In this document: positions 1 through 64,000 of the stretch, one piece after another
Position numbering within the stretch: position 1 is the first letter of the stretch
How the letters are laid out: each line of letters begins with the position of its first letter
Assembly: GCA_928721565.1 (NCBI GenBank)
Contig: OV788638.1
Coordinates: 204,348 to 268,347 of the forward strand
Length of the DNA stretch: 64,000 nucleotides
Source of the DNA: an uncultured Clostridia bacterium
GTDB taxonomy: Bacteria > Bacillota > Clostridia > TANB77 > CAG-508
Reading direction: 5' to 3'
The notes under the pieces: generated by a model
What the model was told of the DNA's origin: nothing
Seen by the model: only the letters and a program-made list of their open reading frames with translations
The model's database searches: none
Translations under genes and position numbers: made by a program

Positions 1-437
1 TCACCAATATCTGCAAATTCTATAATTTCTTGCTCACGATTTCTTATTTCTTCATTAGTTAATCCCATGACCTGACCATGTTGATAAATATTCTCATAAC
101 CTGTTAATTCTTGATTAAATGCTGTTCCTAATTCTAGTAATGAACTTATTTTGCCTTTTGCTTCAATTGTTCCAGAAGTTGGAGTAACTACTCCTGTAAT
201 CATTTTTAATAATGTTGATTTTCCAGCCCCATTTTTTCCTAATACTCCTAACACTTCTCCTTTTTTTACTTCTAAATTAAAATCATGCATGGCTTCAAAA
301 ATTCCATGTCTTTCGACTGTAGGAAATAGTGTTTCTATTATTCTATCTTTCTTTCTAGCAAACATTTTATATCCTTTTGAAAGTCCATCTATTTTCAATA
401 CAACTTCTGATGAAGTTTTGTTTTTTTTATTGTTCAT
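1..437 (-). CDS. ABC transporter ATP-binding protein (teichoic acid/polysaccharide export, TagH/KpsT-like). Only the N-terminal part is in the window; the gene continues beyond position 1.
   Basis: Reverse translation from the ATG at 437 gives [26 protein letters not shown]...[23 protein letters not shown], a Walker A motif. The +strand ORF 151..543 is its antisense shadow. Confidence 0.8.
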
Positions 438-446
438 CTTTCTATT

Positions 447-1442
447 TTATCTCCTTTTCAGTATTTTTAATACTCTATATCTAATATTAAACAATATTTT
501 TCCGATGAATGGCATATTCATTATAACAAAATTTTCCAGATAATATATTGGTGTTTCAGTTTTATATAATTTATGGAATACATTCCACCCCATAAAATTA
601 AAGTTTTTCTTATTTTTTATATTTCTAAAATAATCTAATGCCTTTTCATTTTGTTCTTGTAATTCTTTTGGAAATTTTTCTTTATTATTTACATATGTTC
701 CAAAAACTCCCAGTTTCACATTTATAAACAATTCTCTTACTTGTTCTAATTTTCTAAATCCATGTGATATTTTATCTGTTCCAACTTGGTTATTTCCATG
801 TTGTCTATATTTTATATATTTTTCTGGCATATATGCTAATTTTCCATTTAAAGCTACTATAAGTCCTATCCAATGATCATGTATTAAATACTTAGAATCT
901 GTTGGTATTGGTACTATCTTTTCAATAAATTCTTTTTTTGATAAAACTGTACATCCAGTCACACAATTATATAAATAGTTTACTTTATAACTATCTATGT
1001 ACTTGTTTATCTTTCTGTTTAGCATCATAAAATCTCCAAATGACGGATATATTGTCTTTAAATTTTGATCAACAACTTCTAAATCTCCAAACACCAAATC
1101 TGCATTTTGTTTTGTTAAAGTTTCAATTGATTTTTCTACCTTTATTGGTAGCCATACATCATCTTGATCAGCTAACATATAATAATTACTTTTTACTTTT
1201 TTCAAAAGAAATTCTATTCCTTTTACTACGCCGATATTTTCTTTTTGTAAATATAATTCTATTCTTTCGTCTTTCTTTCTATATTCTTCTAATATTTTAG
1301 GTGTTGAATCTTTTGAACAATCATCTGAAATTATTAATCTTATATTTTTATATGTTTGATTTAATATACTATCCAACTGCTCTTTTAAATATTTTTCTCC
1401 ATTATATGTTGGGAGTAATATATCTATAGTATCATTATTCAT
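447..1442 (-). CDS. Family-2 glycosyltransferase
   Basis: N-terminal DILLPTYNGEKYLKEQLDSILNQTYKNIRLIISDDCSKDST is a GT-A (DxD) fold. It is paralogous to 5622..6599. Confidence 0.75.
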   Translation of the reverse strand: MNNDTIDILLPTYNGEKYLKEQLDSILNQTYKNIRLIISDDCSKDSTPKILEEYRKKDERIELYLQKENIGVVKGIEFLLKKVKSNYYMLADQDDVWLPIKVEKSIETLTKQNADLVFGDLEVVDQNLKTIYPSFGDFMMLNRKINKYIDSYKVNYLYNCVTGCTVLSKKEFIEKIVPIPTDSKYLIHDHWIGLIVALNGKLAYMPEKYIKYRQHGNNQVGTDKISHGFRKLEQVRELFINVKLGVFGTYVNNKEKFPKELQEQNEKALDYFRNIKNKKNFNFMGWNVFHKLYKTETPIYYLENFVIMNMPFIGKILFNIRYRVLKILKRR

Positions 1443-1456
1443 TTTATTTCCTCACT

Positions 1457-2251
1457 TTATAGCACATCTGCAAAATCTTTTTTGCTCTTTTTGAATATAT
1501 AATTTCCCCATACAAATATGATTATAGTTAAACTCCAAAATATAAGTGTATAAATTCCATGTCCACTTATCACTATGTTACTTGTTCCCATAAAACAGTC
1601 TCTAAATCCTGTTACTAGATATGTAAATGGTAAGCATTTCATAGCTCTTGATATCGTATGATGTTCTGCTATCATGCTTAAATCCCATACTACTGGTGTA
1701 AGCCACATTCCTATTTGCATAATAATTCCTAATAAATTTGAAAAGTCTGGTACTAGTGTTGCTACAGCTGATGTGAATCTTGTAATAGCAATTAAAAAAA
1801 TATATACTGAAAAAATCATATATACAAGTTGTAAAATATTAGGTATAAACTTAAAAATAGCACATACTAGTGTTGCAATCACCATCAAAAACACTGCAAC
1901 AAATGCATTTGCAAATAATGATATTATAGGTATTATATCAACTGGGAAAACCACTTTTTTTACCAAATAGCTATATCCCCTTATTGAATTACTTGCACCT
2001 ATTATTCCATCATTTATTGTCATCCACATTGCCATTCCTGGCATAAACCATACAACATATGGAGCACCTTCTGGGCCTGTTTGTTTAAATATGTATTGGA
2101 ATACTATTACATACATCATCATAAATACAAATGGTTGTAAAAAACCCCATACACTTCCTAAGCTTGTATTGGCAAATCTATTTTTAAAATCATTTTTTCC
2201 TAATTGTAATACTAATCTTTTATTTTTCCATAAAGTTTTTATAAATTCCAT
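1457..2251 (-). CDS. ABC-2 type polysaccharide/teichoic-acid export permease (TagG/Wzm-like)
   Basis: Six-TM ABC-2 permease signature with LGSVWGFLQPFVFMMMYVIVF. It lies immediately upstream of the GT2 gene and the ATPase. Confidence 0.75.
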   Translation of the reverse strand: MEFIKTLWKNKRLVLQLGKNDFKNRFANTSLGSVWGFLQPFVFMMMYVIVFQYIFKQTGPEGAPYVVWFMPGMAMWMTINDGIIGASNSIRGYSYLVKKVVFPVDIIPIISLFANAFVAVFLMVIATLVCAIFKFIPNILQLVYMIFSVYIFLIAITRFTSAVATLVPDFSNLLGIIMQIGMWLTPVVWDLSMIAEHHTISRAMKCLPFTYLVTGFRDCFMGTSNIVISGHGIYTLIFWSLTIIIFVWGNYIFKKSKKDFADVL

Positions 2252-2382
2252 ATTTCCTCCATTGTTTTTTATATTTTCTCTTTTATTACATTTTCTCTTG
2301 TTATTCTACTATAAGAGCTATTTAAAGTCAATAATTTAACCTTAAATAGCTCTAAACTTATATATTTTTTTATTCTAAACAT

Positions 2383-3156
2383 TTAAATTTTTTCACATAT
2401 CAAGTTGATTACACTTTCCATAATTTCTTTATTGTCTAATTGATTATTTATATTTTCTGTAATGCAAATTAGCATTTTCTCTCCATCTTCAAAATATTCA
2501 TATGTTTGATATTCATCCATGTCCTCAAATGAATAATCCTGTATCTCTCCTGTAATTTCATCAATTATATAACATTTGCTTGATATTGTTATACTATATA
2601 TTTTTTTACCATTTATAACATTTTCAATTTTCTTATCATACTCATTCTGATTGCTTTTATCTTCTATTTTCAAATATCCATTTTTATCTATACTATATTT
2701 AGATAATGCTACACTCGATAAATATTTCAAAAATTCTGTTCTATCTTTTTCATAAATCCATATTCCTTTTTCTATTGGTTGATTGTTGTTTAAAAGATTA
2801 TCTAATTCTTCTTTTTCTGGTTTTGAATCTTTTATCATTCCAGCAAATGCGACCTTATATTTTATACTACTTTTTATTGTTGCAACTTTTGCATTATTAT
2901 CTCCATATTGTATTTCGTACAAGTCACTTTCACCTTGTTTTCCTGTTTCTTTTATTAATTCTTCTAACTGTTCTTGAGATATTTCTTCTTTTTCATTATT
3001 ATCTTCTTTTATCTCTTCCTTTATCTCTTCTTTTGCCTCTTCATCTTTTAAGATTATATTTTTATTCGACTTTTTCTTCACAAAAATCAAACTCAAAATC
3101 ATTCCTAAAAGCAATATAATTATTAATATTATTAATATCATTTTTTTATATTTCAT
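2383..3156 (-). CDS. Hypothetical protein with an N-terminal membrane anchor and a Glu/Lys-rich linker
   Basis: A TM segment MILIILIIILLLGMILSLIF is followed by an E/K-rich low-complexity stretch and a C-terminal globular region. No recognisable family. Confidence 0.4.
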   Translation of the reverse strand: MKYKKMILIILIIILLLGMILSLIFVKKKSNKNIILKDEEAKEEIKEEIKEDNNEKEEISQEQLEELIKETGKQGESDLYEIQYGDNNAKVATIKSSIKYKVAFAGMIKDSKPEKEELDNLLNNNQPIEKGIWIYEKDRTEFLKYLSSVALSKYSIDKNGYLKIEDKSNQNEYDKKIENVINGKKIYSITISSKCYIIDEITGEIQDYSFEDMDEYQTYEYFEDGEKMLICITENINNQLDNKEIMESVINLICEKI

Positions 3157-3203
3157 ATTTTATAATAAAAGGGTTACAAAATTATAACCCTTTGTTCCTT
3201 TCA

Positions 3204-5612
3204 TTAATTCATATTTCTAAGCATATCTAATGTTGCATTAATATATCTATTTGCAAAATTTTTATTCACAACTGACTGATGTCCTGTAACTCCTTGTTTT
3301 GGTAATTCTATTAATGCTGTTTTAGCTGCTCTATTTGTTGAACCTAAATAAGTTCTTCCCCATGCTATCATATATCCTGTTCCATATCTCCCAACAGACT
3401 TTTTATTATTTTCTGGAAATTGCCTATCATAATATGAACAAATTTCTTCATTGCCTATTAATTGTTGTGTCCATCCATGCAAATCAACTAGAAGTGTTTG
3501 TCCATTTTGTGATTTATTAGCCAACATAAAATTCCTTAACGTTTGTGCTTCATATGCTTGAAATCCAGCTGTTCCATTATAATTTCGGCTAGATGTAAAT
3601 CTTTGATATGAACTTCCTATTTGCCAACATCTATTCATGTCAATTCCTTTATTGTTAGGTGCTTGACTATATAGCGTTGTTCTTCCAGGTCCATTATTAG
3701 TCCATCCATTTGTTAATCCATCTTGATTAATACCTGGGAATATGTATATTGTCCATTTATCTGCCAAATCGTAATCTTTATCATTTAATAATTTATTATA
3801 AAATTGATTTGCAATATCAACTAATTCATATCCATCTCGACTCCATATATCCTCATACCCATGAATTGCAAATGTTGCAAAAAATACATTAGGTCCATTT
3901 CCATATTTTAAATAATTCAAATTATTTCCACCTTGCCCAGAAACCCTTAAACCTGTTTGTCCATATGTTCCTGATTGGTATTCTATTTTAGGTCTAATAT
4001 TTATATTAACTATTTTTTCTAATATCAAATTATTCTGTTTATCAAAGGCCTGAACCTTTAATACTCCTTTTGTGTTTGCTAGTTCGCTTAAATTTAATAT
4101 TGCTTCGAATCCAGGTAATGGATTATATTCTTTTCCTCCATAACCTTTTATTATTTCAAGTACATCATTTCTTGATGTTCTTGTTATCCCAGAATCAATT
4201 TTTTCATCATTAAATAATATCCTAATATTTACATTTTCAATATTAGTCATTAACCAGCCTTTAACCTTTACTTTTTCTGCTCCAACTTTGTTAGCTGGTT
4301 CGTCTATATACATAGTCACTCTGTCATGTGCAATTTTAGGTACTATTTTTATTTCTATTGCTTCTAGTCTTAGTCCTTTTTCTTCAGTTCCTGCAGTTTC
4401 TCCATCATTTGCCCAACCTTGCCATCCAACATCTTGTACTAGTACTCTATATTCAATGCTATATTCCTCTGTGTTTTCGATTTCTATCTTTATAGCCTCT
4501 ATTCTTTTGCTCTGCGATACCGTTCCTGCAATCTCTCCATTGTATTTCCAATCTTGCCAGCCTATATCTTGTACATGTACCCTATATTTTATTCTCATAT
4601 TATCAGTTGCATTAATTAAGTTTAATTTTATTGCTTCTATTCTTAGCAATCTTCCTTCTGTTCCTGCTTTTTCGCCATCTTTTTTCAAATTTTGCCACCC
4701 AATATCTTGCACATGTGCTGAATATGTTACATGAAGTTCTGTATCATAAAATATGTGTGATTCTAAAGTTCCTATTACTTTTCCTTTAGAATTTATTGTG
4801 TCAATTTTTATTATATGTTGACCTGCACTTAAATCTCTTGTATCAATTTCAAAACTATATTGTGGCATTAGATTCTGTTTAACAGTTCCATATCCTACTA
4901 CTCCTTTAATAACATCAGGTCTTTCTGCATATTTTATTCTATCTTCATCTAATTTTATTTGGTCAAAATAAGCTACTATCTTTGTATCTGAAACATCAGC
5001 CATTTTCCAACCAACTACATTTATTTTATCATTTTTATAATACACTGTTCCATCTTGTGCTTGATCCAAGTTCATTAAAACCTTAGCTCTTTTTTCTACT
5101 ATCTTTATTTCTATCGCTTCTAATCTTTTTAATTGTCCTTCTGTTCCTGCTGTCTCTCCATCATATTTCCAATCTTGCCATCCTATATCTTGGATATGTA
5201 CTCTATACATTATTGAATATTCTTCTGTTTCTTCTAATTCTATTTTTATCGCTTCTAATCTTTTAGATTGTCCTTCTGTTCCTGCTAATTCTCCATCATA
5301 TTTCCAGCCTTGCCATCCTATATCTTGTACATGTGTTTTATACTTTATTTTTATACCATCTGGCAAATTAGTTGAATTGATTTTTATTGCTTCTAATCTT
5401 TTAGATTGTCCTTCCGTTCCTGCCAATTCTCCATCATTTTTCCAACCTTGCCATCCGACATCTTGTACATGACAACTATATGTAACTCTAATATTTCCTT
5501 CCTCATACTCATTTCCTTGCACTTTCATCATTATAGCTATTTGCAATACAATTAAAAGCATTAATGCTTTTAACACTTTATACCCCTTATTATTTTTCAC
5601 TAAATATACCAC
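3204..5612 (-). CDS. Secreted ChW-repeat (clostridial hydrophobic W) protein with a C-terminal M14-like zinc carboxypeptidase / gamma-D-Glu-DAP peptidase domain
   Basis: A signal peptide is followed by at least 9 copies of a ~50-aa unit, Y..HVQDIGWQ.WK.DGE.AGT.G.SKRLEAIKI (the ChW consensus). The C-terminus has HGYE ... DLHGW, which resembles the M14 HxxE...H zinc ligands. Confidence 0.65.
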   Translation of the reverse strand: MVYLVKNNKGYKVLKALMLLIVLQIAIMMKVQGNEYEEGNIRVTYSCHVQDVGWQGWKNDGELAGTEGQSKRLEAIKINSTNLPDGIKIKYKTHVQDIGWQGWKYDGELAGTEGQSKRLEAIKIELEETEEYSIMYRVHIQDIGWQDWKYDGETAGTEGQLKRLEAIEIKIVEKRAKVLMNLDQAQDGTVYYKNDKINVVGWKMADVSDTKIVAYFDQIKLDEDRIKYAERPDVIKGVVGYGTVKQNLMPQYSFEIDTRDLSAGQHIIKIDTINSKGKVIGTLESHIFYDTELHVTYSAHVQDIGWQNLKKDGEKAGTEGRLLRIEAIKLNLINATDNMRIKYRVHVQDIGWQDWKYNGEIAGTVSQSKRIEAIKIEIENTEEYSIEYRVLVQDVGWQGWANDGETAGTEEKGLRLEAIEIKIVPKIAHDRVTMYIDEPANKVGAEKVKVKGWLMTNIENVNIRILFNDEKIDSGITRTSRNDVLEIIKGYGGKEYNPLPGFEAILNLSELANTKGVLKVQAFDKQNNLILEKIVNINIRPKIEYQSGTYGQTGLRVSGQGGNNLNYLKYGNGPNVFFATFAIHGYEDIWSRDGYELVDIANQFYNKLLNDKDYDLADKWTIYIFPGINQDGLTNGWTNNGPGRTTLYSQAPNNKGIDMNRCWQIGSSYQRFTSSRNYNGTAGFQAYEAQTLRNFMLANKSQNGQTLLVDLHGWTQQLIGNEEICSYYDRQFPENNKKSVGRYGTGYMIAWGRTYLGSTNRAAKTALIELPKQGVTGHQSVVNKNFANRYINATLDMLRNMN

Positions 5613-5621
5613 CTTATTTAA

Positions 5622-6599
5622 TTATTTTAAAAACACTAAATACGCTAAAACCGGAAAATGAAACAACACAATCTCTCTAACCATCTTTTTACCTTGATTC
5701 TTTCCAGCTAAAATTTTAAAAAACTCACTAAAATTCCAATTAATTTTAGTACTCTTCAAAACATCTGAATAATACCTTTCCGCTTCTTCCATAAACATCT
5801 GATCATCTCTGATAGCCGCATATTCCTTGCACATTTTAATACCACCAAGATAAGCTCTATTAATAGCATCTTTTCTGTATTCTAAAAAAGAGTTATAACT
5901 ATTGCCATGATCATTTTTCCATCTAGCAAGATTCTGATTTAAACTTCTTCCACCAAAAACATTAGTTCCATGTAATCTATAATCGAACAGAGCATCTTCA
6001 ATATAGCATATACCTTTTCCTTCATTCGCAAGAAATGCGGCAAGCCAATCATGTGCAATAACATCTTTTTTAAATGGAATCATTTTTTCTTTAACAGTTT
6101 TGGTAATAATTTGCGAACATCCTATTCCAACACATCTTGAAATAGCCAATTTGCTATTTTCTTTTACTAATGGCACATTTTTGTATTTAAAGTAATCATC
6201 TTGAATAACAACTCCATCTTCGTCAATTTGTCTACAGTTGCAATAGACCATATCAACATTTTCTTCTTTTAATTTAGATAAGCTTTTTTCAACTTTATCT
6301 TTATGCCATATATCATCATGATCTGAAAACATTATATAATCTGCTGTTGATTGTTGTAGTAAAAATTCAAAATTTTTATTATACCCTAAGTTTTTAGGTT
6401 GAATATACAATTCTATCCTTTTATCTTGCATTTTATATTGTTTCAATATTTTCGCAATTTGTGGATTAGTAGAATTGTCATCACTTATGTATATTTTAAT
6501 ATTTTTATATGTTTGGTTTAATATACTTTCTATTTGCTTTTTTAAATATTTTTCATTGGTATTATATGTTGTAACTAAAATATCAACTAATTCTTCCAT
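5622..6599 (-). CDS. Family-2 glycosyltransferase, paralog of 447..1442
   Basis: DILVTTYNTNEKYLKKQIESILNQTYKNIKIYISDDNSTNP; the N-terminal 50 residues align with the other GT2. Confidence 0.75.
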   Translation of the reverse strand: MEELVDILVTTYNTNEKYLKKQIESILNQTYKNIKIYISDDNSTNPQIAKILKQYKMQDKRIELYIQPKNLGYNKNFEFLLQQSTADYIMFSDHDDIWHKDKVEKSLSKLKEENVDMVYCNCRQIDEDGVVIQDDYFKYKNVPLVKENSKLAISRCVGIGCSQIITKTVKEKMIPFKKDVIAHDWLAAFLANEGKGICYIEDALFDYRLHGTNVFGGRSLNQNLARWKNDHGNSYNSFLEYRKDAINRAYLGGIKMCKEYAAIRDDQMFMEEAERYYSDVLKSTKINWNFSEFFKILAGKNQGKKMVREIVLFHFPVLAYLVFLK

Positions 6600-6602
6600 A
6601 TT

Positions 6603-7310
6603 TTATCCCTTTTCTAATTTTTCATTAAAATATAATTTTGTTATTAACCTTAATTCATTTAGTGATTCATCTTTTAAATTAAATGAAAACAATTTTTTAG
6701 GTGGTGCCATAACTATATATTTTATGGCATTCATTGTGCTCTCACTCATTTGCAGGCAACTTTTGTCTTGCCTTCCACATGCAGAACATTTAAATCCATT
6801 ATCTCTTAAGCTAAAGTATATCAATTCTTCTTTTTGCTTACAATTTACACATTCTGTTATCCTTGGTGTAAAACCTAAAAAACATAATATTTTTAATTTA
6901 AATATACTTGTTATTAGTTCTGGATTTTTGTCTGTTTCTGATAATGTATATAATGTGTTTAAAAATAATTGTAAAATTTTATAGCAGTTTTCATTTTCAT
7001 CTGTCACATCTCTAATTATTTTTGTCATTCCTACTGCGTAATTTAGCTTGTCCAAATCTGTTCTTAAATTGTAAAATACTTCTATTGTTTCACAGGAATT
7101 TATGTTATATGTATTTGCTCCTTTATACATTAAATATTCTCCAAAACACAAGAATTGTGTTCCTGCAAGTAAGGCGCTTCTTTGTCTTCTGGCGCCTTTT
7201 GCAACACATGATATTTTACCTAATCCTGGTGTTAACATTGTTAGCATTTTGTCATAATCACCTAAATTATTTTCAGAAATTATTATACCACTCATTTTTA
7301 TTGTTCCCAT
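6603..7310 (-). CDS. recO: DNA repair protein RecO
   Basis: An OB-fold N-terminus (GIIISENNLGDYDKMLTMLTPGLGKISCVAKGARR) is followed by a C4 zinc finger CVNC...CSAC. The gene sits directly downstream of era. Confidence 0.8.
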   Translation of the reverse strand: MGTIKMSGIIISENNLGDYDKMLTMLTPGLGKISCVAKGARRQRSALLAGTQFLCFGEYLMYKGANTYNINSCETIEVFYNLRTDLDKLNYAVGMTKIIRDVTDENENCYKILQLFLNTLYTLSETDKNPELITSIFKLKILCFLGFTPRITECVNCKQKEELIYFSLRDNGFKCSACGRQDKSCLQMSESTMNAIKYIVMAPPKKLFSFNLKDESLNELRLITKLYFNEKLEKG

Positions 7311-7440
7311 TCTGTTCCTCCATTGGCTGTTTTATTTTTTTATCTATTTGTTCTTCTATATTTTGTATTTGTTTTAGTTCTAAAAATGTATTTACATCTC
7401 CTGTGTTTTTAAAGGTATTCCATGCAATTTTTTTAATCAT
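7273..7440 (-). CDS. yqzL: YqzL-family small protein (55 aa), absent from the ORF track
   Basis: Manual translation gives MIKKIAWNTFKNTGDVNTFLELKQIQNIEEQ..., matching the YqzL pattern (W..F..TG.I..YL..K.I). The conserved era-yqzL-recO synteny supports it. Its 3' end overlaps the recO start by about 38 nt. Confidence 0.5.
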   Translation of the reverse strand: MIKKIAWNTFKNTGDVNTFLELKQIQNIEEQIDKKIKQPMEEQNGNNKNEWYNNF

Positions 7441-7498
7441 AAGCTCACTTCCTCTAATTCTATCTTTCGCAATTCGTATACAAATTATGCATTTATCT

Positions 7499-8404
7499 CT
7501 ATTGTAATTTAAATTTTTTTACTATTGTTGAATCATCTTGCCAATCCTCTTTAACTTTTACCCATGTTTTTAAGTTTACTTTTGTTCCAAAATTTGCTTC
7601 CATATCTATTCTAGCTGATTGACCTATTCGTTTCAACATACTGCCATTCTTACCAATTATAATCCCCTTATGAGAATTTCTTAGACAATAAATTGTTGCT
7701 TCTATGTCATACATAGGTTCTCCATTTTGATTTTTTCTGTATTTCATTTTCTCAACTTCAACATATATTCCATGTGGTACTTCATCTTGTAAGAATGTAA
7801 GTGCCTTTTCTCTTATTGTTTCTTCTGCTAGTTGTCTTAATGTTTGATCTGTATACTCCTCTGTATCATAATATGCAGGACCTGGTTTTAGGTTCTTTTC
7901 AATTTCGTCTAAAATTATATTTCTATATTTTGTTTGTAAAGATGATATCGGTATTACAGCTTCAAAATTATATTCTTTTTGGTATATATCTATTAATTTT
8001 AGAAGTTTTTCTCTTTTTATTAAGTCTATTTTGTTTATTATTAGTATGGCTTTTTTATTTGATTCTTTTATTTTTTCAAGAATTCTCATGTCTCCTCTAC
8101 CAATTTCTTCACTTGTAGCTTCTATTACAAATAATATTAAATCTATTTCGTTTATAACTCCAAAAGAAGTTTCTACCATTGTTTCATTTAATTTTGTTTT
8201 TGGCTTATGAATTCCTGGTGTATCTATAAATATTATTTGTGAATTTTCTCTATTAACAATCCCTCTAATTGCTGTTCTTGTTGTTTGAACTTTGTTTGCT
8301 GTTGCTGCTACTTTCTCACCTACTAATAAATTTACTAATGTGGATTTCCCAACATTGGTTCTTCCAAGCATTGCAACAAAGCCTGATTTAAATTCTTTTT
8401 TCAT
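7499..8404 (-). CDS. era: GTPase Era
   Basis: G1 motif GRTNVGKST, followed by G3/G4 motifs and a C-terminal KH domain. Confidence 0.9.
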   Translation of the reverse strand: MKKEFKSGFVAMLGRTNVGKSTLVNLLVGEKVAATANKVQTTRTAIRGIVNRENSQIIFIDTPGIHKPKTKLNETMVETSFGVINEIDLILFVIEATSEEIGRGDMRILEKIKESNKKAILIINKIDLIKREKLLKLIDIYQKEYNFEAVIPISSLQTKYRNIILDEIEKNLKPGPAYYDTEEYTDQTLRQLAEETIREKALTFLQDEVPHGIYVEVEKMKYRKNQNGEPMYDIEATIYCLRNSHKGIIIGKNGSMLKRIGQSARIDMEANFGTKVNLKTWVKVKEDWQDDSTIVKKFKLQ

Positions 8405-8418
8405 TTTGCTTTCCTTTC

Positions 8419-10740
8419 TTAATTTTCAAGTTCCTCTTCTTTTACTGTGTATTCCAATACATTAATTGTTTTAATGATTAACTTTGATGCAATATCATTA
8501 TCATCTTCTAATCTTCCTACTCTAATTACCTTTTTACTATTAAGAGTTATATCTGTGTCTAAAATATTAACTAAAATTCTTGTATCTTTGTCCATTCCAA
8601 CAGGTAATGTCTTATTTTGGTTATCATAATAAACACAATTTGAAAAAGCTATTGCTTTTACTCCTTTTTCAAGGTTCATTTTATATAAATTAACTTTTCC
8701 ACTTTCTGTATCCATTAGTGCATTTTCTATTTCTTTTTCCGGATTTAAATTAAAGACATTGAGCTCATTTGTGTCTATATTTTCTTCTTCTTCAATCCAT
8801 TTATAAACTGCAACTTCTTGTGATAATTTGTTTTTACATATTGCACTTTCAATTATGTCTATTGCATTACTTAATGCTGCTTTATATTCTACTGTTTTCA
8901 TTGGTTTTGCCACTCTTAATATTGCATATTTATTTTTAGGGTGTTCTCTATGAGATTTATTAGCTAGTTTAGTTATTTTTCTAGTGTCTTCTGCTAATCC
9001 TCCAAATATATCTATAACATCTTCTTCTGTAATGTCTTTTTCATTCTGTAAATCTTTCTTTATTCTTCTCATCCATTTTTCTACTTCTTTTGGCTCTGTT
9101 GAATTTGTTTTTATTTTATTCATTATTTCAAGTTGGTTTGTTGTTGTTAGATATACACAGTCCAATTCTTCTTTTGAAAAAATTTGCCTCTGAATCTTGT
9201 CCATGTCTTCTCCAAATTCTTCCATATCTTCTTCATAATCGAATACTTTTGAATGAGGTTTTATATTTATTGGTTCTTCTTCTCCTTCATCTAAAGTTTG
9301 AACTTCATCCTTGTTACTATATTTCCAAAATTCAAATATACTTCTTTTATGACTATCTATCTCATTTATAAATGCTGTTGCATTTTCTATTTTTTTCACT
9401 AAATTTATATTTTTCAATTTTAGTGCATTAATATCCATCTTAGTATTTTTTAGATTATTCTCTTTTTCATTAGTTTCTTTTCCTTTTTGTATTAATTCTT
9501 CTAATGTATATTGTGCTTTAACTTTTTCCTTTATCTCTTCTTTAACAAGTTTTGTTTCCTCCTCTTCTTCTGTTTCTTGTTTTTTCTTTATTTTTGATTT
9601 TTTTCCACTATATTTAAAGAAATATTTTACTTTTCCAAAAAAAGTTTTTTTGCATTCTAGATATGTTGATATTTGTTTTTCTTTACTTAAATATTCTATA
9701 TCTAAATCTTGTGCTTGCCTTTTTAGTTTTAATAATTTTCCTTGTAATGAATTGTTTTGACTTATTGCATTTTTTTCTAAATCAAATAATTTTTGGTATT
9801 CTATATTTAGCCAATCACTTAATTCGTCATATTTCATCAGTTTATCATTATAATAAAATTCTAAACTCCCTTGTTTATCGATTCTTGTTTCGAATTGATA
9901 ATAATTAGATAGTTCTGATTGGATAATAAATAGTGCTTTTACTAATTTAAAAAATTTAGTTGCTTCTATTTTATTTGAAAGTTTTACCTTATATTCTGAT
10001 TTTATTTTTCCATATATTTCTGTTTCTCCTACAATTTGTAGACTGATTTTTCCGCTTTTATCATATACTTCATAAATTGATGGCCAGTCTTTGGTAAATA
10101 ACCACAAATAATTTTCTAGACTTTGTATTTCTGTTTTATTTAATAGTTCTCTACTATAGTCCACATTGCTAATTGGTACAAATATTTTTCCTGCTTTTTT
10201 CTTTTCTATTTGTTTTTTTAATACATAAAAGAAAGTTGAATAATCTTTATCTTCTGTTGGAACAATCATAAAATATTGATCAGTTACTTCTGAATAATAT
10301 ATTTGCCATAGATAATTTCCTGAATATCTTACTTTAAATGGAATCTTTTTATTAATTAGTTGTTGTTCTTGTTCTACTTTTTCAATTTCTTCTATTTTTA
10401 CTTCATCTAACATGCGCAAAAAAGTAGCATACTTTTGTTGTTCATCTTCGTCTTTACTATTTGGTTCTAAGTAATCTGCTAGTGGACTTGATTTTGAATA
10501 TTTTTCTTTTATATCATCTAATCTATTAGTTGGTGATAATAGTATTTGTATCTCTTTTGGTGAAACAAATCTATATTGTCTATACTTTTTTTCATCAAAT
10601 CCAGAATTTGGCCTAAATTTTAAATCTTCAACTAATTTTAAAGTTTTAGGTATTTCATCCAAGTCTAGCCCTATAAATTCTAACTTTTTCTTTATCTCTT
10701 GAGTCTTATTTTTCTTTTCCAAAGTAGTTTCTCCTCTCAA
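8419..10740 (-). CDS. Large (773 aa) cytoplasmic hypothetical protein, K/E-rich, with coiled-coil segments
   Basis: A long ORF with no TM segment and no recognisable catalytic motif. It contains a central poly-K/E stretch (KKKQETEEEEETKLVKEEIKEK). Confidence 0.35.
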   Translation of the reverse strand: MRGETTLEKKNKTQEIKKKLEFIGLDLDEIPKTLKLVEDLKFRPNSGFDEKKYRQYRFVSPKEIQILLSPTNRLDDIKEKYSKSSPLADYLEPNSKDEDEQQKYATFLRMLDEVKIEEIEKVEQEQQLINKKIPFKVRYSGNYLWQIYYSEVTDQYFMIVPTEDKDYSTFFYVLKKQIEKKKAGKIFVPISNVDYSRELLNKTEIQSLENYLWLFTKDWPSIYEVYDKSGKISLQIVGETEIYGKIKSEYKVKLSNKIEATKFFKLVKALFIIQSELSNYYQFETRIDKQGSLEFYYNDKLMKYDELSDWLNIEYQKLFDLEKNAISQNNSLQGKLLKLKRQAQDLDIEYLSKEKQISTYLECKKTFFGKVKYFFKYSGKKSKIKKKQETEEEEETKLVKEEIKEKVKAQYTLEELIQKGKETNEKENNLKNTKMDINALKLKNINLVKKIENATAFINEIDSHKRSIFEFWKYSNKDEVQTLDEGEEEPINIKPHSKVFDYEEDMEEFGEDMDKIQRQIFSKEELDCVYLTTTNQLEIMNKIKTNSTEPKEVEKWMRRIKKDLQNEKDITEEDVIDIFGGLAEDTRKITKLANKSHREHPKNKYAILRVAKPMKTVEYKAALSNAIDIIESAICKNKLSQEVAVYKWIEEEENIDTNELNVFNLNPEKEIENALMDTESGKVNLYKMNLEKGVKAIAFSNCVYYDNQNKTLPVGMDKDTRILVNILDTDITLNSKKVIRVGRLEDDNDIASKLIIKTINVLEYTVKEEELEN

Positions 10741-10873
10741 TCCTTTTCTTCTTATATATTTTACTATGCAAACTTAAAAATATCAAGATTTTTATTGCTA
10801 TTTTTATTTTTTTTCGAATTGCTATTGACAAAATTTAAAATACCTATTATAATAAGTAAAGTTTCTAATTTAT

Positions 10874-10950
10874 GGCGAAGTAGCTCAGTTGGCTAGAGCA
10901 TCCGGTTCATACCCGGCAGGTCGTAGGTTCAAGTCCCACCTTCGCTACCA
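10874..10950 (+). tRNA. tRNA-Met (anticodon CAU; elongator Met or lysidine-Ile2 cannot be told apart)
   Basis: GGCGAAGTAGCTCAGTTGG...CCGGTTCATACCCGG...GGTTCAAGTCCCACCTTCGCTACCA is a full cloverleaf with an encoded CCA. Confidence 0.85.
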
Positions 10951-10952
10951 TA

Positions 10953-11000
10953 TATATATAACATATATAAAAAGAAGATAAAGAAATTATTCTTTATCTT
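10953..11000. terminator. Bidirectional hairpin terminator between tRNA-Met and the XRE gene
   Basis: A 12-bp stem aagaagataaag / ctttatcttctt is followed by ttttttg. Confidence 0.55.
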
Positions 11001-11011
11001 CTTTTTTGACT

Positions 11012-11547
11012 TTATTCGAACAGCAGACTACGTGCTATTTTCCGCCTTTTTTCCATCGGCAACCTTTTTAGAGGCTCTATTATTTTTTTCAGTTCTATTT
11101 CCTCCTCTTGCATTTTGATATAGTCTTGATCAAGTAAACTATCTAAACTAATCTCTAATGCCTCAGATATTCGTTTTAGAACAATTATATTTGGATTTAC
11201 TTCACCTTTTAGGCATCTTTCAGCAGTCCAAATTGGAATACCTGACAATTCAGAAAATTCCCTTGTTGTCATTTTTTTCTCTTTAAGCTCATATTTAATA
11301 TTATTACTTAATATTAGAGCCTCTTTGCTTACGGCCTTTTTGGGTGGCTTACCATAATATTTTTCTAGTGAAATCCCTAATATTGATTCCATTTTCCGGA
11401 TTCTCTCTATTGGTGGATTTCTTAGTGTTACATATTTCCAAAGAGATGTATTACTAATCTCAAGCTCTTTGGCCAACTCTTTTTGTGTCATTCCTTTCTC
11501 TTTTAGCACGCTTTTTAGTTCTTTTCCAAATTCAGTCAATTCTGTCA
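11012..11547 (-). CDS. XRE-family transcriptional regulator with two tandem HTH domains
   Basis: HTH1 is GMTQKELAKELEISNTSLWKYV and HTH2 is MTTREFSELSGIPIWTAERCL. The start is probably the MTELTEF codon at 11547, which has AGGAGG 7 nt upstream; the track gives 11587. Confidence 0.65.
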
Positions 11548-11624
11548 TTTGTTTTCCTCCTGTGTAATCTTCAACTATTTTTTGCAATTATATTATATCA
11601 CTTTTTTATGTTTATTTCAAGTTT

Positions 11625-12140
11625 TTAAAACCTTCTTTTATATCCTCTAGAATTGCAAGAATATGAAGTTGAATTAGTATTTATATTGTTGACCATATTT
11701 GCATCTGATAGTAAAGTATTTGCACCATTTCTGCCATTATTGCAACAACAATCAGGTTCTTCATCATAGCAATTTACAGAATTTCCACTTATACTAGCAA
11801 TAACTTCTCCATTACTATTAATTATTCTAAGATTATTGTTTGTATTCGTATTTTCATTATTATTATTTTCTTCATATGGATTATGACATCTTAGACAACT
11901 ATTATTTCTAAAAAAGCAACAGCTTTTAAATAGGCAATCTAAAAATGCTGATACAAATGCGACAATGCCTAATATTATTGCCAAAATAACTAGTGTTAAA
12001 TTAGATAAAATTATTGCAACTAATAATGCAATTGAAAAAAATATAAATCCTACTAACAGTGGACAACGTACTAATCTGTTAATAAATATTGCTAATACTA
12101 TTGTTACAAGTATTACAGCTAAAAAAATAAGTATATTCAT
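11625..12140 (-). CDS. Hypothetical membrane protein with 2-3 TM helices and a Cys/Asn-rich C-terminal tail
   Basis: The start is probably MNILIF at 12140, with a GGAAAGGA RBS. The tail contains CCFFRNNSCLRCHNPY...EEPDCCCNNGRNG. Confidence 0.4.
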   Translation of the reverse strand: MNILIFLAVILVTIVLAIFINRLVRCPLLVGFIFFSIALLVAIILSNLTLVILAIILGIVAFVSAFLDCLFKSCCFFRNNSCLRCHNPYEENNNNENTNTNNNLRIINSNGEVIASISGNSVNCYDEEPDCCCNNGRNGANTLLSDANMVNNINTNSTSYSCNSRGYKRRF

Positions 12141-12211
12141 ATATATCATCCTTTCCAGATAAATCTGTATGTTTTCGATATATCTTATGAATATACTCAT
12201 TTTTTGGTTAC

Positions 12212-12949
12212 TTATTCATACATTACCTTTAGCAAGTACAGTCCGTTAGGTGGTAATGTTTTTCCTGCATTTTCTCTTTTTTTTATTTTAATTATTTCAG
12301 GAATTTCCTCAGGTTCAATTTTTCCTCTTCCTACATCAACTAATGTACCTGCAATTATTCTTACCATATTGTATAGAAATCCATTTCCGGTAAGTTCTAT
12401 AAAAACTCTATCTCCTTCTTTGTATACTTCTGCTTTGTATATTGTTCTAACACTACTTTTACTACTAGTTCCACTTGCTTTAAATGCTTTAAAATCATGT
12501 TCTCCTTCAAAATACTTTACTGCTTTTTTCATTTTTTCTACATCTAATTTTTGTGGAATATGTGTTTCTAAATTTCTATAAATCGCTGTACCTTCTGGCG
12601 AATTATTTATAACATATCTATATGTTTTTTTCTTACAATTTAATCTACTATGAAATCTTTCATCAACTTCTTCTGCATTTTTTATTACTATTGATCTTTT
12701 TAATTTTGAATTAATTGCTATAGCAAATTTCTCTATTGGTATTTGTGAATTTGTTTTAAAATTAGCAACTTGTCCAAATGCATGAACTCCCGCATCAGTT
12801 CTTCCTGAAGCATTTAATTGAACTTCTTCTCCTGTTATCTGTTTTATTGCTTGTTCTATTGTTCCTTGTATATTTAGTTTAGTAGGCTGTTTTTGCCATC
12901 CGTTAAAGTCTTTTCCGTCATATTCGATTGTTAATTTTATATTTCTCAT
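12212..12949 (-). CDS. truA: tRNA pseudouridine(38-40) synthase TruA
   Basis: RTDAGVHAFGQV active-site motif, with MRNIKLTIEYDGKDFNGWQKQP at the N-terminus. Confidence 0.9.
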   Translation of the reverse strand: MRNIKLTIEYDGKDFNGWQKQPTKLNIQGTIEQAIKQITGEEVQLNASGRTDAGVHAFGQVANFKTNSQIPIEKFAIAINSKLKRSIVIKNAEEVDERFHSRLNCKKKTYRYVINNSPEGTAIYRNLETHIPQKLDVEKMKKAVKYFEGEHDFKAFKASGTSSKSSVRTIYKAEVYKEGDRVFIELTGNGFLYNMVRIIAGTLVDVGRGKIEPEEIPEIIKIKKRENAGKTLPPNGLYLLKVMYE

Positions 12950-12984
12950 TTTTATATCATCCTTTATATTATCAAAAAGATGGC

Positions 12985-13911
12985 CTACTTTGCCACCTTT
13001 TCTTTCTTTTTAAATATTTTTTTGATTTTTTCTTTTATATCTTTTTGATTTGTTTTTACTTTTGATTCATTTAGTCTTTTGGTAACTATATTACTAATAA
13101 GAATCTTTTTTAAGACATCTTCTCTAACATCAGCTATAAGTGTACCATCTTTTGCTACTGATACTTTACCTGTTTCTTCTGAAACTATTATTGCTATACT
13201 ATCTGATTCTTTAGATATTCCAATTCCTGCTCTATGGCGTGTTCCTAATTCTTTTGCAATATCTTGGTCTCCCGCTAGTGGTAACATACAAGCTGCAGCA
13301 GCTATTTTATTATTGCTTATTACAACAGCCCCATCATGTAATGGTGTGTTAGGTACAAATATATTTACTAATAATTGTGGTGAGACTTCTGCATCCATTG
13401 GAATTCCTGTTGCTATTATATCTTTTATTTGAATGTCTCTTTCTATTACTATTAGTGCACCAGTTCTTTTTTGTGCTAATTCATATACAGCAATTACTAC
13501 TTTATATATATCTTCCTTTGTTTTTGTAATTATATCTTTATCAAATCCAAAAAATCTCGAAAATTTGTTAGTTCCTCCAAGTTGTTCTAATGCACGCCTT
13601 ATCTCTGGCTGGAATATAATTATTATAAGTATTACTCCCCAGTCCATTACAGTTGTTAAAATATAATTTAATATATGTAAATTTAATATTCCACTTACTG
13701 CTGTTGCTATTACTAAAAATGCTATTCCTTTTACTAATTGCCATGCTCTAGAGTCCTTTACTATTCTTAACAATTCATATGCTAAAAATATAACTATTAC
13801 TATATCTAGTATTAAAGAAATTAATTTAACTGGATATTCTTGATACATTTTTATATATGTTAATATGTTTTGTTCGTAAAAATTATTTAATACTACTCCT
13901 ATGTTTCCCAT
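12985..13911 (-). CDS. cdaA: Membrane diadenylate cyclase (DAC domain, CdaA-like)
   Basis: Three N-terminal TM helices followed by a DAC domain with the LHDGAVVI (DGA) and GTRHRAGIGIS (RHR) motifs. Confidence 0.75.
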   Translation of the reverse strand: MGNIGVVLNNFYEQNILTYIKMYQEYPVKLISLILDIVIVIFLAYELLRIVKDSRAWQLVKGIAFLVIATAVSGILNLHILNYILTTVMDWGVILIIIIFQPEIRRALEQLGGTNKFSRFFGFDKDIITKTKEDIYKVVIAVYELAQKRTGALIVIERDIQIKDIIATGIPMDAEVSPQLLVNIFVPNTPLHDGAVVISNNKIAAAACMLPLAGDQDIAKELGTRHRAGIGISKESDSIAIIVSEETGKVSVAKDGTLIADVREDVLKKILISNIVTKRLNESKVKTNQKDIKEKIKKIFKKKEKVAK

Positions 13912-13950
13912 ATTAATACCTTTCTCCTCTTATTATATTATTTCGTATAA

Positions 13951-14112
13951 TTATTTTACACTTGTAACTACAAAATATATACATGTTGAGCAAGAAGCTA
14001 AAATCATTAGAACTAATAAAAATACCGCCATAATTTTTGAAATTATTCTACTTTTATCTATTTTAATTTTTACCTTTGCTTGTTCTTGTTTTTCTTTTTT
14101 ATCTTTTTTCAT
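13951..14112 (-). CDS. Small (53 aa) Lys-rich single-TM protein
   Basis: A GGAAG RBS lies 7 nt upstream of the MKKDKKEKQ start. One C-terminal TM helix. The track ORF starts earlier, at 14154. Confidence 0.35.
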   Translation of the reverse strand: MKKDKKEKQEQAKVKIKIDKSRIISKIMAVFLLVLMILASCSTCIYFVVTSVK

Positions 14113-14196
14113 TGTTTGTCTTCCTTTCTTTTGAAATTTATATTTTTTACACAATACTATTATAACATAAAATTTTATTTTTGCAATATGTAAACT

Positions 14197-15453
14197 TTAT
14201 ATTTTATATATTTCAAGAATTCTCTTTTCTGCTTCTGCTATTTTATTTTCATCATTAGCACAAATATATGCCAAGAAATCGTCAGGCATTACTTCATCTC
14301 CAACTTTTTTGTTTAAAACAATTCCTACATCAGGTTCAATTTTATCATCTTTATTAATTCTTCCTGCTCCTAAATAACATGCTAATTTACCAATTTCTTC
14401 TGCATTTATCTCTTTAACTTTTCCTGTCTTTTTAGTTACTACTGCCAAAGTATATTTTGATTTTTTAAATTTAGTTGTGTCTTCTACAAAAGATATATCT
14501 CCTCCCTGATTTTTTACCATCTCTACAAATTTATTATATGCATTTTTATTTTCTATATTTTCTAATATTTTAAGTTTGTTTTCTTCTATGTTCTCCCCTT
14601 TTCCTGCAAGTTGAAGCATATTAGCACCAAGTTCTAAAACCACTTGTTTTAAGTCTTTTGGCATATCGCCTTTTAAAAAATTTATTGCCTCTATTACTTC
14701 TAATGAATTTCCAATTGAATATCCAAGTGGCTCATCCATTGGTGTTAACACACATCTTACTTCTTTTCCTGCAAGTTTTCCTATTCTTATCATCTGTTCC
14801 GCTAATTTTTGTGCATCTTCTTTATTTTTCATAAATGCACCTTTCCCAACAGTTACATCTATAACTATCTTATTTGCTCCACTTGCTATTTTTTTACTCA
14901 TTATGCTTGAAGCTATTAGTGGAATGTTTTCAACACAAGAAATTGTATCTCTTAATGCATATATCTTTTTATCAGCTGGTGCTAAATTCATTGTTTGACC
15001 AATCATACTTATTCCAACTTTTTTAACATCTTCTATAAATTCTTTTATTGTAACATTAGTTCTATAACCTGGTATAGATTCCATTTTGTCTACAGTTCCT
15101 CCTGTAAAGCCTAGCCCTCTTCCTGACATTTTTGCTACAGGTATACCTAATGATGCAATTATTGGTAATAGTATTATTGATACTTTATCTCCTACTCCAC
15201 CAGTGCTATGCTTGTCTACGACATTTTCTCCAAAGCATGATAAATCTAACACTTCTCCAGAATGTGCCATCGCTAAAGTTAAATCTGTTATTTCTCTATC
15301 ATTCATACCATTTATATATATCGCCATTATTAATGCTGATGCTTGGTAATCCTGAATCTTTCCCTCTGTGTATTCTTTTACAAAATATTTTATCTCTTCT
15401 TTGCTTAATTCTTTTGCATCTCTCTTTTTCGCAATGATATCTAATATATTCAT
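14197..15453 (-). CDS. pdp: Pyrimidine-nucleoside (thymidine) phosphorylase
   Basis: HSTGGVGDKVS and SGRGLGFTGGTVDK motifs. Confidence 0.85.
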   Translation of the reverse strand: MNILDIIAKKRDAKELSKEEIKYFVKEYTEGKIQDYQASALIMAIYINGMNDREITDLTLAMAHSGEVLDLSCFGENVVDKHSTGGVGDKVSIILLPIIASLGIPVAKMSGRGLGFTGGTVDKMESIPGYRTNVTIKEFIEDVKKVGISMIGQTMNLAPADKKIYALRDTISCVENIPLIASSIMSKKIASGANKIVIDVTVGKGAFMKNKEDAQKLAEQMIRIGKLAGKEVRCVLTPMDEPLGYSIGNSLEVIEAINFLKGDMPKDLKQVVLELGANMLQLAGKGENIEENKLKILENIENKNAYNKFVEMVKNQGGDISFVEDTTKFKKSKYTLAVVTKKTGKVKEINAEEIGKLACYLGAGRINKDDKIEPDVGIVLNKKVGDEVMPDDFLAYICANDENKIAEAEKRILEIYKI

Positions 15454-15468
15454 TTGTTCCCTCCTATT

Positions 15469-16095
15469 TTACACAAAATGTGTTGTAAAACTTTTTCTAT
15501 GTATTGGGCAAAGCCCATATTCCTTTATTGCTGCAATATGTGCAGCTGTGCCATATCCTTTATGTTTTTCAAATCCATATTGAGGATAAACTTTATCCCA
15601 TTCTCTCATTATTCTATCCCTTGTGACTTTTGCAATAATTGATGCAGCTGCAATTGAATAGCATTTTGCATCTCCTTTTATTATTGATTCATATGGTATT
15701 CCAAGTGTGTCAATATGATTTAAAGCATCTACAATAATCAAATCTGGTCTAACAGTTAATTCTTGTAATGACATTGTTAAACCTTTTTTAGTTGCATTTA
15801 ATATGTTTATTTCATCTATTTCATCTTGTCCAATAATCCCTACTCCATAACTAATTGCTTCTTCTAAAATTTGATCATATAATTTTTCTCTTTTTTTCTC
15901 TGAAACTTTTTTAGAATCATTTACACCTTCTATCATAGAGTTGGCTGGCATTATAACACTTGCAACTACAACTGGGCCGGCAAGTGGTCCTCTACCAGCT
16001 TCATCTATCCCACATATTGTATTAAATCCTTTTTTTCTTAGTTCTTTTTCTTGTTCTTTTAATGTTAGTAATCTTGTTTCTTCTTTTTCCTTCAC
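15469..16095 (-). CDS. rnhB: Ribonuclease HII
   Basis: GIDEAGRGPLAGPVV catalytic motif. Confidence 0.9.
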   Translation of the reverse strand: MKEKEETRLLTLKEQEKELRKKGFNTICGIDEAGRGPLAGPVVVASVIMPANSMIEGVNDSKKVSEKKREKLYDQILEEAISYGVGIIGQDEIDEINILNATKKGLTMSLQELTVRPDLIIVDALNHIDTLGIPYESIIKGDAKCYSIAAASIIAKVTRDRIMREWDKVYPQYGFEKHKGYGTAAHIAAIKEYGLCPIHRKSFTTHFV

Positions 16096-16121
16096 TTTTT
16101 GTTATCCTTTCATGATATATT

Positions 16122-16619
16122 TTAATCATTTTCTAATTGTGTTAATGTATATTGTCCTTCATATCCTTTTGTATTCATAACTTCTGTTGTTGTATTATCA
16201 AAATCATATTTTACAATATAATACCCATATTTTTCTGAATCTGTTTCTTTTACTCCTATATCTTTTAATATAGATTCGTCTAAATAATAACAATTTTCAT
16301 CAATCGAAATTTCTGTTGGTATATTATTTAATATGTCTGTTTCCTGCACAGGTGTTCCTTTTAAATATTCTTGTCTAATTTGTTTTATTTTTTCAAAATC
16401 TTCTTCCTTATTACTATCTAAATTAACTGTTTGAAATCTAATTTCTTCTAAATCTTTTTTTGTCTCTGCTTGTATTAAAAGCATATCAGTTCTTAAATCT
16501 TGTAATTTTGTTTCTGTCATCATTAACATTCCATATTTTCCTATAACTGTTGCTACTATTGCAATTACTACTACAACTACAAGTAGTATTGGTAATGATA
16601 CGCCGTTTTCATTTTTCAT
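16122..16619 (-). CDS. Hypothetical protein, N-terminally anchored, with a pseudopilin-like N-terminus
   Basis: MKNENGVSLPILLVVVVVIAIVATVIG resembles a class III signal but is not canonical: there is no Glu at +5. Confidence 0.3.
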   Translation of the reverse strand: MKNENGVSLPILLVVVVVIAIVATVIGKYGMLMMTETKLQDLRTDMLLIQAETKKDLEEIRFQTVNLDSNKEEDFEKIKQIRQEYLKGTPVQETDILNNIPTEISIDENCYYLDESILKDIGVKETDSEKYGYYIVKYDFDNTTTEVMNTKGYEGQYTLTQLEND

Positions 16620-16813
16620 ATTTTTACATCCTCTCTAGAAACTAGTTCAAAATCCTTAATAATATATTTTGAACTTTATTTCCAACTATATTATATATGT
16701 AGAAACTATTATTTTCAATAAAAAAATGAGTTTTTTACATTTTTTTCACAATTTTTTCACAAATGTAGTGTATCCTATATAAAGTTAATAAATAAAAAGA
16801 GGAGGTCCTTAAA

Positions 16814-18055
16814 ATGGATGAAAATGGAAACAAATTTGAAGTAATATCAAGTAAAACTTCAAAAGCAAATTTTAATCACTCAAGTGGATTCGGAAAAACA
16901 ATAATATTACCATTTTTTAGTGGTGTAGTAGGATGCGCTTTAGTAATAGGAACATGTTTTGGTGTTCCATCAATAAAAGAAAAATTAACAGGAGATACTA
17001 AGTTAAACTCAACAGTTCAAACTTCTACTCCTACAGGAACAACATCTAATTTAGTGTCTATTGCAAATTCTTCAGGAACTGCAGAATTTGCAGCAAATAA
17101 AATTTTACCATCAATAGTTGGTATTGAAGTTTCATACACTGCAACATCAAATTCTATATTTAGTTTTGGAACACCTTCAAGTCAAACTGCTACAGCAACA
17201 GGTTCTGGTATAATCATAAGTGAAGATGGTTATATATTAACAAACAATCATGTTGTAGATACAAGTTCTTCAAGTTCTTATTCATATTATGATATTTCAG
17301 AAGCTACTTCTGTAAAAGTAAAATTAAATAGTTCTAAATATGGTGATGATGCAGTATATGATGCAAAAATTATTGGTAAAGATTCTCAAACAGATTTAGC
17401 AGTTTTAAAAATTGATAAAACAGATTTAACTGCTGCAGAATTTGCTGATTCTGATCAAGCTGTAGTTGGAGAATTTGTTCTAGCAGTCGGTAGTCCTCTT
17501 GGACTAGATACAACAGTTACTCAAGGTATAATTAGTGCTGTTAATAGAGAAGTAGAATCTGAAGGTACAAAATATACTTGTATCCAAACAGATGCTGCAA
17601 TAAATTCTGGTAATAGCGGAGGCGCACTCGTAAATAGTGATGGTAAAGTTATTGGTATAAATACATTAAAATTATCTGGAAGTGGTGTTGAAGGAATTGG
17701 ATTTGCTATTCCTATAAATTCAACTCTTGACGTTACAGATCAATTAAAGAGTCATAATAAAGTATTAAGACCTTATATTGGTATTAGTGGTATTAATTTA
17801 GATGAATCAACAGCTAAAAAATATAATTTAACAGTTGGTGTTTATGTAAAAACTGTTCAAAATTTCTCTCCAGCAGAAAAAGCTGGATTACAAGCTGGTG
17901 ATGTTATAGTTAAAGCTGATGATAAAGACATAACAACTATGGATGAGCTAAATGATATAAAGAATTCTCATCAAATTGGTGATACAATGAAATTAAAAAT
18001 TAATAGAAATGGAGACGAAAAAGAAATTACTTTAACACTTGAAGAAACACCTTAA
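16814..18055 (+). CDS. htrA: HtrA/DegP-family serine protease with a PDZ domain
   Basis: Catalytic triad context TNNHVV, DLAVLKI, GNSGGALVN. A C-terminal PDZ domain. An N-terminal TM anchor. Confidence 0.85.
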   Translation: MDENGNKFEVISSKTSKANFNHSSGFGKTIILPFFSGVVGCALVIGTCFGVPSIKEKLTGDTKLNSTVQTSTPTGTTSNLVSIANSSGTAEFAANKILPSIVGIEVSYTATSNSIFSFGTPSSQTATATGSGIIISEDGYILTNNHVVDTSSSSSYSYYDISEATSVKVKLNSSKYGDDAVYDAKIIGKDSQTDLAVLKIDKTDLTAAEFADSDQAVVGEFVLAVGSPLGLDTTVTQGIISAVNREVESEGTKYTCIQTDAAINSGNSGGALVNSDGKVIGINTLKLSGSGVEGIGFAIPINSTLDVTDQLKSHNKVLRPYIGISGINLDESTAKKYNLTVGVYVKTVQNFSPAEKAGLQAGDVIVKADDKDITTMDELNDIKNSHQIGDTMKLKINRNGDEKEITLTLEETP

Positions 18056-18197
18056 TTTTTTAAATTTTCACTATTAGTTCACACAATGAACAAATTTCAT
18101 TGGTATATTATAAGCATAGTCAGTAAGAACTGATTAATAAACATCCCCTTTTATTTTCAAAAACGGCCTAGTAAATCTAGACCGTTTTTATTTTTTA

Positions 18198-19049
18198 TTA
18201 CATTATTACTACATCCATTTCATTAGTATTATTTTCATTTCCATATGCATATATTATATACAATGCATTATCTTTTCCCATAAAATATTCTGTTACATTA
18301 TTTATATTATATGTGTCACTTGTATAATCTCTTTTATATGTTTGATATCCTAATTTATCAAGTTCATCTGACTTCTCTTGTTGGCTTTTTATCTCTTCTC
18401 TTATCTTTTGATTTGCCTCTTTTTTAGTAATTCCTTTTGTATTAAGCATATCATCAATTGTGTATTCTTTTTGGTTTGTTAAATCATAGTTATATGTCTG
18501 AATGATATCTCTTTGTGGATTCATTCCCTCTTTTAAAGTTGATCTTACAACTAATGATAAAATATTGTTTGCTACATATGCACTATAATCAACTGTATAT
18601 ATAACATTATTGCTTTGAGTATTTATAATGCTTTTGGCCTTTTTTTCAAATGTATCTTTTATTTGAGAATTAAATTCTTCTATTGTATCATTATTAATAT
18701 TAATATATGGTATATTTACTTTTAATTCATAATCATTTAGTTTTGTTTCATTATTTTTATATCCTGTATAAATGATTTCTTTGTTTGATTCTAGTTTTGA
18801 AATTTTATAACTATTATTTTCTAAATAATTAACTTTATTTTCAAATATAGTTTCAAATTCATCTTTATGTTGGTTTTTTTGATTTTCTGTTAATTGTGGT
18901 AATTTAGCGGCTTCTGCAGCATCATTTCCTTTGATTATTTGTACTACTATTGCTGATATAATTGCAATTATACATACAGCTATTATTCCTATATAAAATA
19001 TTTTTAATTTTTTATTTTTTTTGCTTTCGTCTTCTATTACTACATTCAT
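18198..19049 (-). CDS. Membrane-anchored hypothetical protein, possibly with a DUF4163/DUF3298-like (RsiV/PdaC-type) fold
   Basis: One N-terminal TM helix and an extracytoplasmic domain; QTYNYDLTNQKEYTIDDML resembles a DUF3298 segment. The assignment is weak. Confidence 0.35.
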   Translation of the reverse strand: MNVVIEDESKKNKKLKIFYIGIIAVCIIAIISAIVVQIIKGNDAAEAAKLPQLTENQKNQHKDEFETIFENKVNYLENNSYKISKLESNKEIIYTGYKNNETKLNDYELKVNIPYININNDTIEEFNSQIKDTFEKKAKSIINTQSNNVIYTVDYSAYVANNILSLVVRSTLKEGMNPQRDIIQTYNYDLTNQKEYTIDDMLNTKGITKKEANQKIREEIKSQQEKSDELDKLGYQTYKRDYTSDTYNINNVTEYFMGKDNALYIIYAYGNENNTNEMDVVIM

Positions 19050-19106
19050 ATTTTTTCCTCCGTAATTATATTTTAATATCTTTTCATAAAAAATGCAATA
19101 CTTTTA

Positions 19107-19391
19107 TTATCTTTTCATATATTTAAGTTTTGTGGCCATTCCTCCTCTTATATGTCTTTCTGCTTTATTTTCGTCTAGTATTTCTCTGACTTCTTTTGCT
19201 AGTAATGGATTTATTTTTTCAAGTCTTTCGGTTACATCTTTGTGTACTGTGCTTTTACTTATACCAAATAATTTTGCGGCTCCTCTTACTGTATCTTTAG
19301 AATCTATAATATAATGCGCCAAATTTACAGAGCGTTCTTCTATAAATTTTTTCTCCGAAATTGACGAATTGTGAAAATTTACTTTTTTCAT
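19107..19391 (-). CDS. spoIIID: Stage III sporulation transcriptional regulator SpoIIID
   Basis: FGISKSTVHKDVTERLEKINPLLAKEVREILDENKAERHIRGGMATKLKY is near-identical in pattern to Bacillus SpoIIID. Confidence 0.85.
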   Translation of the reverse strand: MKKVNFHNSSISEKKFIEERSVNLAHYIIDSKDTVRGAAKLFGISKSTVHKDVTERLEKINPLLAKEVREILDENKAERHIRGGMATKLKYMKR

Positions 19392-19476
19392 TATGAAACC
19401 CCCATATGAATACTTTTGTTTAATTGTATTCGTATGAGTAACTTATTAGAACATTTATATAAAAGTTGCCTAAGAA

Positions 19477-19515
19477 TGAAGATACTTCATGCTAAACAAA
19501 TAGCATGAAGTATCT
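19477..19515. terminator. 15-bp perfect hairpin downstream of the 81-aa gene and upstream of spoIIID
   Basis: gaagatacttcatgct - aaacaaat - agcatgaagtatctt. There is no clear U-tract, so it may be a terminator or insulator or an operator. Confidence 0.4.
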
Positions 19516-19531
19516 TTCCACCGAAATTATT

Positions 19532-19777
19532 CTAAGCAAATATTTCTTCAGTGTCTTCTGCTAAAAAGCTTTTTGCAAAGCTTTCAATCTGATTCAGAAG
19601 ATCATTGTCAGAAACGTTGCTACTTATTCGGAACTTAAATAATATTATTTGAGAACATTTTTCTCTGATTGATTTCAGTTCCTCTTTTGTTGGTGGTTTT
19701 TTGAGTTTTTCGAAGTTCTCATCAAATTTGAGAACCTCCTCGATAAGTTCCTCCTGTTGCTGTACCCATTCTGTCAT
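19532..19777 (-). CDS. Small acidic hypothetical protein (81 aa) with elevated GC and atypical codon usage
   Basis: An ORF of about 36 % GC in a roughly 27 % GC background, using ctc/ctg/agc codons that are rare elsewhere. It is followed by a strong hairpin. Confidence 0.4.
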   Translation of the reverse strand: MTEWVQQQEELIEEVLKFDENFEKLKKPPTKEELKSIREKCSQIILFKFRISSNVSDNDLLNQIESFAKSFLAEDTEEIFA

Positions 19778-19883
19778 TTTCTTATCCTCCTATATATTTA
19801 TTAACTCATTATTATTATATCATGTTTTTATATTACTTTCAATATTTTTACTATTTTTGTAAATTTTTTCATATTTTTTCCAA

Positions 19884-21668
19884 TCATTTTAATCTTAAAT
19901 AACCTAGCTCTTCCCACATATTATAAGCTAAATTTAATCTAAACAATACTTTAGGCTTTGCTCCTGCTCTATTTTTATCAACAACACATGCATAGTATCT
20001 TACATCTGGATCTTTATATTTTTTCAAATCAAAAAATTCGGTATCAACTTCTTCTAGTGAATACTGATATTTGTCTAAATCCTCATTATGTATTTGTTTA
20101 ATTAAGCATAATGTATCTAATACTTCCTTTACTGTTCTACTTACAGCCAAATCATTAATACTTAAATTAATAGGCAATGTACTGCTCTCTGTTAATTGCA
20201 AAGATGATGCAATAAAAATATTCAAATTTTGTGCTAAATTAGAAAGAATAGTTGCAGTCTTTTTTAACTCTTCTCCATTTCCTATATTTTCTGTGTCTGT
20301 TTTTAATGTATCATAAAACATATATTCAATCTTTTCTTTGTAGTAATAATTTAAAATAACTTTTTCTAATTCATCATTTGTATGGTTTGTAATATTTACA
20401 AAATATATTGAATTTTTTATTTGTTTGTCTATCCATTGGGTAACTGCTACTGTCTTTCTAAAGTCCTCTGATATTTCCATTAGTCTTTTTGCAAATTTAC
20501 TCTGAGTTTCATTTTCATTTTTCAACACATAACCATTTTCATCTACTTTAACATCAATACCAGAATCTGGCTTAAACTTAAACTCTAATAATTCTCCCTC
20601 TGTTTTTATTATATCCTGTCCATGTAACTTTTGAATTTCTTTATTATTTAAAACAGTTGTTATTAGACATAATTTCATTTTTTCTTCTGACATTTCATTA
20701 GATATTATTAAAACTTTTTTATGATGTATAAATGCTAAATGCGCAGCTAAGTTTATAGTAAATCTACTCTTTCCTGAGTTTGATGGCATTGCATATGCCA
20801 TTGTTTCTCCTTTTCTTAATCCTTTAAAAACACTACTTAGTATAGGAAATGGTAGTTCTACTCCTGTTGTTAGACTATTATCTCCTGTTAATAAAAAGTC
20901 TGTAATATGACTGCTCAATACTGCTCTTTTAAATTTTTCCGTAGTTGTTATTTGTACAATTGCATCTTTTACTTCTTCAATTGTCATTTGGTCATATAAT
21001 TCATATTTTAAAATATCTACAATTTTTTCTTGAGTTTCTTTTATTGGGTTTGCTAAATAACTTTTTCTTATCTCAAATAATTTTCTTAATTCTACATATG
21101 TTTTTTCAAAACTATAATTAGCTTTTTTTACTTTTTCTTTTAATTCAGTTTTTTGTTGATATGTTTCTGGGCCTTCTTTTGCAAAATTAAATTCATTTTT
21201 TGCAATTTGTGGTGCATATGCTTGTCCTTCTGTAAATAACACACTTTTATATAAGTTTAATAATTTATCACTTTTAAAATAACAGTCTTCATGTAATATA
21301 TAATACATTGATATAGCCTTTGGATTTTCTAATAAAAGTCCTATATATATTTCTTCTAATTCTTCATCACATAATTCTTTTGGATAAATGCTGTCATCTT
21401 CTTTTTGATTTCTTTCTTCTATGTCTTTAGGAACAATATCTTCTTTAAACAATTCCTCATCTGCTTCTTCTTTAATTTCATCGATAAGAGAAAAATTTTT
21501 TAGTTTTATTTTTCCTTCTTGTCTTAGCTGATTTAATATACTTATCGCTTTTGTATAATCAGCTTTTTCAATCATATTTTTTATTTGTTTAATTTGTTCT
21601 TTGTTTTCTTCTGTAACTTCGATTTTTTCTATTAAATCGATTAAGTTATCTATTCCACTGTTTTTCAT
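19884..21668 (-). CDS. Divergent DnaB-family helicase-like protein (DnaB N-terminal domain plus RecA-like C-terminal domain), 594 aa
   Basis: EELEEIYIGLLLENPKAISMYYILHEDCYF is the DnaB N-domain motif. Walker A is AMPSNSGKS. IFIASSLQLTES resembles H4. The C-terminal YACVVDKNRAGAKPKVLFRL resembles the DnaB IAKNRNGPTG tail. Confidence 0.55.
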   Translation of the reverse strand: MKNSGIDNLIDLIEKIEVTEENKEQIKQIKNMIEKADYTKAISILNQLRQEGKIKLKNFSLIDEIKEEADEELFKEDIVPKDIEERNQKEDDSIYPKELCDEELEEIYIGLLLENPKAISMYYILHEDCYFKSDKLLNLYKSVLFTEGQAYAPQIAKNEFNFAKEGPETYQQKTELKEKVKKANYSFEKTYVELRKLFEIRKSYLANPIKETQEKIVDILKYELYDQMTIEEVKDAIVQITTTEKFKRAVLSSHITDFLLTGDNSLTTGVELPFPILSSVFKGLRKGETMAYAMPSNSGKSRFTINLAAHLAFIHHKKVLIISNEMSEEKMKLCLITTVLNNKEIQKLHGQDIIKTEGELLEFKFKPDSGIDVKVDENGYVLKNENETQSKFAKRLMEISEDFRKTVAVTQWIDKQIKNSIYFVNITNHTNDELEKVILNYYYKEKIEYMFYDTLKTDTENIGNGEELKKTATILSNLAQNLNIFIASSLQLTESSTLPINLSINDLAVSRTVKEVLDTLCLIKQIHNEDLDKYQYSLEEVDTEFFDLKKYKDPDVRYYACVVDKNRAGAKPKVLFRLNLAYNMWEELGYLRLK

Positions 21669-21731
21669 ATATTATTCTTCCTTTCTTCTGTACACATATC
21701 AATTTTAGTATACACATTTTTCTTTCTATTT

Positions 21732-22382
21732 TCAAGATAAATATAAAATATTCTCTAATATTTCTTTTTCTGATGCTACAAGTATTGCTCCGTCTTTTAT
21801 TAATTCATTACATCCTTCACTTTCTGTTCTTGTTATATCTCCTGGAACTGCAAAAACCTCTTTACCTTGTTCTAATGCAAAGTCAGCGGTTATTAATGCT
21901 CCGCTTTTTTTAGTTGCTTCTACAACTAGCACACCATTTGATAACCCACTTATTATTCTATTTCTTTGTGGAAAATATTGTTTTTGTGGCATTGTTCCTA
22001 TTGGGTATTCCGAAATTATGCATCCACCATTTTTTACTATTTTTCTGGCTAACTCAATATTTTCTTTAGGATATATTTTATCAATTCCGCTTCCTAATAC
22101 AGCAATAGTTCCTCCTTCTAATGCTCCAAGATGTGCATATGTATCAATCCCTAATGCCAATCCACTTATTATCACAACTCCTTTTTTATTTAATTCTTTT
22201 GAAATATTATAAGCTATTTTTCTGCCATATATAGTGGATTTTCTAGCTCCAACAATTGCAACACTTTTTTTATATAATAATTCTTTATTTCCTAATATAT
22301 ATATTTTTGCTGGTGGATCATATATTTGTTTCAATTTGTTTGGATATTCTTTTAAGTTTTTTGTTAGTTCTTCTATTCTCAT
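21732..22382 (-). CDS. dprA: DNA processing protein DprA/Smf; short form with the Rossmann domain only
   Basis: VAIVGARKSTIYGRKIAYNISKELNKKGVVIISGLALGIDTYAH...GDITRTESEGCNELIKDGA. At 216 aa it lacks the N-terminal SAM domain and C-terminal DML1 domain of long DprAs. Confidence 0.8.
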   Translation of the reverse strand: MRIEELTKNLKEYPNKLKQIYDPPAKIYILGNKELLYKKSVAIVGARKSTIYGRKIAYNISKELNKKGVVIISGLALGIDTYAHLGALEGGTIAVLGSGIDKIYPKENIELARKIVKNGGCIISEYPIGTMPQKQYFPQRNRIISGLSNGVLVVEATKKSGALITADFALEQGKEVFAVPGDITRTESEGCNELIKDGAILVASEKEILENILYLS

Positions 22383-22454
22383 ATTTTATTTCCTTTCTTA
22401 TAAATGCAAAAGGCACTATAGATAAATAATTTATCTATATGTGCCCCCTTAAAC

Positions 22455-23306
22455 TTATATATTATTTAAATTTGATGTTGCAGCTTTAATTACGTTATTC
22501 ATTAGCATTGCTATAGTCATAGGACCAACTCCTCCAGGAACTGGTGTTATATAACTTGCTTTTTGACTAACATCTATAAAGTCTACATCTCCTACTATTT
22601 TTCCTTCTTCATTTCTGTTAATTCCTATATCTATTACAACTGCTCCTTGTTTTATCATGTCTTTTTTTAGAAATTTTGCTTTTCCAATTGCAACCATAAC
22701 TACATCCGCTTCTTTTGTGTATTTTCTTATTTCTTTTGTCTTTGAATGGCAAACTGTCACTGTTGCATTTTTATTTAAGCAACATTGTATTAGTGGCTTC
22801 CCAACAATATTACTTCTTCCTAGGATAGTAACATTTTTTCCTTCTAAATCAATATTATATGCTTCTAGCATTTTCATTATTCCATATGGTGTGCATGAAA
22901 CAAATGTATCTTGGTTTAAACATAGTTTTCCAACATTTACTGGATTAAACCCATCTACATCTTTTTCTGGTGCAATTGTTCTAAATGCTTCATTTATATC
23001 TAAATGTCCTGGAATAGGACTTTGTAATAATATTCCATGAATTGAATTATCGTTATTTAATTTTTTTATTTGACTTATTAATTCTTCTTGTTTTGTGTTT
23101 TCATCTAATAAGTATTCAACAAATTCAATTCCTATTTGCTCTGCTGCTTTGCTTTTATTTTTTACATAAATTTGTGATGCTTTATTGTTTCCTACCATTA
23201 TTACTGCAAATTTAGGATTAATTCCTTTTTCTTTTAATTCTTCACACTTTATTTTTAGATCTGCTCTAATATCTTTTGATAGTTTTTTGCCGTCTATTAT
23301 CTCCAT
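22455..23306 (-). CDS. folD: Bifunctional methylenetetrahydrofolate dehydrogenase/cyclohydrolase FolD
   Basis: PGGVGPMT motif, N-terminal substrate-binding region and NAD(P) Rossmann fold. Confidence 0.9.
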   Translation of the reverse strand: MEIIDGKKLSKDIRADLKIKCEELKEKGINPKFAVIMVGNNKASQIYVKNKSKAAEQIGIEFVEYLLDENTKQEELISQIKKLNNDNSIHGILLQSPIPGHLDINEAFRTIAPEKDVDGFNPVNVGKLCLNQDTFVSCTPYGIMKMLEAYNIDLEGKNVTILGRSNIVGKPLIQCCLNKNATVTVCHSKTKEIRKYTKEADVVMVAIGKAKFLKKDMIKQGAVVIDIGINRNEEGKIVGDVDFIDVSQKASYITPVPGGVGPMTIAMLMNNVIKAATSNLNNI

Positions 23307-23309
23307 CTT

Positions 23310-23549
23310 TTATTCTCCTGTAATTTTATATTCAATATCTTCCATGTGAGGAAAGATTTCTTTAACTCTTTTCAATGTCAGCATTGTCATTCTTGGCTGT
23401 GGATTTTTAGGATTATCAGTTATTAATTTTTGTGTGTAACAATTTTTAGCTGTTTTAAACAAAACATATCTATTTCTTATATATGTGTAATATATTTGAT
23501 ATCCATTTTTTAAATCTAACCACATGTCTTCAAATGTATAGTTTTCCAT
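23310..23549 (-). CDS. Hypothetical small protein (79 aa)
   Basis: An ORF tightly packed between ligA and folD. No recognisable motif. Confidence 0.35.
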   Translation of the reverse strand: MENYTFEDMWLDLKNGYQIYYTYIRNRYVLFKTAKNCYTQKLITDNPKNPQPRMTMLTLKRVKEIFPHMEDIEYKITGE

Positions 23550-23563
23550 TCTTTCTCCCTTCT

Positions 23564-25591
<2,028 letters not shown>

Positions 25592-25645
25592 CTATTAATA
25601 TCAAAAAAAGAAGACATGCTTTTTTAACATGTCCTCCTTGATTTT

Positions 25646-26305
25646 TTATACATCTGCTTTTGCTAATATTATTGTTCTTGCTTTACTATCATCTGTACAT
25701 GTTGTTAATGATATTTCAATTGCACCTTGTGTATCTCTTGTTATATAATCTGATTCATTTTCTGCTGCCTCAAATTTATTATATATAGTATATGCAAGTC
25801 TCTTGCCTGTAGAATCTGTAATATATATTTTATCTCCTACATTTAATTTTTTATTATTTGAGAAAAATAATCCATTTCTGTAATTGTGTCCTGCTATTGT
25901 TGTATTTCCTGGTTGGTTTAGTCCAACACCATATAATATAACTACAGATGTTTCTAGTGCTTTTGGTGAATATTCATATTGCTCTAATATAGGGCATTTT
26001 AAATTTGTTGCTGGTATCTCTATTGTTCCAGCTACATCAAAACCATTGTATTTTTTCTTTTTGCCATTTGTTGAGTCTGTGCCATCACCTTCATCAACTC
26101 CATCAAATTTAACATCGTTTGTACCATTGTCATTAGAATCTGCAAGTCCATCTCCAAATGAATCAACAAAGTCTTCTGAACTATTTTTAGTTATATATGT
26201 TTCATAATATTTGTATCCTAATACACCTATAATAGCTATTATTGCTATTACAATTACTACTAAAAGTATTGTTAAAAAATTACTATATTTTTTACTCATA
26301 TGCAA
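25646..26305 (-). CDS. Sortase-family transpeptidase (class B-like)
   Basis: An N-terminal TM anchor, the catalytic His context AGHNYRNGLFF and ISLTTCTDD (the TLxTC motif). Confidence 0.75.
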   Translation of the reverse strand: MHMSKKYSNFLTILLVVIVIAIIAIIGVLGYKYYETYITKNSSEDFVDSFGDGLADSNDNGTNDVKFDGVDEGDGTDSTNGKKKKYNGFDVAGTIEIPATNLKCPILEQYEYSPKALETSVVILYGVGLNQPGNTTIAGHNYRNGLFFSNNKKLNVGDKIYITDSTGKRLAYTIYNKFEAAENESDYITRDTQGAIEISLTTCTDDSKARTIILAKADV

Positions 26306-26366
26306 ATACCTCCATTTTTTCCTTATAAATCTATTATAGCATATAATTATAAAAAATGGTAGCCTT

Positions 26367-26714
26367 TTATACTATTTTTTCTCCCAATTGTTTTCCTGCT
26401 AATAAATGGAAGTGTAAATGTCCTACTTCTTGTCCTCCGTCTTTTCCACAGTTCACTATTACTCTATATCCCTTTTCTTTAAATCCCTGCTTTTCAGCAA
26501 TTTCATTTATAACTTTATAAATTTTACTAATTATTTTTTCATCTCCATCTTCCATATCTGCTAATGATGCTATATGTTTTTTAGGTATTACTAGTACATG
26601 TATTGGTGCTGCAGGATTTATATCTTTAAATGCTAATACTTCTTCATCTTCATATACTTTACTTGATGGAATTTCTCCTTTTATTATTTTACAAAATAAA
26701 CAATTCTCATCCAT
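26367..26714 (-). CDS. HIT-family (histidine triad) nucleotide hydrolase
   Basis: HLHFHLL is the HxHxHxx motif. Confidence 0.85.
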   Translation of the reverse strand: MDENCLFCKIIKGEIPSSKVYEDEEVLAFKDINPAAPIHVLVIPKKHIASLADMEDGDEKIISKIYKVINEIAEKQGFKEKGYRVIVNCGKDGGQEVGHLHFHLLAGKQLGEKIV

Positions 26715-26729
26715 ATTTTTTCTCCTTTA

Positions 26730-28484
26730 TTAATCTAATATAGCTTTAATTCTTCTAACACCTGATGAACTAGATTCTTCTTTCTTTATTTTAAAATGGC
26801 CTAATTCAGATGTGTTATGTACATGAGGACCTCCACATAATTCTATTGACTTATCCCCTATTTTATATACAGAAACTATATCTCCATATTTTTCAATAAA
26901 CATTGCTTCTGCTCCAAGTCTTATTGCTTCATCTTTTTTCATTTCTAAGTGTTCTACTGGAATTGCTTCTTTTATCCATTCATTTACTAAATCCTCTGTT
27001 GCTTTTTTCTCTTCGTCTGTCATTTTAGCAGGATGTGAAAAGTCAAATCTCATTCTTTCTGCTGTTATATTACTACCTCTTTGATGAACATGTGAGCCTA
27101 GTACTTGTTTCAATGCTGCATTTAATAAATGTGTTGCTGTATGATATTTTGTTTCCATCTCTCCTGTTGATGCTAATCCTCCTTTGAATTTTTGCTCTGC
27201 TCCAGCTCTTGATTTTTCTTGATGTTCTTTAAATAGTTTTGTAAATCCCTCTTTATCAATTTTCATTCCATTCTCGGCAGCTAATTCTTCAGTAACTTCT
27301 GGTGGAAATCCATATGTATCATATAGCCTAAATACTATTTTTCCTGGTACAATATTTTTATTTTGTTGTTTTACAGTGTCTATTTCTTTTGAAAATTCTT
27401 TTTCACCTTTTACAAGTGTTTTTACAAACTTATCTTTTTCTTCTATTATTACTGTTTTTATTGTTTCTTTATTTGTTTCAAGTGCAGGATACATTTCTTT
27501 TAAGTTTTCCACATTCAAGTCTATTAATGTTACTAATTCATCTAATGATATTTGTAATTTATTCATATGTCTAACCATTCTACGTATTAGTCTTCTTAAT
27601 ACATATCCTCTATCTACATTACTTGGTCTTCCACCATCACATATTATCATCATACTTGAACGTAAATGTTCTGCAACAATTCTTCTACTTGCAATATTAT
27701 CTACTTTTTGTAAATCTACTAGTTTATCCATTATTGGTGCAAATAATTCAGTTTCAAATGGTGTTTCTTTTCCTTGTAATAACATTGCCATTCTTTCTAA
27801 TCCCAATCCTGTATCTACATTATGTTGTTTTAGTTTTGAGTATTCTCCATTTTCATCTTTATAAAATTCCATGAATACATTATTCCAAATTTCAACATAT
27901 TTTCCACATCCACATGATGGATTACATTCTGGTGAACACTTTGGTTTTCCAGTATCATAAAACATTTCTGTATCTGGTCCACATGGTCCTGTTTCCCCTG
28001 CTATCCACCAGTTATCATCTTTTCCAAAATAATATATTCTTTCTTCTGGAATTCCTGCTTTTTTCCAACATTCTGCTGTTAATGTATCTCTAGAACAATC
28101 TTTGTCTCCTTCAAAGCATGTTACAGATATTTTTTCTGCTGGTATTCCTAATTCTTTTGTTAAGAATTCATAACTCATTTGAATTGATTCTTCTCTAAAA
28201 TAATCCCCTAATGACCAGTTTCCAAGCATCTCAAAATATGTTAGATGGCGATTATCTCCAACTTCGTCAATATCATTTGTTCTAACACATTTTTGATAAT
28301 CTGTTAATCTTGTTCCTGCAGGGTGCTTTTCCCCTAGCAAATATGGTTCTAATGGTTGCATACCTGCTGTTGTAAATAATACTGATGGATCATTTTCTGG
28401 AATTAATGATGCTGAAGGTATTACTGCATGTCCATGTTTTTTAAAAAATTCTAAATATTTATTTCTTATTTCTATTGCTTTCAT
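26730..28484 (-). CDS. alaS: Alanine--tRNA ligase, compact form (584 aa) that ends after the editing domain and lacks C-Ala
   Basis: Class II AlaRS N-terminus (HAVIPSASLIPENDPSVLFTTAGM, WWIAGETGPCGPDTEMFYD). The editing motifs HTATHLL and CGGPHV are present. The ORF stops at GVRRIKAILD, which corresponds to about residue 740 of an 876-aa AlaRS. Confidence 0.75.
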   Translation of the reverse strand: MKAIEIRNKYLEFFKKHGHAVIPSASLIPENDPSVLFTTAGMQPLEPYLLGEKHPAGTRLTDYQKCVRTNDIDEVGDNRHLTYFEMLGNWSLGDYFREESIQMSYEFLTKELGIPAEKISVTCFEGDKDCSRDTLTAECWKKAGIPEERIYYFGKDDNWWIAGETGPCGPDTEMFYDTGKPKCSPECNPSCGCGKYVEIWNNVFMEFYKDENGEYSKLKQHNVDTGLGLERMAMLLQGKETPFETELFAPIMDKLVDLQKVDNIASRRIVAEHLRSSMMIICDGGRPSNVDRGYVLRRLIRRMVRHMNKLQISLDELVTLIDLNVENLKEMYPALETNKETIKTVIIEEKDKFVKTLVKGEKEFSKEIDTVKQQNKNIVPGKIVFRLYDTYGFPPEVTEELAAENGMKIDKEGFTKLFKEHQEKSRAGAEQKFKGGLASTGEMETKYHTATHLLNAALKQVLGSHVHQRGSNITAERMRFDFSHPAKMTDEEKKATEDLVNEWIKEAIPVEHLEMKKDEAIRLGAEAMFIEKYGDIVSVYKIGDKSIELCGGPHVHNTSELGHFKIKKEESSSSGVRRIKAILD

Positions 28485-28570
28485 TTCGTTCTATCCTTTC
28501 TCTCTTAAAGTTTCCCATAAATTATACTTCATTTTATGCTTAAAATCAAGTATTTAGAGCAAAAAAAGAA

Positions 28571-28588
28571 GAGAGCCATTTGGCTCTC
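28571..28588 (-). terminator. Rho-independent terminator of the small ORF 28598..28768
   Basis: gagagcc-attt-ggctctc is followed on the minus strand by ttcttttttt. Confidence 0.6.
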
Positions 28589-28597
28589 ATTTACAAC

Positions 28598-28768
28598 TTA
28601 TCTAGAACGTCGATTGGTATAGATTAAATCACCAGCTTCGTTAAATCTGTTAACAATCTTTTCTCCTGTCAAAACATTCCGCCATACAATTCTGGCAATC
28701 ATTTTATTAGGATACAGCAATTTAGCATTCTCATCTTCTACCCATCCTTTTGACATTCCATTGTTCAT
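28598..28768 (-). CDS. Small hypothetical protein (56 aa), absent from the ORF track
   Basis: AGGAGG lies 8 nt upstream of an ATG. The product is MNNGMSKGWVEDENAKLLYPNKMIARIVWRNVLTGEKIVNRFNEAGDLIYTNRRSR. It has its own terminator and about 37 % GC. Confidence 0.4.
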   Translation of the reverse strand: MNNGMSKGWVEDENAKLLYPNKMIARIVWRNVLTGEKIVNRFNEAGDLIYTNRRSR

Positions 28769-28867
28769 AATATAAGTCCTCCTAAATTGTATTTCATACT
28801 ATATTATAACACTTATCTACATAAATCTCAACTTTTATTATAAAAATGCTAAAACCATATATGAAAA

Positions 28868-30307
28868 CTATTTTTTCAACTCTTCAGCAAACATTTTATT
28901 AAGCATTTGTGGATTAGCTTTACCTTTAGTCTCTTTCATAGCTTGTCCAACTAAGAATCCTAAAGCTCTTTCTTTTCCTGCTTTGTAATCTGCAACTGAT
29001 TGTGGATTTGCTTCAATTATTTTTAATACTATTTCTTTTATTGCACCTTCATCAGAAATTTGAATCCATCCTTTTTCTTTAATAATATCTTCTGGATCTC
29101 TTGGATTTTCAAACAATTCCACTAATACTTTTTTACCTATACTTGAACTAATTGTTCCTTTGTCAATTAATTCTACTAACTTAGCTAGTTGCTTAGCATC
29201 AAATGGTATTTCAATTGGATCCATTTCGGTTTCATTTAAAATTCTGGAAATATCTGATATTATCCAATTGTTTACTGCTTTATAGTTTCCACAAATCTCA
29301 GATGCTTTTTCAAATAAATCTGACAAATATTTTGATGATGTTATTATTCCTGCATCTTTTTCAGATAATTTATATTCTGTTAAATATCTTTGTTTTCTGC
29401 TTTCTGGCATTTCTGGCAAACTATTTTTAATATTTTCTATATATTCTTCTGATAGTTTTATTGCTACTAAATCTGGTTCTGGGAAATATCTATAATCTTG
29501 TGCATCTTCTTTATCTCTCATTGAAAATGTTTTTCCTGATACTTCATCCCATCTTAATGTTTCTTGCTCAACTTCTCCACCATTGTCAATAACATCAACT
29601 TGTCTATCTATCTCATATTCAAGTGCTCTTGTAATACTTCTAAATGAGTTCATATTTTTCATTTCTGTACGTGTTCCAAATTTTTCTGAACCTACTGGAC
29701 GAATTGATGTGTTAACATCAGCTCTAAATGAACCTTCTTGCATTTTACAGTCAGATACTTCAATATATTCAAGTATTGATTTTAACTTTTTCAAATATGC
29801 ATCTACTTCTTCTATTGAACGAAAATCTGGTTCTGATACTATTTCTATTAGAGGTACACCTGCTCTATTTAAGTCTACTAATGCTCCTCCTCCAAAGTCA
29901 TCATGGTTTAATTTTCCTGCATCTTCTTCTATGTGAATACGTGTTATTCCTATTTTTTTCTTTCCTTTACTTGTTTCTATTTCTATATATCCATGTTCAC
30001 ATAGTGGTTTGTCAAATTGTGATATTTGATATGCTTTTGGCAAATCTGGATAAAAATAATTTTTTCTATCATTTTTACTGTTTCTTGATATTTCACAATT
30101 TGTTGCTAGTCCTGCTCTTACTGCATATTCTACCACTTTTTCATTTAATTTTGGTAATGTTCCTGGCATTGCCATACATATTGGGCATACTTGTGTGTTT
30201 GGTTCTGCTCCGAATTTTGTTGGACAACTACAGAATATTTTTGTATTTGTTGATAGTTCGGCGTGGACTTCTAATCCCATTACTACTTCATAATCCTCTC
30301 TTGCCAT
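28868..30307 (-). CDS. gatB: Asp/Glu-tRNA amidotransferase subunit B
   Basis: [33 protein letters not shown]. Confidence 0.95.
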   Translation of the reverse strand: MAREDYEVVMGLEVHAELSTNTKIFCSCPTKFGAEPNTQVCPICMAMPGTLPKLNEKVVEYAVRAGLATNCEISRNSKNDRKNYFYPDLPKAYQISQFDKPLCEHGYIEIETSKGKKKIGITRIHIEEDAGKLNHDDFGGGALVDLNRAGVPLIEIVSEPDFRSIEEVDAYLKKLKSILEYIEVSDCKMQEGSFRADVNTSIRPVGSEKFGTRTEMKNMNSFRSITRALEYEIDRQVDVIDNGGEVEQETLRWDEVSGKTFSMRDKEDAQDYRYFPEPDLVAIKLSEEYIENIKNSLPEMPESRKQRYLTEYKLSEKDAGIITSSKYLSDLFEKASEICGNYKAVNNWIISDISRILNETEMDPIEIPFDAKQLAKLVELIDKGTISSSIGKKVLVELFENPRDPEDIIKEKGWIQISDEGAIKEIVLKIIEANPQSVADYKAGKERALGFLVGQAMKETKGKANPQMLNKMFAEELKK

Positions 30308-31785
30308 TATTGTGCACCTCCTTTAAATGTTGGTTTATGTTCTGCTCTAAAGTTTGTTGCTTGCTCATAAGAATATGCCGCTTTAATTATTGTTTCTTCA
30401 CTAAATTTGTTTCCTATAATTTGCATACCAATTGGTAATCCTTGGCTATCTACACCACAAGGTACTGACATTCCTGGAAGTCCTGCTATATTTACAGAAA
30501 CTGTACAAATATCAGCTAAATACATTTCCATAGGATTTGTTGATCTTTCTCCTAATTTAAATGCTGTTGTTGGAGATACTGGTGTTACTATAATATCATA
30601 TTTTTCAAATGCTTTATTAAATTCATTCATTACAAGTGTACGTACTTGTTGTGCTTTTTTATAATATGCATCATAATATCCTGAAGATAATACATAAGTT
30701 CCAAGTATAATTCTTCTTTTTACTTCTGCCCCAAATGCTTCACTTCTAGATTTTTTATAAATTTCTTTTAAAGTTTTTGCTTCTGGTGATCTATATGTGT
30801 ATCTTATTCCGTCATATCTTCCTAAATTTGAGCTTGCTTCTGCACATGCAATTATATAGTATGTTGCTAATGCATAATTTGCAATATCTAATGAAAATTC
30901 TTCTACTTCTGCTCCCATTTTCTTATATTCTTCTATTGCTTTTTCTAATGATGCTTTAACTTCTGGATTTATTCCTTCTCCATAGAATTCTTTTGGAACT
31001 CCTATTTTCAATCCTTTAACATCTTTTTGTAATGCTTTTGTATAATCTTTTTCTCCTACATCTACTGATGTTGTATCCATTTCGTCATGTCCTGCAATTA
31101 CATTTAGTAATTCTGCACAGTCTTGTACATCTTTTGTGAATACTCCAACTTGGTCAAGTGATGATGCAAATGCTACTACACCATATCTTGAAACTAATCC
31201 ATATGTTGGTTTTAAACCTACAACACCACAAAATGATGCTGGTTGACGGATACTTCCACCTGTATCTGTTCCTAATGCCCATGGTACCATATTTGCTGCA
31301 ACTGCTGCTGCAGATCCTCCTGAAGATCCTCCTGGCACTCTTGATAAATCCCATGGATTTCTTGTTTTCTTAAAATATGAATATTCTGTTGAACCTCCCA
31401 TTGCAAATTCATCCATATTTAATTTTCCTAAATCTATCATTTCTTCTTCATTTATTTTGTTCATTACTGTTGCATCATATGGTGCAACAAAGTTTTCTAA
31501 CATTTTTGATGCACATGTTGTTTTTACACCTTTTGTGCAGATTATGTCTTTTATTCCTATTGGTATTCCAGCTAATTTTCCAACTTTTTCTCCTCTATCT
31601 ATTTTAGCTTGGATTTCTTCTGCTTGCTTTATACCTTCTTCTGTTAGCTCTGTTATAAATGCTTGTACTTCTGGCTCTTTTTCTTTTATTCTATCTACAT
31701 AAGCTCTCGTTATTTCTGTTATTGTTAATTCTTTGTTTTTGATTTTTTCTTGTAACTCATGTACTGTTAATTCTGTAATATCCAT
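30307..31785 (-). CDS. gatA: Asp/Glu-tRNA amidotransferase subunit A
   Basis: Amidase signature [13 protein letters not shown]. The start is probably [11 protein letters not shown] at 31785; the track ORF extends to 31818. Confidence 0.9.
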
Positions 31786-31851
31786 GTTCTTCCTCCTTAA
31801 ATTTTGGACCGGGTACATTTTTTTAAAATTTGAGGCCGGTACATTTTTTTG

Positions 31852-32139
31852 TTAATTCAAAACTTTTGGTAGTTTAAACATATGCTGATCTTGTGTTGGA
31901 GCATTTTCTAATAAACTATCTACATCTTCAAATCTCTTTACTTCGTCTTTTCTAAATACATTCTTTGCCTCATTTGCTCCTATTGTTATGTCTAGATTGT
32001 CAACAGGTGCATTGTTTACTATATTGGCAAAATTTAATATGTCTTGTAAATGTAACATATATTTTTCAATCTCATTTTCTTCTAGCTCTAATTGAGCTAA
32101 ATTTGCTATGTGCAATATCTCTTCTTTACTTACTTTCAT
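31852..32139 (-). CDS. gatC: Asp/Glu-tRNA amidotransferase subunit C
   Basis: MKVSKEEILHIANLAQLELEENEIEKY. The start is probably at 32139; the track ORF extends to 32202. Confidence 0.85.
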   Translation of the reverse strand: MKVSKEEILHIANLAQLELEENEIEKYMLHLQDILNFANIVNNAPVDNLDITIGANEAKNVFRKDEVKRFEDVDSLLENAPTQDQHMFKLPKVLN

Positions 32140-32241
32140 AATGACCCTCCTCGCTCTTACTTTTAATGTGCTTATTATATACCGTTTTTTGAAAAAAAAC
32201 AAGTAAAAAGAAAGAACTTTCTAGCTCTTTCTTTAATTTAT

Positions 32242-33198
32242 TTATGCATTTAATATTGGATCAATTTCATTTTTTATATTTTCTTTCATAATATTACAAC
32301 TATGATCAAATTTTGCTTGATCTTCATCATTTAATTTTAATTCCAAAATTTCTTTTACTCCATTTTTATTTATAATTGCTGGAACTCCTATATACATACC
32401 TTTTTGATTATATTCTCCATTTTGATATGTTGATACTGTAAGTATTGCATTTTCATCATTTAAAACAGCTTTTATTAATCTATTTAAAGCCATTCCAATA
32501 CCATAATAGGTTGCTCTTTTCTTTTCAATAATTTCATATGCGGCTTTCCATACTCCATCATGAATTTTCTTTAAATCTTTCATTGGATGATTATTGTCTT
32601 CCATTATGTCTATTATTCTTTTACATCCAACATAGCAATGTTCCCATGGAACTAATGATGAATCTCCATGTTCACCTAGTATATATGCATGTACATTTTT
32701 ACTTGAAACATCTAAATATTCTGCTATTAAATATCTTAATCTTGCTGTGTCTAATACTGTTCCAGAACCTATTACTCTTGATTTTGGTAATCCTGAAACT
32801 TGTGCAACAACATATGACATTAAATCTACTGGATTACTTGCAATTATAAATACTCCATTAAATCCATTTGCCATTACTTGTTCTGTTATTTCTTTTACTA
32901 TTTTTGTGTTTGCTACTGCTAATTCTAGCCTTGATTGTCCAGGTTTTTGTGGTAATCCTGCTGTGATTACTACGATATTAGCATCTTTACATTCTGAATA
33001 ATCTCCTGCTTTTATATCCATTTTTTGAGGTGCATATGGTAGTCCATGTGATAAATCCATTTCTTCACCTTTAGCTTTGTCTTTTAGTACATCTATTAGT
33101 ACAAGTTCATCTACTCCTCCTTGGTTCATCATAGCATATGCCATACTCATTCCTACAAATCCTGTTCCTACTAATACTACTTTTTTGTTTGTGTTCAT
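32242..33198 (-). CDS. ldh: L-lactate dehydrogenase
   Basis: KVVLVGTGFVGMSMAYAM Rossmann motif; catalytic His at EHGDS. Confidence 0.9.
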   Translation of the reverse strand: MNTNKKVVLVGTGFVGMSMAYAMMNQGGVDELVLIDVLKDKAKGEEMDLSHGLPYAPQKMDIKAGDYSECKDANIVVITAGLPQKPGQSRLELAVANTKIVKEITEQVMANGFNGVFIIASNPVDLMSYVVAQVSGLPKSRVIGSGTVLDTARLRYLIAEYLDVSSKNVHAYILGEHGDSSLVPWEHCYVGCKRIIDIMEDNNHPMKDLKKIHDGVWKAAYEIIEKKRATYYGIGMALNRLIKAVLNDENAILTVSTYQNGEYNQKGMYIGVPAIINKNGVKEILELKLNDEDQAKFDHSCNIMKENIKNEIDPILNA

Positions 33199-33338
33199 AA
33201 TTAATCTACTTCCTTTCTCTTTTTGTCGCTAATATTATATCACTTTTTTGAACTTTTAAAACATTTTTTTTATTTCTTTTGCATTTTTTTTTAAAATAAT
33301 GTAAAATATTTTATATGAAAATAGAAAAGGAATAATAT

Positions 33339-34160
33339 ATGGAAAAAAAGTTGAAAGAAGAAAAACAATTTATAGCACCACCAAAGCTAGAATGTTGGGA
33401 GGTACTAGCATATTTTATACTTTATAGTATTGCAGGATATTTAATAGAAACATTATTTGCATTAGTAAGATATGGCGTTTTAGAAAGCAGACAAAGTTTT
33501 TTATATGGCCCATTTTGTAGTATATATGGTGTTGGTGCTATTATAATGATAATTTTTCTAAGATATTTTATGAAAAATAGATTAACATTATTTATTGGTG
33601 GATTTTTTATAGGTTCAATTACAGAATACTTAGTTAGCTTAATTGGTGAATTAATATTACATGTAAAATGGTGGGATTATTCGAATATGCCACTTAATAT
33701 AAATGGCAGAATTTGTCTTTACTATTCTATTTTTTGGGGATTATTAGCAATATTTTTAATGAGAGTTATTCATCCTCGTATTAGAAATTTATTAGCTTTT
33801 ATTCTAAAAAAATTAAGCTTCAAGGTTTTAAAAACAACTATAATTATAATTAGTATTTTTATGGCTATAGATTGCATTATTTCAGCTTATGCAATTAATT
33901 TGTTCACAATTAGAATGATTGCTAATAATGATTTAAATGTCAAAAATAAAACCACTGCTATTGAACTTAATATTAAAATTAATAAAAATAATTTTAGTAA
34001 CAAAATATCAAATATCTTTTTTAATGATAAAATTATGCTAAAAACTTATCCTAATCTTAAAATTCAACAAATTGATGGTTCTATGGTTTATTTTAAAGAT
34101 TTATTACCTGACATAGCTCCTTATTATATTAGATTTCAAGAACAAGATTTTTATAAATAA
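33339..34160 (+). CDS. Polytopic membrane protein of the putative ABC-transporter type IV family (DUF1113/CmpB-like)
   Basis: WDYSNMPLNINGRICLYYSIFWG matches the conserved GRIC...WG core of PF06541. Confidence 0.5.
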   Translation: MEKKLKEEKQFIAPPKLECWEVLAYFILYSIAGYLIETLFALVRYGVLESRQSFLYGPFCSIYGVGAIIMIIFLRYFMKNRLTLFIGGFFIGSITEYLVSLIGELILHVKWWDYSNMPLNINGRICLYYSIFWGLLAIFLMRVIHPRIRNLLAFILKKLSFKVLKTTIIIISIFMAIDCIISAYAINLFTIRMIANNDLNVKNKTTAIELNIKINKNNFSNKISNIFFNDKIMLKTYPNLKIQQIDGSMVYFKDLLPDIAPYYIRFQEQDFYK

Positions 34161-34195
34161 AGTTGTCAAAAAAACTTTTTGACAACTTTTAAATT

Positions 34196-35131
34196 TTATT
34201 TTATAATTTCTTCTACTTTTTTTACTATGTTTTCAACATTCAATCCATATTTTGATTTTACATCAATAGCTTTTCCAGACTCTGTAAATACATCTTCTAC
34301 CCCTACATATGAAATTGGAGCATGTGTTGATTTCTGAGCTATCACTTCTGCAATTGCCCCTCCAAGTCCACCTAAAATTGAGTGATTTTCTAGTGTTACC
34401 ATTCCTTTTACATTTAATGCTAAATTATTAATTAATTTAATGTCTATTGGCTTAATTGAAAATATATTTACAAGTTTTCCATTATAACCTTTTTCTTTTA
34501 ATTTTTCAAATGATTCATATGCCAATTTTGCTGTTGTTCCTTCATATATTAAAGCAAAATCATTTCCATTATCTTCTACTATAATTGATTTTCCAGTTTC
34601 TGCATCTTGTTCTAATTCTACATCTGGTACAACATCTCTTGTTGCTCTAATATATACTGGTCCATCACATTGAATTGCAATTTTTATTGCTTGTTTTAAT
34701 TCTTTTATGTTTGAAGGAACTACTATTTTTATATTTGGAATCATTCTCATAAGTGCTATATCTTCATTAGCATGATGTGACGCTCCATCTGGCCCATTAT
34801 CCATTCCAACATATGTACCTATTAATTTGACATTTGAATTTGCATAAGCTGATTGTCTAACTTGAGTCCACGCTGTTCCTGTTACAAATGTTGCAAAATT
34901 TACATAGAAAGGAATTTGTCCTTCTGCAGCAAGTCCTTCTGCAATAGAGACAGCACTTGCTTCTGCAATTCCTGCCTGTATAAAACGATTTGGGTATTTG
35001 TCCTTAAAAATTAACGTCTTTGTTGATTTTGCCAAATCACTATCAATCACATAAATTCTATTATCATTTTCAGCAAATTCACATAAAAATTCTCCAATCT
35101 TATCTCTTAAACAAACTTCTTTGTATTCCAT
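34196..35131 (-). CDS. Transketolase, C-terminal subunit
   Basis: Pyrimidine-binding and C-terminal transketolase domains. Pairs with 35134..35961. Confidence 0.85.
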   Translation of the reverse strand: MEYKEVCLRDKIGEFLCEFAENDNRIYVIDSDLAKSTKTLIFKDKYPNRFIQAGIAEASAVSIAEGLAAEGQIPFYVNFATFVTGTAWTQVRQSAYANSNVKLIGTYVGMDNGPDGASHHANEDIALMRMIPNIKIVVPSNIKELKQAIKIAIQCDGPVYIRATRDVVPDVELEQDAETGKSIIVEDNGNDFALIYEGTTAKLAYESFEKLKEKGYNGKLVNIFSIKPIDIKLINNLALNVKGMVTLENHSILGGLGGAIAEVIAQKSTHAPISYVGVEDVFTESGKAIDVKSKYGLNVENIVKKVEEIIK

Positions 35132-35133
35132 AT

Positions 35134-35961
35134 TTATATATCCTCCTCTTGTAAATCTTGCATTGCAATTTTATATTCTTCATCTGAAAGTGCTCCACTA
35201 TGCCATTTAGGATTATTCTCCATAAAAGATATTCCTTTACCTTTGATTGTGTTAGAAATTATTACAACAGGCTTATCTTGTACCATATATGCTTCATTTA
35301 ATCCATTTACAACCTGTTTCATATCATTGCCATCTAATTCTATTACATGATAATTAAAAGCTCTTATTTTGCCTGCTAATGGTTCTAAATTCATTGAATC
35401 ATTTACACCATCAAAAGAAGATAGTTTATTATAGTCTATAATTATAATTAAATTATTTAATTTATAGTGTGCTGCTTGCAATAAAGATTCCCAAATTTGT
35501 CCTTCTTGCATTTCTCCGTCGCCTAATATTGCATATACATGGTGGTTATCCTTATTATTTCTTTTTGCAATTGCCATGCCTACAGCAATTGAAAGGCCTT
35601 GACCTAGTAGTCCTGTTGTAGCGTCTACTTCTGGTATAGTTCCAGTATATGGATGTCCTTGAAGTCTTGAATTTATTGTTCTAAATGTTCCTAACTCATC
35701 TTCTTTAATTATTCCTTTTGAACATAAAACTGCATATTGTGCTGGAACTGCATGGCCTTTTGATAATACAACTTTACTACGTGGATTTTCATTAAAATTC
35801 ACATCCATTTCATATATAGCAGTTAACATATCTATTACAGATAAAGATCCTCCTGGGTGTCCTGCTTTTCCTTCATATATCATTTTGATTATTCTTTTTC
35901 TATTTTGATTTGACAATTTCTTTAGTTTTTCTATATCAATCATTTTTTTGATCCTCCTCAT
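35134..35961 (-). CDS. Transketolase, N-terminal (thiamine diphosphate-binding) subunit
   Basis: GHPGGSLS and GDGEMQEG ThDP motifs. Confidence 0.85.
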   Translation of the reverse strand: MRRIKKMIDIEKLKKLSNQNRKRIIKMIYEGKAGHPGGSLSVIDMLTAIYEMDVNFNENPRSKVVLSKGHAVPAQYAVLCSKGIIKEDELGTFRTINSRLQGHPYTGTIPEVDATTGLLGQGLSIAVGMAIAKRNNKDNHHVYAILGDGEMQEGQIWESLLQAAHYKLNNLIIIIDYNKLSSFDGVNDSMNLEPLAGKIRAFNYHVIELDGNDMKQVVNGLNEAYMVQDKPVVIISNTIKGKGISFMENNPKWHSGALSDEEYKIAMQDLQEEDI

Positions 35962-36394
35962 TAATATATCTTATAATGTCTTGTGGTTCTTTAGCATTTT
36001 TCATTATTTCAAAAAATTGTGGCTTTTGAAGTAATTCTGAAACAGCACTTAAAGCTTCTATATGTGAATCAAAATCAGTGTTAGCAAATAAAAGGACATA
36101 ATATACTGGATCATTTTTAGGATTTCCAAAGTTTACTGGTTCTTTTAAAGTTATTAATGTAATTGCATTTTCCTTAACTCCCATGCTTCCTAAGCAATGA
36201 GGTATTGCTATTCCCTTAGCTACAACAACATATGGTCCAAATAATTTTACACTTTTAATTACACAATCAATATATTCTTGTGTTACAATTCCTTTTTCTA
36301 ATAATATATTTCCTGCATGATTAATTGCGTCTTCCCAATCATTACATGACTCATTTATTTTTATATATTCTGCCTTTAATATATCTTTAAGCAT
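35936..36394 (-). CDS. PTS EIIA component (mannitol/fructose/ascorbate type 2)
   Basis: GIAIPH active-site His. A stand-alone 152-aa IIA upstream of the split transketolase. Confidence 0.7.
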   Translation of the reverse strand: MLKDILKAEYIKINESCNDWEDAINHAGNILLEKGIVTQEYIDCVIKSVKLFGPYVVVAKGIAIPHCLGSMGVKENAITLITLKEPVNFGNPKNDPVYYVLLFANTDFDSHIEALSAVSELLQKPQFFEIMKNAKEPQDIIRYINEEDQKND

Positions 36395-36534
36395 TAATAA
36401 TTACCTCTTTCCATTTTTTTATTCTCACTATATATCACAAATAAAAATAATTATCAAGTTTTATAAAAAAATAATTTTTAAATTGATTTTTTTATTTAAA
36501 CAAAATAAAAAGTCCAGTTTACACTGAACTTCTT

Positions 36535-36611
36535 ATGGCTCCTCTTGTTGGACTCGAACCAACGACCTATCGGTTAACAGCCGAGCGCTCTACCAACTGA
36601 GCTAAAGAGGA
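36535..36611 (-). tRNA. tRNA-Asn (GUU)
   Basis: Reverse complement is TCCTCTTTAGCTCAGTTGGTAGAGC...CGGCTGTTAACCG...GGTTCGAGTCCAACAAGAGGAGCCA. Confidence 0.85.
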
Positions 36612-36620
36612 ATATATAAA

Positions 36621-36736
36621 ACTAGCAACAACCTATTTTCCCAGCAGGGTAACCCACAAGTATCTTCGGCACATTGGAGCTTGACTTCTGTGTTCGGGAT
36701 GGGAACAGGTATTTCCTCCATGTAATCGTCACTAGA
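36621..36736 (-). rRNA. rrf: 5S ribosomal RNA
   Basis: Reverse complement matches the Firmicute 5S rRNA: ...CCTGTTCCCATCCCGAACACAGAAGTCAAGCTC... Confidence 0.85.
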
Positions 36737-36910
36737 AAATTAATATCTACTTAATACGAATGTAATTATACTATACCTTTTTTTAAATTGCAATACTTTA
36801 TTAATATTTTTTACATTTTTTTTTAAATTATACACTATATTTACATTCAATAAAAGCACACTCAAAAATACATAGATGAAATTATATTAGAATTCTTTTT
36901 TAAAATTATA

Positions 36911-39778
<2,868 letters not shown>

Positions 39779-40023
39779 GTTTTCTAAAATTAAATCCTAA
39801 TTTTTTCAACTAGTTGTCTAGTTTACCTTATTTCATCTATATATTTTTCAATGTGCTTTCTTTGTAATTATAAACTTCGTATTACTGTGTCAAACTTCGT
39901 CATAATTTTTTCGATATATACAAGTATTATCTCAAAAATTCTTCCTTGTTTTCCTTACATTACTTGTTTATAATTTCCAACAACAATTTTTATTATTGTT
40001 TTGTGCTGTTTTAATAACAGCTT

Positions 40024-40100
40024 TGGTGGGCTCAAATGGAATCGAACCATCGACCTCATGCTTATCAGGCATGCGCTCTAACCATCTGAGCTATGAGCCC
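40024..40100 (-). tRNA. tRNA-Ile (GAU) in the 16S-23S spacer
   Basis: Reverse complement is GGGCTCATAGCTCAGATGGTTAGAGCGCATGCCTGATAAGCATGAGGTCGATGGTTCGATTCCATTTGAGCCCACCA. Confidence 0.85.
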
Positions 40101-40211
40101 ATATTTTAGAGTCTTGTCAAATGTGTTTCATTTGTATGAGCCTACTCTATTTCAAATGTACTAATTAAAGTACATTGAAAAATAAACAATAGATCCTTTA
40201 AATCCTTTTCT

Positions 40212-41750
<1,539 letters not shown>

Positions 41751-41904
41751 TTTGAGTTTTTTGACTCGTTTAAACTTCTTTAATTTTTTAATCTTTTTTG
41801 ATTTACTTTTTGGTACTTTTCTATTTCTAGAAAATCACCGTTTGGTTTATTCTCTAAAGGATTCTATTGTTTACTTTTCAATGTACTTTTTTGTTTGCTC
41901 ACTT

Positions 41905-42245
41905 GGTGTGAACGAAACTTATTTTAGCATACCTTTTCTTTATTGTCAATACTTTTTTAAAAATATTTTTAAAATATTTTTTGTCTCGTTTTTGAGGCAA
42001 AATAAAAAACTAGTAGTTGGTGTTTTTACTATTGTTTTGTTATTACTTTTTACTAATTTCTTGTGTATTATTTTTTAATATTTTTGTCTGTTGTTCGGTA
42101 CATTTATTATCTTAACACCGTTGTCGAAAAATGTCAATACTTTTTTTGAATTTTTTCTTAAAATATTTAACTTTTTTTAAAATTGTTTTTTTCGCTTAGT
42201 GCTCAATTATATTAACATCTTTCTATAAATAAGTCAATACCTTTT
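41905..42245 (-). promoter_or_regulatory. Three tandem sigma-A-type promoters with AT-rich UP regions upstream of the rRNA operon
   Basis: Read on the minus strand: TTGACA-17-TAAAAT (41949..41921), TTGACA-18-TAAGAT (42138..42109) and TTGACT-17-TAATAT (42237..42209). Confidence 0.5.
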
Positions 42246-42257
42246 TTTATAATTTTT

Positions 42258-42503
42258 TTAAATTTCCACTAATATCAAATCATCACTTATGCATTTTATA
42301 TTTTCCCATGGTATTACAATATCATTACTATTAGAAAATAAGCTCATCAAACGATTGTTACTTCCAGGCACAATTATAGAAGTTATCTTACCCGATTTTA
42401 AATCTGCGCAAACATCTTGTACAAATCCCAATCTTTTTCCATCCACTATATTTATAACTTCCTTATGTTTAAAATCTAATCCTTTATCTTCCACAGATAC
42501 CAT
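42258..42503 (-). CDS. ymxH: YlmC/YmxH-family sporulation protein (PRC-barrel)
   Basis: GKRLGFVQDVCADLKSGKITSIIVPG...IPWENI pattern. An 81-aa protein adjacent to sigG. Confidence 0.7.
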   Translation of the reverse strand: MVSVEDKGLDFKHKEVINIVDGKRLGFVQDVCADLKSGKITSIIVPGSNNRLMSLFSNSNDIVIPWENIKCISDDLILVEI

Positions 42504-42559
42504 CTCCTTTTGGCAAAGTATTTTTCCTATATATTGTATGATTTTTTTCTTAAAGTGTT

Positions 42560-42592
42560 AAAAAACAAACCGGCATAATACATACCGGTTAT
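42560..42592 (-). terminator. Probable rho-independent terminator of sigG
   Basis: Hairpin aaccggca-taatacata-ccggtt, followed on the minus strand by a T-run. Confidence 0.4.
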
Positions 42593-42594
42593 AA

Positions 42595-43368
42595 TTATCT
42601 GTAATATCTTTTAATGTTTTCTAATGCATTCTTTTCTAGTCTAGAAACTTGTGCTTGAGAAATTCCGATTTCTTCTGCAACTTCTGTTTGTGTACGTCCC
42701 TCAAAATATCTTTTTGTAATTATTTTCTTTTCTTTATCATTAAGTCTTCTAAGAGCTTCTGAAATTGTCATATTATCCGCCCAGTTTTCATCACTATTTT
42801 TGGCATCTTTAACTTGGTCCATTATATAAATGCTTTCAGATCCATCATTATATATAGGTTCTTGTAATGACACTGGATCTTGAATGGCATCAAAACTAAA
42901 TGCTATTTCTTCTCTTTCTACTCCAAGTTCTTTAGCTATTTCTTCTATTGTAGGTTCTCTTCCTTTTTCTTTATTAAATCGATCTTTAAATTGTATTGCC
43001 TTATATGCTAAATCCCTGACAGACCTACTTACTCTTATAGTATTATTATCTCTTAAATATCTTCTCACTTCTCCAATTATCATTGGTACAGCATAAGTAC
43101 TAAACTGAACATTTTGTGATAAGTCAAAATTATCTATTGATTTTATTAATCCTATACACCCTATTTGAAATAAATCATCTGCATTTTCTCCTCTGCCATA
43201 AAATCTCTGTATTACACTTAATACTAATCTCAAATTACCTCTTATAAATGTAGCTCTTGCTTCTTCATCTCCTTGTTTTATTTTTATAAATAGTTCGTCT
43301 TTTTCTTTATTTGTTAGTACCGGTAGTTGTGATGTATTAACCCCACAGATTTCTACCTTATTAATCAA
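42595..43368 (-). CDS. sigG: Sporulation sigma factor SigG
   Basis: MINKVEICGVNTSQLPVLTNKEK (the SigG-specific N-terminus), regions 2-4 conserved (DLFQIGCIGLIKSIDNFD, ISQAQVSRLEK). Confidence 0.85.
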   Translation of the reverse strand: MINKVEICGVNTSQLPVLTNKEKDELFIKIKQGDEEARATFIRGNLRLVLSVIQRFYGRGENADDLFQIGCIGLIKSIDNFDLSQNVQFSTYAVPMIIGEVRRYLRDNNTIRVSRSVRDLAYKAIQFKDRFNKEKGREPTIEEIAKELGVEREEIAFSFDAIQDPVSLQEPIYNDGSESIYIMDQVKDAKNSDENWADNMTISEALRRLNDKEKKIITKRYFEGRTQTEVAEEIGISQAQVSRLEKNALENIKRYYR

Positions 43369-43425
43369 ATAAAAAACCTCCTTTGGAAATAACGTTATTT
43401 ATATTATTTCCAAAAAAGGTATTAT

Positions 43426-43950
43426 TTATTCTTCTATATAACCTACAAAATTTAAGTTTCTATGATTTTGTTCGTCATCAAGTCCATATCCAACAACAAA
43501 CTTATCTTCTATTGTAAATCCAATATAGTCTGCTTGCACATTTGCAATCCTTCTTGAAGGCTTATCGAGCAAAGAACAAATCTTTAAAGATGCTGGTTTT
43601 TTCTCTATTAAGAAATCTTTCAAAAATGAAAGTGTTCTTCCTGTGTCTACAATATCTTCAATAACGATAACTTCTTTTCCTTCAATTGATTGAGTAATAT
43701 CTTTGTTAAGTTTTACTTTTCCAGTACTTTCATTATTTTCATAACTTGATACTTCTACAAATTCAAATTGTATATTGTTTTTTATTCTTTTTGCAAGTTC
43801 TACTGTAAAAAATATACTTCCTTTCAAAATGCATAAAAACATTAAGTCTTTTCCTTCATAGTCTCTCATTATTTGATGAGCAAGTTCTTCTAATCTTTTG
43901 TTTATTTGTTCTTCATTTATTAGTACTTTTATATCCTTCATTTTTTTCAC
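43426..43950 (-). CDS. hpt: Hypoxanthine phosphoribosyltransferase
   Basis: VIVIEDIVDTGRTLSFL PRPP-binding motif. Confidence 0.9.
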   Translation of the reverse strand: MKKMKDIKVLINEEQINKRLEELAHQIMRDYEGKDLMFLCILKGSIFFTVELAKRIKNNIQFEFVEVSSYENNESTGKVKLNKDITQSIEGKEVIVIEDIVDTGRTLSFLKDFLIEKKPASLKICSLLDKPSRRIANVQADYIGFTIEDKFVVGYGLDDEQNHRNLNFVGYIEE

Positions 43951-43957
43951 CTATTTT

Positions 43958-45664
43958 TTAAAGAGTTTCTTTTCTTGCAAATTCTTTTAATCTTTCTTCA
44001 ACATCTCCTGCAGAAGACATCCTTAAAACTTCATCTGCAAGTTCTTTGCAATCATATTTTTCTAATTCGCTAATCCTTTTTCTAGCTTTTAAAATACTAT
44101 TAGAATTCATTGAGAACTCATCTAGCCCTAATCCTATTAGTAATGGAATATATAGTTCATCTCCAGCCGCTTCTCCACACATCCCACAGAATATTCCTGC
44201 ATCATGTGCCCCATCAATTGCTTGTTTAATTAATTTTATTACTGCTGGATGAAACTTTGTATATAGTTTAGATATCTTTTCATTTCCTCTTTCAGCTGCA
44301 ACTGTATATTGAATTAAATCATTTGTTCCAATACTAAAAAAGTCGCATTCTTTTGCTAACCCATAAGAAATCAATGCTGCTGATGGTATTTCTATCATTA
44401 TACCAACTTTAATATTTCTCTTATAAGCTATTTTTTTACTGTCTAATTCTCTTTTACATTCTTCTAATACTTTTTTAGCATCTCTTAATTCCTCTATGGA
44501 AGATATCATTGGAAACATTATTGATAAATTTCCATATACACTAGCTCTTAATATTGCTCTTAATTGAGTTTTAAATAGTGTTATATTATCCAAACAAAGT
44601 CGAATTGCCCTATATCCTAAAAATGGATTAGCCTCTTTATCTAAATGTAGATATTTTAATTCTTTATCTCCACCTACATCTAATGTTCTTATTATTACTG
44701 GTCTATCTTCCATTTTTTCTGCCACTTCTTTATACGCGTTAAACTGTTCTTCTTCTGTTGGCATGTTTTCACTATCCATATATAAAAATTCACTTCTAAG
44801 TAGCCCCACTCCTTCAGCTGTATTTTTTAGTATTATTTCTACATCTGATGGTGTTCCTATATTGGCAACCAATTCTACTACATATCCATCACTAGTCTTT
44901 GTTACTTTATCTTTATATTTTTCTAGTTCTTCTTTTTCTTTTGTTATTTTTTCTTCTAGTTTTTCTAATTTTTCTTTTTCTTCTTTTGATGGATTTAAAT
45001 ATATTTCTCCTGTTTCACCATTTATCCCAACATAATCTCCATTTCTGAATATTTTAGTTGCATCTTCTACCTTTGTTATTGCAGGAATAGCTCTTGTTCT
45101 TGCCATTATTGAAGTATGTGAATTTGTTCCTCCTAATTCTGTTATTATTCCAGACACATTTTCAAAATCTAATTTAGCAGTATCTGATGTTGTTAATTCT
45201 GTTGCCACAATTATAGTATTAGGATTTAGCTTACTAATATTAACAGTTTCTTTATTTAATAATTTTGCAAGTATTCGATCTTTTATATCTGCAATATCTC
45301 TAGATCTTCCAGACATATATTCATCATCCATATTTTCAAATATTTGTATCACACTATTAAAACCTACTTCTACTGCATATTCTGCACTATATTTTAAGTC
45401 TTTTATTCCATTTTCGGTTTCTTGAATTAATGCAGGATCTTGCAATATCATTAAATATGCTGACATTATTTCTTTTTCAGTTCCAGTAGCTTTATTTACT
45501 ATTTCTTCTGTTTCTTTTGTTACTTCTTCTATTGCTTTTTTCAATCTATCCATTTCAGCATTTGAATTTTCAACTGTTTTCTTTTCAATTTTTCTTTCTT
45601 CATTTTTTAATATCACCGTATTTCCAAAGCCTACTCCTATGGATACACCTTTTCCATTTATCAT
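43958..45664 (-). CDS. ptsI: PTS enzyme I (phosphoenolpyruvate-protein phosphotransferase)
   Basis: GGTNSHTSIMAR (phospho-His) and the PEP-utilising domain. Confidence 0.95.
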   Translation of the reverse strand: MINGKGVSIGVGFGNTVILKNEERKIEKKTVENSNAEMDRLKKAIEEVTKETEEIVNKATGTEKEIMSAYLMILQDPALIQETENGIKDLKYSAEYAVEVGFNSVIQIFENMDDEYMSGRSRDIADIKDRILAKLLNKETVNISKLNPNTIIVATELTTSDTAKLDFENVSGIITELGGTNSHTSIMARTRAIPAITKVEDATKIFRNGDYVGINGETGEIYLNPSKEEKEKLEKLEEKITKEKEELEKYKDKVTKTSDGYVVELVANIGTPSDVEIILKNTAEGVGLLRSEFLYMDSENMPTEEEQFNAYKEVAEKMEDRPVIIRTLDVGGDKELKYLHLDKEANPFLGYRAIRLCLDNITLFKTQLRAILRASVYGNLSIMFPMISSIEELRDAKKVLEECKRELDSKKIAYKRNIKVGIMIEIPSAALISYGLAKECDFFSIGTNDLIQYTVAAERGNEKISKLYTKFHPAVIKLIKQAIDGAHDAGIFCGMCGEAAGDELYIPLLIGLGLDEFSMNSNSILKARKRISELEKYDCKELADEVLRMSSAGDVEERLKEFARKETL

Positions 45665-45693
45665 CTGTTCCCTCCTATATTCTATATAGAAAA

Positions 45694-45966
45694 TTACTCT
45701 CCGAATTTATTTTCAAATCCTTTTAGGATTTCTGACATTGCTGTTTGTTCATCTTCTCCATCACATTCAATTTCAATTTCAGTTTTTGCTTTTATTCCTA
45801 AAGACATTATTCCTAAAATTGATTTTGCACTTGCTGTTTTTCCATTTGCATTTAGATTTATATTACATTTAAATGTAGCTGCTAGTTTTGCTAGTTCTCC
45901 TGCTGGTCTTGCATGTAATCCTGTTTCGTTTTGTAATATTACTTTTTCTTTTATCATTTTGCTCAC
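45694..45966 (-). CDS. ptsH: Phosphocarrier protein HPr
   Basis: GLHARPA (His15 region) and the Ser46 region KSIMGIMSLG. Confidence 0.9.
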   Translation of the reverse strand: MSKMIKEKVILQNETGLHARPAGELAKLAATFKCNINLNANGKTASAKSILGIMSLGIKAKTEIEIECDGEDEQTAMSEILKGFENKFGE

Positions 45967-45978
45967 CCTTTCTATTGC

Positions 45979-47898
45979 TTATTTTGTTTTTTCATATTCT
46001 GGCAAATTGCTTTTTAACATTGCCATTACTCCCATTGATACTAATGATCCTATAATTATTGATACTAAATACCAAATAGGATGTCCAACTGTTGCTATTA
46101 CGAATATTCCTCCATGAGGTGCCATTAATGTACAATTAAATGCCATTGATAACGCACCTGTTACTGCTGAACCTGCAACAAATGCTGGAATTGTTCTTAA
46201 TGGATCTGCTGAAGCAAATGGAATTGCTCCTTCTGATATAAATGATAATCCCATTATATAATTTACATATGCTGCTTGTTTGTCTTTTTTTGCTATTTTC
46301 TTTGGGAAGAATGTTGCAAGTAATGCAACTGCTAATGGTGGTACCATTCCACCAGCCATTACTGCTGCCATTATTTCATATTGTCCTGATGCTAACATTC
46401 CTGTTCCAAATGTATATGCTGCTTTATTTACAGGGCCTCCTAAGTCAATCGCCATCATTCCACCAAGTATTGCACCTAATAATATTTTATTTGCTGTACT
46501 CATTGATGATAAATAATTATTTATCCCTGTATTAATTGCTCCTACATATGGATTTATTAAAAGCATAAATAATCCTATTAGTGCTATTCCAAATACTGGA
46601 TATAATAAAATTGTTTTTATTCCTTCTATGCTTTCTGGTAAATAACTACATAATTTCTTTAATCCTAAAACTATATATCCACCTGCAAAACCTGCAATTA
46701 ATGCTCCTAAAAATCCCGAACTTACAAGTGTTACTGTACTATCTGTTAATGATGCAAATGTAGTTCCTTGTACTGCCAGTATTCCACCAACAAATCCTAC
46801 AGCTAATCCTGGTCTATCAGCTATACTCATTGCAATATATCCAGCTAAGATATATAGCATTACATTGAACGCTGCTCCTCCTACTGTTTTAAAGAATGCT
46901 GCTAGTGGTGTATTCATACCAAAATTTGATGGATCTATACTATAATCATCAAATAAAAACGCTAATGCTATTAAAATTCCTCCACCTACTACAAATGGTA
47001 ACATATGTGTTACACCATTCATTAAGTGTTTATATATTTGTGTTCCAATTCCTTCTTTTTCATTATCATCATCTTGGTTATTCTTATTTTTTGTATGATA
47101 TACTTTTGCATCTGAAGATAAAACATGTTCTATTAATTCCTGTGGTTTGTTTATTCCATCAGCAACTTTTGCTTTTACTAATTTTTTTCCGTCAAATCTT
47201 GATAAATCTATTTTTGTATCTGCCGCTATTATTACAGCTTTAGCATTTTTTATTTCTTCTTTAGTAAATTTGTTCTTTACTCCTGAAGAACCATGTGTTT
47301 CTACTTTTACTTTATGTCCTAATTGTTTTCCCATTTTTTCTAATGCTTCTGCTGCCATATAAGTGTGTGCAATTCCTGTTGGACATGCTGTTATTGCAAG
47401 TATTTCATATCCGTCATTTTCTTTTTTTGTCTCATTCAATTTCATTCTTTCCGCTCTGTCTATACATAGCATAAATTCTGCTGCTGTTTCTGCATTTAAT
47501 AATTCTTCTCTAAATCTTGTGTCCATCAACAATGTTGATAATCTACTTAGTACATCTAAGTGCACATTATCTTTTGTATTTGGTGCTGCAATTAAAAATA
47601 TTAATTTTGCTGGTTGTCCGTCTAATGAGTCAAAGTTAACTCCATTAGGAACTACCATTGCTGCTAATCCTGGTTTTGAAACAGCATCTGTTTTTCCATG
47701 TGGAATTGCTATTCCTTCACCAATTCCAGTTGTTCCTTCTTTTTCTCTTTCTAATACTACTCTTTTGTATTCTTCTTTGTTAACAATGTTTCCATTATTA
47801 GCCATTAAGTCTACCATTTTACTGATAAGTTCTTCTTTGCTATTCGCGGTACCATTTATTTTTATGGAACTCGTGCTTAGTAAATCTGTGATTTTCAT
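45979..47898 (-). CDS. fruA: PTS fructose-specific EIIABC
   Basis: IIA (GIAIPHGKT), IIB (ITACPTGIAHTYMAAEAL) and a C-terminal polytopic IIC domain. Confidence 0.9.
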   Translation of the reverse strand: MKITDLLSTSSIKINGTANSKEELISKMVDLMANNGNIVNKEEYKRVVLEREKEGTTGIGEGIAIPHGKTDAVSKPGLAAMVVPNGVNFDSLDGQPAKLIFLIAAPNTKDNVHLDVLSRLSTLLMDTRFREELLNAETAAEFMLCIDRAERMKLNETKKENDGYEILAITACPTGIAHTYMAAEALEKMGKQLGHKVKVETHGSSGVKNKFTKEEIKNAKAVIIAADTKIDLSRFDGKKLVKAKVADGINKPQELIEHVLSSDAKVYHTKNKNNQDDDNEKEGIGTQIYKHLMNGVTHMLPFVVGGGILIALAFLFDDYSIDPSNFGMNTPLAAFFKTVGGAAFNVMLYILAGYIAMSIADRPGLAVGFVGGILAVQGTTFASLTDSTVTLVSSGFLGALIAGFAGGYIVLGLKKLCSYLPESIEGIKTILLYPVFGIALIGLFMLLINPYVGAINTGINNYLSSMSTANKILLGAILGGMMAIDLGGPVNKAAYTFGTGMLASGQYEIMAAVMAGGMVPPLAVALLATFFPKKIAKKDKQAAYVNYIMGLSFISEGAIPFASADPLRTIPAFVAGSAVTGALSMAFNCTLMAPHGGIFVIATVGHPIWYLVSIIIGSLVSMGVMAMLKSNLPEYEKTK

Positions 47899-47939
47899 TT
47901 TTTTATCATCCTTTCTTTTGTATTGTTCTAATATAGAAC

Positions 47940-48845
47940 TTAATTTATTTCTTTTAATAGGTTAGCTACTTCTTCTGCTGTAGCTAAATTCATTGAAAAT
48001 GCACTTGCACTTCCTGTAGCTATCCCCATTTTAAAAGCTTGTTCAAAGTCCCCATTTTTCTCATATCCTGCTATAAATCCTGCTACCATGGAGTCTCCTG
48101 CCCCAACCGTATTTAGTACTTTTCCTTTTGGAGCATTTAAAAAATATTCTTTATTTTCTGTTGTTACTAATATGGCTCCTTCTCCTCCCAATGATATTAA
48201 AACATTTTGTGCTCCCATATCTTGAAGTTTTTTAGCATGTATTACAATATCTTCTTTGTTTTCTATCTTTTCATTAAATGTTTCTTCTAGTTCTTCTTTA
48301 TTAGGTTTTATTAAAAATGGTCTATATTTTAAAACATTCATTAATAATTCTTTTGTTGCATCAACTATAAATGTTACTTTATTATTTTCTAACTTTTTAC
48401 ATATTATTTCATATATATTATTATTTATACATTTAGGTACGTTTCCTGCTAATATAACTTTGTCTTCACTTTTTATGTTATCTATCTTCTTTAGTAGTTC
48501 TTCAATATCTTTTTCAGTTATATATGGTCCATTACCATTTAATGCTGTTTCTTCTTTTGAACTGATTTTTACATTTATTCTAGTTATTCCTTTTTCTACT
48601 TTTATAAAATCTGTTTTTATTCCTCTTTGTTCAATATTTCTTTTTAATTCTTCTCCAGTAAATCCTGCAATAAATCCCAAAGCCGTACTTTCTATTCCAA
48701 GATTTCTTAGAACTGTTGATACGTTTAGTCCTTTTCCACCTGGAAGTATTTCTTCTGTTTTTGTTCTATTTATTTTTCCAATCGCAAAATTATCTACTTG
48801 TGATATGTAATCTAATGCTGGATTAAATGTTATTGTATATATCAT
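47940..48845 (-). CDS. fruK: 1-phosphofructokinase (PfkB family)
   Basis: MIYTITFNPALDY and a C-terminal GAGDSMVAGF ATP-binding motif. Confidence 0.9.
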   Translation of the reverse strand: MIYTITFNPALDYISQVDNFAIGKINRTKTEEILPGGKGLNVSTVLRNLGIESTALGFIAGFTGEELKRNIEQRGIKTDFIKVEKGITRINVKISSKEETALNGNGPYITEKDIEELLKKIDNIKSEDKVILAGNVPKCINNNIYEIICKKLENNKVTFIVDATKELLMNVLKYRPFLIKPNKEELEETFNEKIENKEDIVIHAKKLQDMGAQNVLISLGGEGAILVTTENKEYFLNAPKGKVLNTVGAGDSMVAGFIAGYEKNGDFEQAFKMGIATGSASAFSMNLATAEEVANLLKEIN

Positions 48846-48974
48846 TCAATTCACCTCATTTTGATACAATATTATCATACTTGTTTTTAATTTACAATAG
48901 AATTTTTTATATTTAATTAAAAAAAAGAACTATAATTTTACATTTTAATTATAGTTCTTTTCTTATTCGATTTT

Positions 48975-49574
48975 TTATGCATTTTGTGATGCATTATTTC
49001 CATCATCAAATGGTATAAATTTATTTACAATGCTTCCTGTATTAACTTCAATATCTGTGTCTGTTTTAAACATTGCAAATGATGTATTAATTTTACTGTC
49101 TACCAATTCTTCAACTTCATCTTGTGTTGCATGTTCTGCTAATACAAGTTCACTTACCAATATTTGTTTAGCATTATATAACATTTTCTTTTCACCTGTT
49201 GATAAACCTTTTTCTTTTTGCTTGAAACTTAAGTTCCTTACAACATCTGCAATTTCATATATATTTCCACTTTTCATTTTGTCCATATTTTCTCTGTAAC
49301 GTTTATTCCAGTTTTTTTCCATCTCTGTTTCGTCTTGTTCTAGCACATTAATTACTTTTTCTGCTTCTGCTTTATCAATTACATTTCTAATGCCATGTTC
49401 TTCTGCTGTTAATATTGGAACCATTACTTTTACTTCTCCAGGCATTTTTAATATATAATATGATTGCTTTTCACCTAATATTTCTTTCTCTTCTATTGCA
49501 TCTATTACCCCAGCTCCATGCATTGGGTATACTACTTTGTCTCCTACATTATACATGTAAGTCACTCCTTCCAA
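48975..49574 (-). CDS. CarD/CdnL-family RNA polymerase-binding transcription factor
   Basis: YNVGDKVVYPMHGAGVIDAIEEKEILGEKQSYYIL is a CarD_CdnL_TRCF N-domain. The start is probably MYNVGD. Confidence 0.75.
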   Translation of the reverse strand: MEGVTYMYNVGDKVVYPMHGAGVIDAIEEKEILGEKQSYYILKMPGEVKVMVPILTAEEHGIRNVIDKAEAEKVINVLEQDETEMEKNWNKRYRENMDKMKSGNIYEIADVVRNLSFKQKEKGLSTGEKKMLYNAKQILVSELVLAEHATQDEVEELVDSKINTSFAMFKTDTDIEVNTGSIVNKFIPFDDGNNASQNA

Positions 49575-49704
49575 GTCCTTATATTTTGGTCTTCAATCAT
49601 GTTTCACTTTATTTTCTCAACCATTTCTATTATAGCACAAAAAATGGCAAAAGTCAAAGTTTTTACCATTTTTTTTAATTTTTTCCTATTATAAAATTAT
49701 GTAT

Positions 49705-50175
49705 TTATTTGTTAGTTGATCCGAAACCTCCTATTCTGATTCCTTCTGCTTTATCATTATCTACAATAAGAAATTTTTGAAACATTGCTTGTGCTATTGC
49801 TTCTCCTTTTTTTATTGTAACATCAGTATCTTTTATATTTATACATTGAATAAATATGTGCCCATCATTGTCAATATTTTCATAATAATCAGCATCTATT
49901 ACTCCTGTGCTGTGTGGAAATAATATTCCTTGCTTTTTAGGTCCTGAACTTCTTGGAACAATTAACAATACTTCATCTTCTTGCATATATGCTTTTAATC
50001 CTGTTTTTATTAATGTTGGTTTCATTCCTGGTTTGAATGCAGGAATAATTGTATCTTCAGCAGCCTCTATGTCATATGCAGCTGATGCTTTTGTTTTTCT
50101 TTCTGGCAAGTTTATGTTCTTGTCTTCATATCCTTTTGCTATTTCAAATCCTCTTATTTTTTCCATTATTATCAT
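49705..50175 (-). CDS. dut: dUTP diphosphatase
   Basis: RSSGPKKQGI, GVIDADYY and RIGGFGSTN dUTPase motifs. Confidence 0.85.
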   Translation of the reverse strand: MIIMEKIRGFEIAKGYEDKNINLPERKTKASAAYDIEAAEDTIIPAFKPGMKPTLIKTGLKAYMQEDEVLLIVPRSSGPKKQGILFPHSTGVIDADYYENIDNDGHIFIQCINIKDTDVTIKKGEAIAQAMFQKFLIVDNDKAEGIRIGGFGSTNK

Positions 50176-50227
50176 TCATCCTTTCTTTTTATATTTTTTC
50201 ATATTCTTATTTAATTGTCAAGCAATA

Positions 50228-50254
50228 GATAAAAATAAAAAATCCCTATAATGT
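50228..50254. repeat. Left copy of the 27-bp direct repeat flanking the IS (tagataaaaataaaaaatccctataat)
   Basis: Identical to 51367..51393. Confidence 0.85.
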
Positions 50255-50255
50255 A

Positions 50256-51364
50256 GGTTTGTCAAACATATGTCACACTTTATTGATGAATCTAGTGTTT
50301 CGTATACCAAATATGATATGTTGGCTCTACAATGCTTGAAATTCCTCATATTTCTCATTTGGACTTTTCCATCCTAATGGTTTCATTGGAAAGTTATTAT
50401 ACTCTCTTGACCAATGCCTTAATTTTTCTTTAAAATCTTCAAAACTTACAAATATTCTCTTGTAATAAAATCTTTCTTGATCCTTTCTATGACTTCTTTC
50501 TACTTTTCCGTTATGCCTTGGTGTCCTTGGTTTTATTAGTTTATGCTCTATTCCCATTTCTTCCATTCTCTTTTCAAACATTGTCTTCTCTTTTGCTTTT
50601 CTCGAATTTAGTCTATTTGTAAATTCAAATCCATTGTCTGTTTGTATACATTCTATTTTATATTTGAATTTCTTTATTATTATTTCTAAAAATTGTGTTG
50701 ATGCATAGGTACTATGTTCTTTGCTAGCCCATAATACTCTCTGCCTTGTATACTCATCTATTGCTGTATATTGATAATATTTCTCTTCTAGCTCTTTCAA
50801 TTCATTTGACATACATTTCTGTGGCACATATTTTACATCTATTTGTATTCTTTCTCCTGGATGACTCATTTTCTGATATGGTTTTGGTTCATATTTTTTC
50901 TTTTTACTTGGTGCTTTTTTATATATTCCTAGTCTTTGCATCACCCTATACAAACTCGTTATTTGCCTTGTATATCCGTTTCTTATCAATTTTATCCACA
51001 ATACCACTAACCCTGCGTCTGGGTTTTGAGCTTTATATTTCTTTATCATTTTTATTTCTTCCTGTGTATGTTGATTTGGGTGTGAATGTGGTCTTCTTGA
51101 TTTATTCACTAATGATTTTCTACTTCCATCATATTTTTCTCTCCATCTATATATTGTTTTTCTATGCTGTTTATATCTTTTCGCTGCTTCTGTCACTCCG
51201 TGTTTTAATGAATATTCTACAACTGATTGCTTAAATATTATATCTTGTGTTATACTATTCATAGGAAATACCTTCTTTCGATATTAGTTTTGTGGTAAAA
51301 ACATTATATCATATTGGTATTTCCTTTTTTTATTCTTTAGTGTGACATATCTATTGTAAACCTA
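50256..51364 (-). mobile_element. IS481-family insertion sequence (about 1.1 kb, single transposase ORF) with roughly 26-bp imperfect terminal inverted repeats
   Basis: IRL is taggtttgtcaaacatatgtcacact. The reverse complement of IRR is taggtttacaatagatatgtcacact. The element is flanked by identical 27-bp direct repeats. Confidence 0.7.
50327..51262 (-). CDS. IS481-family DDE transposase (N-terminal HTH plus rve integrase core)
   Basis: D-D-E triad context IQIDVKYVP / IQTDNGFEF / HNGKVERSHR, with an N-terminal HTH KTIYRWREKYDG. Confidence 0.8.
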   Translation of the reverse strand: MNSITQDIIFKQSVVEYSLKHGVTEAAKRYKQHRKTIYRWREKYDGSRKSLVNKSRRPHSHPNQHTQEEIKMIKKYKAQNPDAGLVVLWIKLIRNGYTRQITSLYRVMQRLGIYKKAPSKKKKYEPKPYQKMSHPGERIQIDVKYVPQKCMSNELKELEEKYYQYTAIDEYTRQRVLWASKEHSTYASTQFLEIIIKKFKYKIECIQTDNGFEFTNRLNSRKAKEKTMFEKRMEEMGIEHKLIKPRTPRHNGKVERSHRKDQERFYYKRIFVSFEDFKEKLRHWSREYNNFPMKPLGWKSPNEKYEEFQAL

Positions 51365-51366
51365 TA

Positions 51367-51393
51367 TAGATAAAAATAAAAAATCCCTATAAT
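51367..51393. repeat. Right copy of the 27-bp direct repeat flanking the IS; it overlaps the left arm of a terminator hairpin
   Basis: Identical to 50228..50254. Confidence 0.85.
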
Positions 51394-51416
51394 TAGGTTT
51401 CCTTAATTATAGGGAT
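51383..51416. terminator. Bidirectional rho-independent terminator
   Basis: A 12-bp perfect stem atccctataatt / aattatagggat with a 10-nt loop and T-runs on both strands. It lies downstream of the gene 51429..52007. Confidence 0.6.
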
Positions 51417-51428
51417 CTTTTTTTATTT

Positions 51429-52007
51429 TTAATTATTTTGTCCTTGTACTGTACACATTGCTGAACTACTAGCAGACAATGTTTGTTCTCCTGCATTAGA
51501 ATAGTTTAATACTGAACCTTTTAAATTCTGTGCAGTACTATCTTCACTTGTTACTGTACATGAAAATATGTCACCTGGTTTAAATGTATATGTATCACTA
51601 CCAGTATTTACAGTTGCATTTCCAACTGCAACTCCTATTTGTGGCAATATTTGTGTATCTGTATATACAACATAAACATTTTCACCTATTTTAGTATAAT
51701 TTGCTTGTGCAGTTTTCTTTCCTGGGTTCTCATCTAAAATTTGTGCCTCAAGTTCAATATCACAATTTTTTCCCGTCTTTGCATTTAATTGGCTTTGAAA
51801 AGTTTGATACTGACTTTTAGTTAATGTACCTGTATTTGCTACCTCTGCTACAAAATCCTCTACCATCTTTTGCGCCTCTTGTTGTGAGACATTATCCACC
51901 CTTGTTTCTAAAGTAATTATCATTCCTGCTGTAAGTACTACAACTACTAATAATACTATTATTACAGATGTTGTTGAATTTCCTGACATAATTATCACTC
52001 CTTTCAT
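51429..52007 (-). CDS. Hypothetical N-terminally anchored secreted protein with a pseudopilin-like N-terminus
   Basis: MSGNSTTSVIIVLLVVVVLTAGMIITLE is followed by a Thr/Ser/Gln-rich domain. Not a canonical prepilin. Confidence 0.35.
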   Translation of the reverse strand: MKGVIIMSGNSTTSVIIVLLVVVVLTAGMIITLETRVDNVSQQEAQKMVEDFVAEVANTGTLTKSQYQTFQSQLNAKTGKNCDIELEAQILDENPGKKTAQANYTKIGENVYVVYTDTQILPQIGVAVGNATVNTGSDTYTFKPGDIFSCTVTSEDSTAQNLKGSVLNYSNAGEQTLSASSSAMCTVQGQNN

Positions 52008-52021
52008 TTTTCTTTATGATA

Positions 52022-52654
52022 TTAATCTTTTGCTAATGTTAATATTCCTATTTGTTTTCTATTTACTCCATTTTTTACTAGTGCCTTTGCACATTCATTT
52101 ACTGTACTTCCAGTTGTATATATATCATCAAATAAGAGAATTTTTTTATCTTTTATTTTATAGCAATTTTTTGCTTTGTATGAATCTTTTGCATTCTCTT
52201 CTCGCTGTGCCTTATTTAATGTACTTTGTGGTACTGTGTTCTTGCATTTATATAATATGTTATCTATTACAGGTACATCGAGTAATAATGCTATTTGTCT
52301 AGCAATTAATTCACTTTGATTATATCCTCTTTCTTTTTTTCTTTCATTACTTATCGGTACTATCATTATTATATCATATATTTTTAATTTTTCAAAACTT
52401 TTTTGCATATTTTTTAAAAAATATGTAATTGTTTGGCAATAATATGGTTTTTCTTTGAATTTAAGATTTAATATTTGTTCTCTTATTAAATCTTTATATT
52501 TAAAAAAGTAATAATGTTTTTCAAAATATTTGCTTGTGTCGTTTTGGTAATCATCTATTTCAAATGAGTATTCTTCTTTTAACTTATTATTACATTTATT
52601 ACATAATGATTTGGTATTTAGTTTTCCACATATGCTACATACTTGTGGATACAT
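52022..52654 (-). CDS. comFC: ComF-family protein (ComFC/GntX; N-terminal zinc ribbon plus phosphoribosyltransferase fold)
   Basis: CSICGKL...CNKCNN zinc ribbon and LLFDDIYTTGSTVNECA PRTase motif. Confidence 0.75.
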   Translation of the reverse strand: MYPQVCSICGKLNTKSLCNKCNNKLKEEYSFEIDDYQNDTSKYFEKHYYFFKYKDLIREQILNLKFKEKPYYCQTITYFLKNMQKSFEKLKIYDIIMIVPISNERKKERGYNQSELIARQIALLLDVPVIDNILYKCKNTVPQSTLNKAQREENAKDSYKAKNCYKIKDKKILLFDDIYTTGSTVNECAKALVKNGVNRKQIGILTLAKD

Positions 52655-52763
52655 TAATTTTATTATTAAAGATAAAATATTATTTCCTCCTTTTTATTTG
52701 TTCTCACCAGATTTAAATTTTTGACTTCAAGTAGAAAATCTCAAAGGGCTAGCGGTTGTAGCT

Positions 52764-52846
52764 TTTTATATAATAGGAAAGTATCACTTTCCTATTATAT
52801 AAAAATAATTATCCACTACATAAAACTTAGTGGATAATTATTAATA
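52764..52846. repeat. Two adjacent perfect 15-bp-stem palindromes between yjjX and comFC
   Basis: tatataataggaaag-tatca-ctttcctattatata and aataattatccacta-cataaaact-tagtggataattatt. Confidence 0.5.
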
Positions 52847-52849
52847 CAT

Positions 52850-53368
52850 TCACCATTTTTCTCCGTTCAAAAGACCCGCAAGAGCCATTCTAACACCTTG
52901 CCTTATGCTTTCTGTCCTTTCTGTTAATCCATGTGTTATAATTTCTAAGCCATCTTTTTCCTTACCAAATATATTAGCAAATACAACATTTATGCTAGTC
53001 GCCTTTGCCTTGTCTATATATTTTGTTGGAATTTCAAATGCTTGGCTTATACCACTGGATCTTTTTCCATGGTTATTTTCAATTAAAACAAATTGTATGT
53101 TATACCAGTTTTGGCTTAATTGAACTATACCACCTTCAACAGCAACTAAAAAATCATACTGTTGTTTTCTCTCTTCTAATAAGCTCTTTAAGTTCTTTAT
53201 CCGGTTTTGGGCACCTATTATAGTTGCCTCATTAATGGGTTGTCTTGGAACTTCTGATGAAGCGCTAACCATTTCAACATTAGTTTCTTCATCAAAATAT
53301 TCCTTAAATGTTTCTTTCACTGCTTGTGTTTTCATTATGTTTTCTGTAGCCACAAAGATATTTATCAT
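52850..53368 (-). CDS. Non-canonical purine NTP phosphatase (inosine/xanthosine triphosphatase, YjjX family)
   Basis: FLVAVEGG...VLIENNHGKRSSGISQAFEIP aligns with YjjX (VAIEAG...VVIENASQRGEARS). Confidence 0.6.
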   Translation of the reverse strand: MINIFVATENIMKTQAVKETFKEYFDEETNVEMVSASSEVPRQPINEATIIGAQNRIKNLKSLLEERKQQYDFLVAVEGGIVQLSQNWYNIQFVLIENNHGKRSSGISQAFEIPTKYIDKAKATSINVVFANIFGKEKDGLEIITHGLTERTESIRQGVRMALAGLLNGEKW

Positions 53369-53568
53369 TATGAGCTCACATCCCTTCTAAATTCATTTTT
53401 AAAGTGACAATTAAATTATACTATAGTTACATATTTATGTCAAGTGCAATAGAATTTTGAATGGACAATATGTAAAAAAGTTATTTTTTTTCGTTTTTTC
53501 TATTGACAAATTATAATAAAGATATTATAATAGTCATTGTCGTAAGACATTGCCAGATTATAACACAT

Positions 53569-53657
53569 GCAGATGTGGCGGAACTGGCAGACGCACAGGA
53601 CTTAAAATCCTGCGGTGGTTAAACACCGTGCCGGTTCGATTCCGGCCATCTGCACCA
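53569..53657 (+). tRNA. tRNA-Leu (UAA), with a long variable arm
   Basis: GCAGATGTGGCGGAACTGGCAGACGC...GGACTTAAAATCC...CCGGTTCGATTCCGGCCATCTGCACCA. Confidence 0.85.
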
Positions 53658-53660
53658 AGA

Positions 53661-53692
53661 AAAAGATTATCATTAGATAATCTTTTTTATTT
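53661..53692 (+). terminator. Terminator after tRNA-Leu (copy 1 of a duplicated roughly 45-bp segment)
   Basis: aagattatc-atta-gataatctt followed by ttttatttt. Confidence 0.6.
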
Positions 53693-53806
53693 TATATAAA
53701 CGTTCGGAATCGAAAAGGAAGTTGCCAAGCTTCGTGCTGGTCTGGAGCCAGCCGAAGCGTAGGTAAAAATAATCCTGCGGATTATTTTTCTGACGCGGCT
53801 TGTCGT

Positions 53807-53825
53807 ATTCCGGCCATCTGCACCA
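53807..53825 (+). repeat. 19-bp perfect copy of the tRNA-Leu 3' end (attccggccatctgcacca), embedded in a roughly 55-bp degenerate copy of the tRNA 3' half
   Basis: Identical to 53639..53657. Upstream, aatcctgcgg also matches the tRNA anticodon and variable-arm region. Confidence 0.8.
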
Positions 53826-54380
53826 ATGACGTATCTGTTCGAACTTTTTAGAACAGATGATATGAAAATCAATCAGTAAAATGGTTGATTTCTTTCTTTT
53901 GCAAAAAATCATCCTAAAATTACAATGAAAGGATGGTGCTTGAAATGAAGATAATTAAGCAAGAACTAGAATTTGAAGAATGTCTAAAACAACGCTCGGA
54001 ATTTATATGTGAATTTTCTAAAGTTACTCCTACTTTTATCAATGGTAGTATAATGTTTTATTTCAATTTTGCTGAAGATAACTCTGCTTTCAGTAGCTGT
54101 TAAGCCAGTAAAATTGCAAGTTAATTTTATAAATTTTAGCTCAGTGAGATAAAGGAAATGGAAACAACAGAACAAAATAAAGTTACATTGTATTTGTTTA
54201 ATAATATAAAAGTTATCTAATACACATTTAGCACAAAAAAATTCAAGTACAAATATAAAAAATACTTGAAAAATCAGCTCAAAAATGATAAGATATTTAT
54301 GTTAATTTCTTTTTAATCCTGTTTTTTAGATTAACATATAACTTCAATAGTAAAATTATTATTTTAAGGAGGAAAAACAA

Positions 54381-54749
54381 ATGTTAAGCGAAAAGAATCT
54401 TCGGGAAATCAAGGAATATGAGGAAGCTGGTATTGATGTTGTTGCCATAGGCAGTCATGGAACACTAGATTACTCTACTAAAGGCATGGGGGGCTGTGAA
54501 TATTGCGACCAGTGTAGTGACTTTAGGTTACTTCCTGATCCTGATCCATTCGATTGGTTCAGGAACGGCGATATGAAGGCAGTATGCCTTGAGGTTAATG
54601 GAGTAATTGAAGGCTCTCTTGAGAGACCTAGCGAATGGACTAATATTCGCAAACCTCTCTACTGCCCTAAACTCGGTCGTGAACTGAGTGAAGAAGAAAA
54701 GAAAACAGCAGCTGAAAGTCTGAAATGGGCAAAAGAAATGATGAAGTGA
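54381..54749 (+). CDS. GC-elevated Cys-rich orphan protein (122 aa); possibly metal or Fe-S binding (CxxCxxC...CP)
   Basis: AGGAGG lies 8 nt upstream of the ATG. About 42 % GC against roughly 27 % background. Motifs GMGGCEYCDQC and later LYCP. It sits inside a segment bracketed by duplicated tRNA-Leu end and terminator sequence. Confidence 0.5.
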   Translation: MLSEKNLREIKEYEEAGIDVVAIGSHGTLDYSTKGMGGCEYCDQCSDFRLLPDPDPFDWFRNGDMKAVCLEVNGVIEGSLERPSEWTNIRKPLYCPKLGRELSEEEKKTAAESLKWAKEMMK

Positions 54750-54956
54750 AGATAACTTTTCACATCGACAAGAGAGATGTTGCTTTATACAACATCTCTT
54801 TTAGTATAAATACTAACATTTCTTAATTATTATGTTAGTATAAAATTTTAAATTTGTATTGCATTTTAGCAAAAATATGAGATACTTTAGTAAATTGATT
54901 AATATTTGTATCAATCGTTAAAGTTGTGAAAAAAGTTGTAGATATCTACGTTGTTC

Positions 54957-55000
54957 GCACCAAGAAAGATTATCATTAGATAATCTTTTTTTATTTTACA
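54957..55000 (+). repeat. Second copy of the tRNA-Leu terminal gcacca plus its terminator hairpin (direct repeat of 53652..53696)
   Basis: gcaccaagaaagattatcattagataatctttttttatttt matches gcaccaagaaaaagattatcattagataatcttttttatttt. Confidence 0.8.
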
Positions 55001-55143
55001 CTATCATTAAAAGTGCTTAATAGCATATATATTACTAGAAAAACGATGGCTTACCTATTAAGTCATCGTTTTTCTAAAATTAAAGTTTTCCAAAAAAAAT
55101 TACACACTTTACTTGACAAAGTCTAAAACTCCCCTTTATAAAT

Positions 55144-56064
55144 TTATCTTATCTTTTCCAAAGTTATTTTTCCTATTTTTCCACTTCTAAAATCATCTAA
55201 AATAATTCTTGAAGTTTTCTCATCATCTACATTCCCACCAGAAATTATTGCACCTCTTCTTTTTCCTATAAGTTGCATAATTTCATATATATTCTCATTT
55301 TCTTCTTGATCTTGTTGTAATATTTCATTAACTTTTTCTTCATCCAAAGAATATCTATCAATTAATTCTTGTCTATATTCTTTTAATAAAAATTTAGTTA
55401 AGTTATACGCCACCTCTGTCAATTCTAAAATTGTGTCTTTTATTGTTCCTGTAAATGCTAAATTAAGTGCTACTTCATTATTTTCAAATTTAGGCCATAG
55501 TACACCGGGAGTGTCCATAAGCTCAATTTCATTATTAATACGAATCCATTGTTTTTGAGTTGTTACTCCTGGTCTATTGGCAACACCAGCGGAATTTTTC
55601 TTTGCAATTCTATTTATAAATGAAGATTTACCTACATTAGGAATTCCAACAACCATAACTCTTATTTTTCTTCCAATTCTGCCCTTGTCAGCATATGATT
55701 GATTCTCTTCTTGCATCGTTCTCTGGATCTGCCTTATTACTTCGTCTACTCCTTTTCCATTATTAGAATTTACTAATACCGCTTTATTTCCCTGTTTTTC
55801 AAAATATGTAGCCCATTTTTTATTATCCTTTTCATCTGATAAATCACATTTATTTAATACTACTATTTTTTTCTTATTTTTAGTTATTTCTTTTATATCT
55901 GGATTTTGACTAGATATTGGTATTCTTGAGTCTAAAATTTCTACAACTATATCTATTAACTTTAAATCTTCCGTAATTTGTCTTCTAGTCTTTGCCATAT
56001 GTCCCGGAAACCAGTTGATGGCGACTTTTGTCACCTCTTCTTTTTCATTATTCATTAATTTCAC
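55144..56064 (-). CDS. rbgA: Ribosome biogenesis GTPase A (RbgA/YlqF)
   Basis: Circularly permuted GTPase: VLNKCDL (G4) precedes GIPNVGKSSFINRIA (G1). Confidence 0.85.
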   Translation of the reverse strand: MKLMNNEKEEVTKVAINWFPGHMAKTRRQITEDLKLIDIVVEILDSRIPISSQNPDIKEITKNKKKIVVLNKCDLSDEKDNKKWATYFEKQGNKAVLVNSNNGKGVDEVIRQIQRTMQEENQSYADKGRIGRKIRVMVVGIPNVGKSSFINRIAKKNSAGVANRPGVTTQKQWIRINNEIELMDTPGVLWPKFENNEVALNLAFTGTIKDTILELTEVAYNLTKFLLKEYRQELIDRYSLDEEKVNEILQQDQEENENIYEIMQLIGKRRGAIISGGNVDDEKTSRIILDDFRSGKIGKITLEKIR

Positions 56065-56125
56065 TTCCTTTATTTTATAATGAAAAATTTAAGCATGCCT
56101 ATATTTATACATGCTTAATTTTATT

Positions 56126-56632
56126 TTAAAAGAATTTATATTCATTCTTATCTTCTCTTTGGTCTTTGGCTTTTAATTCTTCATCATATTTTTGATTCTT
56201 AAAATACCAATCTGTTTTTCCGTCAGATGGGTTAGCCTTTCTTCCCTTATCAGCTAACATATCCATTACGGCAAATAAAGCAAGTATTATTGCAATAGTA
56301 TCAGATAATAAATTCATAGTTAAACTATTATTTAATGATGCTTGTCCTTGAATTATTGGTATTATATTTGAAACAAAATGTTCTCCAAAATAAGCACCAT
56401 ATATTACTAAATACAACAATGATCCTACCATTACTCTTTTTATTATTAATACAATACAAGGTATTGTTGCAAATGCAATTATAACCTCATATGTAAAATT
56501 ATATGCCTCTAATCCTAACATGTCTATTGAATATTGTGTACACAATGCTACTATTGCTCTAAAAATCCAAAACATTATTATGAATAATGCTATTAACCAG
56601 GTTGAAAAATTCTTCATATAATTTTCCTCCAT
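56126..56632 (-). CDS. Hypothetical polytopic membrane protein
   Basis: Four to five predicted TM helices and a charged C-terminal tail. Confidence 0.4.
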   Translation of the reverse strand: MEENYMKNFSTWLIALFIIMFWIFRAIVALCTQYSIDMLGLEAYNFTYEVIIAFATIPCIVLIIKRVMVGSLLYLVIYGAYFGEHFVSNIIPIIQGQASLNNSLTMNLLSDTIAIILALFAVMDMLADKGRKANPSDGKTDWYFKNQKYDEELKAKDQREDKNEYKFF

Positions 56633-56692
56633 TCATAACTATATTATTAAAAAATGGGGTTGTAGAAATTAGATTCCACCCCCCAACATTTC

Positions 56693-56992
56693 TTAGTCTT
56701 CATCTACAAAATTAAATTCGTCTTTATATTTTTCTTTAAATATTTCAAATACTTTATTTAGTATTTCTTCATCTTCAACTCCTACATATGATTCTTCTTC
56801 TGAATCATCATCAGTGTCTTCTAATTTTAATATTACTACTTCTCCTTCATCTTCTTCACCTTCACCAGTTATTGGTAATAATACTACATATTCTTCGTCA
56901 TCTAATTCTACTAAATCTAAAAATTCAAATTGAACCTCATTTCCATCTTCATCATTTAGAATTACTATATTATCTAATTCTTCGTTTTCCAT
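56693..56992 (-). CDS. DUF1292-family acidic protein
   Basis: EVQFEFLDLVELDDEEYVVLLP...EVVILK pattern. Conserved neighbour of ruvX. Confidence 0.7.
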   Translation of the reverse strand: MENEELDNIVILNDEDGNEVQFEFLDLVELDDEEYVVLLPITGEGEEDEGEVVILKLEDTDDDSEEESYVGVEDEEILNKVFEIFKEKYKDEFNFVDED

Positions 56993-57053
56993 TACTTACT
57001 CCTTTCAAATTTTTTATATTTAATATAATACACTATTTTAATAATTTTGGCAA

Positions 57054-57473
57054 CTAATTTTTTATTTTATTTAGATATGTTTCTAAAATATATACTGCAG
57101 ATATAGTATCTACTATATTTCTTTTTTTATTCTTGCCTACATCTAAGAAATTCATCGTTTTATGTGCAGCTACTGTAGTCAATCTCTCATCAATTGTCTC
57201 TATTTTTAGCTTATTGTATTTACATTTTAATTTATGTATAAATTTCTCTGTTATTTCTGTTCTCGCTGATGGAGTTCCATTCATATTTATTGGTTTTCCT
57301 ATAACAATTGTATCAATTTCATATTGTTCTAATATTTCATCTAATCTTTTCAAAATTACTTTATCAGAACCACTGTTATGAATTGTTTCTAATCCTTGCA
57401 CTGTTATATTTAATGCATCTGTTATTGCTATTCCTGTTCTTGCATCTCCATAGTCTATTCCCAATATTCGCAT
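57054..57473 (-). CDS. ruvX: Putative pre-16S rRNA nuclease / Holliday-junction resolvase-like YqgF
   Basis: MRILGIDYGDARTGIAI RNase H-like motif. Confidence 0.9.
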   Translation of the reverse strand: MRILGIDYGDARTGIAITDALNITVQGLETIHNSGSDKVILKRLDEILEQYEIDTIVIGKPINMNGTPSARTEITEKFIHKLKCKYNKLKIETIDERLTTVAAHKTMNFLDVGKNKKRNIVDTISAVYILETYLNKIKN

Positions 57474-57481
57474 ATTTACTC

Positions 57482-57736
57482 CTATTCTTCTAATCCAATA
57501 TATTTTATAACCATACTCTCTAAAAGTTCATCTCTTTCTATTTGTCTTATCTTATTTCTTGCATCTTTGTAACTTGTTATATATGTTGGATCTCCTGATA
57601 GTATATATCCAACTATTTGATTTATAGGATTATATCCTTTTTCCACCAATGCTGCATATACTTCCTTTAGAATTTCTTCTTTTTTGGCATTTTTTTCTTT
57701 TTCAAAACTAAAACTCATTGTTTTATCAAAATCCAT
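57482..57736 (-). CDS. ireB: UPF0297 / IreB-family protein
   Basis: [38 protein letters not shown] matches the DUF965/IreB consensus. Confidence 0.75.
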
Positions 57737-57755
57737 AATTATATTACCTCCTTAT

Positions 57756-58898
57756 TTAAATACATGTAATATCATTTTCATTTTTATCAGCATTATCAAC
57801 ATATTGTTCCAGTTTTTTCAAAACTTCTTCCATTCCTGTTCCTTTGTAATATGTCGTTAATACAAAATTAAGTTTAGCTTTTACAACTTGTGGTGTTTCT
57901 TCCTTTTTCTTCTTTTTAGTTTTTCTATCTATTTGTTCAATTTCTACTTCATCTACATTATCGTTTTGTGGTAATGATATTTCTATTTTTTCTGCTTCAT
58001 TTTTTACATCTGTTATGAATGTAATTACTGATTCAATATCAACTCCTGAAAATACTATTACAAACTTAGGTCCCATGTATCTTATATATAGATAATCTTT
58101 TGATATATTATTTTCTATATATTCACTTATATCCATTATAACTTGATTTCCTAATTTTCTTGAATAATTATCATTTATTTCTTCTATGTTAGTTATTCTA
58201 TACATACATACTGTAGATGTAGTATATTTATCAATTATTTTTTTACCTTCTCCATATAAATATTCTTCTGAATATAGTCCTGTAAATAAGTCTTTTCTTA
58301 CTATTGATTCCAATGTCTTTTGATGTACTACTGTTCTTAATACTGATACTATATTTTCTTTTATTACTTCAAATATTGTAGTATCAATATTGTCAAAATC
58401 ATGTGGAACACCACTTTCTATTATCCAATACCCAATATATACATTTTCTATATATATTGGAAAAAAGATTGCTGACTTTGCTCTTCCGAATTCCATTTCT
58501 TGATATGGTAATCGTTCATTGTCATTATTAACAGTTACATATTTAGGTGTAGCTGTTGCTATACTATCTTTAAAAATTGGAACATCTTGTAATTTACTTA
58601 ATGTATTCCAATGTTTTGGATCAACATTAGAAGCTTTTACTTCATATTCAGCTCCATTAAACACAACTATTGTAGAATATTTTATTTCATATTTTTCAAT
58701 TAGAATATTATTTATTTTTTGAATCTTTTCATCTACTGATGAACATTCTCCTATTGTACTTAAGAAATCTTGTAACACCCTTAAATTATTAGCTTGTCTG
58801 CTTAAATTATTAAATTGTTGTATTTTTTTATGTATCGTTATATTATAAATTAGTAATACAATTATAATTGCAACTAATATTCCAACTATAAATATCAA
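57756..58898 (-). CDS. Membrane-anchored protein with a sensor-like middle region and a degenerate GGDEF domain (RYMGPKF replaces RYGGEEF)
   Basis: N-terminal TM helix; DLFTGLYSEEYL is a GGDEF N-terminal motif; IDxF-like RITNIEEINDNYS; a GG(D/E)EF position reading RYMGPKF; no RxxD I-site. Confidence 0.55.
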   Translation of the reverse strand: MIFIVGILVAIIIVLLIYNITIHKKIQQFNNLSRQANNLRVLQDFLSTIGECSSVDEKIQKINNILIEKYEIKYSTIVVFNGAEYEVKASNVDPKHWNTLSKLQDVPIFKDSIATATPKYVTVNNDNERLPYQEMEFGRAKSAIFFPIYIENVYIGYWIIESGVPHDFDNIDTTIFEVIKENIVSVLRTVVHQKTLESIVRKDLFTGLYSEEYLYGEGKKIIDKYTTSTVCMYRITNIEEINDNYSRKLGNQVIMDISEYIENNISKDYLYIRYMGPKFVIVFSGVDIESVITFITDVKNEAEKIEISLPQNDNVDEVEIEQIDRKTKKKKKEETPQVVKAKLNFVLTTYYKGTGMEEVLKKLEQYVDNADKNENDITCI

Positions 58899-58917
58899 CT
58901 TTCTTCTCCCTCCATTA

Positions 58918-61188
58918 CTAATAATTTTTTTTCATTTGATTTAATGTATTATTCATTCTTGGCGAAAATCCATTACTATTATTATTTCTTATTGATGGTG
59001 GTGCATACTTTTCTTTTTTATTACCACTTTTGTATACCATATTAGCTAAATTCCTTAAACTTTGAATAAATTCTTTAGAGTATCCTTTTAATGATATATC
59101 ACAGGTTACTAATCCATCTAAATATCTTAAATATGATTTAAGATCAAATGGTATTGTAACATGTTTTACTGTTTTTCTATCAAATAATTCTTTTCTAACA
59201 GTCATTGATGCATCATTATATATTGAAATTCCACCTATTAATATTCCTTCACTAATCTCTCTTGTATTTATGAATTTATTTAATACTACTCTTGCTTTTG
59301 ATTCTTCAAACATGCCTTTATCACTTAATTGTCTTAAAAATGCTGTAAGTGGTTGTATTGTTAAAATATCCATTGATTGAACTATATATATTTCTTGAGC
59401 ATATTTAAAATATCTATTTGGTGTTGTAAAATCACAATCCATTAATACAACTGTATGCATTTCTAATAGAGTTTGTACTATTGGCTCAACTGCCTCTAAA
59501 TTTTCATCCTTCTCAAATGGAGATGTGTATATAGTTAAATTTTTATGAGCTTGTATTCCATTTGCTTTACCTATTTTTAAATTTTTCATTATATAATTTG
59601 ATTGATTTCGTAGTTCTTCTTCATTTTTGGTATATATATAATATGCATTTCTGTTTTGTGTTAAATCCAATATCGCTGTATTTATACCGTTTGTTGATAA
59701 TATTTCTGCCACATTGTTTATTAAAAATGATGTTCCATTTTTACTAGTTCCAACAAATGCTGCTAGTTTTTGATTTGAGTTTATTATATTATCTATATTT
59801 AATTCAGGATATTGTTCTATTTCTTCTTTTTTATTAATTTCGTTTGACGTTTTTAAACTATTTAGAACATTTGCATATTGTTCTTCAATTCTGTCATCAT
59901 TATCATTATTTTCAAATCCTGGCAATGTTGTTTCTTCTTCACTATCTTCAAATCCTGGTAGTGTTGTTTCTTCTTCACTGTTTTCGAATCCTGGTAATGT
60001 TACTTCTTCCTCACTATTTTCGAATCCTGGTAAAGTTGTTTCTTCTTTACTGTTTTCAAATCCTGGTAAAATTGTTTCTTCTTCACTGTTTTCGAATCCT
60101 GGTAATGTTGTTTCTTCTTGTTCTTCAACAGGTTTAACCTTTGGCGGTCTTCCTCTTTTTCTTTTTGGTTGTTCTGCTGCTGGTTCTTCTACCTTCTTTT
60201 TTGGTGGTCTTCCTCTTCCACGTTTTACAGGTTTCATTTCTTCTTTTTCTATATTTTCAATCTTTTCTATTTCATCAGGTATTGTTTCTGGAACTACTTT
60301 TGGTCTTTTCTCACTAATTGGCTTAGATGTATCTGCTGGTTTTGTAAGTATTTTTTTCTTCTTTAATCCTATTGTAGAAGGAATAACTACTGGTGCACTT
60401 GGTTTTTTTGTTCTACTATTGTTTAATAGTATTTCGCTTGTTCCCTCTTTTTCTTGTGGCTTTTCTAACCTTACTTTATCAGATATTTTATTACTATATG
60501 AGTTTACTTCTTGATATTTTTTAGATTTTTCTTCTAAAACTGCTCTTACATTAAGTGGCAAGCATTTGCTTATTACTTTTAATTGTGTATCATTGTATTG
60601 GCTTGCTATACTGTCAAAGCTTTCTACATATTTTTCTTCATCATTACCAATTCTTTTGTAATGTGCTAATATATTTTGAATTTCTAATTCACTAACATCA
60701 TTTTCATCATCTTTTTCATATGTTACATCTTCTGTATCTATCTTATAATAGATTTTAGCTTCTTTTTTTGAACGTGGTCTTTTTATTAGTTTGCAAACCT
60801 CACTTGCGCTTCTGTCATTTCCTAATAGTATGTCATATATTCCTATTCCAAATAATTTAACTAATATTTGTTCTGATTTGTTTCTTCTTTCTGTACATAT
60901 TAAAATTATAGGAATATTTTCTCCTTTAGTATTTGAAGCTTCATCACTAATACTATCTAATCTATCAAATAAGAATTTGTCCATTTGTTCATAATCAGTA
61001 TTAACATATTGTTCCAAATCTTCGCTTATTACTATTCTATCATATGTTTTGTCTCTTTGTAATTCTTTTAATATTGCATTAAAGTAATAAACATTTTTGT
61101 ATGATATTATTTGTTTATATTCTGCTTGATATTTTTTTATTATAGCTTGTGATGTATTTTCATTACTTACTGCAAATAAAACTTTCAT
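58918..61188 (-). CDS. 756-aa multidomain protein: N-terminal atypical receiver-like domain, basic AT-hook region, six 12-aa tandem repeats, and a C-terminal ParA/MinD-like domain with a degenerate P-loop (TadZ/CpaE-like ends with a roughly 300-aa insert)
   Basis: Receiver-like MKVLFAVSNE...RIVISEDL...IPIILICTERR...GIYDILLG. AT-hooks KRGRGRPPKKK and KRKRGRPPKVK. Six EETTLPGFENSE repeats. A Walker A-like FVGTSKNGTSF and Walker B-like VVLMDCDFTTP about 110 aa apart. Confidence 0.5.
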   Translation of the reverse strand: MKVLFAVSNENTSQAIIKKYQAEYKQIISYKNVYYFNAILKELQRDKTYDRIVISEDLEQYVNTDYEQMDKFLFDRLDSISDEASNTKGENIPIILICTERRNKSEQILVKLFGIGIYDILLGNDRSASEVCKLIKRPRSKKEAKIYYKIDTEDVTYEKDDENDVSELEIQNILAHYKRIGNDEEKYVESFDSIASQYNDTQLKVISKCLPLNVRAVLEEKSKKYQEVNSYSNKISDKVRLEKPQEKEGTSEILLNNSRTKKPSAPVVIPSTIGLKKKKILTKPADTSKPISEKRPKVVPETIPDEIEKIENIEKEEMKPVKRGRGRPPKKKVEEPAAEQPKRKRGRPPKVKPVEEQEETTLPGFENSEEETILPGFENSKEETTLPGFENSEEEVTLPGFENSEEETTLPGFEDSEEETTLPGFENNDNDDRIEEQYANVLNSLKTSNEINKKEEIEQYPELNIDNIINSNQKLAAFVGTSKNGTSFLINNVAEILSTNGINTAILDLTQNRNAYYIYTKNEEELRNQSNYIMKNLKIGKANGIQAHKNLTIYTSPFEKDENLEAVEPIVQTLLEMHTVVLMDCDFTTPNRYFKYAQEIYIVQSMDILTIQPLTAFLRQLSDKGMFEESKARVVLNKFINTREISEGILIGGISIYNDASMTVRKELFDRKTVKHVTIPFDLKSYLRYLDGLVTCDISLKGYSKEFIQSLRNLANMVYKSGNKKEKYAPPSIRNNNSNGFSPRMNNTLNQMKKNY
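59911..60126. repeat. Six tandem 36-bp coding repeats inside the 756-aa gene
   Basis: ttc[a/g]aatcctggtaatgttgtttcttcttcact[a/g]t[c/t] x6, encoding (E)ETTLPGFENSE. Confidence 0.9.
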
Positions 61189-61191
61189 TTG

Positions 61192-61593
61192 TTACCCCCT
61201 TCCAAACTTCACAACAATTGCAAATGCAAGCGGTAAAATTTGGCATATTACTAATATAGTTACGAATGATATCATCATTACTAAACCTTTTTCTTGTGTG
61301 TCTAATTTTCTGATTCCTATCACATATTGATATATTGCACTTACTGCAATTCCTAAAAAACATAATGGTATACTATATATTCTTATTAAATTCAATATGT
61401 ATGCTGTTAATCCATATGCATCTGAACCATATTTTTGTTTATATTCTTCAAGTGTCTTTGCTGTATTTTCTTTTATTTTTATCAATTGACTCTCATTTTT
61501 TTCATCTATTATATTTTCTGCTGCATATACTTGATTACATCCAAATATCACTATTGTCATTAGCAATATTATTATTGCAACTAGTTTTTTCAT
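61192..61593 (-). CDS. Small membrane protein (134 aa): signal peptide, a roughly 60-aa extracytoplasmic segment and two C-terminal TM helices. First gene of the operon.
   Basis: The start is probably MKKLVAIIILL at 61593, with AGGAAAGGAA upstream. Its 3' end overlaps the 756-aa gene by 4 nt. Confidence 0.45.
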   Translation of the reverse strand: MKKLVAIIILLMTIVIFGCNQVYAAENIIDEKNESQLIKIKENTAKTLEEYKQKYGSDAYGLTAYILNLIRIYSIPLCFLGIAVSAIYQYVIGIRKLDTQEKGLVMMISFVTILVICQILPLAFAIVVKFGRG

Positions 61594-61782
61594 ACCATAT
61601 TCCTTTCCTTTCACTTGTTTCATATATTTCTTACCTATATATCATACAATAGAATTAAAAAAATAGCAAGGAAAATCTTGCTATTTTTTTATTTTTTTGA
61701 CTTTATTTTATTTTTAACATTATTTGACATTTTTTCATATTTATGGTATTATTTTCATATTCAAATGAAAAGGGGTGTTTGT

Positions 61783-61917
61783 ATGAAACAGTTGGGTAAT
61801 ATTATTATATCTGTTTATAAAGATGAAAATAATAAAACTAATTTTCAAATTAAAACAGATAATGAAGACATTTTACCAGTATCCTATGTAATTGAAGATA
61901 CATTGAAAATGTATTAA
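61783..61917 (+). CDS. Small hypothetical protein (44 aa), divergent from the operon
   Basis: AAAGGGGTG RBS then an ATG. The product is MKQLGNIIISVYKDENNKTNFQIKTDNEDILPVSYVIEDTLKMY. A hairpin terminator follows. Confidence 0.3.
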   Translation: MKQLGNIIISVYKDENNKTNFQIKTDNEDILPVSYVIEDTLKMY

Positions 61918-61948
61918 TATAAACTTTATCATTTATCATATATTTAAA

Positions 61949-61987
61949 ATAAAAAACAATATCTACTTTTTTTAGATATTGTTTTTT
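61949..61987. terminator. Bidirectional hairpin terminator
   Basis: aaaaaacaatatcta-cttttttt-agatattgttttttt. Confidence 0.5.
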
Positions 61988-62063
61988 TGGTGCCTCGAAC
62001 GGGAATCGAACCAGTGACACAGGGATTTTCAGTCCCTTGCTCTACCAACTGAGCTATCGAGGC
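61988..62063 (-). tRNA. tRNA-Phe (GAA)
   Basis: Reverse complement is GCCTCGATAGCTCAGTTGGTAGAGCAAGGGACTGAAAATCCCTGTGTCACTGGTTCGATTCCCGTTCGAGGCACCA. Confidence 0.85.
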
Positions 62064-62097
62064 ATTTTATGCCTGATTTAATAATTATACAAAAAAA

Positions 62098-62174
62098 TGG
62101 CGACCTGGAACGGGCTCGAACCGTCGACCTCTAGCGTGACAGGCTAGCGTTCTAACCAACTGAACTACCAGGCC
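62098..62174 (-). tRNA. tRNA-Asp (GUC)
   Basis: Reverse complement is GGCCTGGTAGTTCAGTTGGTTAGAACGCTAGCCTGTCACGCTAGAGGTCGACGGTTCGAGCCCGTTCCAGGTCGCCA. Confidence 0.85.
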
Positions 62175-62182
62175 GTAAAACA

Positions 62183-62258
62183 TGGTGGTCGCTATAGGGC
62201 TCGAACCTATGACCCTCTGCTTGTAAGGCAGATGCTCTCCCAGCTGAGCTAAGCGACC
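62183..62258 (-). tRNA. tRNA-Val (UAC)
   Basis: Reverse complement is GGTCGCTTAGCTCAGCTGGGAGAGCATCTGCCTTACAAGCAGAGGGTCATAGGTTCGAGCCCTATAGCGACCACCA. Confidence 0.85.
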
Positions 62259-62361
62259 ATGTCTTTCGACAAGACTTAGTATACTATGTTTTTTTCATAT
62301 TGTCAATACATTTTTGAAAATTTTTTTATTTTTTTACAATTTCGTTTAAATTTTCCGTTTT

Positions 62362-63042
62362 TTAATTTATTGTTGTGCTTGTTTTTCCAGTTCCAACTAC
62401 ATTTTCTTGCAACGACCTCCATGTATTACATCCTACTATTCCATCTGCTGACAACCCTCTTGAACTTTGATATCGTTTTACTGCATTCACTGTTTGTGTT
62501 CCAAACACTCCATCTAGTCCTCCAGTTCTATAACCCAATGTATTTAAGTCATCTTGTGCTATACACACATAATTTCCTCTGCTTCCCTGTCTTATTAATG
62601 GATATCCTCCGCTACTGCATGCTGGTGTTCCAAATCTTCTATCAAAATGTACCCATGTTGGTGAAAATGAAACAGGTTCAACGTATGTCCAAACTCCAGA
62701 ATTTCTGGCACTGTTTCTTAAAACATTTCTTTGTGAATTTGTCAAGTTCTGTCCAACATCAAATGCAGTTCCAGCATAATGCTGACTTTGGCTTCCATGT
62801 CCACCTTCATATGGTCTCTTAAATGCAAACCCAACATATATTGGTGCACCATATATATATCTTTGACTATTCCATGCTTGCATTGTTCTTTTATCTGTCC
62901 AGAGTATATTACTTTTACTTGAACCTCTAAATTCTCTTACTCTTAAAGTATTATTAGTATTATACGGCATTGCTTCACTTTCTCCTCTAAAGAAAGTTTC
63001 CATTCTATTTGTATCTTGATTATATACTAAAATTTTTGCCAT
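62362..63042 (-). CDS. Peptidase M15 (VanY / D-Ala-D-Ala carboxypeptidase-like, LAS zinc peptidase) with a C-terminal peptidoglycan-binding domain
   Basis: SQHYAGTAFDV is the SxHxxGxAxD zinc motif. VEPVSFSPTWVHFD. The C-terminal PG_binding_1 pattern is LGYRTGGLDGVFGTQTVNAVKRYQSSRGLSADGIVG. Confidence 0.7.
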   Translation of the reverse strand: MAKILVYNQDTNRMETFFRGESEAMPYNTNNTLRVREFRGSSKSNILWTDKRTMQAWNSQRYIYGAPIYVGFAFKRPYEGGHGSQSQHYAGTAFDVGQNLTNSQRNVLRNSARNSGVWTYVEPVSFSPTWVHFDRRFGTPACSSGGYPLIRQGSRGNYVCIAQDDLNTLGYRTGGLDGVFGTQTVNAVKRYQSSRGLSADGIVGCNTWRSLQENVVGTGKTSTTIN

Positions 63043-63098
63043 AAAAAAACTCCTTTCATAATATATCTTTATATATTATGAAAGGAGAATGTTTTTTG

Positions 63099-63848
63099 TT
63101 ATTTTTTCTCAGTACACTTTACTATTACTCTCTGTTTTGCATCATCTGTACATGTTATTAATGTGACCTCTCTTTTTCCATTAGTATATTGCGTTGTATC
63201 AGATCTATCATTTGGGTCAACCGTATGTAAGTCATATACTTCATATTGAACAGTTCTTTGACTTAAATCTTGTATTTCTACTATATCTCCTACTGTTAGT
63301 GAAGGAACGTCGCTAAAAAATACACCTTTTCTTCTATAATTATGTCCAATTATGCAAAGGTTACCTACTTCGTTAGGATTAGCTCCCCAAAATTTATATG
63401 GTGATACTTTCATAACTTCAACATTTGTCGTTTGTGCTAATATTGGATAACTTATATTAATTTTCGGAATTTTTACCACTCCTATGGTTTCATATTCTTT
63501 TCCATCTGAAGCAACATACTTTGAACTGGCTGTGGCCATATTAAGTTGTTGTATATTAGAATTTTCATTTGTTTCGTCCATTTGTTCTGCAACTTCTTGT
63601 GTTATTTTTACTACTAATGCATTAGTATCTGGTCCAACAGTCGTTTTGTCTTTTTTATTCGTCAAGAAAGATAATATATCCCCAGAAATGCCTTCTTGTC
63701 TATTTCTATCATATTCAGAATACACATATAATCCAAACAATGTTATTATCATGAATATTGATATAAAAAACAATAATCTATATATTTTCTTTTTTCTTTT
63801 TAATTCTGGTGTTACATATATTTTTTCAGTGACCAATATTTGATTCAT
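63099..63848 (-). CDS. Sortase-family transpeptidase (second paralog)
   Basis: TM anchor, CIIGHNYRRKGVFF catalytic His and VTLITCTDD (TLxTC). The start is probably MNQILV at 63848; the track ORF extends to 63881. Confidence 0.75.
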   Translation of the reverse strand: MNQILVTEKIYVTPELKRKKKIYRLLFFISIFMIITLFGLYVYSEYDRNRQEGISGDILSFLTNKKDKTTVGPDTNALVVKITQEVAEQMDETNENSNIQQLNMATASSKYVASDGKEYETIGVVKIPKINISYPILAQTTNVEVMKVSPYKFWGANPNEVGNLCIIGHNYRRKGVFFSDVPSLTVGDIVEIQDLSQRTVQYEVYDLHTVDPNDRSDTTQYTNGKREVTLITCTDDAKQRVIVKCTEKK

Positions 63849-63867
63849 ATGTCCTCCTTTCCGAAAA

Positions 63868-64000
63868 TTATTGAGTAACATTCTCTATAGTAATATAATC
63901 AATTAACTTATTTTGTTCTTTATAAAATATTGAAACTTTGTATTTTTGGTCGTCTCCAACTTTTCCCAACATTTCATTAACTCCGTCTTGGTTTGTCTTA
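63868..64000 (-). CDS. C-terminal fragment of an unknown protein; the gene continues beyond the window end
   Basis: An open frame on the minus strand ending ...KVSIFYKEQNKLIDYITIENVTQ* at 63868. No motif is visible. Confidence 0.3.
   Translation of the reverse strand, partial: KTNQDGVNEMLGKVGDDQKYKVSIFYKEQNKLIDYITIENVTQ

Follow-up and report, generated by a model that had tools for sequence, protein, structure and literature searches.

The locus lies at the start of the window, by which is meant the whole 64-kb stretch of DNA that was analysed. All of its genes are on the minus strand, and all of the open reading frames were confirmed where the preliminary description of this DNA had put them (Table 1). 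In their own reading direction, the order is a family-2 glycosyltransferase (GT2b), a protein with ChW repeats and an M14 peptidase domain (the ChW-M14 protein), a partner protein (p257), an ABC-2 permease, another family-2 glycosyltransferase (GT2a) and an exporter ATPase.

Table 1. Features of the locus in window coordinates.
Feature	Positions	Strand	Basis or remark
Exporter ATPase (Wzt/TagH family), N-terminal 145 aa	3-437	(-)	clipped by the window start
GT2a, 331 aa, between permease and ATPase	447-1442	(-)	Pfam Glycos_transf_2, E=2e-29
ABC-2 permease of Wzm/TagG type, 264 aa	1457-2251	(-)	Pfam ABC2_membrane, E=1.2e-11
Perfect 11-bp inverted repeat (2343-2353 / 2314-2324) overlapping promoter-like TTGACT-17-TAGAAT	2303-2353	(-)	
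p257, 257 aa: membrane helix, acidic linker, extracytoplasmic domain	2383-3156	(-)	
Hairpin with 9-bp stem, then T-rich tract	3168-3193	(-)	47-bp gap between peptidase and p257 genes
ChW-M14 open reading frame, 802 aa	3204-5612	(-)	Pfam ChW and Peptidase_M14
M14 zinc carboxypeptidase domain, aa 553-802 of the 802-aa frame	3207-3956	(-)	
Spacer domain 2, beta-sandwich, aa 439-552	3957-4298	(-)	predicted structure
ChW triad 2 (repeats 4-6), aa 297-436	4305-4724	(-)	Pfam ChW; motif scan
Spacer domain 1, aa 183-296	4725-5066	(-)	segmentation by motif scan
ChW triad 1 (repeats 1-3), aa 41-180	5073-5492	(-)	Pfam ChW; motif scan
N-terminus, signal-peptide-like KNNKGYKVLK-ALMLLIVLQIAIMM-KVQG	5493-5612	(-)	sequence read
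GT2b, 325 aa, paralogous family-2 glycosyltransferase	5622-6599	(-)	Pfam, E=3e-29

The intergenic gaps across the operon are from 3 to 131 bp, so that the peptidase gene is embedded in it and not just adjacent. The stop codon of recO and the start of GT2b are 3 bp apart, and era and recO are the neighbours of the peptidase/p257 pair in the conserved operon. The gene order is kept in about 12 species-level genomes according to a synteny comparison. Wherever the contig of a relative extends far enough, GT2b is found upstream of the M14 gene; GT2a has no constant position among relatives, being located between the Wzm and Wzt genes in some and downstream of Wzt in others. The preliminary description had read the region as a cell-wall polymer locus with a glycosyltransferase between permease and ATPase and a second, paralogous one about 4 kb away. 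All of this holds, with an ABC-2 exporter and both glycosyltransferases recognised by Pfam, and the two paralogues are 4.2 kb apart and 38% identical over 230 aa (E=1e-43). No NCBIfam equivalog reached its cut-off for either of them; the closest model for GT2a is TuaG-like and stays far below its cut-off. The inverted repeat sits in the 131-bp gap preceding the permease gene, and promoter-like sites such as the one that it overlaps occur no more often than in shuffled sequence. The hairpin that separates the peptidase gene from that of p257 may act in attenuation or in mRNA stability.

The ChW part of the ChW-M14 protein scored 337.9 bits against a Pfam cut-off of 22 (PF07538, E=2.6e-103). The combination of ChW repeats and M14 domain in one frame was described correctly, but the count of at least nine repeats was not; Pfam matched six stretches and a scan for [VIL]Q[DN][VIL]GWQ gave the same six. 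The repeats form two triads, each followed by a spacer of about 114 aa. ChW triplets have been proposed as a functional unit (Sullivan 2007, as cited in PMC5817068). Neither spacer has a Pfam match, even at E<=10 in the case of spacer 2. Spacer 2 is predicted to be all-beta with a pLDDT of about 90 (pTM 0.89 for spacer plus M14), and spacer 1 follows the first triad in position just as spacer 2 follows the second. The true start is probably the GTG at 5600, 8 nt downstream of a Shine-Dalgarno-like AAGGTGG, which would give 798 aa rather than 802. The N-terminal segment resembles a signal peptide and suggests that the peptidase is secreted. The 802-aa protein matched no NCBIfam family, a sequence search of PDB found no ChW structure, and this is the only ChW protein in the 64-kb window. 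The architecture is not a speciality of Clostridium acetobutylicum, as had been supposed. ChW repeats with hydrolases are widespread, and their combination with M14 has already been catalogued (PMC6403190).

Peptidase_M14 was matched with 48.1 bits against a threshold of 21.6 (E=1.6e-12), and profile positions 45-190 of 286 were covered. The zinc ligands H584, E587 and H712 align to H69, E72 and H196 of carboxypeptidase B (CPB). They are invariant in alignments of 14 and 8 sequences and nearly so in one of 48. In the HMMER alignment, the carboxylate-binding residues R644, N660 and R661 are the equivalents of Arg127, Asn144 and Arg145. E769 (in LIELP, at a predicted strand end) and Y743 (in GRYGTGY) were assigned by eye, from motif and position, to Glu270 and Tyr248. 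The catalytic and carboxylate-binding residues are all invariant in the family. The active site is thus intact, which agrees with the previous view of the protein as a putative secreted M14 peptidase. The predicted structure has the M14 fold and matches carboxypeptidases A, B and T, although the identity to any solved structure is only 15-19%. By sequence and fold, the nearest relatives appear to be these digestive-type enzymes, not MpaA or Csd4, which are known to act on peptidoglycan. The HxxE...H zinc site, the equivalents of Arg127, Asn144, Arg145, Tyr248 and Glu270 and the fold are common to all of them (CPA/CPB/CPT of M14A, MpaA and Csd4). In contrast, the domain described here is preceded by ChW triads and beta-sandwich spacers and has a p257 domain of its own, either as a separate protein or as a C-terminal fusion. 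The N-terminal inhibitory pro-domain of about 95 aa found in M14A zymogens is absent. Standalone M14 homologues are 276 aa long and therefore leave no room for it.

The gene between peptidase and permease was overlooked in the preliminary description. Its product, p257, belongs to an orphan family and consists of an N-terminal membrane helix, an acidic linker and a conserved extracytoplasmic domain of about 185 aa. It is encoded directly after the M14 gene in 25 of 28 loci, including those in which M14 is standalone or fused to RicinB. In other lineages, M14 and p257 form one protein, with the p257 domain at the C-terminal end. Every one of the ten long p257-domain proteins examined has the order lectin repeats, M14 and p257 domain, the last without its membrane helix, and the fusion proteins represent at least 10 clusters. 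Such fusions indicate that M14 and p257 work together. The pair is an uncharacterised peptidase-partner system, and p257 itself had not been described before. Secreted enzymes with a private membrane-anchored helper encoded just downstream are known from LipA with its foldase Lif, and from LytC of B. subtilis with its modifier LytB near the tag genes. The likeness is one of arrangement, as in both cases the gene of one secreted hydrolase is followed by that of its specific extracytoplasmic partner, which is anchored by its N-terminus. A phage origin of p257 or of the ChW-M14 protein, for example as an endolysin, was considered but found no support. PHROGs gave only a marginal match through the ChW part (E=0.0025) and none for p257, BFVD gave no support either, and the pair is surrounded by era, recO and genes for the wall polymer.

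The permease and ATPase had been taken for a TagGH-type exporter. This stands at the superfamily level, as an ABC-2 permease and an ATPase are common to TagGH/TarGH and to the Wzm/Wzt exporters of Aquifex aeolicus, E. coli O9a and mycobacterial galactan. However, the Wzt type fits better. The ATPase fragment itself matches the TagH and Wzt/RfbE models of NCBIfam about equally (E 1e-25 to 5e-29; 3e-25 to 5e-29 for the TagH models alone). Its orthologue in the closest relative (locus L009) is 98% identical over the 145 aa and has a full length of 444 aa with an ABC_tran domain and, at the C-terminus, the carbohydrate-binding domain Wzt_C (PF14524, E=4e-31). The best PDB match of this orthologue is Aquifex Wzt (1e-70), with TarH/TagH behind (1e-54 to 1e-58). 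Wzt_C and all of the downstream genes were seen in relatives, the window ending before them; the ATPase of locus L053 carries Wzt_C as well. The permease weakly matches the galactan Wzm model and is 57-94% identical in syntenic relatives. Genes of the TagB/D/F type were found neither in window positions 1-12000 nor in about 7 kb after Wzt in L009. The lack of these genes and the Wzt_C domain of the orthologue therefore point to a Wzm/Wzt-type polysaccharide locus, and a classical teichoic-acid locus was rejected on the same grounds and on the best PDB match. The downstream genes of L009 that the Pfam scan covered encode an MBL-fold protein, a 539-aa protein and a fusion of GT2 and WsaF, and one more frame runs off the locus end. 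The 539-aa protein was considered as a WbdD-like terminator but this found no support, since it has no Pfam or PDB sequence match and only a coiled-coil-like C-terminal region. No LCP ligase or initiating transferase was found in the stretches examined. Compared with the known Wzm/Wzt systems, the differences are the Gram-positive host, the GT2 gene between permease and ATPase, and that no WbdD-like terminator was confirmed.

The M14 homologues were found with GT2, ABC-2, Wzt_C, GtrA or Rml genes in every context examined. GT2 or Wzm genes lie near M14 in 24 of 25 loci. When M14 loci were compared with loci having ChW only, GT2 genes were present in 23/25 versus 7/25 and Wzm in 16/25 versus 0/25, counts that are not phylogenetically independent and include about 12 orthologues of a single clade. 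It is with the M14/p257 module that polymer loci are associated, rather than with ChW. For targeting, the peptidase can have ChW, RicinB lectin, choline-binding repeats or Big_7, or it has no such module. Such swapping fits the binding of a wall glycopolymer by ChW. M14 homologues lacking any lectin (L048, L050 and L053) are also in polymer loci, and the linkage therefore cannot be explained by anchoring alone. L046 and L053 also have a gene for a GH25 muramidase close by, and in L046 muramidase and peptidase have the RicinB lectin in common.

Our preferred reading, to which we give somewhat better than even confidence, is that the locus forms the upstream half of an operon for a cell-wall polysaccharide exported by a Wzm/Wzt-type ABC transporter, with an embedded M14/p257 module. 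GT2b, GT2a and further glycosyltransferases past the window edge would assemble the polymer on a lipid carrier, and the Wzm/Wzt exporter would translocate it. The M14 protein would be a zinc carboxypeptidase secreted by the Sec route and kept non-covalently in the wall by its two ChW triads. Membrane-anchored p257 would bind the peptidase on the outer side of the membrane and may serve as its private regulator, prodomain-like inhibitor or foldase. The direction of its effect, the substrate and the ChW ligand are inferred, while the gene identities, the intact active site, the linkage and fusions of M14 and p257 and their repeated occurrence in polymer loci are shown by the present data. The C-terminal residue of peptidoglycan stem peptides is the likeliest substrate, so the enzyme may tune wall maturation where the polysaccharide is deposited. 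The ChW triads most plausibly bind the polysaccharide of the same locus. We further suggest, as a tentative extension, that M14 and p257 may form an undescribed two-part wall peptidase that is a dedicated accessory to Wzm/Wzt pathways of gut Clostridia, in which p257 would have a new fold and act as a prodomain-like regulator or foldase in trans or in cis, and the lectin modules would read the polymer of their own locus.

A possible alternative, clearly less probable than the preferred reading, is that anchoring is the point of the arrangement. By analogy with CWB2/PSII and SLH/SCWP, ChW would bind the polymer of the locus and the peptidase would be one cargo. In those systems, the genes of the wall-bound proteins lie directly beside the locus of their polymer ligand (PMC4973711). 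The C. difficile CWB2/PSII 'AP locus' and the B. anthracis SLH repeats with pyruvylated SCWP have in common with the present locus the repeats in threes and the position of their genes by a polymer locus. Here, however, the repeat family is ChW, one enzyme gene lies inside the polymer operon instead of a large adjacent cwp cluster, and the exporter is Wzm/Wzt rather than the MviN-type flippase of PSII. The embedded peptidase gene and the exchange of ChW for known glycan or teichoic-acid binders in the enzyme family also favour anchoring. Rhamnose genes speak for it, too. The GT2-WsaF fusion of L009 is a 704-aa glycosyltransferase with a WsaF-like rhamnosyltransferase domain, and in 8/43 loci from at least 4 lineages, a ChW gene has dTDP-rhamnose genes at a distance of 0.2-8 kb. 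No rml genes were found in the 64-kb window. Polymers exported by ABC transporters and made with several GT2s are also the products of Gram-positive loci for rhamnose-rich wall polysaccharides (Rgp/Epa) and for S-layer glycans, such as the Geobacillus stearothermophilus slg locus, the source of WsaF; an M14 peptidase with a partner protein is not known to be embedded in any of them. The autolysin AtlA of S. mutans binds rhamnan through its Bsp repeats (PMC9574508). On the other hand, the association with polymer genes persists in the three lectin-less loci, and is weak for ChW proteins without M14, and the whole window has a single ChW protein. The anchoring of the ChW repeats to the polymer of this locus is a plausible hypothesis.

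It is rather unlikely that the M14 enzyme acts on something other than peptidoglycan, by trimming peptide or amino-acid substituents of the polymer or of a glycosylated surface protein, or as a surface-displayed nutritional carboxypeptidase. The closeness to carboxypeptidases A, B and T would suit this, as would Ile749, which in a by-eye alignment is the equivalent of Ile255 in CPA and predicts a hydrophobic S1' pocket. The linkage is also to polysaccharide genes and not to peptidoglycan genes. However, the targeting modules and neighbourhoods are shared with GH25 muramidases, and M14 domains with wall-binding domains are classed as cell-wall peptidases, on which there is little experimental work so far (PMC6403190).

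Very low probability is given to a coincidence in which the peptidase/p257 pair has no functional relation to the polysaccharide genes. Genes of surface proteins are often clustered with wall-polymer loci for reasons of regulation or history, and many of the loci in the counts are orthologues of one another. Nevertheless, the association recurs in at least 7 differently arranged contexts with other lectins and polymer gene sets, and here the pair lies inside the operon with gaps from single digits to 131 bp. The least probable idea is a secreted bacteriolysin against competitors with p257 as its membrane-anchored immunity protein. In its favour, the gene of a wall-targeted hydrolase without a pro-domain precedes that of a small protein of orphan fold with a membrane anchor, and the two are the fastest-diverging genes of the locus (47-75% identity for the ChW-M14 protein and 46-78% for p257, against 88-93% for Era). 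However, p257 domains on the same polypeptide as M14 are hard to reconcile with immunity, the pair has a fixed place by era-recO instead of lying in a variable island, carboxypeptidases, being exopeptidases, would make poor lytic weapons, and no secretion-system context was seen. Apart from the pair, the locus is of an ordinary kind, and if none of the proposed roles holds, all that is left would be a common wall-polysaccharide operon that includes a gene resembling those of autolysins.

ChW repeats are common in the wall hydrolases of clostridia, enterococci and phages, and their ligand, which reviews describe as unknown (PMC5817068, PMC8051824), has been sought since 2001. The hosts of the present locus are uncultured Clostridia of human and animal guts, low-GC in this case, whose cell envelopes are essentially unstudied. 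The M14/p257 pair, with its orphan-fold partner, extends the small set of wall-active M14 enzymes (PMC6403190). Here a ChW enzyme occurs together with a defined polymer pathway, and in relatives known glycan binders take the place of ChW. If the proposal of a two-part peptidase with lectin modules reading their own polymer is true, it would be a first lead to what ChW binds, which may be a polymer that contains rhamnose.

Every gene in window 1-10740 lies on the minus strand. The intergenic gaps of the block are small (3, 9, 47, 131, 14, and 9 bp), and therefore it has the compact layout of an operon, the start of which may lie upstream, at era/recO. Its two family-2 glycosyltransferases, GT2a and GT2b, are paralogues with 38% identity across 230 aa (E=1e-43). 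A scan of species-representative genomes gave 43 loci. Some 12 uncultured gut Clostridia, Clostridium sp. CAG:389 among them, share the order GT2b, ChW-M14 (ChW repeats with a Peptidase_M14 domain), p257 (a 257-aa protein), Wzm (permease), (GT2a), and Wzt (ATPase), and four of these also carry era-recO upstream. The insertion of GT2a between permease and ATPase, pointed out in the preliminary description, recurs in six relatives, whereas GT2a follows the ATPase in four others. Therefore, its position is a clade polymorphism. Among the genes of the block, ChW-M14 (47-75% identity) and p257 (46-78%) diverge fastest; Era keeps 88-93%. The 773-aa Lys/Glu-rich protein directly upstream of era has no family in Pfam or PHROG and occupies the same position in related MAGs (61-81% identity). 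The inverted repeat begins 30 nt past the p257 stop and shares bases with the -35 box of a promoter-like site that precedes the permease gene. No obvious Shine-Dalgarno sequence precedes the p257 gene.

Features of the locus, of its surroundings in the window, and of related loci
Feature	Position	Strand	Remarks
773-aa protein	8419-10740	-	first in transcription order
Era	7499-8404	-	
RecO	6603-7310	-	
GT2b	5622-6599	-	Pfam Glycos_transf_2 (both GT2s: E=2e-29 and 3e-29)
ChW-M14, 802-aa ORF	3204-5612	-	Pfam ChW 2.6e-103, Peptidase_M14 1.6e-12
Hairpin with T-rich tail	3168-3193		within 47-bp peptidase-p257 gap
p257, 257-aa ORF	2383-3156	-	
Perfect 11-bp inverted repeat	2314-2353		AGAGCTATTTA / TAAATAGCTCT, 18-nt loop
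ABC-2 permease (Wzm)	1457-2251	-	Pfam ABC2_membrane 1e-11
GT2a	447-1442	-	Pfam Glycos_transf_2
ABC ATPase (Wzt)	437-3	-	first 145 codons; rest beyond window start
Complete rRNA operon	36539-41743	-	16S, tRNA, 23S, 5S, tRNA
Further tRNA genes	10874-10947; 53569-53654; 61991-62258	+; +; -	
L009, genes 1 and 2 downstream of Wzt	16485-19020		300-aa membrane-anchored MBL-fold protein; 539-aa protein, no family
L009, gene 3			704-aa GT2 fused to WsaF-like (rhamnosyltransferase-type) domain
L009, gene 4			ORF running past locus end; outside Pfam scan
L046, M14 context			GT2, RicinB-GH25 muramidase (GH25 at 2392-4647)
L049, M14 context			ABC_tran, ABC-2, GtrA
L050, M14 context			GT2/GT4, ABC-2, Glucos_trans_II, PMT_2, GtrA
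L051, M14 context			GT2, ABC_tran, ABC-2, DUF6020
L052, M14 context			three GT2s, RmlD/A/C
L053, M14 context			three GT2s, M14, p257, ABC-2, ABC_tran+Wzt_C, GH25 (12149-14521)
L054, M14 context			DUF6020, several GT2s, GtrA

The exporter had been described as TagGH-type, which holds at the superfamily level and not beyond it. TagH and Wzt/RfbE models score about equally on the ATPase fragment. The closest relative, the uncultured Clostridia MAG locus L009, shares 75-98% gene identity across the locus and 98% over this fragment. Its 444-aa ATPase carries a Wzt_C carbohydrate-binding domain (E=4e-31), and the best solved relative is the Wzt of Aquifex aeolicus, carbohydrate-binding domain included (E=1e-70), against 1e-54 to 1e-58 for TarH/TagH. 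No TagB/D/F-type genes were seen in the window locus or, up to the last ORF outside the Pfam scan, downstream of Wzt in L009. Judged from these sequence features, the locus is best described as one for a Wzm/Wzt-dependent wall polysaccharide. The 539-aa protein of L009, which has no significant Pfam or PDB match, shows a methyltransferase-like N-terminus by eye, and its C-terminal region matches coiled-coil proteins only, non-significantly.

In ChW-M14, Pfam stretches and a motif scan agree on six ChW repeats rather than the at least nine counted previously. They are grouped as two triads (aa 41-180 and 297-436), and behind each lies a segment of about 114 aa without a Pfam match even at E<=10. 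For the second segment, a confident prediction (pLDDT 94.5, pTM 0.89) gives a beta-sandwich that packs onto the catalytic domain. The annotated GTG at 5612 falls inside a Shine-Dalgarno-like AAGGTGG, and the GTG at 5600, giving 798 aa, is more likely the start. By eye, the N-terminal segment resembles a signal peptide. Alignment to carboxypeptidase B placed the zinc ligands at H584, E587, and H712, and R644, N660, and R661 with Arg127, Asn144, and Arg145; E769 (LIELP) and Y743 (GRYGTGY) fit the Glu270 and Tyr248 motifs. Across the family, every one of these residues is invariant. Since the ligands, whose absence would have spoken against a peptidase, are present, the M14 domain looks catalytically competent. 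The M14A-type pro-domain is absent from ChW-M14, and standalone homologues have just 276-307 aa. One homologue of the M14 domain, P0356 (414 aa, 38% identity), has a precomputed assignment to the Relaxase/mobilisation nuclease domain (PF03432), which may be a mis-call or reflect a mobile-element context.

The p257 protein, overlooked in the preliminary description, begins with a membrane helix, which an acidic low-complexity linker joins to a well-conserved domain of about 185 aa. It has no family in Pfam, NCBIfam, or PHROG. Its model is confident (pLDDT >95 over aa 70-255) and matched none of the predicted viral structures; among 1.84 billion cluster representatives, a profile search found only 268 family members. 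In HMM searches of all fetched loci, 25 of the 28 loci with an M14 gene have a p257 homologue as the next gene downstream of it. The exceptions are L027 (one gene away), L051 (4.4 kb away), and L050 (none within 6 kb). The pairing persists with standalone M14 (L048, L052, L053) or RicinB-fused M14 (L046, L054). In long family members, the domain sits at the C-terminus without membrane helix and linker, and the ten that were examined all run from lectin repeats through Peptidase_M14 to the p257 domain, with ChW x6-9, RicinB, choline-binding repeats, or Big_7 as the lectin part. A toxin-immunity pair, with ChW-M14 as the toxin and p257 as the immunity protein, is argued against by this fusion in one polypeptide. 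The fusions are instead strong evidence that M14 and p257 work together physically.

All fetched contexts of divergent M14 homologues (L046, L049-L054) lie among glycopolymer genes, and L053 has the gene order of the window without ChW. In L046 and L053, a GH25 muramidase gene stands within a few genes of the M14/p257 pair; the L046 muramidase shares its RicinB lectin repeats with the L046 peptidase. Searches with HMMs of the window's own proteins, in which detection is biased to close relatives, found GT2 in 23/25 M14 loci versus 7/25 ChW-only loci (Fisher p=6e-6) and Wzm in 16/25 versus 0/25 (p=8e-7), the loci counted being phylogenetically non-independent. Within these limits the trend is clear: what accompanies polymer loci is the peptidase/p257 module, and lectin modules replace one another.

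Reviews describe the ligand of ChW as unknown (PMC5817068, PMC8051824). A wall glycopolymer is favoured on indirect grounds, because ChW swaps with choline-binding and RicinB modules in M14 proteins, because ChW repeats come in threes, as do CWB2 and SLH, which bind secondary wall polymers encoded beside the protein genes (PMC4973711), and because dTDP-rhamnose genes lie near ChW genes. RmlD/RmlA genes are found 0.2-8 kb from ChW genes in 8 of the 43 loci (L017, L018, L021, L022, L024, L031, L035, L037). These loci represent no fewer than four lineages (uncultured Clostridia, Clostridium yunnanense, Clostridium sp. D53t1, and a Lachnospiraceae isolate), and the proximity hints that the ChW ligand may be a polymer containing rhamnose. 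The idea that ChW anchors the protein to the polymer is plausible, and anchoring probably accounts for only part of the arrangement.

A domain survey of wall hydrolases already lists the ChW and M14 combination, and describes experimental work on wall-active M14 enzymes as scarce (PMC6403190). The existence of the locus is confirmed, and in essence it belongs to a known type: an ABC-exporter operon for a wall polysaccharide that includes a wall-targeted hydrolase. Modestly novel is the M14/p257 pair, an apparently obligate two-part peptidase whose partner has an orphan fold and which is found repeatedly inside wall-polysaccharide loci of uncultured gut Clostridia.

Follow-up and report, generated by a model that had tools for sequence, protein, structure and literature searches.

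A DnaB-family helicase of probable phage ancestry kept as a chromosomal core gene in the gut Clostridia order TANB77

What does a divergent ring helicase do in the chromosome of an uncultured gut Clostridia bacterium, where it lies between a minimal dprA and spoIIID? The gene (19884..21668, minus strand; 594 aa) was studied in a 64-kb window, which is the whole stretch of DNA analysed here. A first-pass annotation had described its product as a divergent DnaB-family helicase with an N-domain and a RecA-like domain, and this description was borne out by profile searches, by an AF2 model compared with Foldseek, and by the motifs.

The best family match of the open reading frame is PHROG_19, 'DnaB-like replicative helicase' (3e-23, residues 27-588). 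Pfam DnaB_C (PF03796) recognises residues 269-338 with 27.6 bits against a cutoff of 27, essentially at the cutoff, and Pfam PF00772 (DnaB N-domain) gave no match with the single helicase sequence. A profile of the helicase family recovered DnaB from the PDB at 1.6e-14, N-domain included, and the A3 profile of the family aligns with residues 4-242 of Aquifex DnaB. The AF2 model (pLDDT 85) matched DnaB, SPP1 G40P and T4 gp41 over their full length in Foldseek, with E values from 1e-18 to 1e-15. The predicted DnaB-type N-terminal domain (residues 96-245; 20934..21383, minus strand), delimited by TIGR00665, the profile alignment and the model, has a helical head and a helical hairpin made of helices 167-182 and 187-206. 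The RecA-like ATPase domain (residues 269-594; 19887..20864, minus strand), assigned from Pfam DnaB_C and invariant columns, carries a Walker A motif SNSGKS (K300), the catalytic Glu in NEMS (E325), a Walker B motif FYDTLK (D453), Q491 and KNRAG (K565/R567). Across 44 family members, N297, G299, K300 and R302 at Walker A, N324 and E325, Y452 and D453 at Walker B, Q491, and K565 and R567 are all invariant, and S296, T454, K456, N566 and G569 are each conserved in at least 90%. Having the RecA-like motifs as well as a helical N-domain with its hairpin and linker helix, the protein is a member of the DnaB superfamily, with the full DnaB architecture and intact ATPase motifs.

The resemblance to cellular DnaB is one of fold. 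TIGR00665 aligns with residues 102-339 at 33.2 bits against a cutoff of 385, which places the helicase outside the cellular DnaB equivalog, and all PRK replicative-helicase models scored far below their own cutoffs. Cellular DnaB/DnaC structures (PDB 4ESV, 4NMN, 6BBM) superpose over about 515 aligned columns (Foldseek E ~1e-18) and have in common with the helicase the N-domain hairpin, the linker, the RecA-like domain, Walker A and B, the catalytic Glu, the Gln and the K-x-R motif, although identity is only 13-17%. In canonical DnaB, about 100 residues lie between the catalytic Glu and Walker B; the helicase has about 25 more. Unlike the gene of cellular DnaB, that of the helicase is not next to rplI, and its product has an N-terminal extension. 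Judged by these sequence comparisons, the helicase is not an ortholog of cellular DnaB.

The N-terminal extension had been reported as about 110 aa and acidic. An extension is indeed present (~95-100 aa), but its acidic and disordered part is limited to residues 59-95. Residues 1-58 (21495..21668, minus strand) are modelled as a three-helix module (helices 2-15, 23-34 and 38-50; pLDDT ~95), whose pattern can be discerned in 60 different N-termini among the bacterial copies and covers most of the bacterial clade. The module is missing from the L005/P0122 lineage, where the protein starts with D/E-rich repeats, and from the phage homologs of ~510 aa, and Foldseek found no significant structural relative of it in the PDB. 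The acidic disordered linker (residues 59-95; 21384..21494, minus strand), delimited by pLDDT and D/E content, is 38% D/E, with pLDDT <50 over residues 61-90. Across the bacterial clade the distance from the start to a conserved IYP motif varies from 66 to 381 aa, and residues 1-95 evolve with a dN/dS of 0.2-0.8. The module and the acidic tail, whose length varies, are additions specific to the bacterial copies; they may link the helicase to some component of the cell, for instance a loader, an initiator or a basic DNA-binding protein.

Where did this helicase come from? Outside its own clade, it is closest to the replicative helicases of large phages of the gut and of Firmicutes, which share 33-41% identity with it and are located on viral contigs of 65-200 kb. 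The best phage match, the replicative helicase of Geobacillus virus E3, reaches 32% identity over the ATPase domain (E 5e-29), and solved cellular DnaB structures gave E values of 0.007 at best. Only 466 relatives at E <= 1e-3 were returned by phmmer from 1.84 billion representatives. In a neighbour-joining (NJ) tree, all 81 bacterial copies fall in one clade, and the sister group contains a protein (P0148) encoded on an integrase-bearing element. The sole members of the clade that are not labelled bacterial are copies 59-67% identical on four 'viral' contigs of IMG/VR (L007-L010), and L007, the one examined in detail, is a bacterial contig with a prophage integrase 2 kb downstream of the helicase gene. 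These relationships indicate that the helicase descends from phages or mobile elements, an ancestry that the first-pass annotation had missed, and that the bacterial copies are monophyletic and widespread.

Phage DnaB-like helicases (PHROG_19; Geobacillus virus E3, SPP1 G40P, T4 gp41) have the two-domain architecture and the motifs in common with the helicase. In the one phage contig examined in detail (L020), the homolog, which matches PHROG_19 at 4.6e-30, adjoins primase and polymerase genes, within a replication module of Sak4-like, helicase, primase, RecJ-like, PolA and ExoV-Dda genes. By contrast, the TANB77 copy stands alone in the chromosome, has the codon composition of its host and is apparently inherited vertically across the order, and its product has the extra three-helix module and acidic tail. 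It does not lie in a phage or prophage replication module of the PHROG_19 type; its neighbours are housekeeping genes in the window and in 80 loci compared. Co-acquisition of a phage primase was also considered and rejected: DnaG from a related lineage (L168) resembles phage primase in the Toprim core only, with no common C-terminal helicase-binding region.

The gene behaves as part of the core genome. Among GTDB species genomes, 532 contain relatives; the 80 that match best are all gut Clostridia MAGs, one of them placed in TANB77/CAG-508/CAG-269, and close clusters in the protein database number more than 6000. The gene occurs in at least six unrelated housekeeping contexts, where it has no phage neighbours. 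Besides the subclade with dprA and spoIIID, these include addA-rqcH, thioesterase-thyA-folA, RNase R-smpB-uvrB and fadD-fabG and, in another lineage, a place between sigE and sigG; in six context classes no conserved partner gene adjoins it. The GC3 of the gene (0.134) equals that of its neighbours, as expected for host codon composition, and the core of the protein has a dN/dS of ~0.05-0.2. This core evolves slightly faster than DnaG in one genome pair (78.6% against 81.7% identity), and the helicase is less conserved than LigA in close species (86% against 92%). The gene is under purifying selection, compositionally ameliorated, and independent of phage, dprA and spoIIID contexts.

A canonical dnaB was also looked for. 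By tblastn with B. subtilis DnaC and L9 sequences, together with motif regexes, neither dnaB nor rplI was found in the 64-kb window, and the same search of 174 loci (~3.1 Mb, split about evenly between TANB77-type bacteria and phage contigs) gave only the prophage DnaB of L007. Neither gene lies within 10 kb in five rpsF-ssb-rpsR contexts, and the classical rplI-dnaB block was absent from all six such neighbourhoods read in related bacteria, which had been located through S18 orthologs. The sole helicase-family match of the canonical DnaB sequence in tblastn was the phage-contig homolog L012, a weak one (E 1e-5). A literature search for DnaB in TANB77 found nothing. The genomes of this order are reduced, to ~1.5 Mb, and complete ones contain only ~80% of the CheckM Clostridiales markers; such reduction, the marker count and the failure to find dnaB or rplI in the loci covered are consistent with displacement. 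Since bacteria are generally held to possess canonical DnaB without exception, its loss has a low prior probability; cellular DnaB also tends to rank with the most conserved proteins of replication.

We tentatively favour, at somewhat under an even chance, a domesticated phage helicase that acts at the chromosomal fork and has possibly displaced DnaB. The ancestor of the gut order TANB77 (family CAG-508) would have acquired it once, from the replication module of a phage or mobile element, and it would have been inherited vertically since then as a stand-alone core gene. It would be transcribed from its own vegetative, sigma-A-like promoter, and would assemble, probably as a hexamer, through the DnaB-type N-domain collar and the RecA-like ATPase ring. 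The ring would then translocate 5'->3' on single-stranded DNA at the chromosomal replication fork, working with the host DnaG primase. The phage relatives are partnered by a primase and polymerase of phage origin, so that the proposal assumes a fit with the host replisome; no loader or other partner was identifiable, and a core less conserved than DnaG and LigA speaks against a fork helicase. Most likely it would be the main helicase of the fork, and possibly no other would serve there. A further step, quite possible and put forward with a little more reserve, is that TANB77 has lost canonical DnaB altogether, its chromosome being replicated by the captured helicase, and that the N-terminal module and tail evolved to plug the ring into the initiation and loading machinery of the host.

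There are precedents for parts of this proposal. Mitochondrial Twinkle, a ring helicase that belongs to the same superfamily and derives from phages, became fixed as the replicative helicase of a genome of bacterial descent; its lineage is that of the T7 gp4 primase-helicase and its setting an organelle, whereas the takeover proposed for TANB77 would have occurred in a free-living bacterial order. The helicase itself gave a weak match to a Twinkle structure (8E2L). Within bacteria, a study on Vibrionaceae reports viral replacements of the helicase loader, in which a replication-initiation component of viral origin was domesticated (PMC11087808). In such cases of DnaC/DnaI-type phage-derived loaders, the loader was captured, whereas in TANB77 it would be the helicase itself.

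The strongest alternative, which also has a substantial chance of being right while falling short of even, is that the protein is a second, accessory DnaB-type helicase, with the chromosomal fork driven by a canonical DnaB whose gene lies elsewhere, probably near rplI. Candidate jobs would be replication restart, unwinding associated with recombination or repair, or interference with the replication of invading phages or plasmids. The universality of canonical DnaB favours this explanation, as does a core somewhat less conserved than DnaG and LigA; the fast-evolving N-terminal module and tail, from 66 to 381 aa, are what would be expected of a lineage-specific adaptor, and the gene borders a hot spot of RM systems and prophage insertion. 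An accessory role is harder to reconcile with the lack of a conserved adjoining partner in the six context classes, and with the failure to find canonical dnaB in the window and in ~3.1 Mb of related and phage loci. Moreover, the retention of a redundant ring helicase with a complete primase-binding-type N-domain in 532 species genomes of reduced size would need a strong function. The PADLOC models also argue against it, as no family matched the helicase at E <= 0.01; on the same result we rejected its identification as a known anti-phage defence protein.

We know of DnaB only as a protein treated as universal and vertically inherited, with viral takeovers documented for loaders and not for the helicase itself. 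Against this background, a phage-type helicase has become fixed as a core gene under strong constraint in hundreds of uncultured species from the gut. If displacement did occur, it would be the first bacterial helicase displacement, one in which free-living bacteria had exchanged the motor at the heart of the replisome for a xenolog, much as with Twinkle; otherwise, TANB77 would have a long-lived second ring helicase with an essential job. Either outcome informs how replisomes evolve by capture of viral parts, the behaviour of completeness estimates based on marker genes in TANB77, and the limits on cultivating this clade and on its susceptibility to phages; the clade has a reported link with the response to immunotherapy.

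The location of the gene had led to another proposal, namely that the helicase is specialised for sporulation- or transformation-linked DNA processing and coupled to spoIIID or dprA. The arrangement itself was confirmed. Upstream lies dprA (21732..22382, minus strand; 216 aa), which matches Pfam DNA_processg_A at 1.2e-80 and, over all 216 aa, TIGR00732 at 269 bits (cutoff 191), and is thus identified as DprA; its length and the 72-nt gap to folD leave no room for SAM or winged-helix domains, so that only the Rossmann-fold domain is present. Downstream lies spoIIID (19107..19391, minus strand; TIGR02844, 131 bits against a cutoff of 111.5). Roughly half of the 80 closest genomes keep the order folD-dprA-helicase-(insert)-spoIIID, and the position between sigE and sigG in the other lineage, as well as the established action of RadA, a DnaB-type helicase, with DprA and RecA in transformation, would be in keeping with such a role. 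However, only one subclade has this order; in the remaining half of the genomes the gene lies in the addA-rqcH, thioesterase, RNase R and fadD-fabG neighbourhoods described above, and adjacency of this kind leaves a sporulation or transformation role unsupported. A variable slot also separates the helicase gene from spoIIID. In addition, the gene has its own promoter, TTGAAA-17-TATACT (21707..21735, minus strand), found by a promoter scan and overlapping the 3' end of dprA. The TTGAAA...ATGTGTATACTAAAA block is kept upstream of the helicase in many species of the same synteny class, and conservation of the promoter within synteny classes counts against the proposal too; by its match to the consensus it looks like a sigma-A promoter, not one of sigma-E/K/F/G. 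The KNRAG motif and the adjacency to dprA in the window recall RadA/Sms, a RecA/DnaB-like ATPase with a K-N-R-x-G motif, but Pfam and NCBIfam detected neither a zinc finger nor a Lon-like domain, and a DnaB N-domain is found instead. RadA/Sms identity was rejected on these grounds and on the restriction of the dprA adjacency to one subclade, and we consider specialisation for sporulation or transformation improbable.

That the gene is a functionless leftover of a prophage or integrative element is scarcely credible and contradicted by the data, since the phage and integrase-bearing locations of its closest relatives outside the clade, the PHROG_19 match and the four IMG/VR contigs with close copies are set against the bacterial nature of L007 (the sole such contig examined in detail), the lack of flanking phage genes both in the window and among the 80 genome loci compared for synteny, a host-like GC3, constrained evolution of the core (dN/dS 0.05-0.2) with invariant catalytic residues, and a monophyletic, order-wide distribution. 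The first-pass annotation had likewise argued against a prophage remnant, a view that the conservation, amelioration and purifying selection of this chromosomal gene in hundreds of species uphold, and its remark that no phage genes lie nearby agrees with the scans of the immediate neighbours: Pfam gave no phage families for dprA, orf81, spoIIID, orf283 and orf79, and PHROGs none for orf81, orf283 and orf79.

The dprA product also matches the ShosA model at 233 bits; a ShosTA defence system was rejected, its neighbours being folD and the helicase and not the phosphoribosyltransferase ShosT. In the variable slot downstream of the helicase gene, an ORF of 81 aa (orf81; 19532..19777, minus strand) stands out by its GC3 of 0.33, against 0.11-0.13 for most neighbours (0.16-0.18 for pdp and spoIIID). 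A separate promoter (19842-19814) precedes this ORF and a hairpin follows its stop codon; it is not part of the helicase unit. At the syntenic relative locus L001, the genes called within 10 kb in either direction belong to housekeeping Pfam families or have no Pfam match, with the exception of a methyltransferase/acetyltransferase insert downstream of the helicase; orf81 is absent there, and RM genes occupy the slot instead.

The 594-aa protein encoded at 19884..21668 on the minus strand (HEL) belongs, judged from its sequence, to the DnaB superfamily and to the phage DnaB-like family PHROG_19 ('DnaB-like replicative helicase'), which it matches over residues 27-588 (3e-23). Pfam DnaB_C is barely reached (residues 269-338, 27.6 bits), and the alignment with TIGR00665 starts at residue 102 and scores 33 bits against a cutoff of 385, placing HEL outside the cellular DnaB equivalog; nor is HEL phage-encoded. 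A 44-sequence HEL-family profile matched solved DnaB structures at 1.6e-14, N-domain included, and a Foldseek search with the full-length AlphaFold model (pLDDT 85) recovered the DnaB of Aquifex, Geobacillus, E. coli and Vibrio, SPP1 G40P and T4 gp41 (E 1e-18 to 1e-15). In the model, a module of three helices (residues 1-58) and an acidic, disordered linker (61-90) precede the DnaB-type N-domain, which has its hairpin, and a RecA-like domain. Residues K300, E325, D453, Q491, K565 and R567 are invariant in the family. These data agree with the first-pass annotation of a divergent DnaB-family member; the acidic N-terminal extension that it described exists, but is acidic only at residues 59-95. 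By homology, HEL would be an ATP-driven ring helicase with a collar of the primase-binding type.

HEL is not orthologous to the cellular replicative helicase. Searching all PDB sequences with phmmer gave E values of at least 0.007 and alignments only around Walker A, and among 1.84 billion representatives only 466 clusters were found at E <= 1e-3. Phage helicases match HEL far better than cellular ones do. In phage genomes, tblastn found the 'putative replicative DNA helicase' of Geobacillus virus E3 (5e-29, 32% identity, HEL residues 269-594), and IMG/VR holds 289 relatives, those with 33-41% identity lying on viral contigs of 65-200 kb. On L020, one of these viral contigs, the HEL homolog is part of a replication module that comprises a Sak4-like protein, the helicase, a DnaG-type primase, a RecJ-like exonuclease, a split PolA-type polymerase and an ExoV/Dda-like helicase. 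Phage homologs are about 510 aa long and lack the first ~95 residues of HEL.

Neighbour-joining analysis of 152 sequences, with a canonical DnaB sequence as root, gathers all 81 bacterial copies into a single clade. Its only non-'bacterial' members are four IMG/VR contigs (L007-L010) with copies 59-67% identical, and L007 is itself a bacterial contig, with a prophage integrase 2 kb downstream of the HEL homolog. Besides the integrase, a repressor and a DnaD-like loader, that prophage (L007 3582-10256) encodes a canonical-type DnaB of its own, split into two ORFs and 41% identical to B. subtilis DnaC. The sister group of the bacterial clade includes P0148, a HEL-family protein from a small integrase-bearing element, and the phage helicases fall outside this sister group. 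A replicative helicase was captured once, anciently, from a phage or mobile element and retained vertically across the order under strong constraint; after capture it gained an N-terminal module specific to the bacterial copies and an acidic tail of 66 to 381 aa. There is good support for HEL as a real, domesticated DnaB helicase of phage type that is lineage-wide and bears a novel N-terminal appendage.

HEL behaves like a host gene of long residence. Its GC3 is host-like (0.134) and its core, beyond residues 1-95, has a dN/dS of ~0.05-0.2; residues 1-95 evolve much faster. Between the window and a congener the core is 86% identical (LigA 92%, HtrA 85%, FolD 75%, DprA 70%), and between two distant-lineage genomes 78.6%, against 81.7% for DnaG. 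Overlapping the end of dprA is a predicted promoter of sigma-A-like type, TTGAAA-17-TATACT, which is kept as TTGAAA...ATGTGTATACTAAAA across species of the dprA-spoIIID synteny class; the addA-rqcH class has TTGATT-17-TATAAT. The ATGTGTATACTAAAA block, with the palindrome GTATAC, lies upstream of HEL in the window (21700-21740, minus strand) and in many of the relatives' loci L087-L111. Its conservation extends far past the needs of a -10 box, and it may be an operator site.

The dprA gene (21732..22382, minus strand, 216 aa) lies upstream of HEL across a 63-nt gap, and is supported by Pfam DNA_processg_A (1.2e-80) and TIGR00732 (269 bits, cutoff 191). Because just 72 nt separate it from folD, it is truly Rossmann-only. 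It scores 233 bits with the PADLOC ShosA model, yet also passes the dprA equivalog cutoff, and no ShosT-like gene was found beside it. The window does have an ORF for a ComF-like phosphoribosyltransferase, but at 52022-52654, far from dprA. Downstream of HEL come an 81-aa ORF and then spoIIID (TIGR02844, 131 bits, cutoff 111.5); the flanking genes had been named correctly at first pass.

More than 6000 clusters (90% identity) closely match HEL. Of 185,579 GTDB species genomes, 532 contain relatives, and the best 80 of these 532 (61-85% identity) all belong to MAGs of uncultured gut Clostridia. One of the 80, MGYG000000421, which has the same synteny and a 78% identical copy, is assigned to o__TANB77; f__CAG-508; g__CAG-269 in the supplement of PMC13106387. 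When the best 80 loci were compared, about half had the order folD-dprA-HEL-(variable insert)-spoIIID-orf283-htrA. Elsewhere HEL is found in unrelated housekeeping contexts: its flanks are addA/rqcH and peroxiredoxin-fba-smpB, thioesterases and a radical-SAM gene with thyA-folA behind it, or RNase R-smpB and uvrB, or else it comes after fadD-fabG. In a more distant lineage (56% identity; L005 10001-12670, L167-L169) HEL has 868-908 aa, with a D/E-rich repeat N-terminus of 300-380 aa, and, as an insertion, separates sigE from sigG, two genes that adjoin in the related genomes L170 and L172. Across the 80 loci and this lineage no neighbour is common to all context classes and none is phage-like, an absence of phage genes already noted for the window at first pass.

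We tentatively regard HEL as a replacement for DnaB or as the principal fork helicase. In its favour, HEL has the complete DnaB architecture and is a core gene standing alone in reduced (~1.5 Mb) genomes, and ~20% of Clostridiales CheckM markers are missing from complete TANB77 genomes. Save for the L007 prophage DnaB, canonical dnaB or rplI was not found in the window or in ~3.1 Mb of other loci, roughly half of which come from related bacteria, and the five rpsF-ssb-rpsR contexts examined have no rplI or dnaB within 10 kb. Against replacement stands a strong prior, as canonical DnaB is regarded as universal in bacteria, and HEL is conserved somewhat less than DnaG and LigA. That HEL is an accessory second helicase beside a canonical DnaB is only slightly less likely. 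Replacement, if true, would be the first documented displacement of a bacterial replicative helicase. Its closest conceptual precedents are mitochondrial Twinkle and the helicase loaders DnaC/DnaI, of viral origin or replacement (Vibrionaceae; PMC11087808).

The specialisation for sporulation or transformation proposed at first pass is unsupported, since adjacency to dprA and spoIIID is restricted to one subclade and HEL has its own vegetative-type promoter. RadA is rejected because HEL lacks both a zinc finger and a Lon domain, a known defence protein because PADLOC gives no match, and a prophage remnant, already discounted at first pass, is excluded by the host-like GC3, low core dN/dS and lack of phage neighbours.

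The slot between HEL and spoIIID is a variable island. Its contents differ among relatives, which suggests an insertion hot spot: type I RM fragments with a GNAT gene (L001), ORFs of 1.4-1.6 thousand aa, or prophage. In the window it holds the 81-aa ORF with its promoter (19532-19842, minus strand), of foreign composition (GC 0.34; GC3 0.33 vs 0.11-0.13 in most neighbouring genes), with a predicted near-consensus extended -10 promoter of its own and a hairpin 3' of the stop codon; no family was found in Pfam, PHROGs or PADLOC.

The window is chromosomal, with ~28% G+C, nearly all genes on the minus strand and one rRNA operon; the following features are all on that strand. An alanyl-tRNA-synthetase-like gene (26730-28484) encodes only 584 aa (tRNA-synt_2c and tRNA_SAD) and apparently lacks what a normal AlaRS has at its C-terminus; it is not a pseudogene, since it is 93% conserved in the related species. 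On its upstream side dut-carD has an inserted IS transposase (rve integrase core; 50327-51262), where related lineages have rpsF-ssb-rpsR directly before dut-carD-dnaG-sigA. ORFs at 8419-10740 (773 aa) and 58918-61188 (756 aa) have no Pfam match. Amid glycosyltransferase/ABC-2 genes, a protein of 802 aa (3204-5612) combines six ChW repeats with an M14 carboxypeptidase domain and is probably a cell-wall-associated enzyme.

Follow-up and report, generated by a model that had tools for sequence, protein, structure and literature searches.

How did an insertion sequence (IS) come to lie between direct repeats much longer than those usual for its family, and what does it recognise as its target? 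The question is raised by a locus in a 64,000-nucleotide stretch of DNA from an uncultured Clostridia bacterium (hereafter the window), where identical 27-mers flank an IS481-type element and overlap the transcription terminator of a neighbouring gene. Target-site duplications (TSDs) of the IS481 family measure 2-15 bp, mostly 6 bp (ISfinder range, via PMC10045372). The preliminary description of the locus, made from sequence alone, left three explanations: i) this IS makes exceptionally long duplications, ii) it targets a repeated terminator-type sequence, iii) it arrived by recombination between repeated elements. From the analysis reported here, the element is very probably an IS of the IS481 superfamily with a lineage-fixed stagger of 24-27 bp and an oriented, promoter-guided insertion 4 bp upstream of the -35 box.

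The insertion sequence and its transposase

The complete IS occupies 50252..51366 on the minus strand (1115 bp), and homology with its relatives spans exactly tip to tip. In transposase orientation the tips read 5'-TATAGG...CCTACA-3'. All relatives share the T that precedes ATAGG... and the A that follows ...CCTAC, and neither base is duplicated where the relatives' flanks differ, so that these outermost bases are the termini of the IS itself. The inverted repeats (IRs) are imperfect, 26-27 nt long, and the element holds a single ORF. IRL (51341..51366, minus strand; TATAGGTTTACAATAGATATGTCACA) lies upstream of the transposase gene and IRR (50252..50278, minus strand; GTGTGACATATGTTTGACAAACCTACA) is the promoter-proximal end; the tip is TGT (TGTAGG...) at IRR and TAT (TATAGG...) at IRL, relative L069 alone having TGT at IRL, and ATGTC is found at positions 19-23 of both. 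An outward TTGACA lies inside IRR, 8 nt from the tip, and TTTACA lies in IRL, 6 nt from the tip.

The transposase gene (50327..51262, minus strand) encodes 311 aa with the Pfam domains HTH_28/HTH_29, rve and rve_3. Of the catalytic residues, D142 and E255 are conserved without exception in the protein alignment; the second D (IQTDNG, around residue 209) was read by eye, its column being not invariant and gapped in the IS1202-type row. A 282-aa protein (P0028), 100% identical, is encoded on a 1.55-Mb contig. Exact-protein look-ups with the transposase, the dUTPase and the 192-aa ORF of this locus gave no match, the called genes differing in start codons or sequence, and no relatives of the IS were found in viral contigs.

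The best profile among all models was that of the IS481 family (NF033577, E 9.4e-61), and the annotated proteins closest to it, with about 30% identity, are transposases of that family. The family label given in the preliminary description is thus acceptable as that of the nearest family, with the reservation that the score of 205.8 bits stays below the curated cut-off of 224. With 1115 bp and 311 aa the element has the IS481 architecture (one rve ORF, about 0.95-1.3 kb, terminal IRs), although its TSDs are not the short ones of this family. As for the IS1202 subgroup, the NCBIfam profile ISNCY_2 did not match the window transposase even at E <= 10, whereas an IS1202-type protein of 467 aa (L152) scores 409 bits with it. 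BLASTP between both proteins aligned only 39 residues around the catalytic E (E 0.008). The window transposase has Q at position E+7: the motif VERSHRKDQ is present in it and in five relatives, VERLFQTLQ in L152, and K or S occupies E+7 in two IS481-annotated proteins. The closest solved homologue by sequence is the transposase of IS5376, from the IS21 family (E 2e-4).

The 5' leader of the transposase gene (51264..51324, minus strand) contains GGAAATACC at 51324-51316, upstream of the extended -10 TGATATAAT at 51311-51303. GGAAATACC can base-pair with the segment GGTATTTCC (51272-51264), located at the ribosome-binding site, and compensatory changes are found in 7 of the 8 pairs. The conserved transposase promoter is of the extended -10 type and internal to the TTTACA of IRL. 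As the -10 that would match this TTTACA is not conserved, the idea that the IS uses the duplicated DNA, as an UP-element zone, to boost its own promoter was rejected as the main explanation. A circular metagenome contig (L099) contains IRR and IRL joined through 25 nt, with a terminal overlap of 55 nt; it is one contig and could be a multi-k assembly artefact. A junction promoter made of the IRR -35 (TTGACA) and the TACAAT of IRL seems improbable in that form, because both boxes lie 41 nt apart with the 25-nt spacer of this contig.

The repeat is a target-site duplication

An exact 28-nt direct repeat, ATAGATAAAAATAAAAAATCCCTATAAT, is present at 50225-50252 and 51366-51393. As its outermost T and A are part of the IS, which spans 50252-51366, the minimal TSD is 26 bp and the 28 nt represent apparent identity. 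One copy (50226..50251; plus strand TAGATAAAAATAAAAAATCCCTATAA) adjoins IRR and the promoter of the dUTPase gene, dut; the other (51367..51392) adjoins IRL and corresponds to the 3' arm and U-tract of the terminator of the upstream gene. The repeat noticed earlier as identical 27-mers is exact and even one nucleotide longer, but its outermost T/A is part of the IS. The larger repeat of about 35 bp suggested at that time, on the basis of the TAGGTTT that follows both copies, does not hold: the left TAGGTTT is the tip of the IS and the right one is the native hairpin loop, present also in empty sites, so the resemblance is a coincidence.

Empty sites were found through the neighbouring PfkB gene, in contigs that encode exactly the PfkB protein of the window. 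Five such contigs of the same species (L142, L144-L147) contain a single copy of the 26-mer, followed by TTGC-TTGACA. An exact-pattern metagenome search for the predicted empty site gave no match; the empty-site strains carry two SNPs and one indel within the pattern. According to the single copy in these strains, the repeat was made by the insertion and not by recombination. The length of the repeat and its overlap with a terminator hairpin could suggest that it is not a TSD, and that homologous recombination between dispersed terminator-like repeats brought in or rearranged the IS. Nevertheless, the 28-mer occurs only twice in the 64 kb, being absent elsewhere even allowing three mismatches (chance expectation 0), the empty sites hold exactly one copy, and 28 other insertions show equally long repeats of unrelated sequence, which leaves this explanation with a negligible probability. 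The long repeat is a genuine and reproducible 26-bp target duplication, not a rearrangement.

Long duplications in related copies

Both flanks were available for 85 non-redundant copies. Perfect anchored repeats are present in 28 of these, with lengths of 24 (one copy), 25 (13), 26 (13) and 27 bp (one). The sequences of these repeats are all different and the insertions are independent. At several sites, that of the window included, apparent identity reaches 27-28 bp over a minimal TSD of 24-27 bp. No anchored repeat of at least 6 bp was detected in the remaining 57 copies, and none of them has a short TSD. It is suggested that these copies, two thirds of the total, are assembly chimeras of a multicopy IS, because six cross-contig partner flanks were found among them, an explanation offered for the set as a whole rather than for each copy. 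The stagger of 24-27 bp, mostly 25-26, is a fixed property of the lineage. Both checks proposed in the preliminary description, i.e. the empty site in related strains and the flanks of other copies, have therefore come out in favour of exceptionally long duplications.

Neighbouring genes and the terminator

Upstream of the insertion, the intrinsic terminator of the 186/192-aa ORF extends over 51378..51421 (minus strand) as a strong hairpin followed by a T-run (dG -23.7 kcal/mol, z -5.65). The right copy of the repeat indeed forms one arm of this hairpin, as had been described, and the insertion left the terminator intact. On the other side, the dut gene (49705..50166, minus strand; 153 aa as called in the empty-site contigs) is located downstream of the transposase gene and co-directional with it. 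Its predicted sigma-A-type promoter (50193..50221, minus strand) consists of TTGACA at 50221-50216, a 17-nt spacer and TG-n-AAAAAT, with the -10 at 50198-50193. It is unchanged in the empty sites and is separated from the TSD by a gap of 4 nt (50225-50222). The insertion was probably near-neutral, since the sequence that precedes the host promoter is still the native one and the upstream gene retains a whole terminator.

Among known elements, IS1630 (IS30 family) and some group II introns target hairpins or inverted repeats. That the present IS targets and duplicates terminator hairpins could be supposed from the window and from one relative (L042), where the TSD makes up one half of a strong hairpin. 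However, when the 70 nt ending with the TSD were analysed, hairpins with z < -2 appeared in only 3 of 26 validated sites (median z 0), and the conserved feature, a promoter, lies on the opposite side of the TSD. Hairpin targeting is thus very improbable, and the targeting of a repeated terminator-type sequence proposed earlier is refuted by these counts and by the 28-mer being found nowhere else in the window.

A promoter as the target

Promoters were predicted from sequence with -35/-10 weight matrices (PWM), taking the best match per right flank. In 74 of 102 non-redundant flanks this match starts 28-31 nt past the right end of the IS, compared with 6% in the random control. Among the first 90 flanks, 64 matches were found at these offsets (control 6.3%; binomial p = 5e-56), and 54 matches had a score >= 7 (control 0.8%; p = 1e-89). 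In the same 90 flanks the TTG begins at offset 29 in 29 cases, at 30 in another 29 and at 31 in six, over a background per position of mostly 0-2 and at most 5. In all 25 TSD-validated sites exactly 4 nt separate the TSD from the -35, always in the same orientation. The promoter is absent at the expected offset in 28 of the 102 flanks, some of which are divergent or truncated copies, and the flanks on the IRL side show no promoter enrichment. The ORF that comes first downstream of the IS runs in the same direction in 58 of 71 cases, and the median distance from the IS to its start is 118 nt. On these data the real target is a predicted sigma-A-type promoter, not a terminator, a determinant missed in the preliminary description.

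Many targeted -35s are weak (TTGATT, TTGAAA) and their -10s are near consensus, a good -10 being present in 70% of the targeted sites and in 7.5% of matched -35 hexamers elsewhere. The composition upstream of the targeted promoters shows an A/T phasing which we take to resemble the UP-element consensus. C is enriched at position -1, a plain observation, the control set of promoter-like sites being heavily contaminated with false positives.

The same arrangement was sought in related groups. In published flanks of the IS1202 subgroup a promoter abuts the direct repeat in 31 of 37 insertions, in one orientation, the published repeats being 24-29 bp in all but one of these 37; the raw record of L152 confirms the abutting promoter. 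In a sample of the ISTde1 subgroup a promoter is found at the direct repeat in 9-10 of 15 cases. Judging from these predicted promoters, the pattern seems to hold across the IS1202 and ISTde1 subgroups as a whole. A published statement linking long TSDs with promoter targeting was not found in the searchable literature.

Proposed mechanism

The locus can be accounted for as follows. The 1115-bp IS transposed into the spacer between the 186-aa ORF and dut, most likely by copy-out/paste-in through a circle, the mode of IS3/IS481/IS30/IS256-type elements; the two strand transfers took place 26 bp apart, and gap repair gave the 26-bp TSD. The promoter-proximal joint falls 4 bp upstream of the predicted -35 and the distal joint about 2.5 helical turns further upstream, in a single orientation, with the transposase gene pointing the same way as the gene downstream; from these distances, the duplicated segment is the UP-element zone, roughly -40 to -65. 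The transpososome may be positioned by a factor at the -35, most plausibly the RNA polymerase (RNAP) holoenzyme through region 4 of sigma-A and/or the alpha C-terminal domains (alpha-CTD), which would match the model for the unrelated TnGBS/ISLre2 elements. Such tethering is suggested solely by the geometry and by the need for both promoter elements. The length of the TSD would rather be set by the transposase architecture, its classes (5-6, 15-17 and 24-29 bp) being about one helical turn apart; it does not need RNAP, because the eukaryotic IS481EU elements make TSDs of about 25 bp without the bacterial enzyme.

Random insertion followed by survivorship, in which the only copies to persist are those located just upstream of promoters, should also be considered, taking into account that all data come from fixed copies and that an intergenic position upstream of a promoter should be the least damaging one. 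Selection, however, cannot account for the 4-nt gap found in every one of the 25 sites, for the single orientation or for the lack of insertions at other intergenic offsets, and this possibility is extremely improbable. A closer competitor is that the transposase directly reads a -35-like TTG(A) and/or bent, A/T-phased UP DNA without RNAP, promoters being enriched as the location of such DNA and through selection against harmful insertions. The distance from the TTG, exact to the nucleotide, agrees with it, as do the -35-like hexamers in the IRs (TTGACA in IRR, TTTACA in IRL), the IRR tip TGTCAA of the IS1202 family, the unusual upstream phasing and the C at -1. On the other hand, direct reading does not explain the roughly 10-fold enrichment, relative to matched -35 hexamers, of a -10 that lies 23 bp past the -35 and some 50 bp away from the distal joint, nor why the targeted -35s are often weak next to near-consensus -10s; hence we regard it as rather unlikely. 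Guidance by promoter-bound RNAP holoenzyme may even be common to the IS481/IS1202 transposases with duplications of 16-17 and 24-29 bp, one transfer taking place 0-4 bp upstream of the -35 and the other one or two turns on, beyond the UP-element/alpha-CTD footprint. This generalisation is put forward tentatively, as somewhat less likely than not.

The locus joins, at single-nucleotide precision, two facts known separately: the long TSDs of IS1202/IS481-type elements and insertion upstream of sigma-A promoters. It offers a testable mechanism, in which a transposase of the retroviral-integrase type seems to measure from the -35 while straddling the UP-element zone. If RNAP guidance is true, promoter-tethered transposition would have arisen in bacteria a second time, independently of the Mutator-like TnGBS/ISLre2; many phyla would be involved, and the discrete TSD length classes, a long-standing oddity, would find an explanation. 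From the applied point of view, such ISs may serve as markers of functional promoters in uncultured Clostridia of the gut, for which transcription-start-site maps are lacking, and a near-neutral "safe-haven" site, with promoter and terminator preserved, could be exploited in Firmicutes to direct insertions to positions upstream of promoters.

Comparison with known systems

The element shares with the IS481 family the single ORF, a length of about 1.1 kb, the HTH and rve DDE domains and a TGT at one end; it differs in the TSD of 24-27 bp, in the Q (instead of K/R) at E+7 and in one TAT tip. Its long duplications are exceptional for that family, as was pointed out in the preliminary description, but they are not new, being already known in IS1202 (24-29 bp) and IS481EU (about 25 bp).

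The IS1202 subgroup (formerly ISNCY) has repeats of 27-28 bp in the text and 24-29 bp in the table of Siguier et al. (preprint 10.1101/2022.12.17.520857). It resembles the present IS in the long repeats, the tips TGT / T(a/g)T, the ATGTC at IR positions 19-23, the Q at E+7 and a direct repeat next to a -35/-10 promoter in one orientation. By contrast, its members are larger (394-507 aa and 1.3-2.5 kb, versus 311 aa and 1115 bp) and the window transposase is not a detectable member by sequence; besides, in that subgroup the promoter is next to IRL, there is no gap and the transposase gene is divergent, whereas in the present IS the promoter is on the side of IRR, the gap is of 4 nt and the gene is co-directional.

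Apart from TnGBS integrative elements (ICEs), ISLre2 and ISKra4, no earlier described case of this target choice was found. These elements insert in an oriented way on the upstream side of the -35 box of sigma-A promoters, at a fixed distance from it (PMC3942029), a likeness with the present IS, and a model of interaction with RNAP was proposed for TnGBS/ISLre2 by analogy with Ty3 (PMC3942029). They differ in having a Mutator-like (p-MULT) transposase and 8-9-bp repeats, instead of rve/rve_3/HTH_28 and 24-27 bp, and in placing the end of the element 15-17 bp from the -35, instead of 28-30 bp.

IS481EU of parabasalids, with an IS481-related transposase, shows TSD classes of about 4, 15 and 25 bp (PMC10045372); it is eukaryotic, no promoter link has been described for it and several TSD classes coexist in one family. 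Finally, the ISAba32 subgroup of the IS1202 family also inserts in an oriented way, its direct repeat abutting the XerC arm of dif-like sites (10.1101/2022.12.17.520857), although the repeats are of 5-6 bp and the targets are XerCD sites, not promoters. The position of that repeat at the XerC arm shows that, in the IS481/IS1202 superfamily, proteins bound to DNA or the architecture of the DNA can act as landmarks.

The insertion sequence and its boundaries

The insertion sequence (IS) upstream of dut (dUTPase gene) is bordered by an exact direct repeat of 28 nt, ATAGATAAAAATAAAAAATCCCTATAAT, with copies at 50225-50252 and 51366-51393; no third match exists in the 64-kb window with up to 3 mismatches allowed, the chance expectation being zero. 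The 1.1-kb element between the copies has imperfect terminal inverted repeats (IR) and a sole long ORF (50327-51262, minus strand), encoding a transposase of 311 aa with the Pfam domains HTH_28/HTH_29, rve and rve_3. The top NCBIfam model for this protein is IS481 (E 9e-61), with 205.8 bits, slightly below the curated cut-off of 224; the IS3 and IS21 models are distant runners-up, and the closest annotated plasmid proteins are IS481-family transposases (~30% identity). On the other side of the IS, the ORF of 186-192 aa (51429-52007, minus strand) immediately follows a ComF-like phosphoribosyltransferase gene (52022-52654). The ORF product has a hydrophobic N-terminus, and no Pfam match was found for it.

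Relatives of the element were collected from genomes (41 loci) and metagenomes (80), with 20 extra ones from an exact-protein look-up, and they come from gut or rumen Clostridia almost throughout. Their homology with the window element spans tip to tip. Every relative has an IS beginning with T-ATAGGTTTACAAT and ending with GACAAACCTAC-A, and wherever the flanking DNA is decisive the terminal T and A lie outside the duplication. Since these bases are not duplicated, the window IS runs from 50252 to 51366 (1115 bp); its minimal target-site duplication (TSD) is 26 bp (50226-50251 on the left, equal to 51367-51392), and the apparent identity of 28 nt is due to native bases beside the TSD that match the IS tips by chance. 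The TAGGTTT noticed after both copies in the preliminary description has unrelated sources, the left one being the IS tip and the right one the native hairpin loop.

The long target-site duplication

Three explanations had been offered for the repeat: unusually long duplications made by this IS, a repeated terminator-type sequence as target, or arrival by recombination between repeats. The empty site, whose search in related strains had been proposed, was found in contigs L142 and L144-L147, which were picked by an encoded PfkB protein identical to that of the window. Their gene order is 186-aa ORF, 121 nt and dut, without the IS, and they hold one copy of the 26-mer (...GGAAACCTAATTATAGGtATTTTTTATTTTtTATCTA-TTGC-TTGACA...); an exact-pattern search missed them because of two SNPs and one indel in those strains.

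The flanks of other copies, the second comparison proposed, point the same way. Both flanks are available for 85 non-redundant copies. In 28 of these, perfect repeats are anchored at the two tips, all of different sequence, with lengths of 24 bp (1 copy), 25 bp (13), 26 bp (13) and 27 bp (1). An anchored repeat of at least 6 bp is absent from the remaining 57, and no copy of the 85 has a short TSD. For the copies without repeat, chimeric assembly of a multicopy IS is the best explanation; for six left flanks the partner flank (25-26 bp) was located on another contig, as for L017 with L010, two loci of the same MAG. On the grounds of the empty site and of this lineage trait, the window repeat is a genuine TSD, and the first explanation is correct. 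Recombination between dispersed repeats is excluded by the single-copy empty sites and by the long repeats of unrelated sequence in the relatives.

With regard to the terminator, the right repeat copy does form part of the hairpin of the upstream ORF, as had been described (51421-51378, minus strand; dG -23.7 kcal/mol, z -5.65), the TSD spanning the U-tract and the 3' arm. Once the IS has inserted, the whole hairpin remains with the upstream gene and the whole zone from -40 to -65 with the dut promoter. However, of 26 validated targets (median z 0) only 3 show a significant hairpin within the 70 nt up to and including the TSD, so that the overlap at the window site is incidental and a terminator-type target is refuted. 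Between the filled strain (window 51378-51421) and the empty one (L142:4560-4610), the stem shows a pairing-preserving double change (C-G to G.U), and the U-tract differs by one extra T.

The promoter as target

An alignment of the flanks outside IRR, the IS end that lies downstream of the transposase gene, reveals a -35/-10 promoter at a constant position. A simple weight matrix for TTGACA-N16-18-TATAAT places the start of the top match 28-31 nt past the IS end in 74 of the 102 non-redundant flanks. Matches at the expected offset were found in 64 of the first 90 flanks, against 6.3% at positions chosen randomly within the same contigs (p = 5e-56), and those with a score of at least 7 in 54, against 0.8% (p = 1e-89). 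TTG starts at offsets 29, 30 and 31 in 29, 29 and 6 of these 90 flanks, the background per position being mostly 0-2 and at most 5. A good -10 accompanies 70% of the targeted flanks but 7.5% of the same -35 hexamers elsewhere, which indicates that the target is the entire promoter and not a TTG motif. In 58 of 71 cases the first ORF downstream is co-directional; its median start is 118 nt from the IS. No promoter enrichment exists on the opposite flank at any offset; insertion is therefore strictly oriented.

The gap between the end of the TSD and the -35 hexamer is exactly 4 nt in all 25 TSD-validated sites having a promoter, and the offset tracks the TSD length (28, 29 and 30 for 24, 25 and 26 bp). 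Consequently, the -35 anchors the promoter-proximal joint, and the position of the distal one varies by ~1 bp. These data demonstrate a joint staggered by 24-27 bp, proximal at -35 minus 4 and in a single orientation, which needs both promoter elements and preserves promoter and terminator alike. In the window, the predicted dut promoter (minus strand) consists of TTGACA (50221-50216), 17 nt and TG-n-AAAAAT ending at 50193, and the empty sites carry it without any change. The DNA that is duplicated covers about -40 to -65, and its A-rich/T-rich/A-rich phasing is similar to the UP-element consensus. In the right flanks of the relatives, position -1 relative to the -35 hexamer of targeted promoters is C in 47% and T in 7%, against 18% and 40% in unfiltered promoter-like control sites; this preference could be due to contact with the transposase, or else be an artefact that stems from the noisy control set.

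The transposase leader

A conserved long-range pairing (window 51264-51324, minus strand) joins GGAAATACC with GGTATTTCC at the ribosome-binding site (RBS), and 7 of its 8 pairs show compensatory changes in 18 relatives. The extended -10 of the transposase gene, TGATATAAT (51311-51303, minus strand), lies just downstream of GGAAATACC. Judging from the sequence, the pairing would sequester the RBS solely in transcripts that read through into the IS from outside, a protection in the style of IS10 and IS50.

Relation to IS481 and IS1202

TSDs of IS481 elements are of 2-15 bp in ISfinder, mostly 6; the IS1202 group, nested phylogenetically within IS481, has three discrete classes of 5-6, 15-17 and 24-29 bp, and those of eukaryotic IS481EU are ~4, ~15 and ~25 bp (PMC10045372). 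The IS1202-family subgroups are ISAba32 (5-6 bp), which targets XerCD sites in a fixed orientation, and ISTde1 (15-17 bp) and IS1202 (27-28 bp), without reported target; the family has TGT at IRR, T(a/g)T at IRL, a conserved IR block near position 20 and Q at E+7 (10.1101/2022.12.17.520857). The window IS shares with the IS1202 subgroup the TAT/TGT tips, ATGTC at IR positions 19-23, Q at E+7 and the TSD length. Residue 7 after the catalytic E (residues 255-262 of the window transposase, seen in the transposase alignment) is Q in the window lineage and in the IS1202-type protein; two transposases annotated as IS481 have K or S instead. The Q is common to the window lineage and the long-TSD IS1202 family despite no detectable overall homology to the family profile.

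The ISNCY_2 model gives no match whatever with the window transposase. The transposase of L152 (467 aa), a plasmid record with a genuine IS1202-subgroup element, scores 409 bits on ISNCY_2 and only 73 on IS481, and BLASTP between both proteins aligned the E motif alone. For these reasons the window element is filed within the IS481 family, as a divergent lineage that has IS1202-like features, and not as an IS1202 member.

Proposed mechanism

The window IS would transpose by copy-out/paste-in, the mode of the IS3 and IS481 families. A circular-path metagenome contig (L099:1-1195) with a 55-nt terminal overlap has a unique length of 1140 nt, that is IS + 25 nt, and across its junction (376-455) the order is IRR-25 nt-IRL. 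This contig may represent a copy-out circle or a tandem dimer with a TSD-length spacer, which fits copy-out/paste-in, or else a multi-k assembler artefact. Circles with a direct-repeat-length spacer are reported for ISKpn21 (10.1101/2022.12.17.520857).

The promoter-bound holoenzyme would position the transpososome, and the two joints would flank the zone bound by the alpha C-terminal domains. In E. coli and B. subtilis promoters these domains bind in that upstream zone. Direct read-out of the -35 and of bent DNA is a serious rival to positioning by the holoenzyme, possible if somewhat unlikely. Selection alone is not a serious rival as the source of the promoter pattern. The TSD classes are ~10.5 bp apart, which suggests a second active site offset by whole helical turns; inner and outer subunits were a speculation of Kojima (PMC10045372).

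Comparison with known systems

The long repeat that had been flagged is real and explained. By itself it is a modest result, the length class being already known in the sister group; its interest is raised by the promoter-anchored geometry and by the apparent extension of it to the IS1202 and ISTde1 subgroups. Left flanks were taken from Suppl. Table 1 of 10.1101/2022.12.17.520857 for each of the 37 IS1202-subgroup insertions with direct repeat. The repeats are of 24-29 bp with one exception, and the top promoter match, reading away from IRL, is at offset 0 from the repeat in 31 (33 with offsets 1-2). IS1202 itself is among them (TTGACA-16-TATAAT), and in L152 a 27-bp direct repeat is immediately followed by TTGACA-17-TATAAT (L152:2474-2500, 4183-4240). 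Among 15 sampled ISTde1-subgroup insertions (15-18-bp repeats), 9-10 have a repeat-abutting promoter. This pattern is undescribed in the preprint text, in Harmer and Hall's paper and in the searched later literature mentioning IS1202.

The geometries differ: in the IS1202 family the promoter is at the IRL side with zero gap and the transposase gene is divergent, whereas in the window lineage it is at the IRR side with a 4-nt gap and the gene is co-directional. Promoter targeting was already known for TnGBS ICEs, ISLre2 and ISKra4, whose Mutator-like transposases belong to a superfamily unrelated to the window IS; these elements make 8-9-bp repeats and integrate in fixed orientation on the upstream side of the -35, at a distance of 15-17 bp. 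By analogy with Ty3, a model in which they interact with RNAP has been put forward (PMC3942029).

Follow-up and report, generated by a model that had tools for sequence, protein, structure and literature searches.

A tRNA-Leu gene followed by nested direct repeats

The window analysed here is a 64,000-nt stretch of contig OV788638.1 (GCA_928721565.1) from an uncultured Clostridia bacterium (CAG-508), and all positions given are those of the window. A tRNA-Leu(UAA) gene is followed on its 3' side by a compact series of repeats, hairpins and small open reading frames (evidence in brackets):

53503–53531, + strand: tRNA-Leu promoter, TTGACA-17-TATAAT (12/12 match to consensus)
53569–53657, + strand: tRNA-Leu(UAA) gene with encoded CCA (ARAGORN; Rfam tRNA, 59.3 bits)
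53658–53696, + strand: T1, hairpin AAAAAGATTATC/GATAATCTTTTT with T run, terminator-like and the first of two such copies (repeat search; shuffles)
53700–53806, + strand: C block, a conserved GC-rich structured segment (homologous units after other tRNAs; covariation)
53807–53826, + strand: D, the tRNA 3' end repeated perfectly over 20 nt from the T loop onward (repeat search; shuffles)
53826–53932, + strand: E block, the conserved left end of a serine-recombinase element (homologous left ends elsewhere)
53933–54103, + strand: 56-aa 'micro-ORF', a chimera left by a ~2-kb deletion (tblastn; DNA mapping onto L068)
54065–54221, + strand: C-terminal piece of a 140-aa gene (~54065–54115) and 3' end of a small ORF (54124–54221) (blastn)
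54251–54380, + strand: expression leader with promoter TTGAAA-17-TAAGAT with TG (54266–54294), 5'-UTR hairpin and AAGGAGG ribosome-binding site (promoter scan; conservation)
54381–54749, + strand: cargo gene for a 122-aa acidic protein (ORF; homologues)
54770–54802, + strand: terminator hairpin of the cargo gene (inverted repeat; conserved in homologous loci)
54850–54962, + strand: R block, a conserved right end (homology with L001–L006, L022, L024, L030 and L031)
54957–55000, + strand: attR core GCACCAA (54957–54963) and T1', the second terminator copy, together copy 2 of the outer repeat (repeat search; shuffles)
55001–55125, no strand assigned: ~125-bp segment with a hairpin at 55036–55076 (inverted repeat call; absent from alleles L011 and L016, present in L012)

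The original prediction, that direct repeats of about 45 bp bracket an insert at this tRNA gene, was borne out. The outer repeat, GCACCAAGAAA(AA)GATTATCATTAGATAATCTTTTTT(T)ATTTTA, occupies 53652–53696 (T1 with the preceding GCACCA at 53652–53657) and 54957–55000, and its copies differ solely in the lengths of two homopolymers (A5 versus A3, T6 versus T7). Its 25-nt core has two exact copies in the 64 kb, against none expected from 100 shuffles. The tRNA 3' end, ATTCCGGCCATCTGCACCAA, likewise occurs twice with none expected, at 53639–53658 and 53807–53826; the inner copy had been predicted as perfect, which it is, although over 20 nt and not 19. The enclosed DNA is also GC-elevated as predicted: the window averages 29.6% GC, whereas 53600–53900 has ~43% and the stretch over the ORF 40–45% (ORF alone, 43%).

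We found the 45-bp repeat to be a composite and not the att site of one element: ~7 bp (GCACCAA) form the attachment core of a 1.1-kb element, and the terminator part belongs to an older inner layer. The docking site is the terminal GCACCA of the tRNA-Leu gene together with the next A. Hereafter the inner layer is called T1-C-D (53658–53826) and the outer, 1.1-kb layer X (53826–54962).

The inner layer is a recurrent structured unit

T1-C-D is ~170 bp long and begins with a terminator; a structured, GC-rich block of ~105 nt follows, and the tRNA 3'-end copy of 20 nt closes the unit. The block had been taken for a degenerate tRNA 3' half, a reading that we reject, as it is a conserved structured segment recurring after other tRNAs. 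It contains CGGAATCGAA (53704–53713), the reverse complement of the tRNA T-loop/T-stem sequence TTCGATTCCG, followed by a long GC hairpin (~53721–53763), an A-tract/hairpin/T-tract (53765–53789) and an invariant GACGCGGC (53792–53799). Homologues of the C block follow tRNA-Leu(CAA), tRNA-Leu(UAA), tRNA-Phe and others, and the complete T1-C-D unit recurs after other tRNAs in other gut Clostridia, at no fewer than five loci and once as a tandem array (L112). At two of these loci (L146 and L131) the D copy comes from a tRNA other than the adjacent one. A loose pattern, TCGAAAAGGA-N60-85-GACGCGGC, gave mostly chance matches, the genuine ones being L092, L112, L131 and L146. The proposed C-block structure has 93.4% of cells paired and 11 compensatory pairs, with 0 of 500 shuffles equally good, and a fold z-score of −2.97. 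T1-C-D is a conserved unit that recurs, not a scar unique to this locus.

Several identities were tried for this unit. The C-D unit was rejected as a tRNA, a piece of tmRNA or an Rfam family, its permuted-tmRNA match (E = 0.29) being noise; across 53700–53826, 54850–54962 and the units in L092, L112, L131 and L146, a search of Rfam 15 gave nothing credible, and only the tRNA itself passed. A coding role for the C block was rejected too, as its AAGGAGG lacks start-codon spacing and its changes are compensatory, not synonymous. No tyrosine integrase was found linked to any C block. Two scans of IMG/VR with two C-block motifs were empty, and a third scan with a looser pattern gave 48 matches, which were discarded as chance. 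A literature search for 'tRNA-linked repeats' turned up Entamoeba papers only.

The outer layer has conserved ends and a short att core

The GCACCAA within D (53820–53826) is the attL core of the 1.1-kb element. From there the E block reads ATGACGTATCTGTTCGAAC..., with a hairpin ATCTGTTC/GAACAGAT and then a terminator-like hairpin ATCAATCAG.../...TGGTTGAT plus T run. The D/E junction, ...CCATCTGCACCA|ATGACGTATCTG, is of the same type as the junctions at 29 other left ends. Across these 30 distinct junctions E directly follows the CCA of six tRNA species or of short tRNA-end fragments, and the tRNAs that precede it elsewhere include Leu(UAG), Leu(CAA), Arg(CCU), Arg(ACG) and Thr(CGU). On IMG/VR contigs E follows short tRNA 3' fragments, and the DNA upstream of it is taken to be prophage on the basis of the viral collection in which it was found. 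At attL, a T-loop TTCGA ~19–23 nt to the left and an E-block TCGAA 14–18 nt to the right stand roughly symmetrically about CCA; this motif is missing from R ends.

The R block, of which we collected 17 distinct copies, carries a promoter-like TTGTAT (54854–54859)-16-TATGAG (TATGAT in relatives), a palindrome ATTGAT...ATCAAT (54894–54915), a hairpin GTAGATATCTAC (54938–54949), seven variable nucleotides and the terminal GCACCA (54957–54962). A 4-bp helix GCYR/YRGC before ACCA is possible and weakly supported (11 of 500 shuffles). Homology to L001–L006, L022, L024, L030 and L031 ends at ~54962–54968, at or just past GCACCA, in unrelated contexts. At one locus (L030) three R blocks and two cassettes form an array, and L007–L010 carry the E block and the 122-aa gene without an R block.

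The att core co-varies within elements, with attL and attR both reading GCACCAA in the window, CGCTCCAA in L073, GGTACCAA in L069 and CGCTCCAT in L025. The att sites of large serine recombinases are ~40–50 bp long, with imperfect dyad symmetry and a 2-bp crossover. Because these enzymes require just 2 bp of identity, a co-varying core of 7–8 bp is unexplained by their known chemistry. The sole R|E junction that we saw was in L055, where an R end directly adjoins an E start, possibly in a tandem rather than a circle, and no excised circle or attP junction of the window's own X was observed. The predicted circular (attP) junction of X would read ...CTACGTTGTTCGCACCAATGACGTATCTGTTCG, and the predicted junction of the chromosome without X ...CCATCTGCACCAAGAAAGATTATC.

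X matches intact serine-recombinase/MobV elements and retains fragments of their genes

A search for intact elements with the same ends and an integrase, suggested by the original prediction, found them (L068, L069, L073 and L025), with an enzyme of the serine type. The order in intact relatives is E, a 93-aa ORF (F93), a large serine recombinase of ~490 aa, a 140-aa ORF (o140), a MobV relaxase, a small ORF, a cargo slot and R ending in ...GCACCA. E, F93, recombinase, o140 and Mob_Pre are present in this order in L068–L075 (Pfam Resolvase 3e-32, Recombinase 4e-19, Mob_Pre 3e-12), both ends are present in L073 and L069, and L025 is a ~6-kb element in which the 122-aa gene accompanies both the large serine recombinase and the MobV relaxase. 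The recombinase gene lies ~600 nt from the left end and encodes the only recombinase of the intact relatives; this enzyme shares at most 29% identity with the serine recombinases of phages and plasmids that matched it in two collections. Its ORF is split in L063/L068 and L025, so some of the 'intact' relatives may be decaying too. The family was located only after the ...NCCA of tRNA genes or of tRNA-end mimics. As NCCA flanks the left end and also ends the right end, an insertion of the HUH/IS200-IS605 type was considered; it was rejected on the absence of a Y1 transposase, the dissimilar end hairpins and the serine recombinase of intact copies.

Within X, the two micro-ORFs noted earlier do exist, but they are fragments of deleted element genes and not genes themselves. 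Codons 1–40 of the 56-aa ORF (53933–54052) are the N-terminus of the 93-aa left-end gene (tblastn, F93 1–40, 87.5%, E = 3e-19), fused at 54052/54053 to the 140-aa gene (o140 residues 47–58, 91.7%, tblastn), which in intact elements sits downstream of the recombinase. The remnants at 54065–54221 match L068 5211–5264 (81%) and L073 11028–11126 (75%) by blastn, and this piece is common to L022–L024 and L033. Homologues of the recombinase (Resolvase/Recombinase) or of the Mob_Pre relaxase are absent from 53826–54962 and from the whole 64 kb, in agreement with the predicted lack of an integrase. These alignments indicate that X arose by deletion from an integrative mobilizable element, leaving 1.1 kb with the ends and one cargo gene.

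The cargo gene is conserved and linked to tRNAs

The 122-aa ORF had been described as strongly RBS-led and Cys-rich, and both features hold, with AAGGAGG ~8 nt upstream and four invariant cysteines (C42, C45, C69 and C95, the last as C95-P96) beside a DPDPxDxF...DxK motif. It had also been described as an orphan, which was wrong: the protein has at least 145 homologue clusters. The gene occurs in 33 species genomes, with dN/dS of 0.07–0.18. In all 17 locus groups where an upstream tRNA was found, it lies downstream of that tRNA on the same strand. Its leader is kept with it in more than 10 species and is reused before other cargo ORFs in L030 and L112. This conservation argues that the gene is real and selected.

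Searches for its function gave no match in Pfam, NCBIfam or PADLOC and no sequence match in the PDB. PHROGs gave one weak match to a family of unknown function (phrog_1494, E = 0.0056) and BFVD two uncharacterised phage proteins only, while a profile search of 1.84 billion representatives returned 119 small clusters with uninformative fusion partners (NUDIX, an aminotransferase fragment). A PD-(D/E)xK mini-nuclease (E14, D53, D64-x-K66) had no fold support and is not claimed. A CxxCxxC...CP 4Fe-4S motif was ruled out because C39 is not conserved.

Both layers are polymorphic, and X has a near-identical copy in another species

Alleles of the locus were compared on contigs with flanks 95–99.7% identical to the window, among them L011, L012 and L016 from metagenomes ERZ15609952, ERZ28614571 and ERZ28619659. 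Relatives lacking the insert, which the original prediction had proposed as a check, do exist: the site is empty in L016, where the tRNA is followed directly by a single copy of the terminator (T1), L011 has tRNA-T1-C-D without the 1.1-kb part, and L012 has the complete arrangement of the window. A fourth allele, L019, carries a different element that has replaced the 3' third of the tRNA. As reciprocals of the window, L011 and L016 are both imperfect, with T1' and the 125-bp segment at 55001–55125 missing from L011 too. This segment was seen only in alleles with the 1.1-kb element, and its hairpin is likely the terminator of the convergent GTPase gene. An exact look-up of the window's GTPase gene gave no match, nor did a scan of JGI metagenomes for the GTPase-side junction.

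Behind a tRNA-Leu(CAA) gene in L021 we found a copy of X that is 97.8% identical over 721 bp and that has lost the terminal part of R, so that its mode of integration is legible at one end only; the single shared housekeeping stretch compared from that genome is 70% identical to the window. This contrast suggests that an already-decayed element was transferred recently between species. Given empty alleles, intact relatives and the 97.8% copy at Leu-CAA, the original interpretation is essentially right in proposing that one or two elements targeted to the tRNA have decayed here, or that the element is non-autonomous.

Probable serial docking at the tRNA 3' end and alternative explanations

Together, these observations suggest that the 3' end of tRNA-Leu(UAA) is very probably a docking site to which mobile DNA has been added serially, and of which two non-autonomous layers remain. 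A serine recombinase would join the circular form to the chromosome immediately 3' of the tRNA CCA, using a common core of 7–8 bp, here GCACCAA, within which the crossover would fall. The tRNA would be left intact, as the left end of the element would bring a new terminator and its right end would remake a tRNA-like ...GCACCA. X would have inserted after D, the second copy of the tRNA 3' end and part of the inner layer; because X sits after the D of T1-C-D, the terminator came to be duplicated on both sides of it. A ~2-kb deletion would have fused the 93-aa gene, at its codon 40, with the 140-aa gene, at its codon 47, removing the recombinase, and further deletions would have taken out the relaxase, while both ends and the promoter-equipped cargo gene survived. 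Having lost both enzymes, X would move only via the recombinase of a related element acting in trans or by co-transfer with a neighbour, a putative mobility like that of a CIME.

Both layers might instead be what remains of elements (prophage or ICE) with a tyrosine integrase and a crossover in the T loop, the serine-recombinase homology being incidental cargo. The identity in D is a 20-nt block running from T loop to CCA, a pattern typical of tyrosine integrases that cross over there; in L001–L006 the interval from tRNA-Arg to the 122-aa gene contains Phage_integrase fragments, and in L019 a different element stands in place of the tRNA 3' third. We nevertheless regard this origin as distinctly unlikely, since the ends of X are those of elements whose sole recombinase is of the large serine type, its junction is 3' of the CCA and not in the T loop, and the C block showed neither a linked tyrosine integrase nor a genuine motif match in IMG/VR. 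Moreover, independent decay would not yield the one ~170-bp T1-C-D miniature that recurs at five loci or more. That the 122-aa gene is an ordinary, immobile chromosomal gene beside a tRNA hotspot, with islands inserting between the two, would fit its constant place as the distal member of the tRNA-linked region and its purifying selection. This seems highly improbable for a gene found behind nine tRNA species, or ten with the Asp case (Leu-UAA, -CAA, -UAG and -GAG, Arg-ACG and -CCU, Gly-UCC, Thr and Asp), with entirely different genes downstream at each, that is absent from conspecific strains, lies inside the complete recombinase-bearing element in L025 and is richer in GC (39–43%) than any of the host loci examined (26–29%).

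We give almost no credence to a purely local event in which the tRNA 3' end and terminator were duplicated in tandem and unrelated DNA drifted in between the copies, without any mobile element. D and terminator repeats do flank the C block in the window (with X removed) and in L131, and form an array in L112, which unequal crossing-over could expand. However, the enclosed 1.1 kb is homologous to elements at other tRNAs and in other species with identical boundaries, and a duplication accords neither with presence/absence polymorphism among conspecifics nor with a cross-species identity of 98% for the element against 70% for the background; at L146 and L131, D derives from a non-adjacent tRNA, which local duplication cannot give. 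For the outer layer this explanation is already refuted, because there are empty strains, intact elements with the same ends and a moved copy at another tRNA.

Serial docking could also be taken further, in that the element ends might be portable mimics of the tRNA acceptor end, allowing integron-like, open-ended accretion of cassettes by large serine recombinases, with T1-C-D as a miniature element or decoy port. The R mimic would then be a stem, 7 nt and (G)C-N-CCA, and T1-C-D a full 20-nt tRNA 3' end in a conserved three-way fold; as the ends would mimic the acceptor, each insertion would regenerate a new docking port. T1-C-D might act as RNA or single-stranded DNA during conjugative entry, diverting elements from the functional tRNA. 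We hold this extension to be speculative and rather doubtful.

Relation to known elements

Serial docking turns a repeat puzzle into an annotation, namely a tRNA hotspot where one non-autonomous element is stacked on another, a genomic scar of an ordinary type, and takes the 122-aa gene off the orphan list. It also exposes small serine-recombinase/MobV mobilizable elements of uncultured gut Clostridia that dock at many tRNA CCA ends and at each other's tRNA-like right ends, with relevance to the building of variable islands in gut Firmicutes. These elements may interest those seeking serine recombinases with short, conserved, multi-copy natural targets. For experiment, they offer a conserved Cys4 'DPDP' protein of mobile elements and phages, and a structured tRNA-linked repeat unit without an Rfam family.

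The element family is undescribed, within a known class. Measured against serine-recombinase/MobV IMEs, X has attL and attR with a short core at a specific target, and lacks a recombinase and a relaxase of its own. As in a CIME or decayed IME, integration and transfer genes are absent and both att sites are retained, as judged by sequence; its origin by deletion is visible in the fusion of F93 codon 40 to o140 codon 47 and in fragments collinear with intact elements. CIMEs have been defined, and a three-step scenario for their accretion proposed (PMC5704250), and CIME/IME remnants have been described in gut Firmicutes (PMC12084326). X resembles a CIME in standing in tandem with other elements at a tRNA 3' end and in deriving from an IME by deletion. 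It differs in that its parent uses a large serine recombinase and inserts after the CCA, not replacing a 3' segment of the tRNA, and in this comparison its mobility, in cis or in trans, is deduced from comparative data alone. A tRNA-targeting tyrosine-integrase island is a poorer fit, as the window has no integrase, though the D repeat fits that pattern. Integron cassettes also differ: there is no IntI, the cassettes have their own promoters and the R blocks are not single long imperfect hairpins, so that the likeness is limited to serial accretion.

The family is reminiscent of Tn4451/Tn4453 (TnpX and TnpZ) in being small (2–6 kb) and clostridial and in combining a single large serine recombinase with a Mob_Pre/MobV relaxase and cargo. 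The Tn4451 circle has a junction promoter, which the promoter-like site at the right end of our family recalls in pointing across the junction toward the recombinase. In contrast, Tn4451 has low target specificity and a 2-bp crossover, whereas this family has ...NCCA tRNA targets and a 7–8-bp core, and gene order and accessory genes (F93, o140) differ as well. IMEs of the Tn4451 type likewise have very short direct repeats at their ends (PMC5704250). Site-specific serine-recombinase IMEs usually insert within protein genes and leave tRNA 3' ends to tyrosine recombinases (PMC5704250, 2017); the target niche of this family is thus one that the 2017 review assigns to tyrosine recombinases.

Tycheposons of Prochlorococcus are tRNA-anchored islands in which successive integrations push older elements outward (bioRxiv 10.1101/2020.12.28.424599). 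They share with our locus scattered partial tRNAs, degenerated elements and cargo-only modules, and a minority have large serine recombinases. The present elements differ in phylum and genes, in having no replication module, in being MobV-mobilizable and in repeats made of the tRNA's last 6–20 nt only. The inner layer has a different counterpart, the tRNA-linked repeats downstream of E. coli tyrT, which are 178-bp units that each contain the last ~19 nt of tRNA-Tyr. Compared by description only, T1-C-D resembles them in its length of ~170 bp, in ending in the last 20 nt of a tRNA, in lying directly downstream of the tRNA and in its tandem arrangement in L112, and differs in having a folded core with compensatory changes, an inverted T-loop copy and an association with several different tRNAs.

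Nested repeats at the tRNA-Leu locus

The layered structure lies directly downstream of a tRNA-Leu gene and comprises the following features.

53503–53531, promoter of tRNA-Leu(UAA), a perfect sigma-70 match
53569–53657, tRNA-Leu(UAA), called by ARAGORN and Rfam
53658–53826, inner layer: terminator T1, structured block C and tRNA-end copy D
53807–53826, D, a perfect 20-nt copy of the tRNA 3′ end
53826–54962, outer layer, element X
54381–54749, 122-aa Cys-rich cargo ORF, preceded by a strong ribosome-binding site and a promoter of the extended −10 type

The last 6 bases of tRNA-Leu and its hairpin terminator T1 recur at 54957–55000, and the sole differences between these two copies of the outer repeat are two homopolymer-length changes. 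The 20-nt D sequence and a 25-nt core within the outer repeat each have exactly two copies in the 64 kb, where shuffled sequence predicts none, confirming the repeat structure initially described. The GC-elevated, strongly RBS-led 122-aa ORF was also as described, GC content being 43–45% across 53600–53900 and across the cargo ORF versus 29.6% for the window. None of the window's six other tRNA genes has an E, R or C block downstream (E and R being the left- and right-end blocks of X). The window also holds a complete rRNA operon (16S, tRNA-Ile, 23S, 5S, tRNA-Asn; 36536–41743, − strand) and, 2.3 kb upstream of tRNA-Leu, a 311-aa DDE transposase (HTH_28, rve, rve_3; 50327–51262, − strand), an insertion sequence with no relation to the tRNA-linked elements.

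Element X and its intact relatives

Homology between the window and loci of other species starts at the base following the internal CCA, with block E (ATGACGTATCTGTTCGAAC...), and stops at about 54962–54968, at or just past ...GTTGTTCGCACCA (block R). Across 30 distinct junctions, what precedes block E is the CCA of a tRNA gene (Leu-UAG, Leu-CAA, Arg-CCU, Arg-ACG or Thr-CGU) or of a short tRNA-end fragment. In intact relatives from IMG/VR contigs, E is followed in order by F93 (a 93-aa ORF), a large serine recombinase (Resolvase, E = 3e-32; Recombinase, 4e-19), o140 (a 140-aa ORF) and a Mob_Pre relaxase (3e-12); of these relatives, L073, L069 and L055 have an R block as well. One relative, L025, spans ~6 kb, sits at a tRNA-Gly end and carries recombinase, relaxase and the 122-aa gene, the last just inside the right end.

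In the window, a fusion at 54052/54053 joins F93 residues 1–40 (87.5% identity, E = 3e-19) to o140 residues 47–58; more pieces of o140 and of a small ORF come next, and the entire 64 kb contains no recombinase or relaxase, which bears out the reported lack of an integrase. Together, the fusion and this absence mark X as a deletion derivative in which both ends and a single cargo gene remain. Scars of the F93/o140 deletion account for the two micro-ORFs noted originally.

The same patchwork, nested one deletion further, lies behind tRNA-Leu(CAA) at L021, a locus in another genome. It is 97.8% identical to the window over 721 bp, compared with 70% identity in the one adjacent housekeeping stretch compared, which supports recent transfer of the decayed, non-autonomous element, either in trans or together with a helper.

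Attachment core and proposed insertion mechanism

The attL and attR of any one complete element have 7–8 nt in common, and the sequence varies between elements (GCACCAA in the window, CGCTCCAA in L073, GGTACCAA in L069 and CGCTCCAT in L025). The serine recombinase is the sole recombinase of intact copies, encoded ~600 nt from the left end, and would catalyse insertion after the tRNA CCA. R ends and presumed phage right ends, the latter terminating in 11–14 nt of tRNA-like sequence, themselves precede E starts (L055, L039, L052, L062–L065), so every insertion would leave a fresh tRNA-like end reusable for the next. At L030, three R blocks separate two promoter-equipped cassettes. R blocks may carry a 4-bp helix, GCYR/YRGC, before ACCA, with weak covariation (11/500 shuffles were as good).

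A T-loop motif, TTCGA, lies 19–23 nt left of the attL junction (e.g. window 53800–53845) and TCGAA of the E block 14–18 nt to its right, roughly symmetric about the CC of CCA; the same motif is missing from R ends. The pair might form a sort of dyad read by a serine recombinase dimer.

The inner layer is a recurrent structured unit

The T1-C-D unit is not a unique scar, as units of the same architecture follow tRNA-Leu(CAA) (L028, L032), tRNA-Leu(UAA) (L146, with D from tRNA-Leu(UAG) and an E-type element next) and tRNA-Phe (L131, with D from another tRNA), in addition to a tandem array at L112 and partial units at L092, L040 and L055. The order is a terminator, the local T loop/T stem in reverse complement, GAAAAGGA, then a long GC hairpin, an A-tract/hairpin/T-tract, GACGCGGC and the final 20 nt of a tRNA. 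In the consensus fold, 93.4% of cells are paired and compensatory changes occur in 11 pairs, a level reached by 0/500 shuffles, and slid controls fall to 53% or less; the unit matches no Rfam family. It could represent a miniature integrative element, the outcome of unequal crossing-over, or a structure with a function as RNA or as single-stranded DNA.

Without X, the window would read tRNA(D)-T1-C-D-T1′ (T1′ being the second terminator), exactly as in L131. The 45-bp outer repeat is therefore a composite of the 7-bp core of X and the duplicated terminator of the older T1-C-D unit. Because X lies within the distal repeat of that unit, the structure is truly nested, as had been proposed.

Insertion polymorphism within the species

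Among metagenome contigs defined as conspecific (NTPase identical to the window's, flanks 95–99.7% identical), the site shows four alleles.

L016, tRNA and T1, then directly the 3′ UTR of a convergent GTPase gene
L011, tRNA-T1-C-D, then the same 3′ UTR
L012, arrangement as in the window
L019, a different element in place of the tRNA 3′ third

Five of the 10 conspecific contigs (L013–L015, L017, L018) end inside tRNA-Leu, and L020 ends just upstream. Breaking off is usual assembler behaviour at a branching site, and these ends suggest that single samples contain several alleles or repeated copies of the tRNA end.

In L019, the tRNA 3′ part is swapped for CCGTACCGGTTCGATTCCGGTCTTCGGCACCA, then foreign DNA, and the contig stops short of any identifiable element. 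At two positions the new acceptor strand (CTTCGGC) fails to pair with the 5′ strand (GCAGATG), so this element, whose crossover probably lay upstream of the T arm, may have damaged the tRNA. An indel of ~125 bp (55001–55125) with a hairpin at 55036–55076, likely the terminator of the convergent GTPase gene, occurs only in alleles carrying the 1.1-kb element and is absent from L011 and L016; this indel stands in the way of a clean ordering of the events. A second polymorphic site lies within 2 kb: in L011, which lacks the 1.1-kb element, an insertion of two RhuM-family genes (L011 2681–3549) separates the GTPase gene from its neighbour.

Relation to known integrative elements

The tRNA-Leu structure belongs to an ordinary class of feature. 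The serial insertion seen here is tandem accretion of the kind known from IMEs and CIMEs (PMC5704250) and from tycheposon islands (10.1101/2020.12.28.424599). According to the 2017 review of IMEs (PMC5704250), site-specific IMEs with a serine recombinase usually integrate inside protein genes, tRNA 3′ ends being the typical target of tyrosine recombinases. Given this contrary target, and a recombinase that shares at most 29% identity with any phage or plasmid serine recombinase matched in the two collections searched, the X-type family is a variant of a known IME class. The original reading of decayed, tRNA-targeted, non-autonomous elements lacking an integrase is supported and gains specific detail. 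What adds interest is the type of recombinase and its target, the tRNA-like ends that renew themselves, the structured tRNA-linked unit that recurs and the widespread uncharacterised cargo protein.

The cargo gene

The cargo gene had been called an orphan, a description refuted by at least 145 clusters of ~122-aa homologues (58–94% identity, word-indexed search), none with a Pfam domain. An exhaustive profile search gave 119 clusters at the 50% identity level, with a conserved core at residues ~36–100; in the alignment C42, C45, C69 and C95-P96 are invariant, and D53, D58, F60, D64 and K66 also stand out. The protein matched no families, defence systems or solved structures, no fold neighbour was found, and PHROGs gave a single weak match, to a family of unknown function; two proteins of gut phages, both uncharacterised, are 37% identical to it. 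The CxxC...DPDPxD...C...CP pattern is suggestive of a small metal-binding domain that mobile elements carry, to which we assign no activity.

The 33 species-level genomes with the gene are all uncultured gut Clostridia (human, rabbit, mouse), and its GC content is 39–43% versus 26–29% for the hosts. At every locus where an upstream tRNA was found (Leu-CAA, Leu-UAG, Leu-GAG, Arg-ACG, Arg-CCU, Gly-UCC, Asp), the gene lies 0.2–9 kb downstream on the same strand, separated from the tRNA by variable islands; several other loci have no tRNA within 5–10 kb of upstream sequence. Downstream genes differ unrelatedly between loci.

Against diverged homologues dN/dS is 0.07–0.18. Between the window and L021, among the closest homologues, there are 5 nonsynonymous and 0 synonymous differences, and against L024, another close homologue, dN/dS is about 2.1; the counts are small, but this excess of amino-acid changes could stem from diversifying or relaxed selection in the recent past. 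A single promoter and 5′ leader (...TAATCCTGTTTT.CAGGTT...ATTATTTTAAGGAGG) recurs at window 54251–54380, L030 1–1900 and L112 290–600. It precedes different cargo ORFs (the 122-aa gene, one ORF of 80 aa and a membrane protein of 64 aa), as if ORFs were exchanged within a reusable expression cassette.
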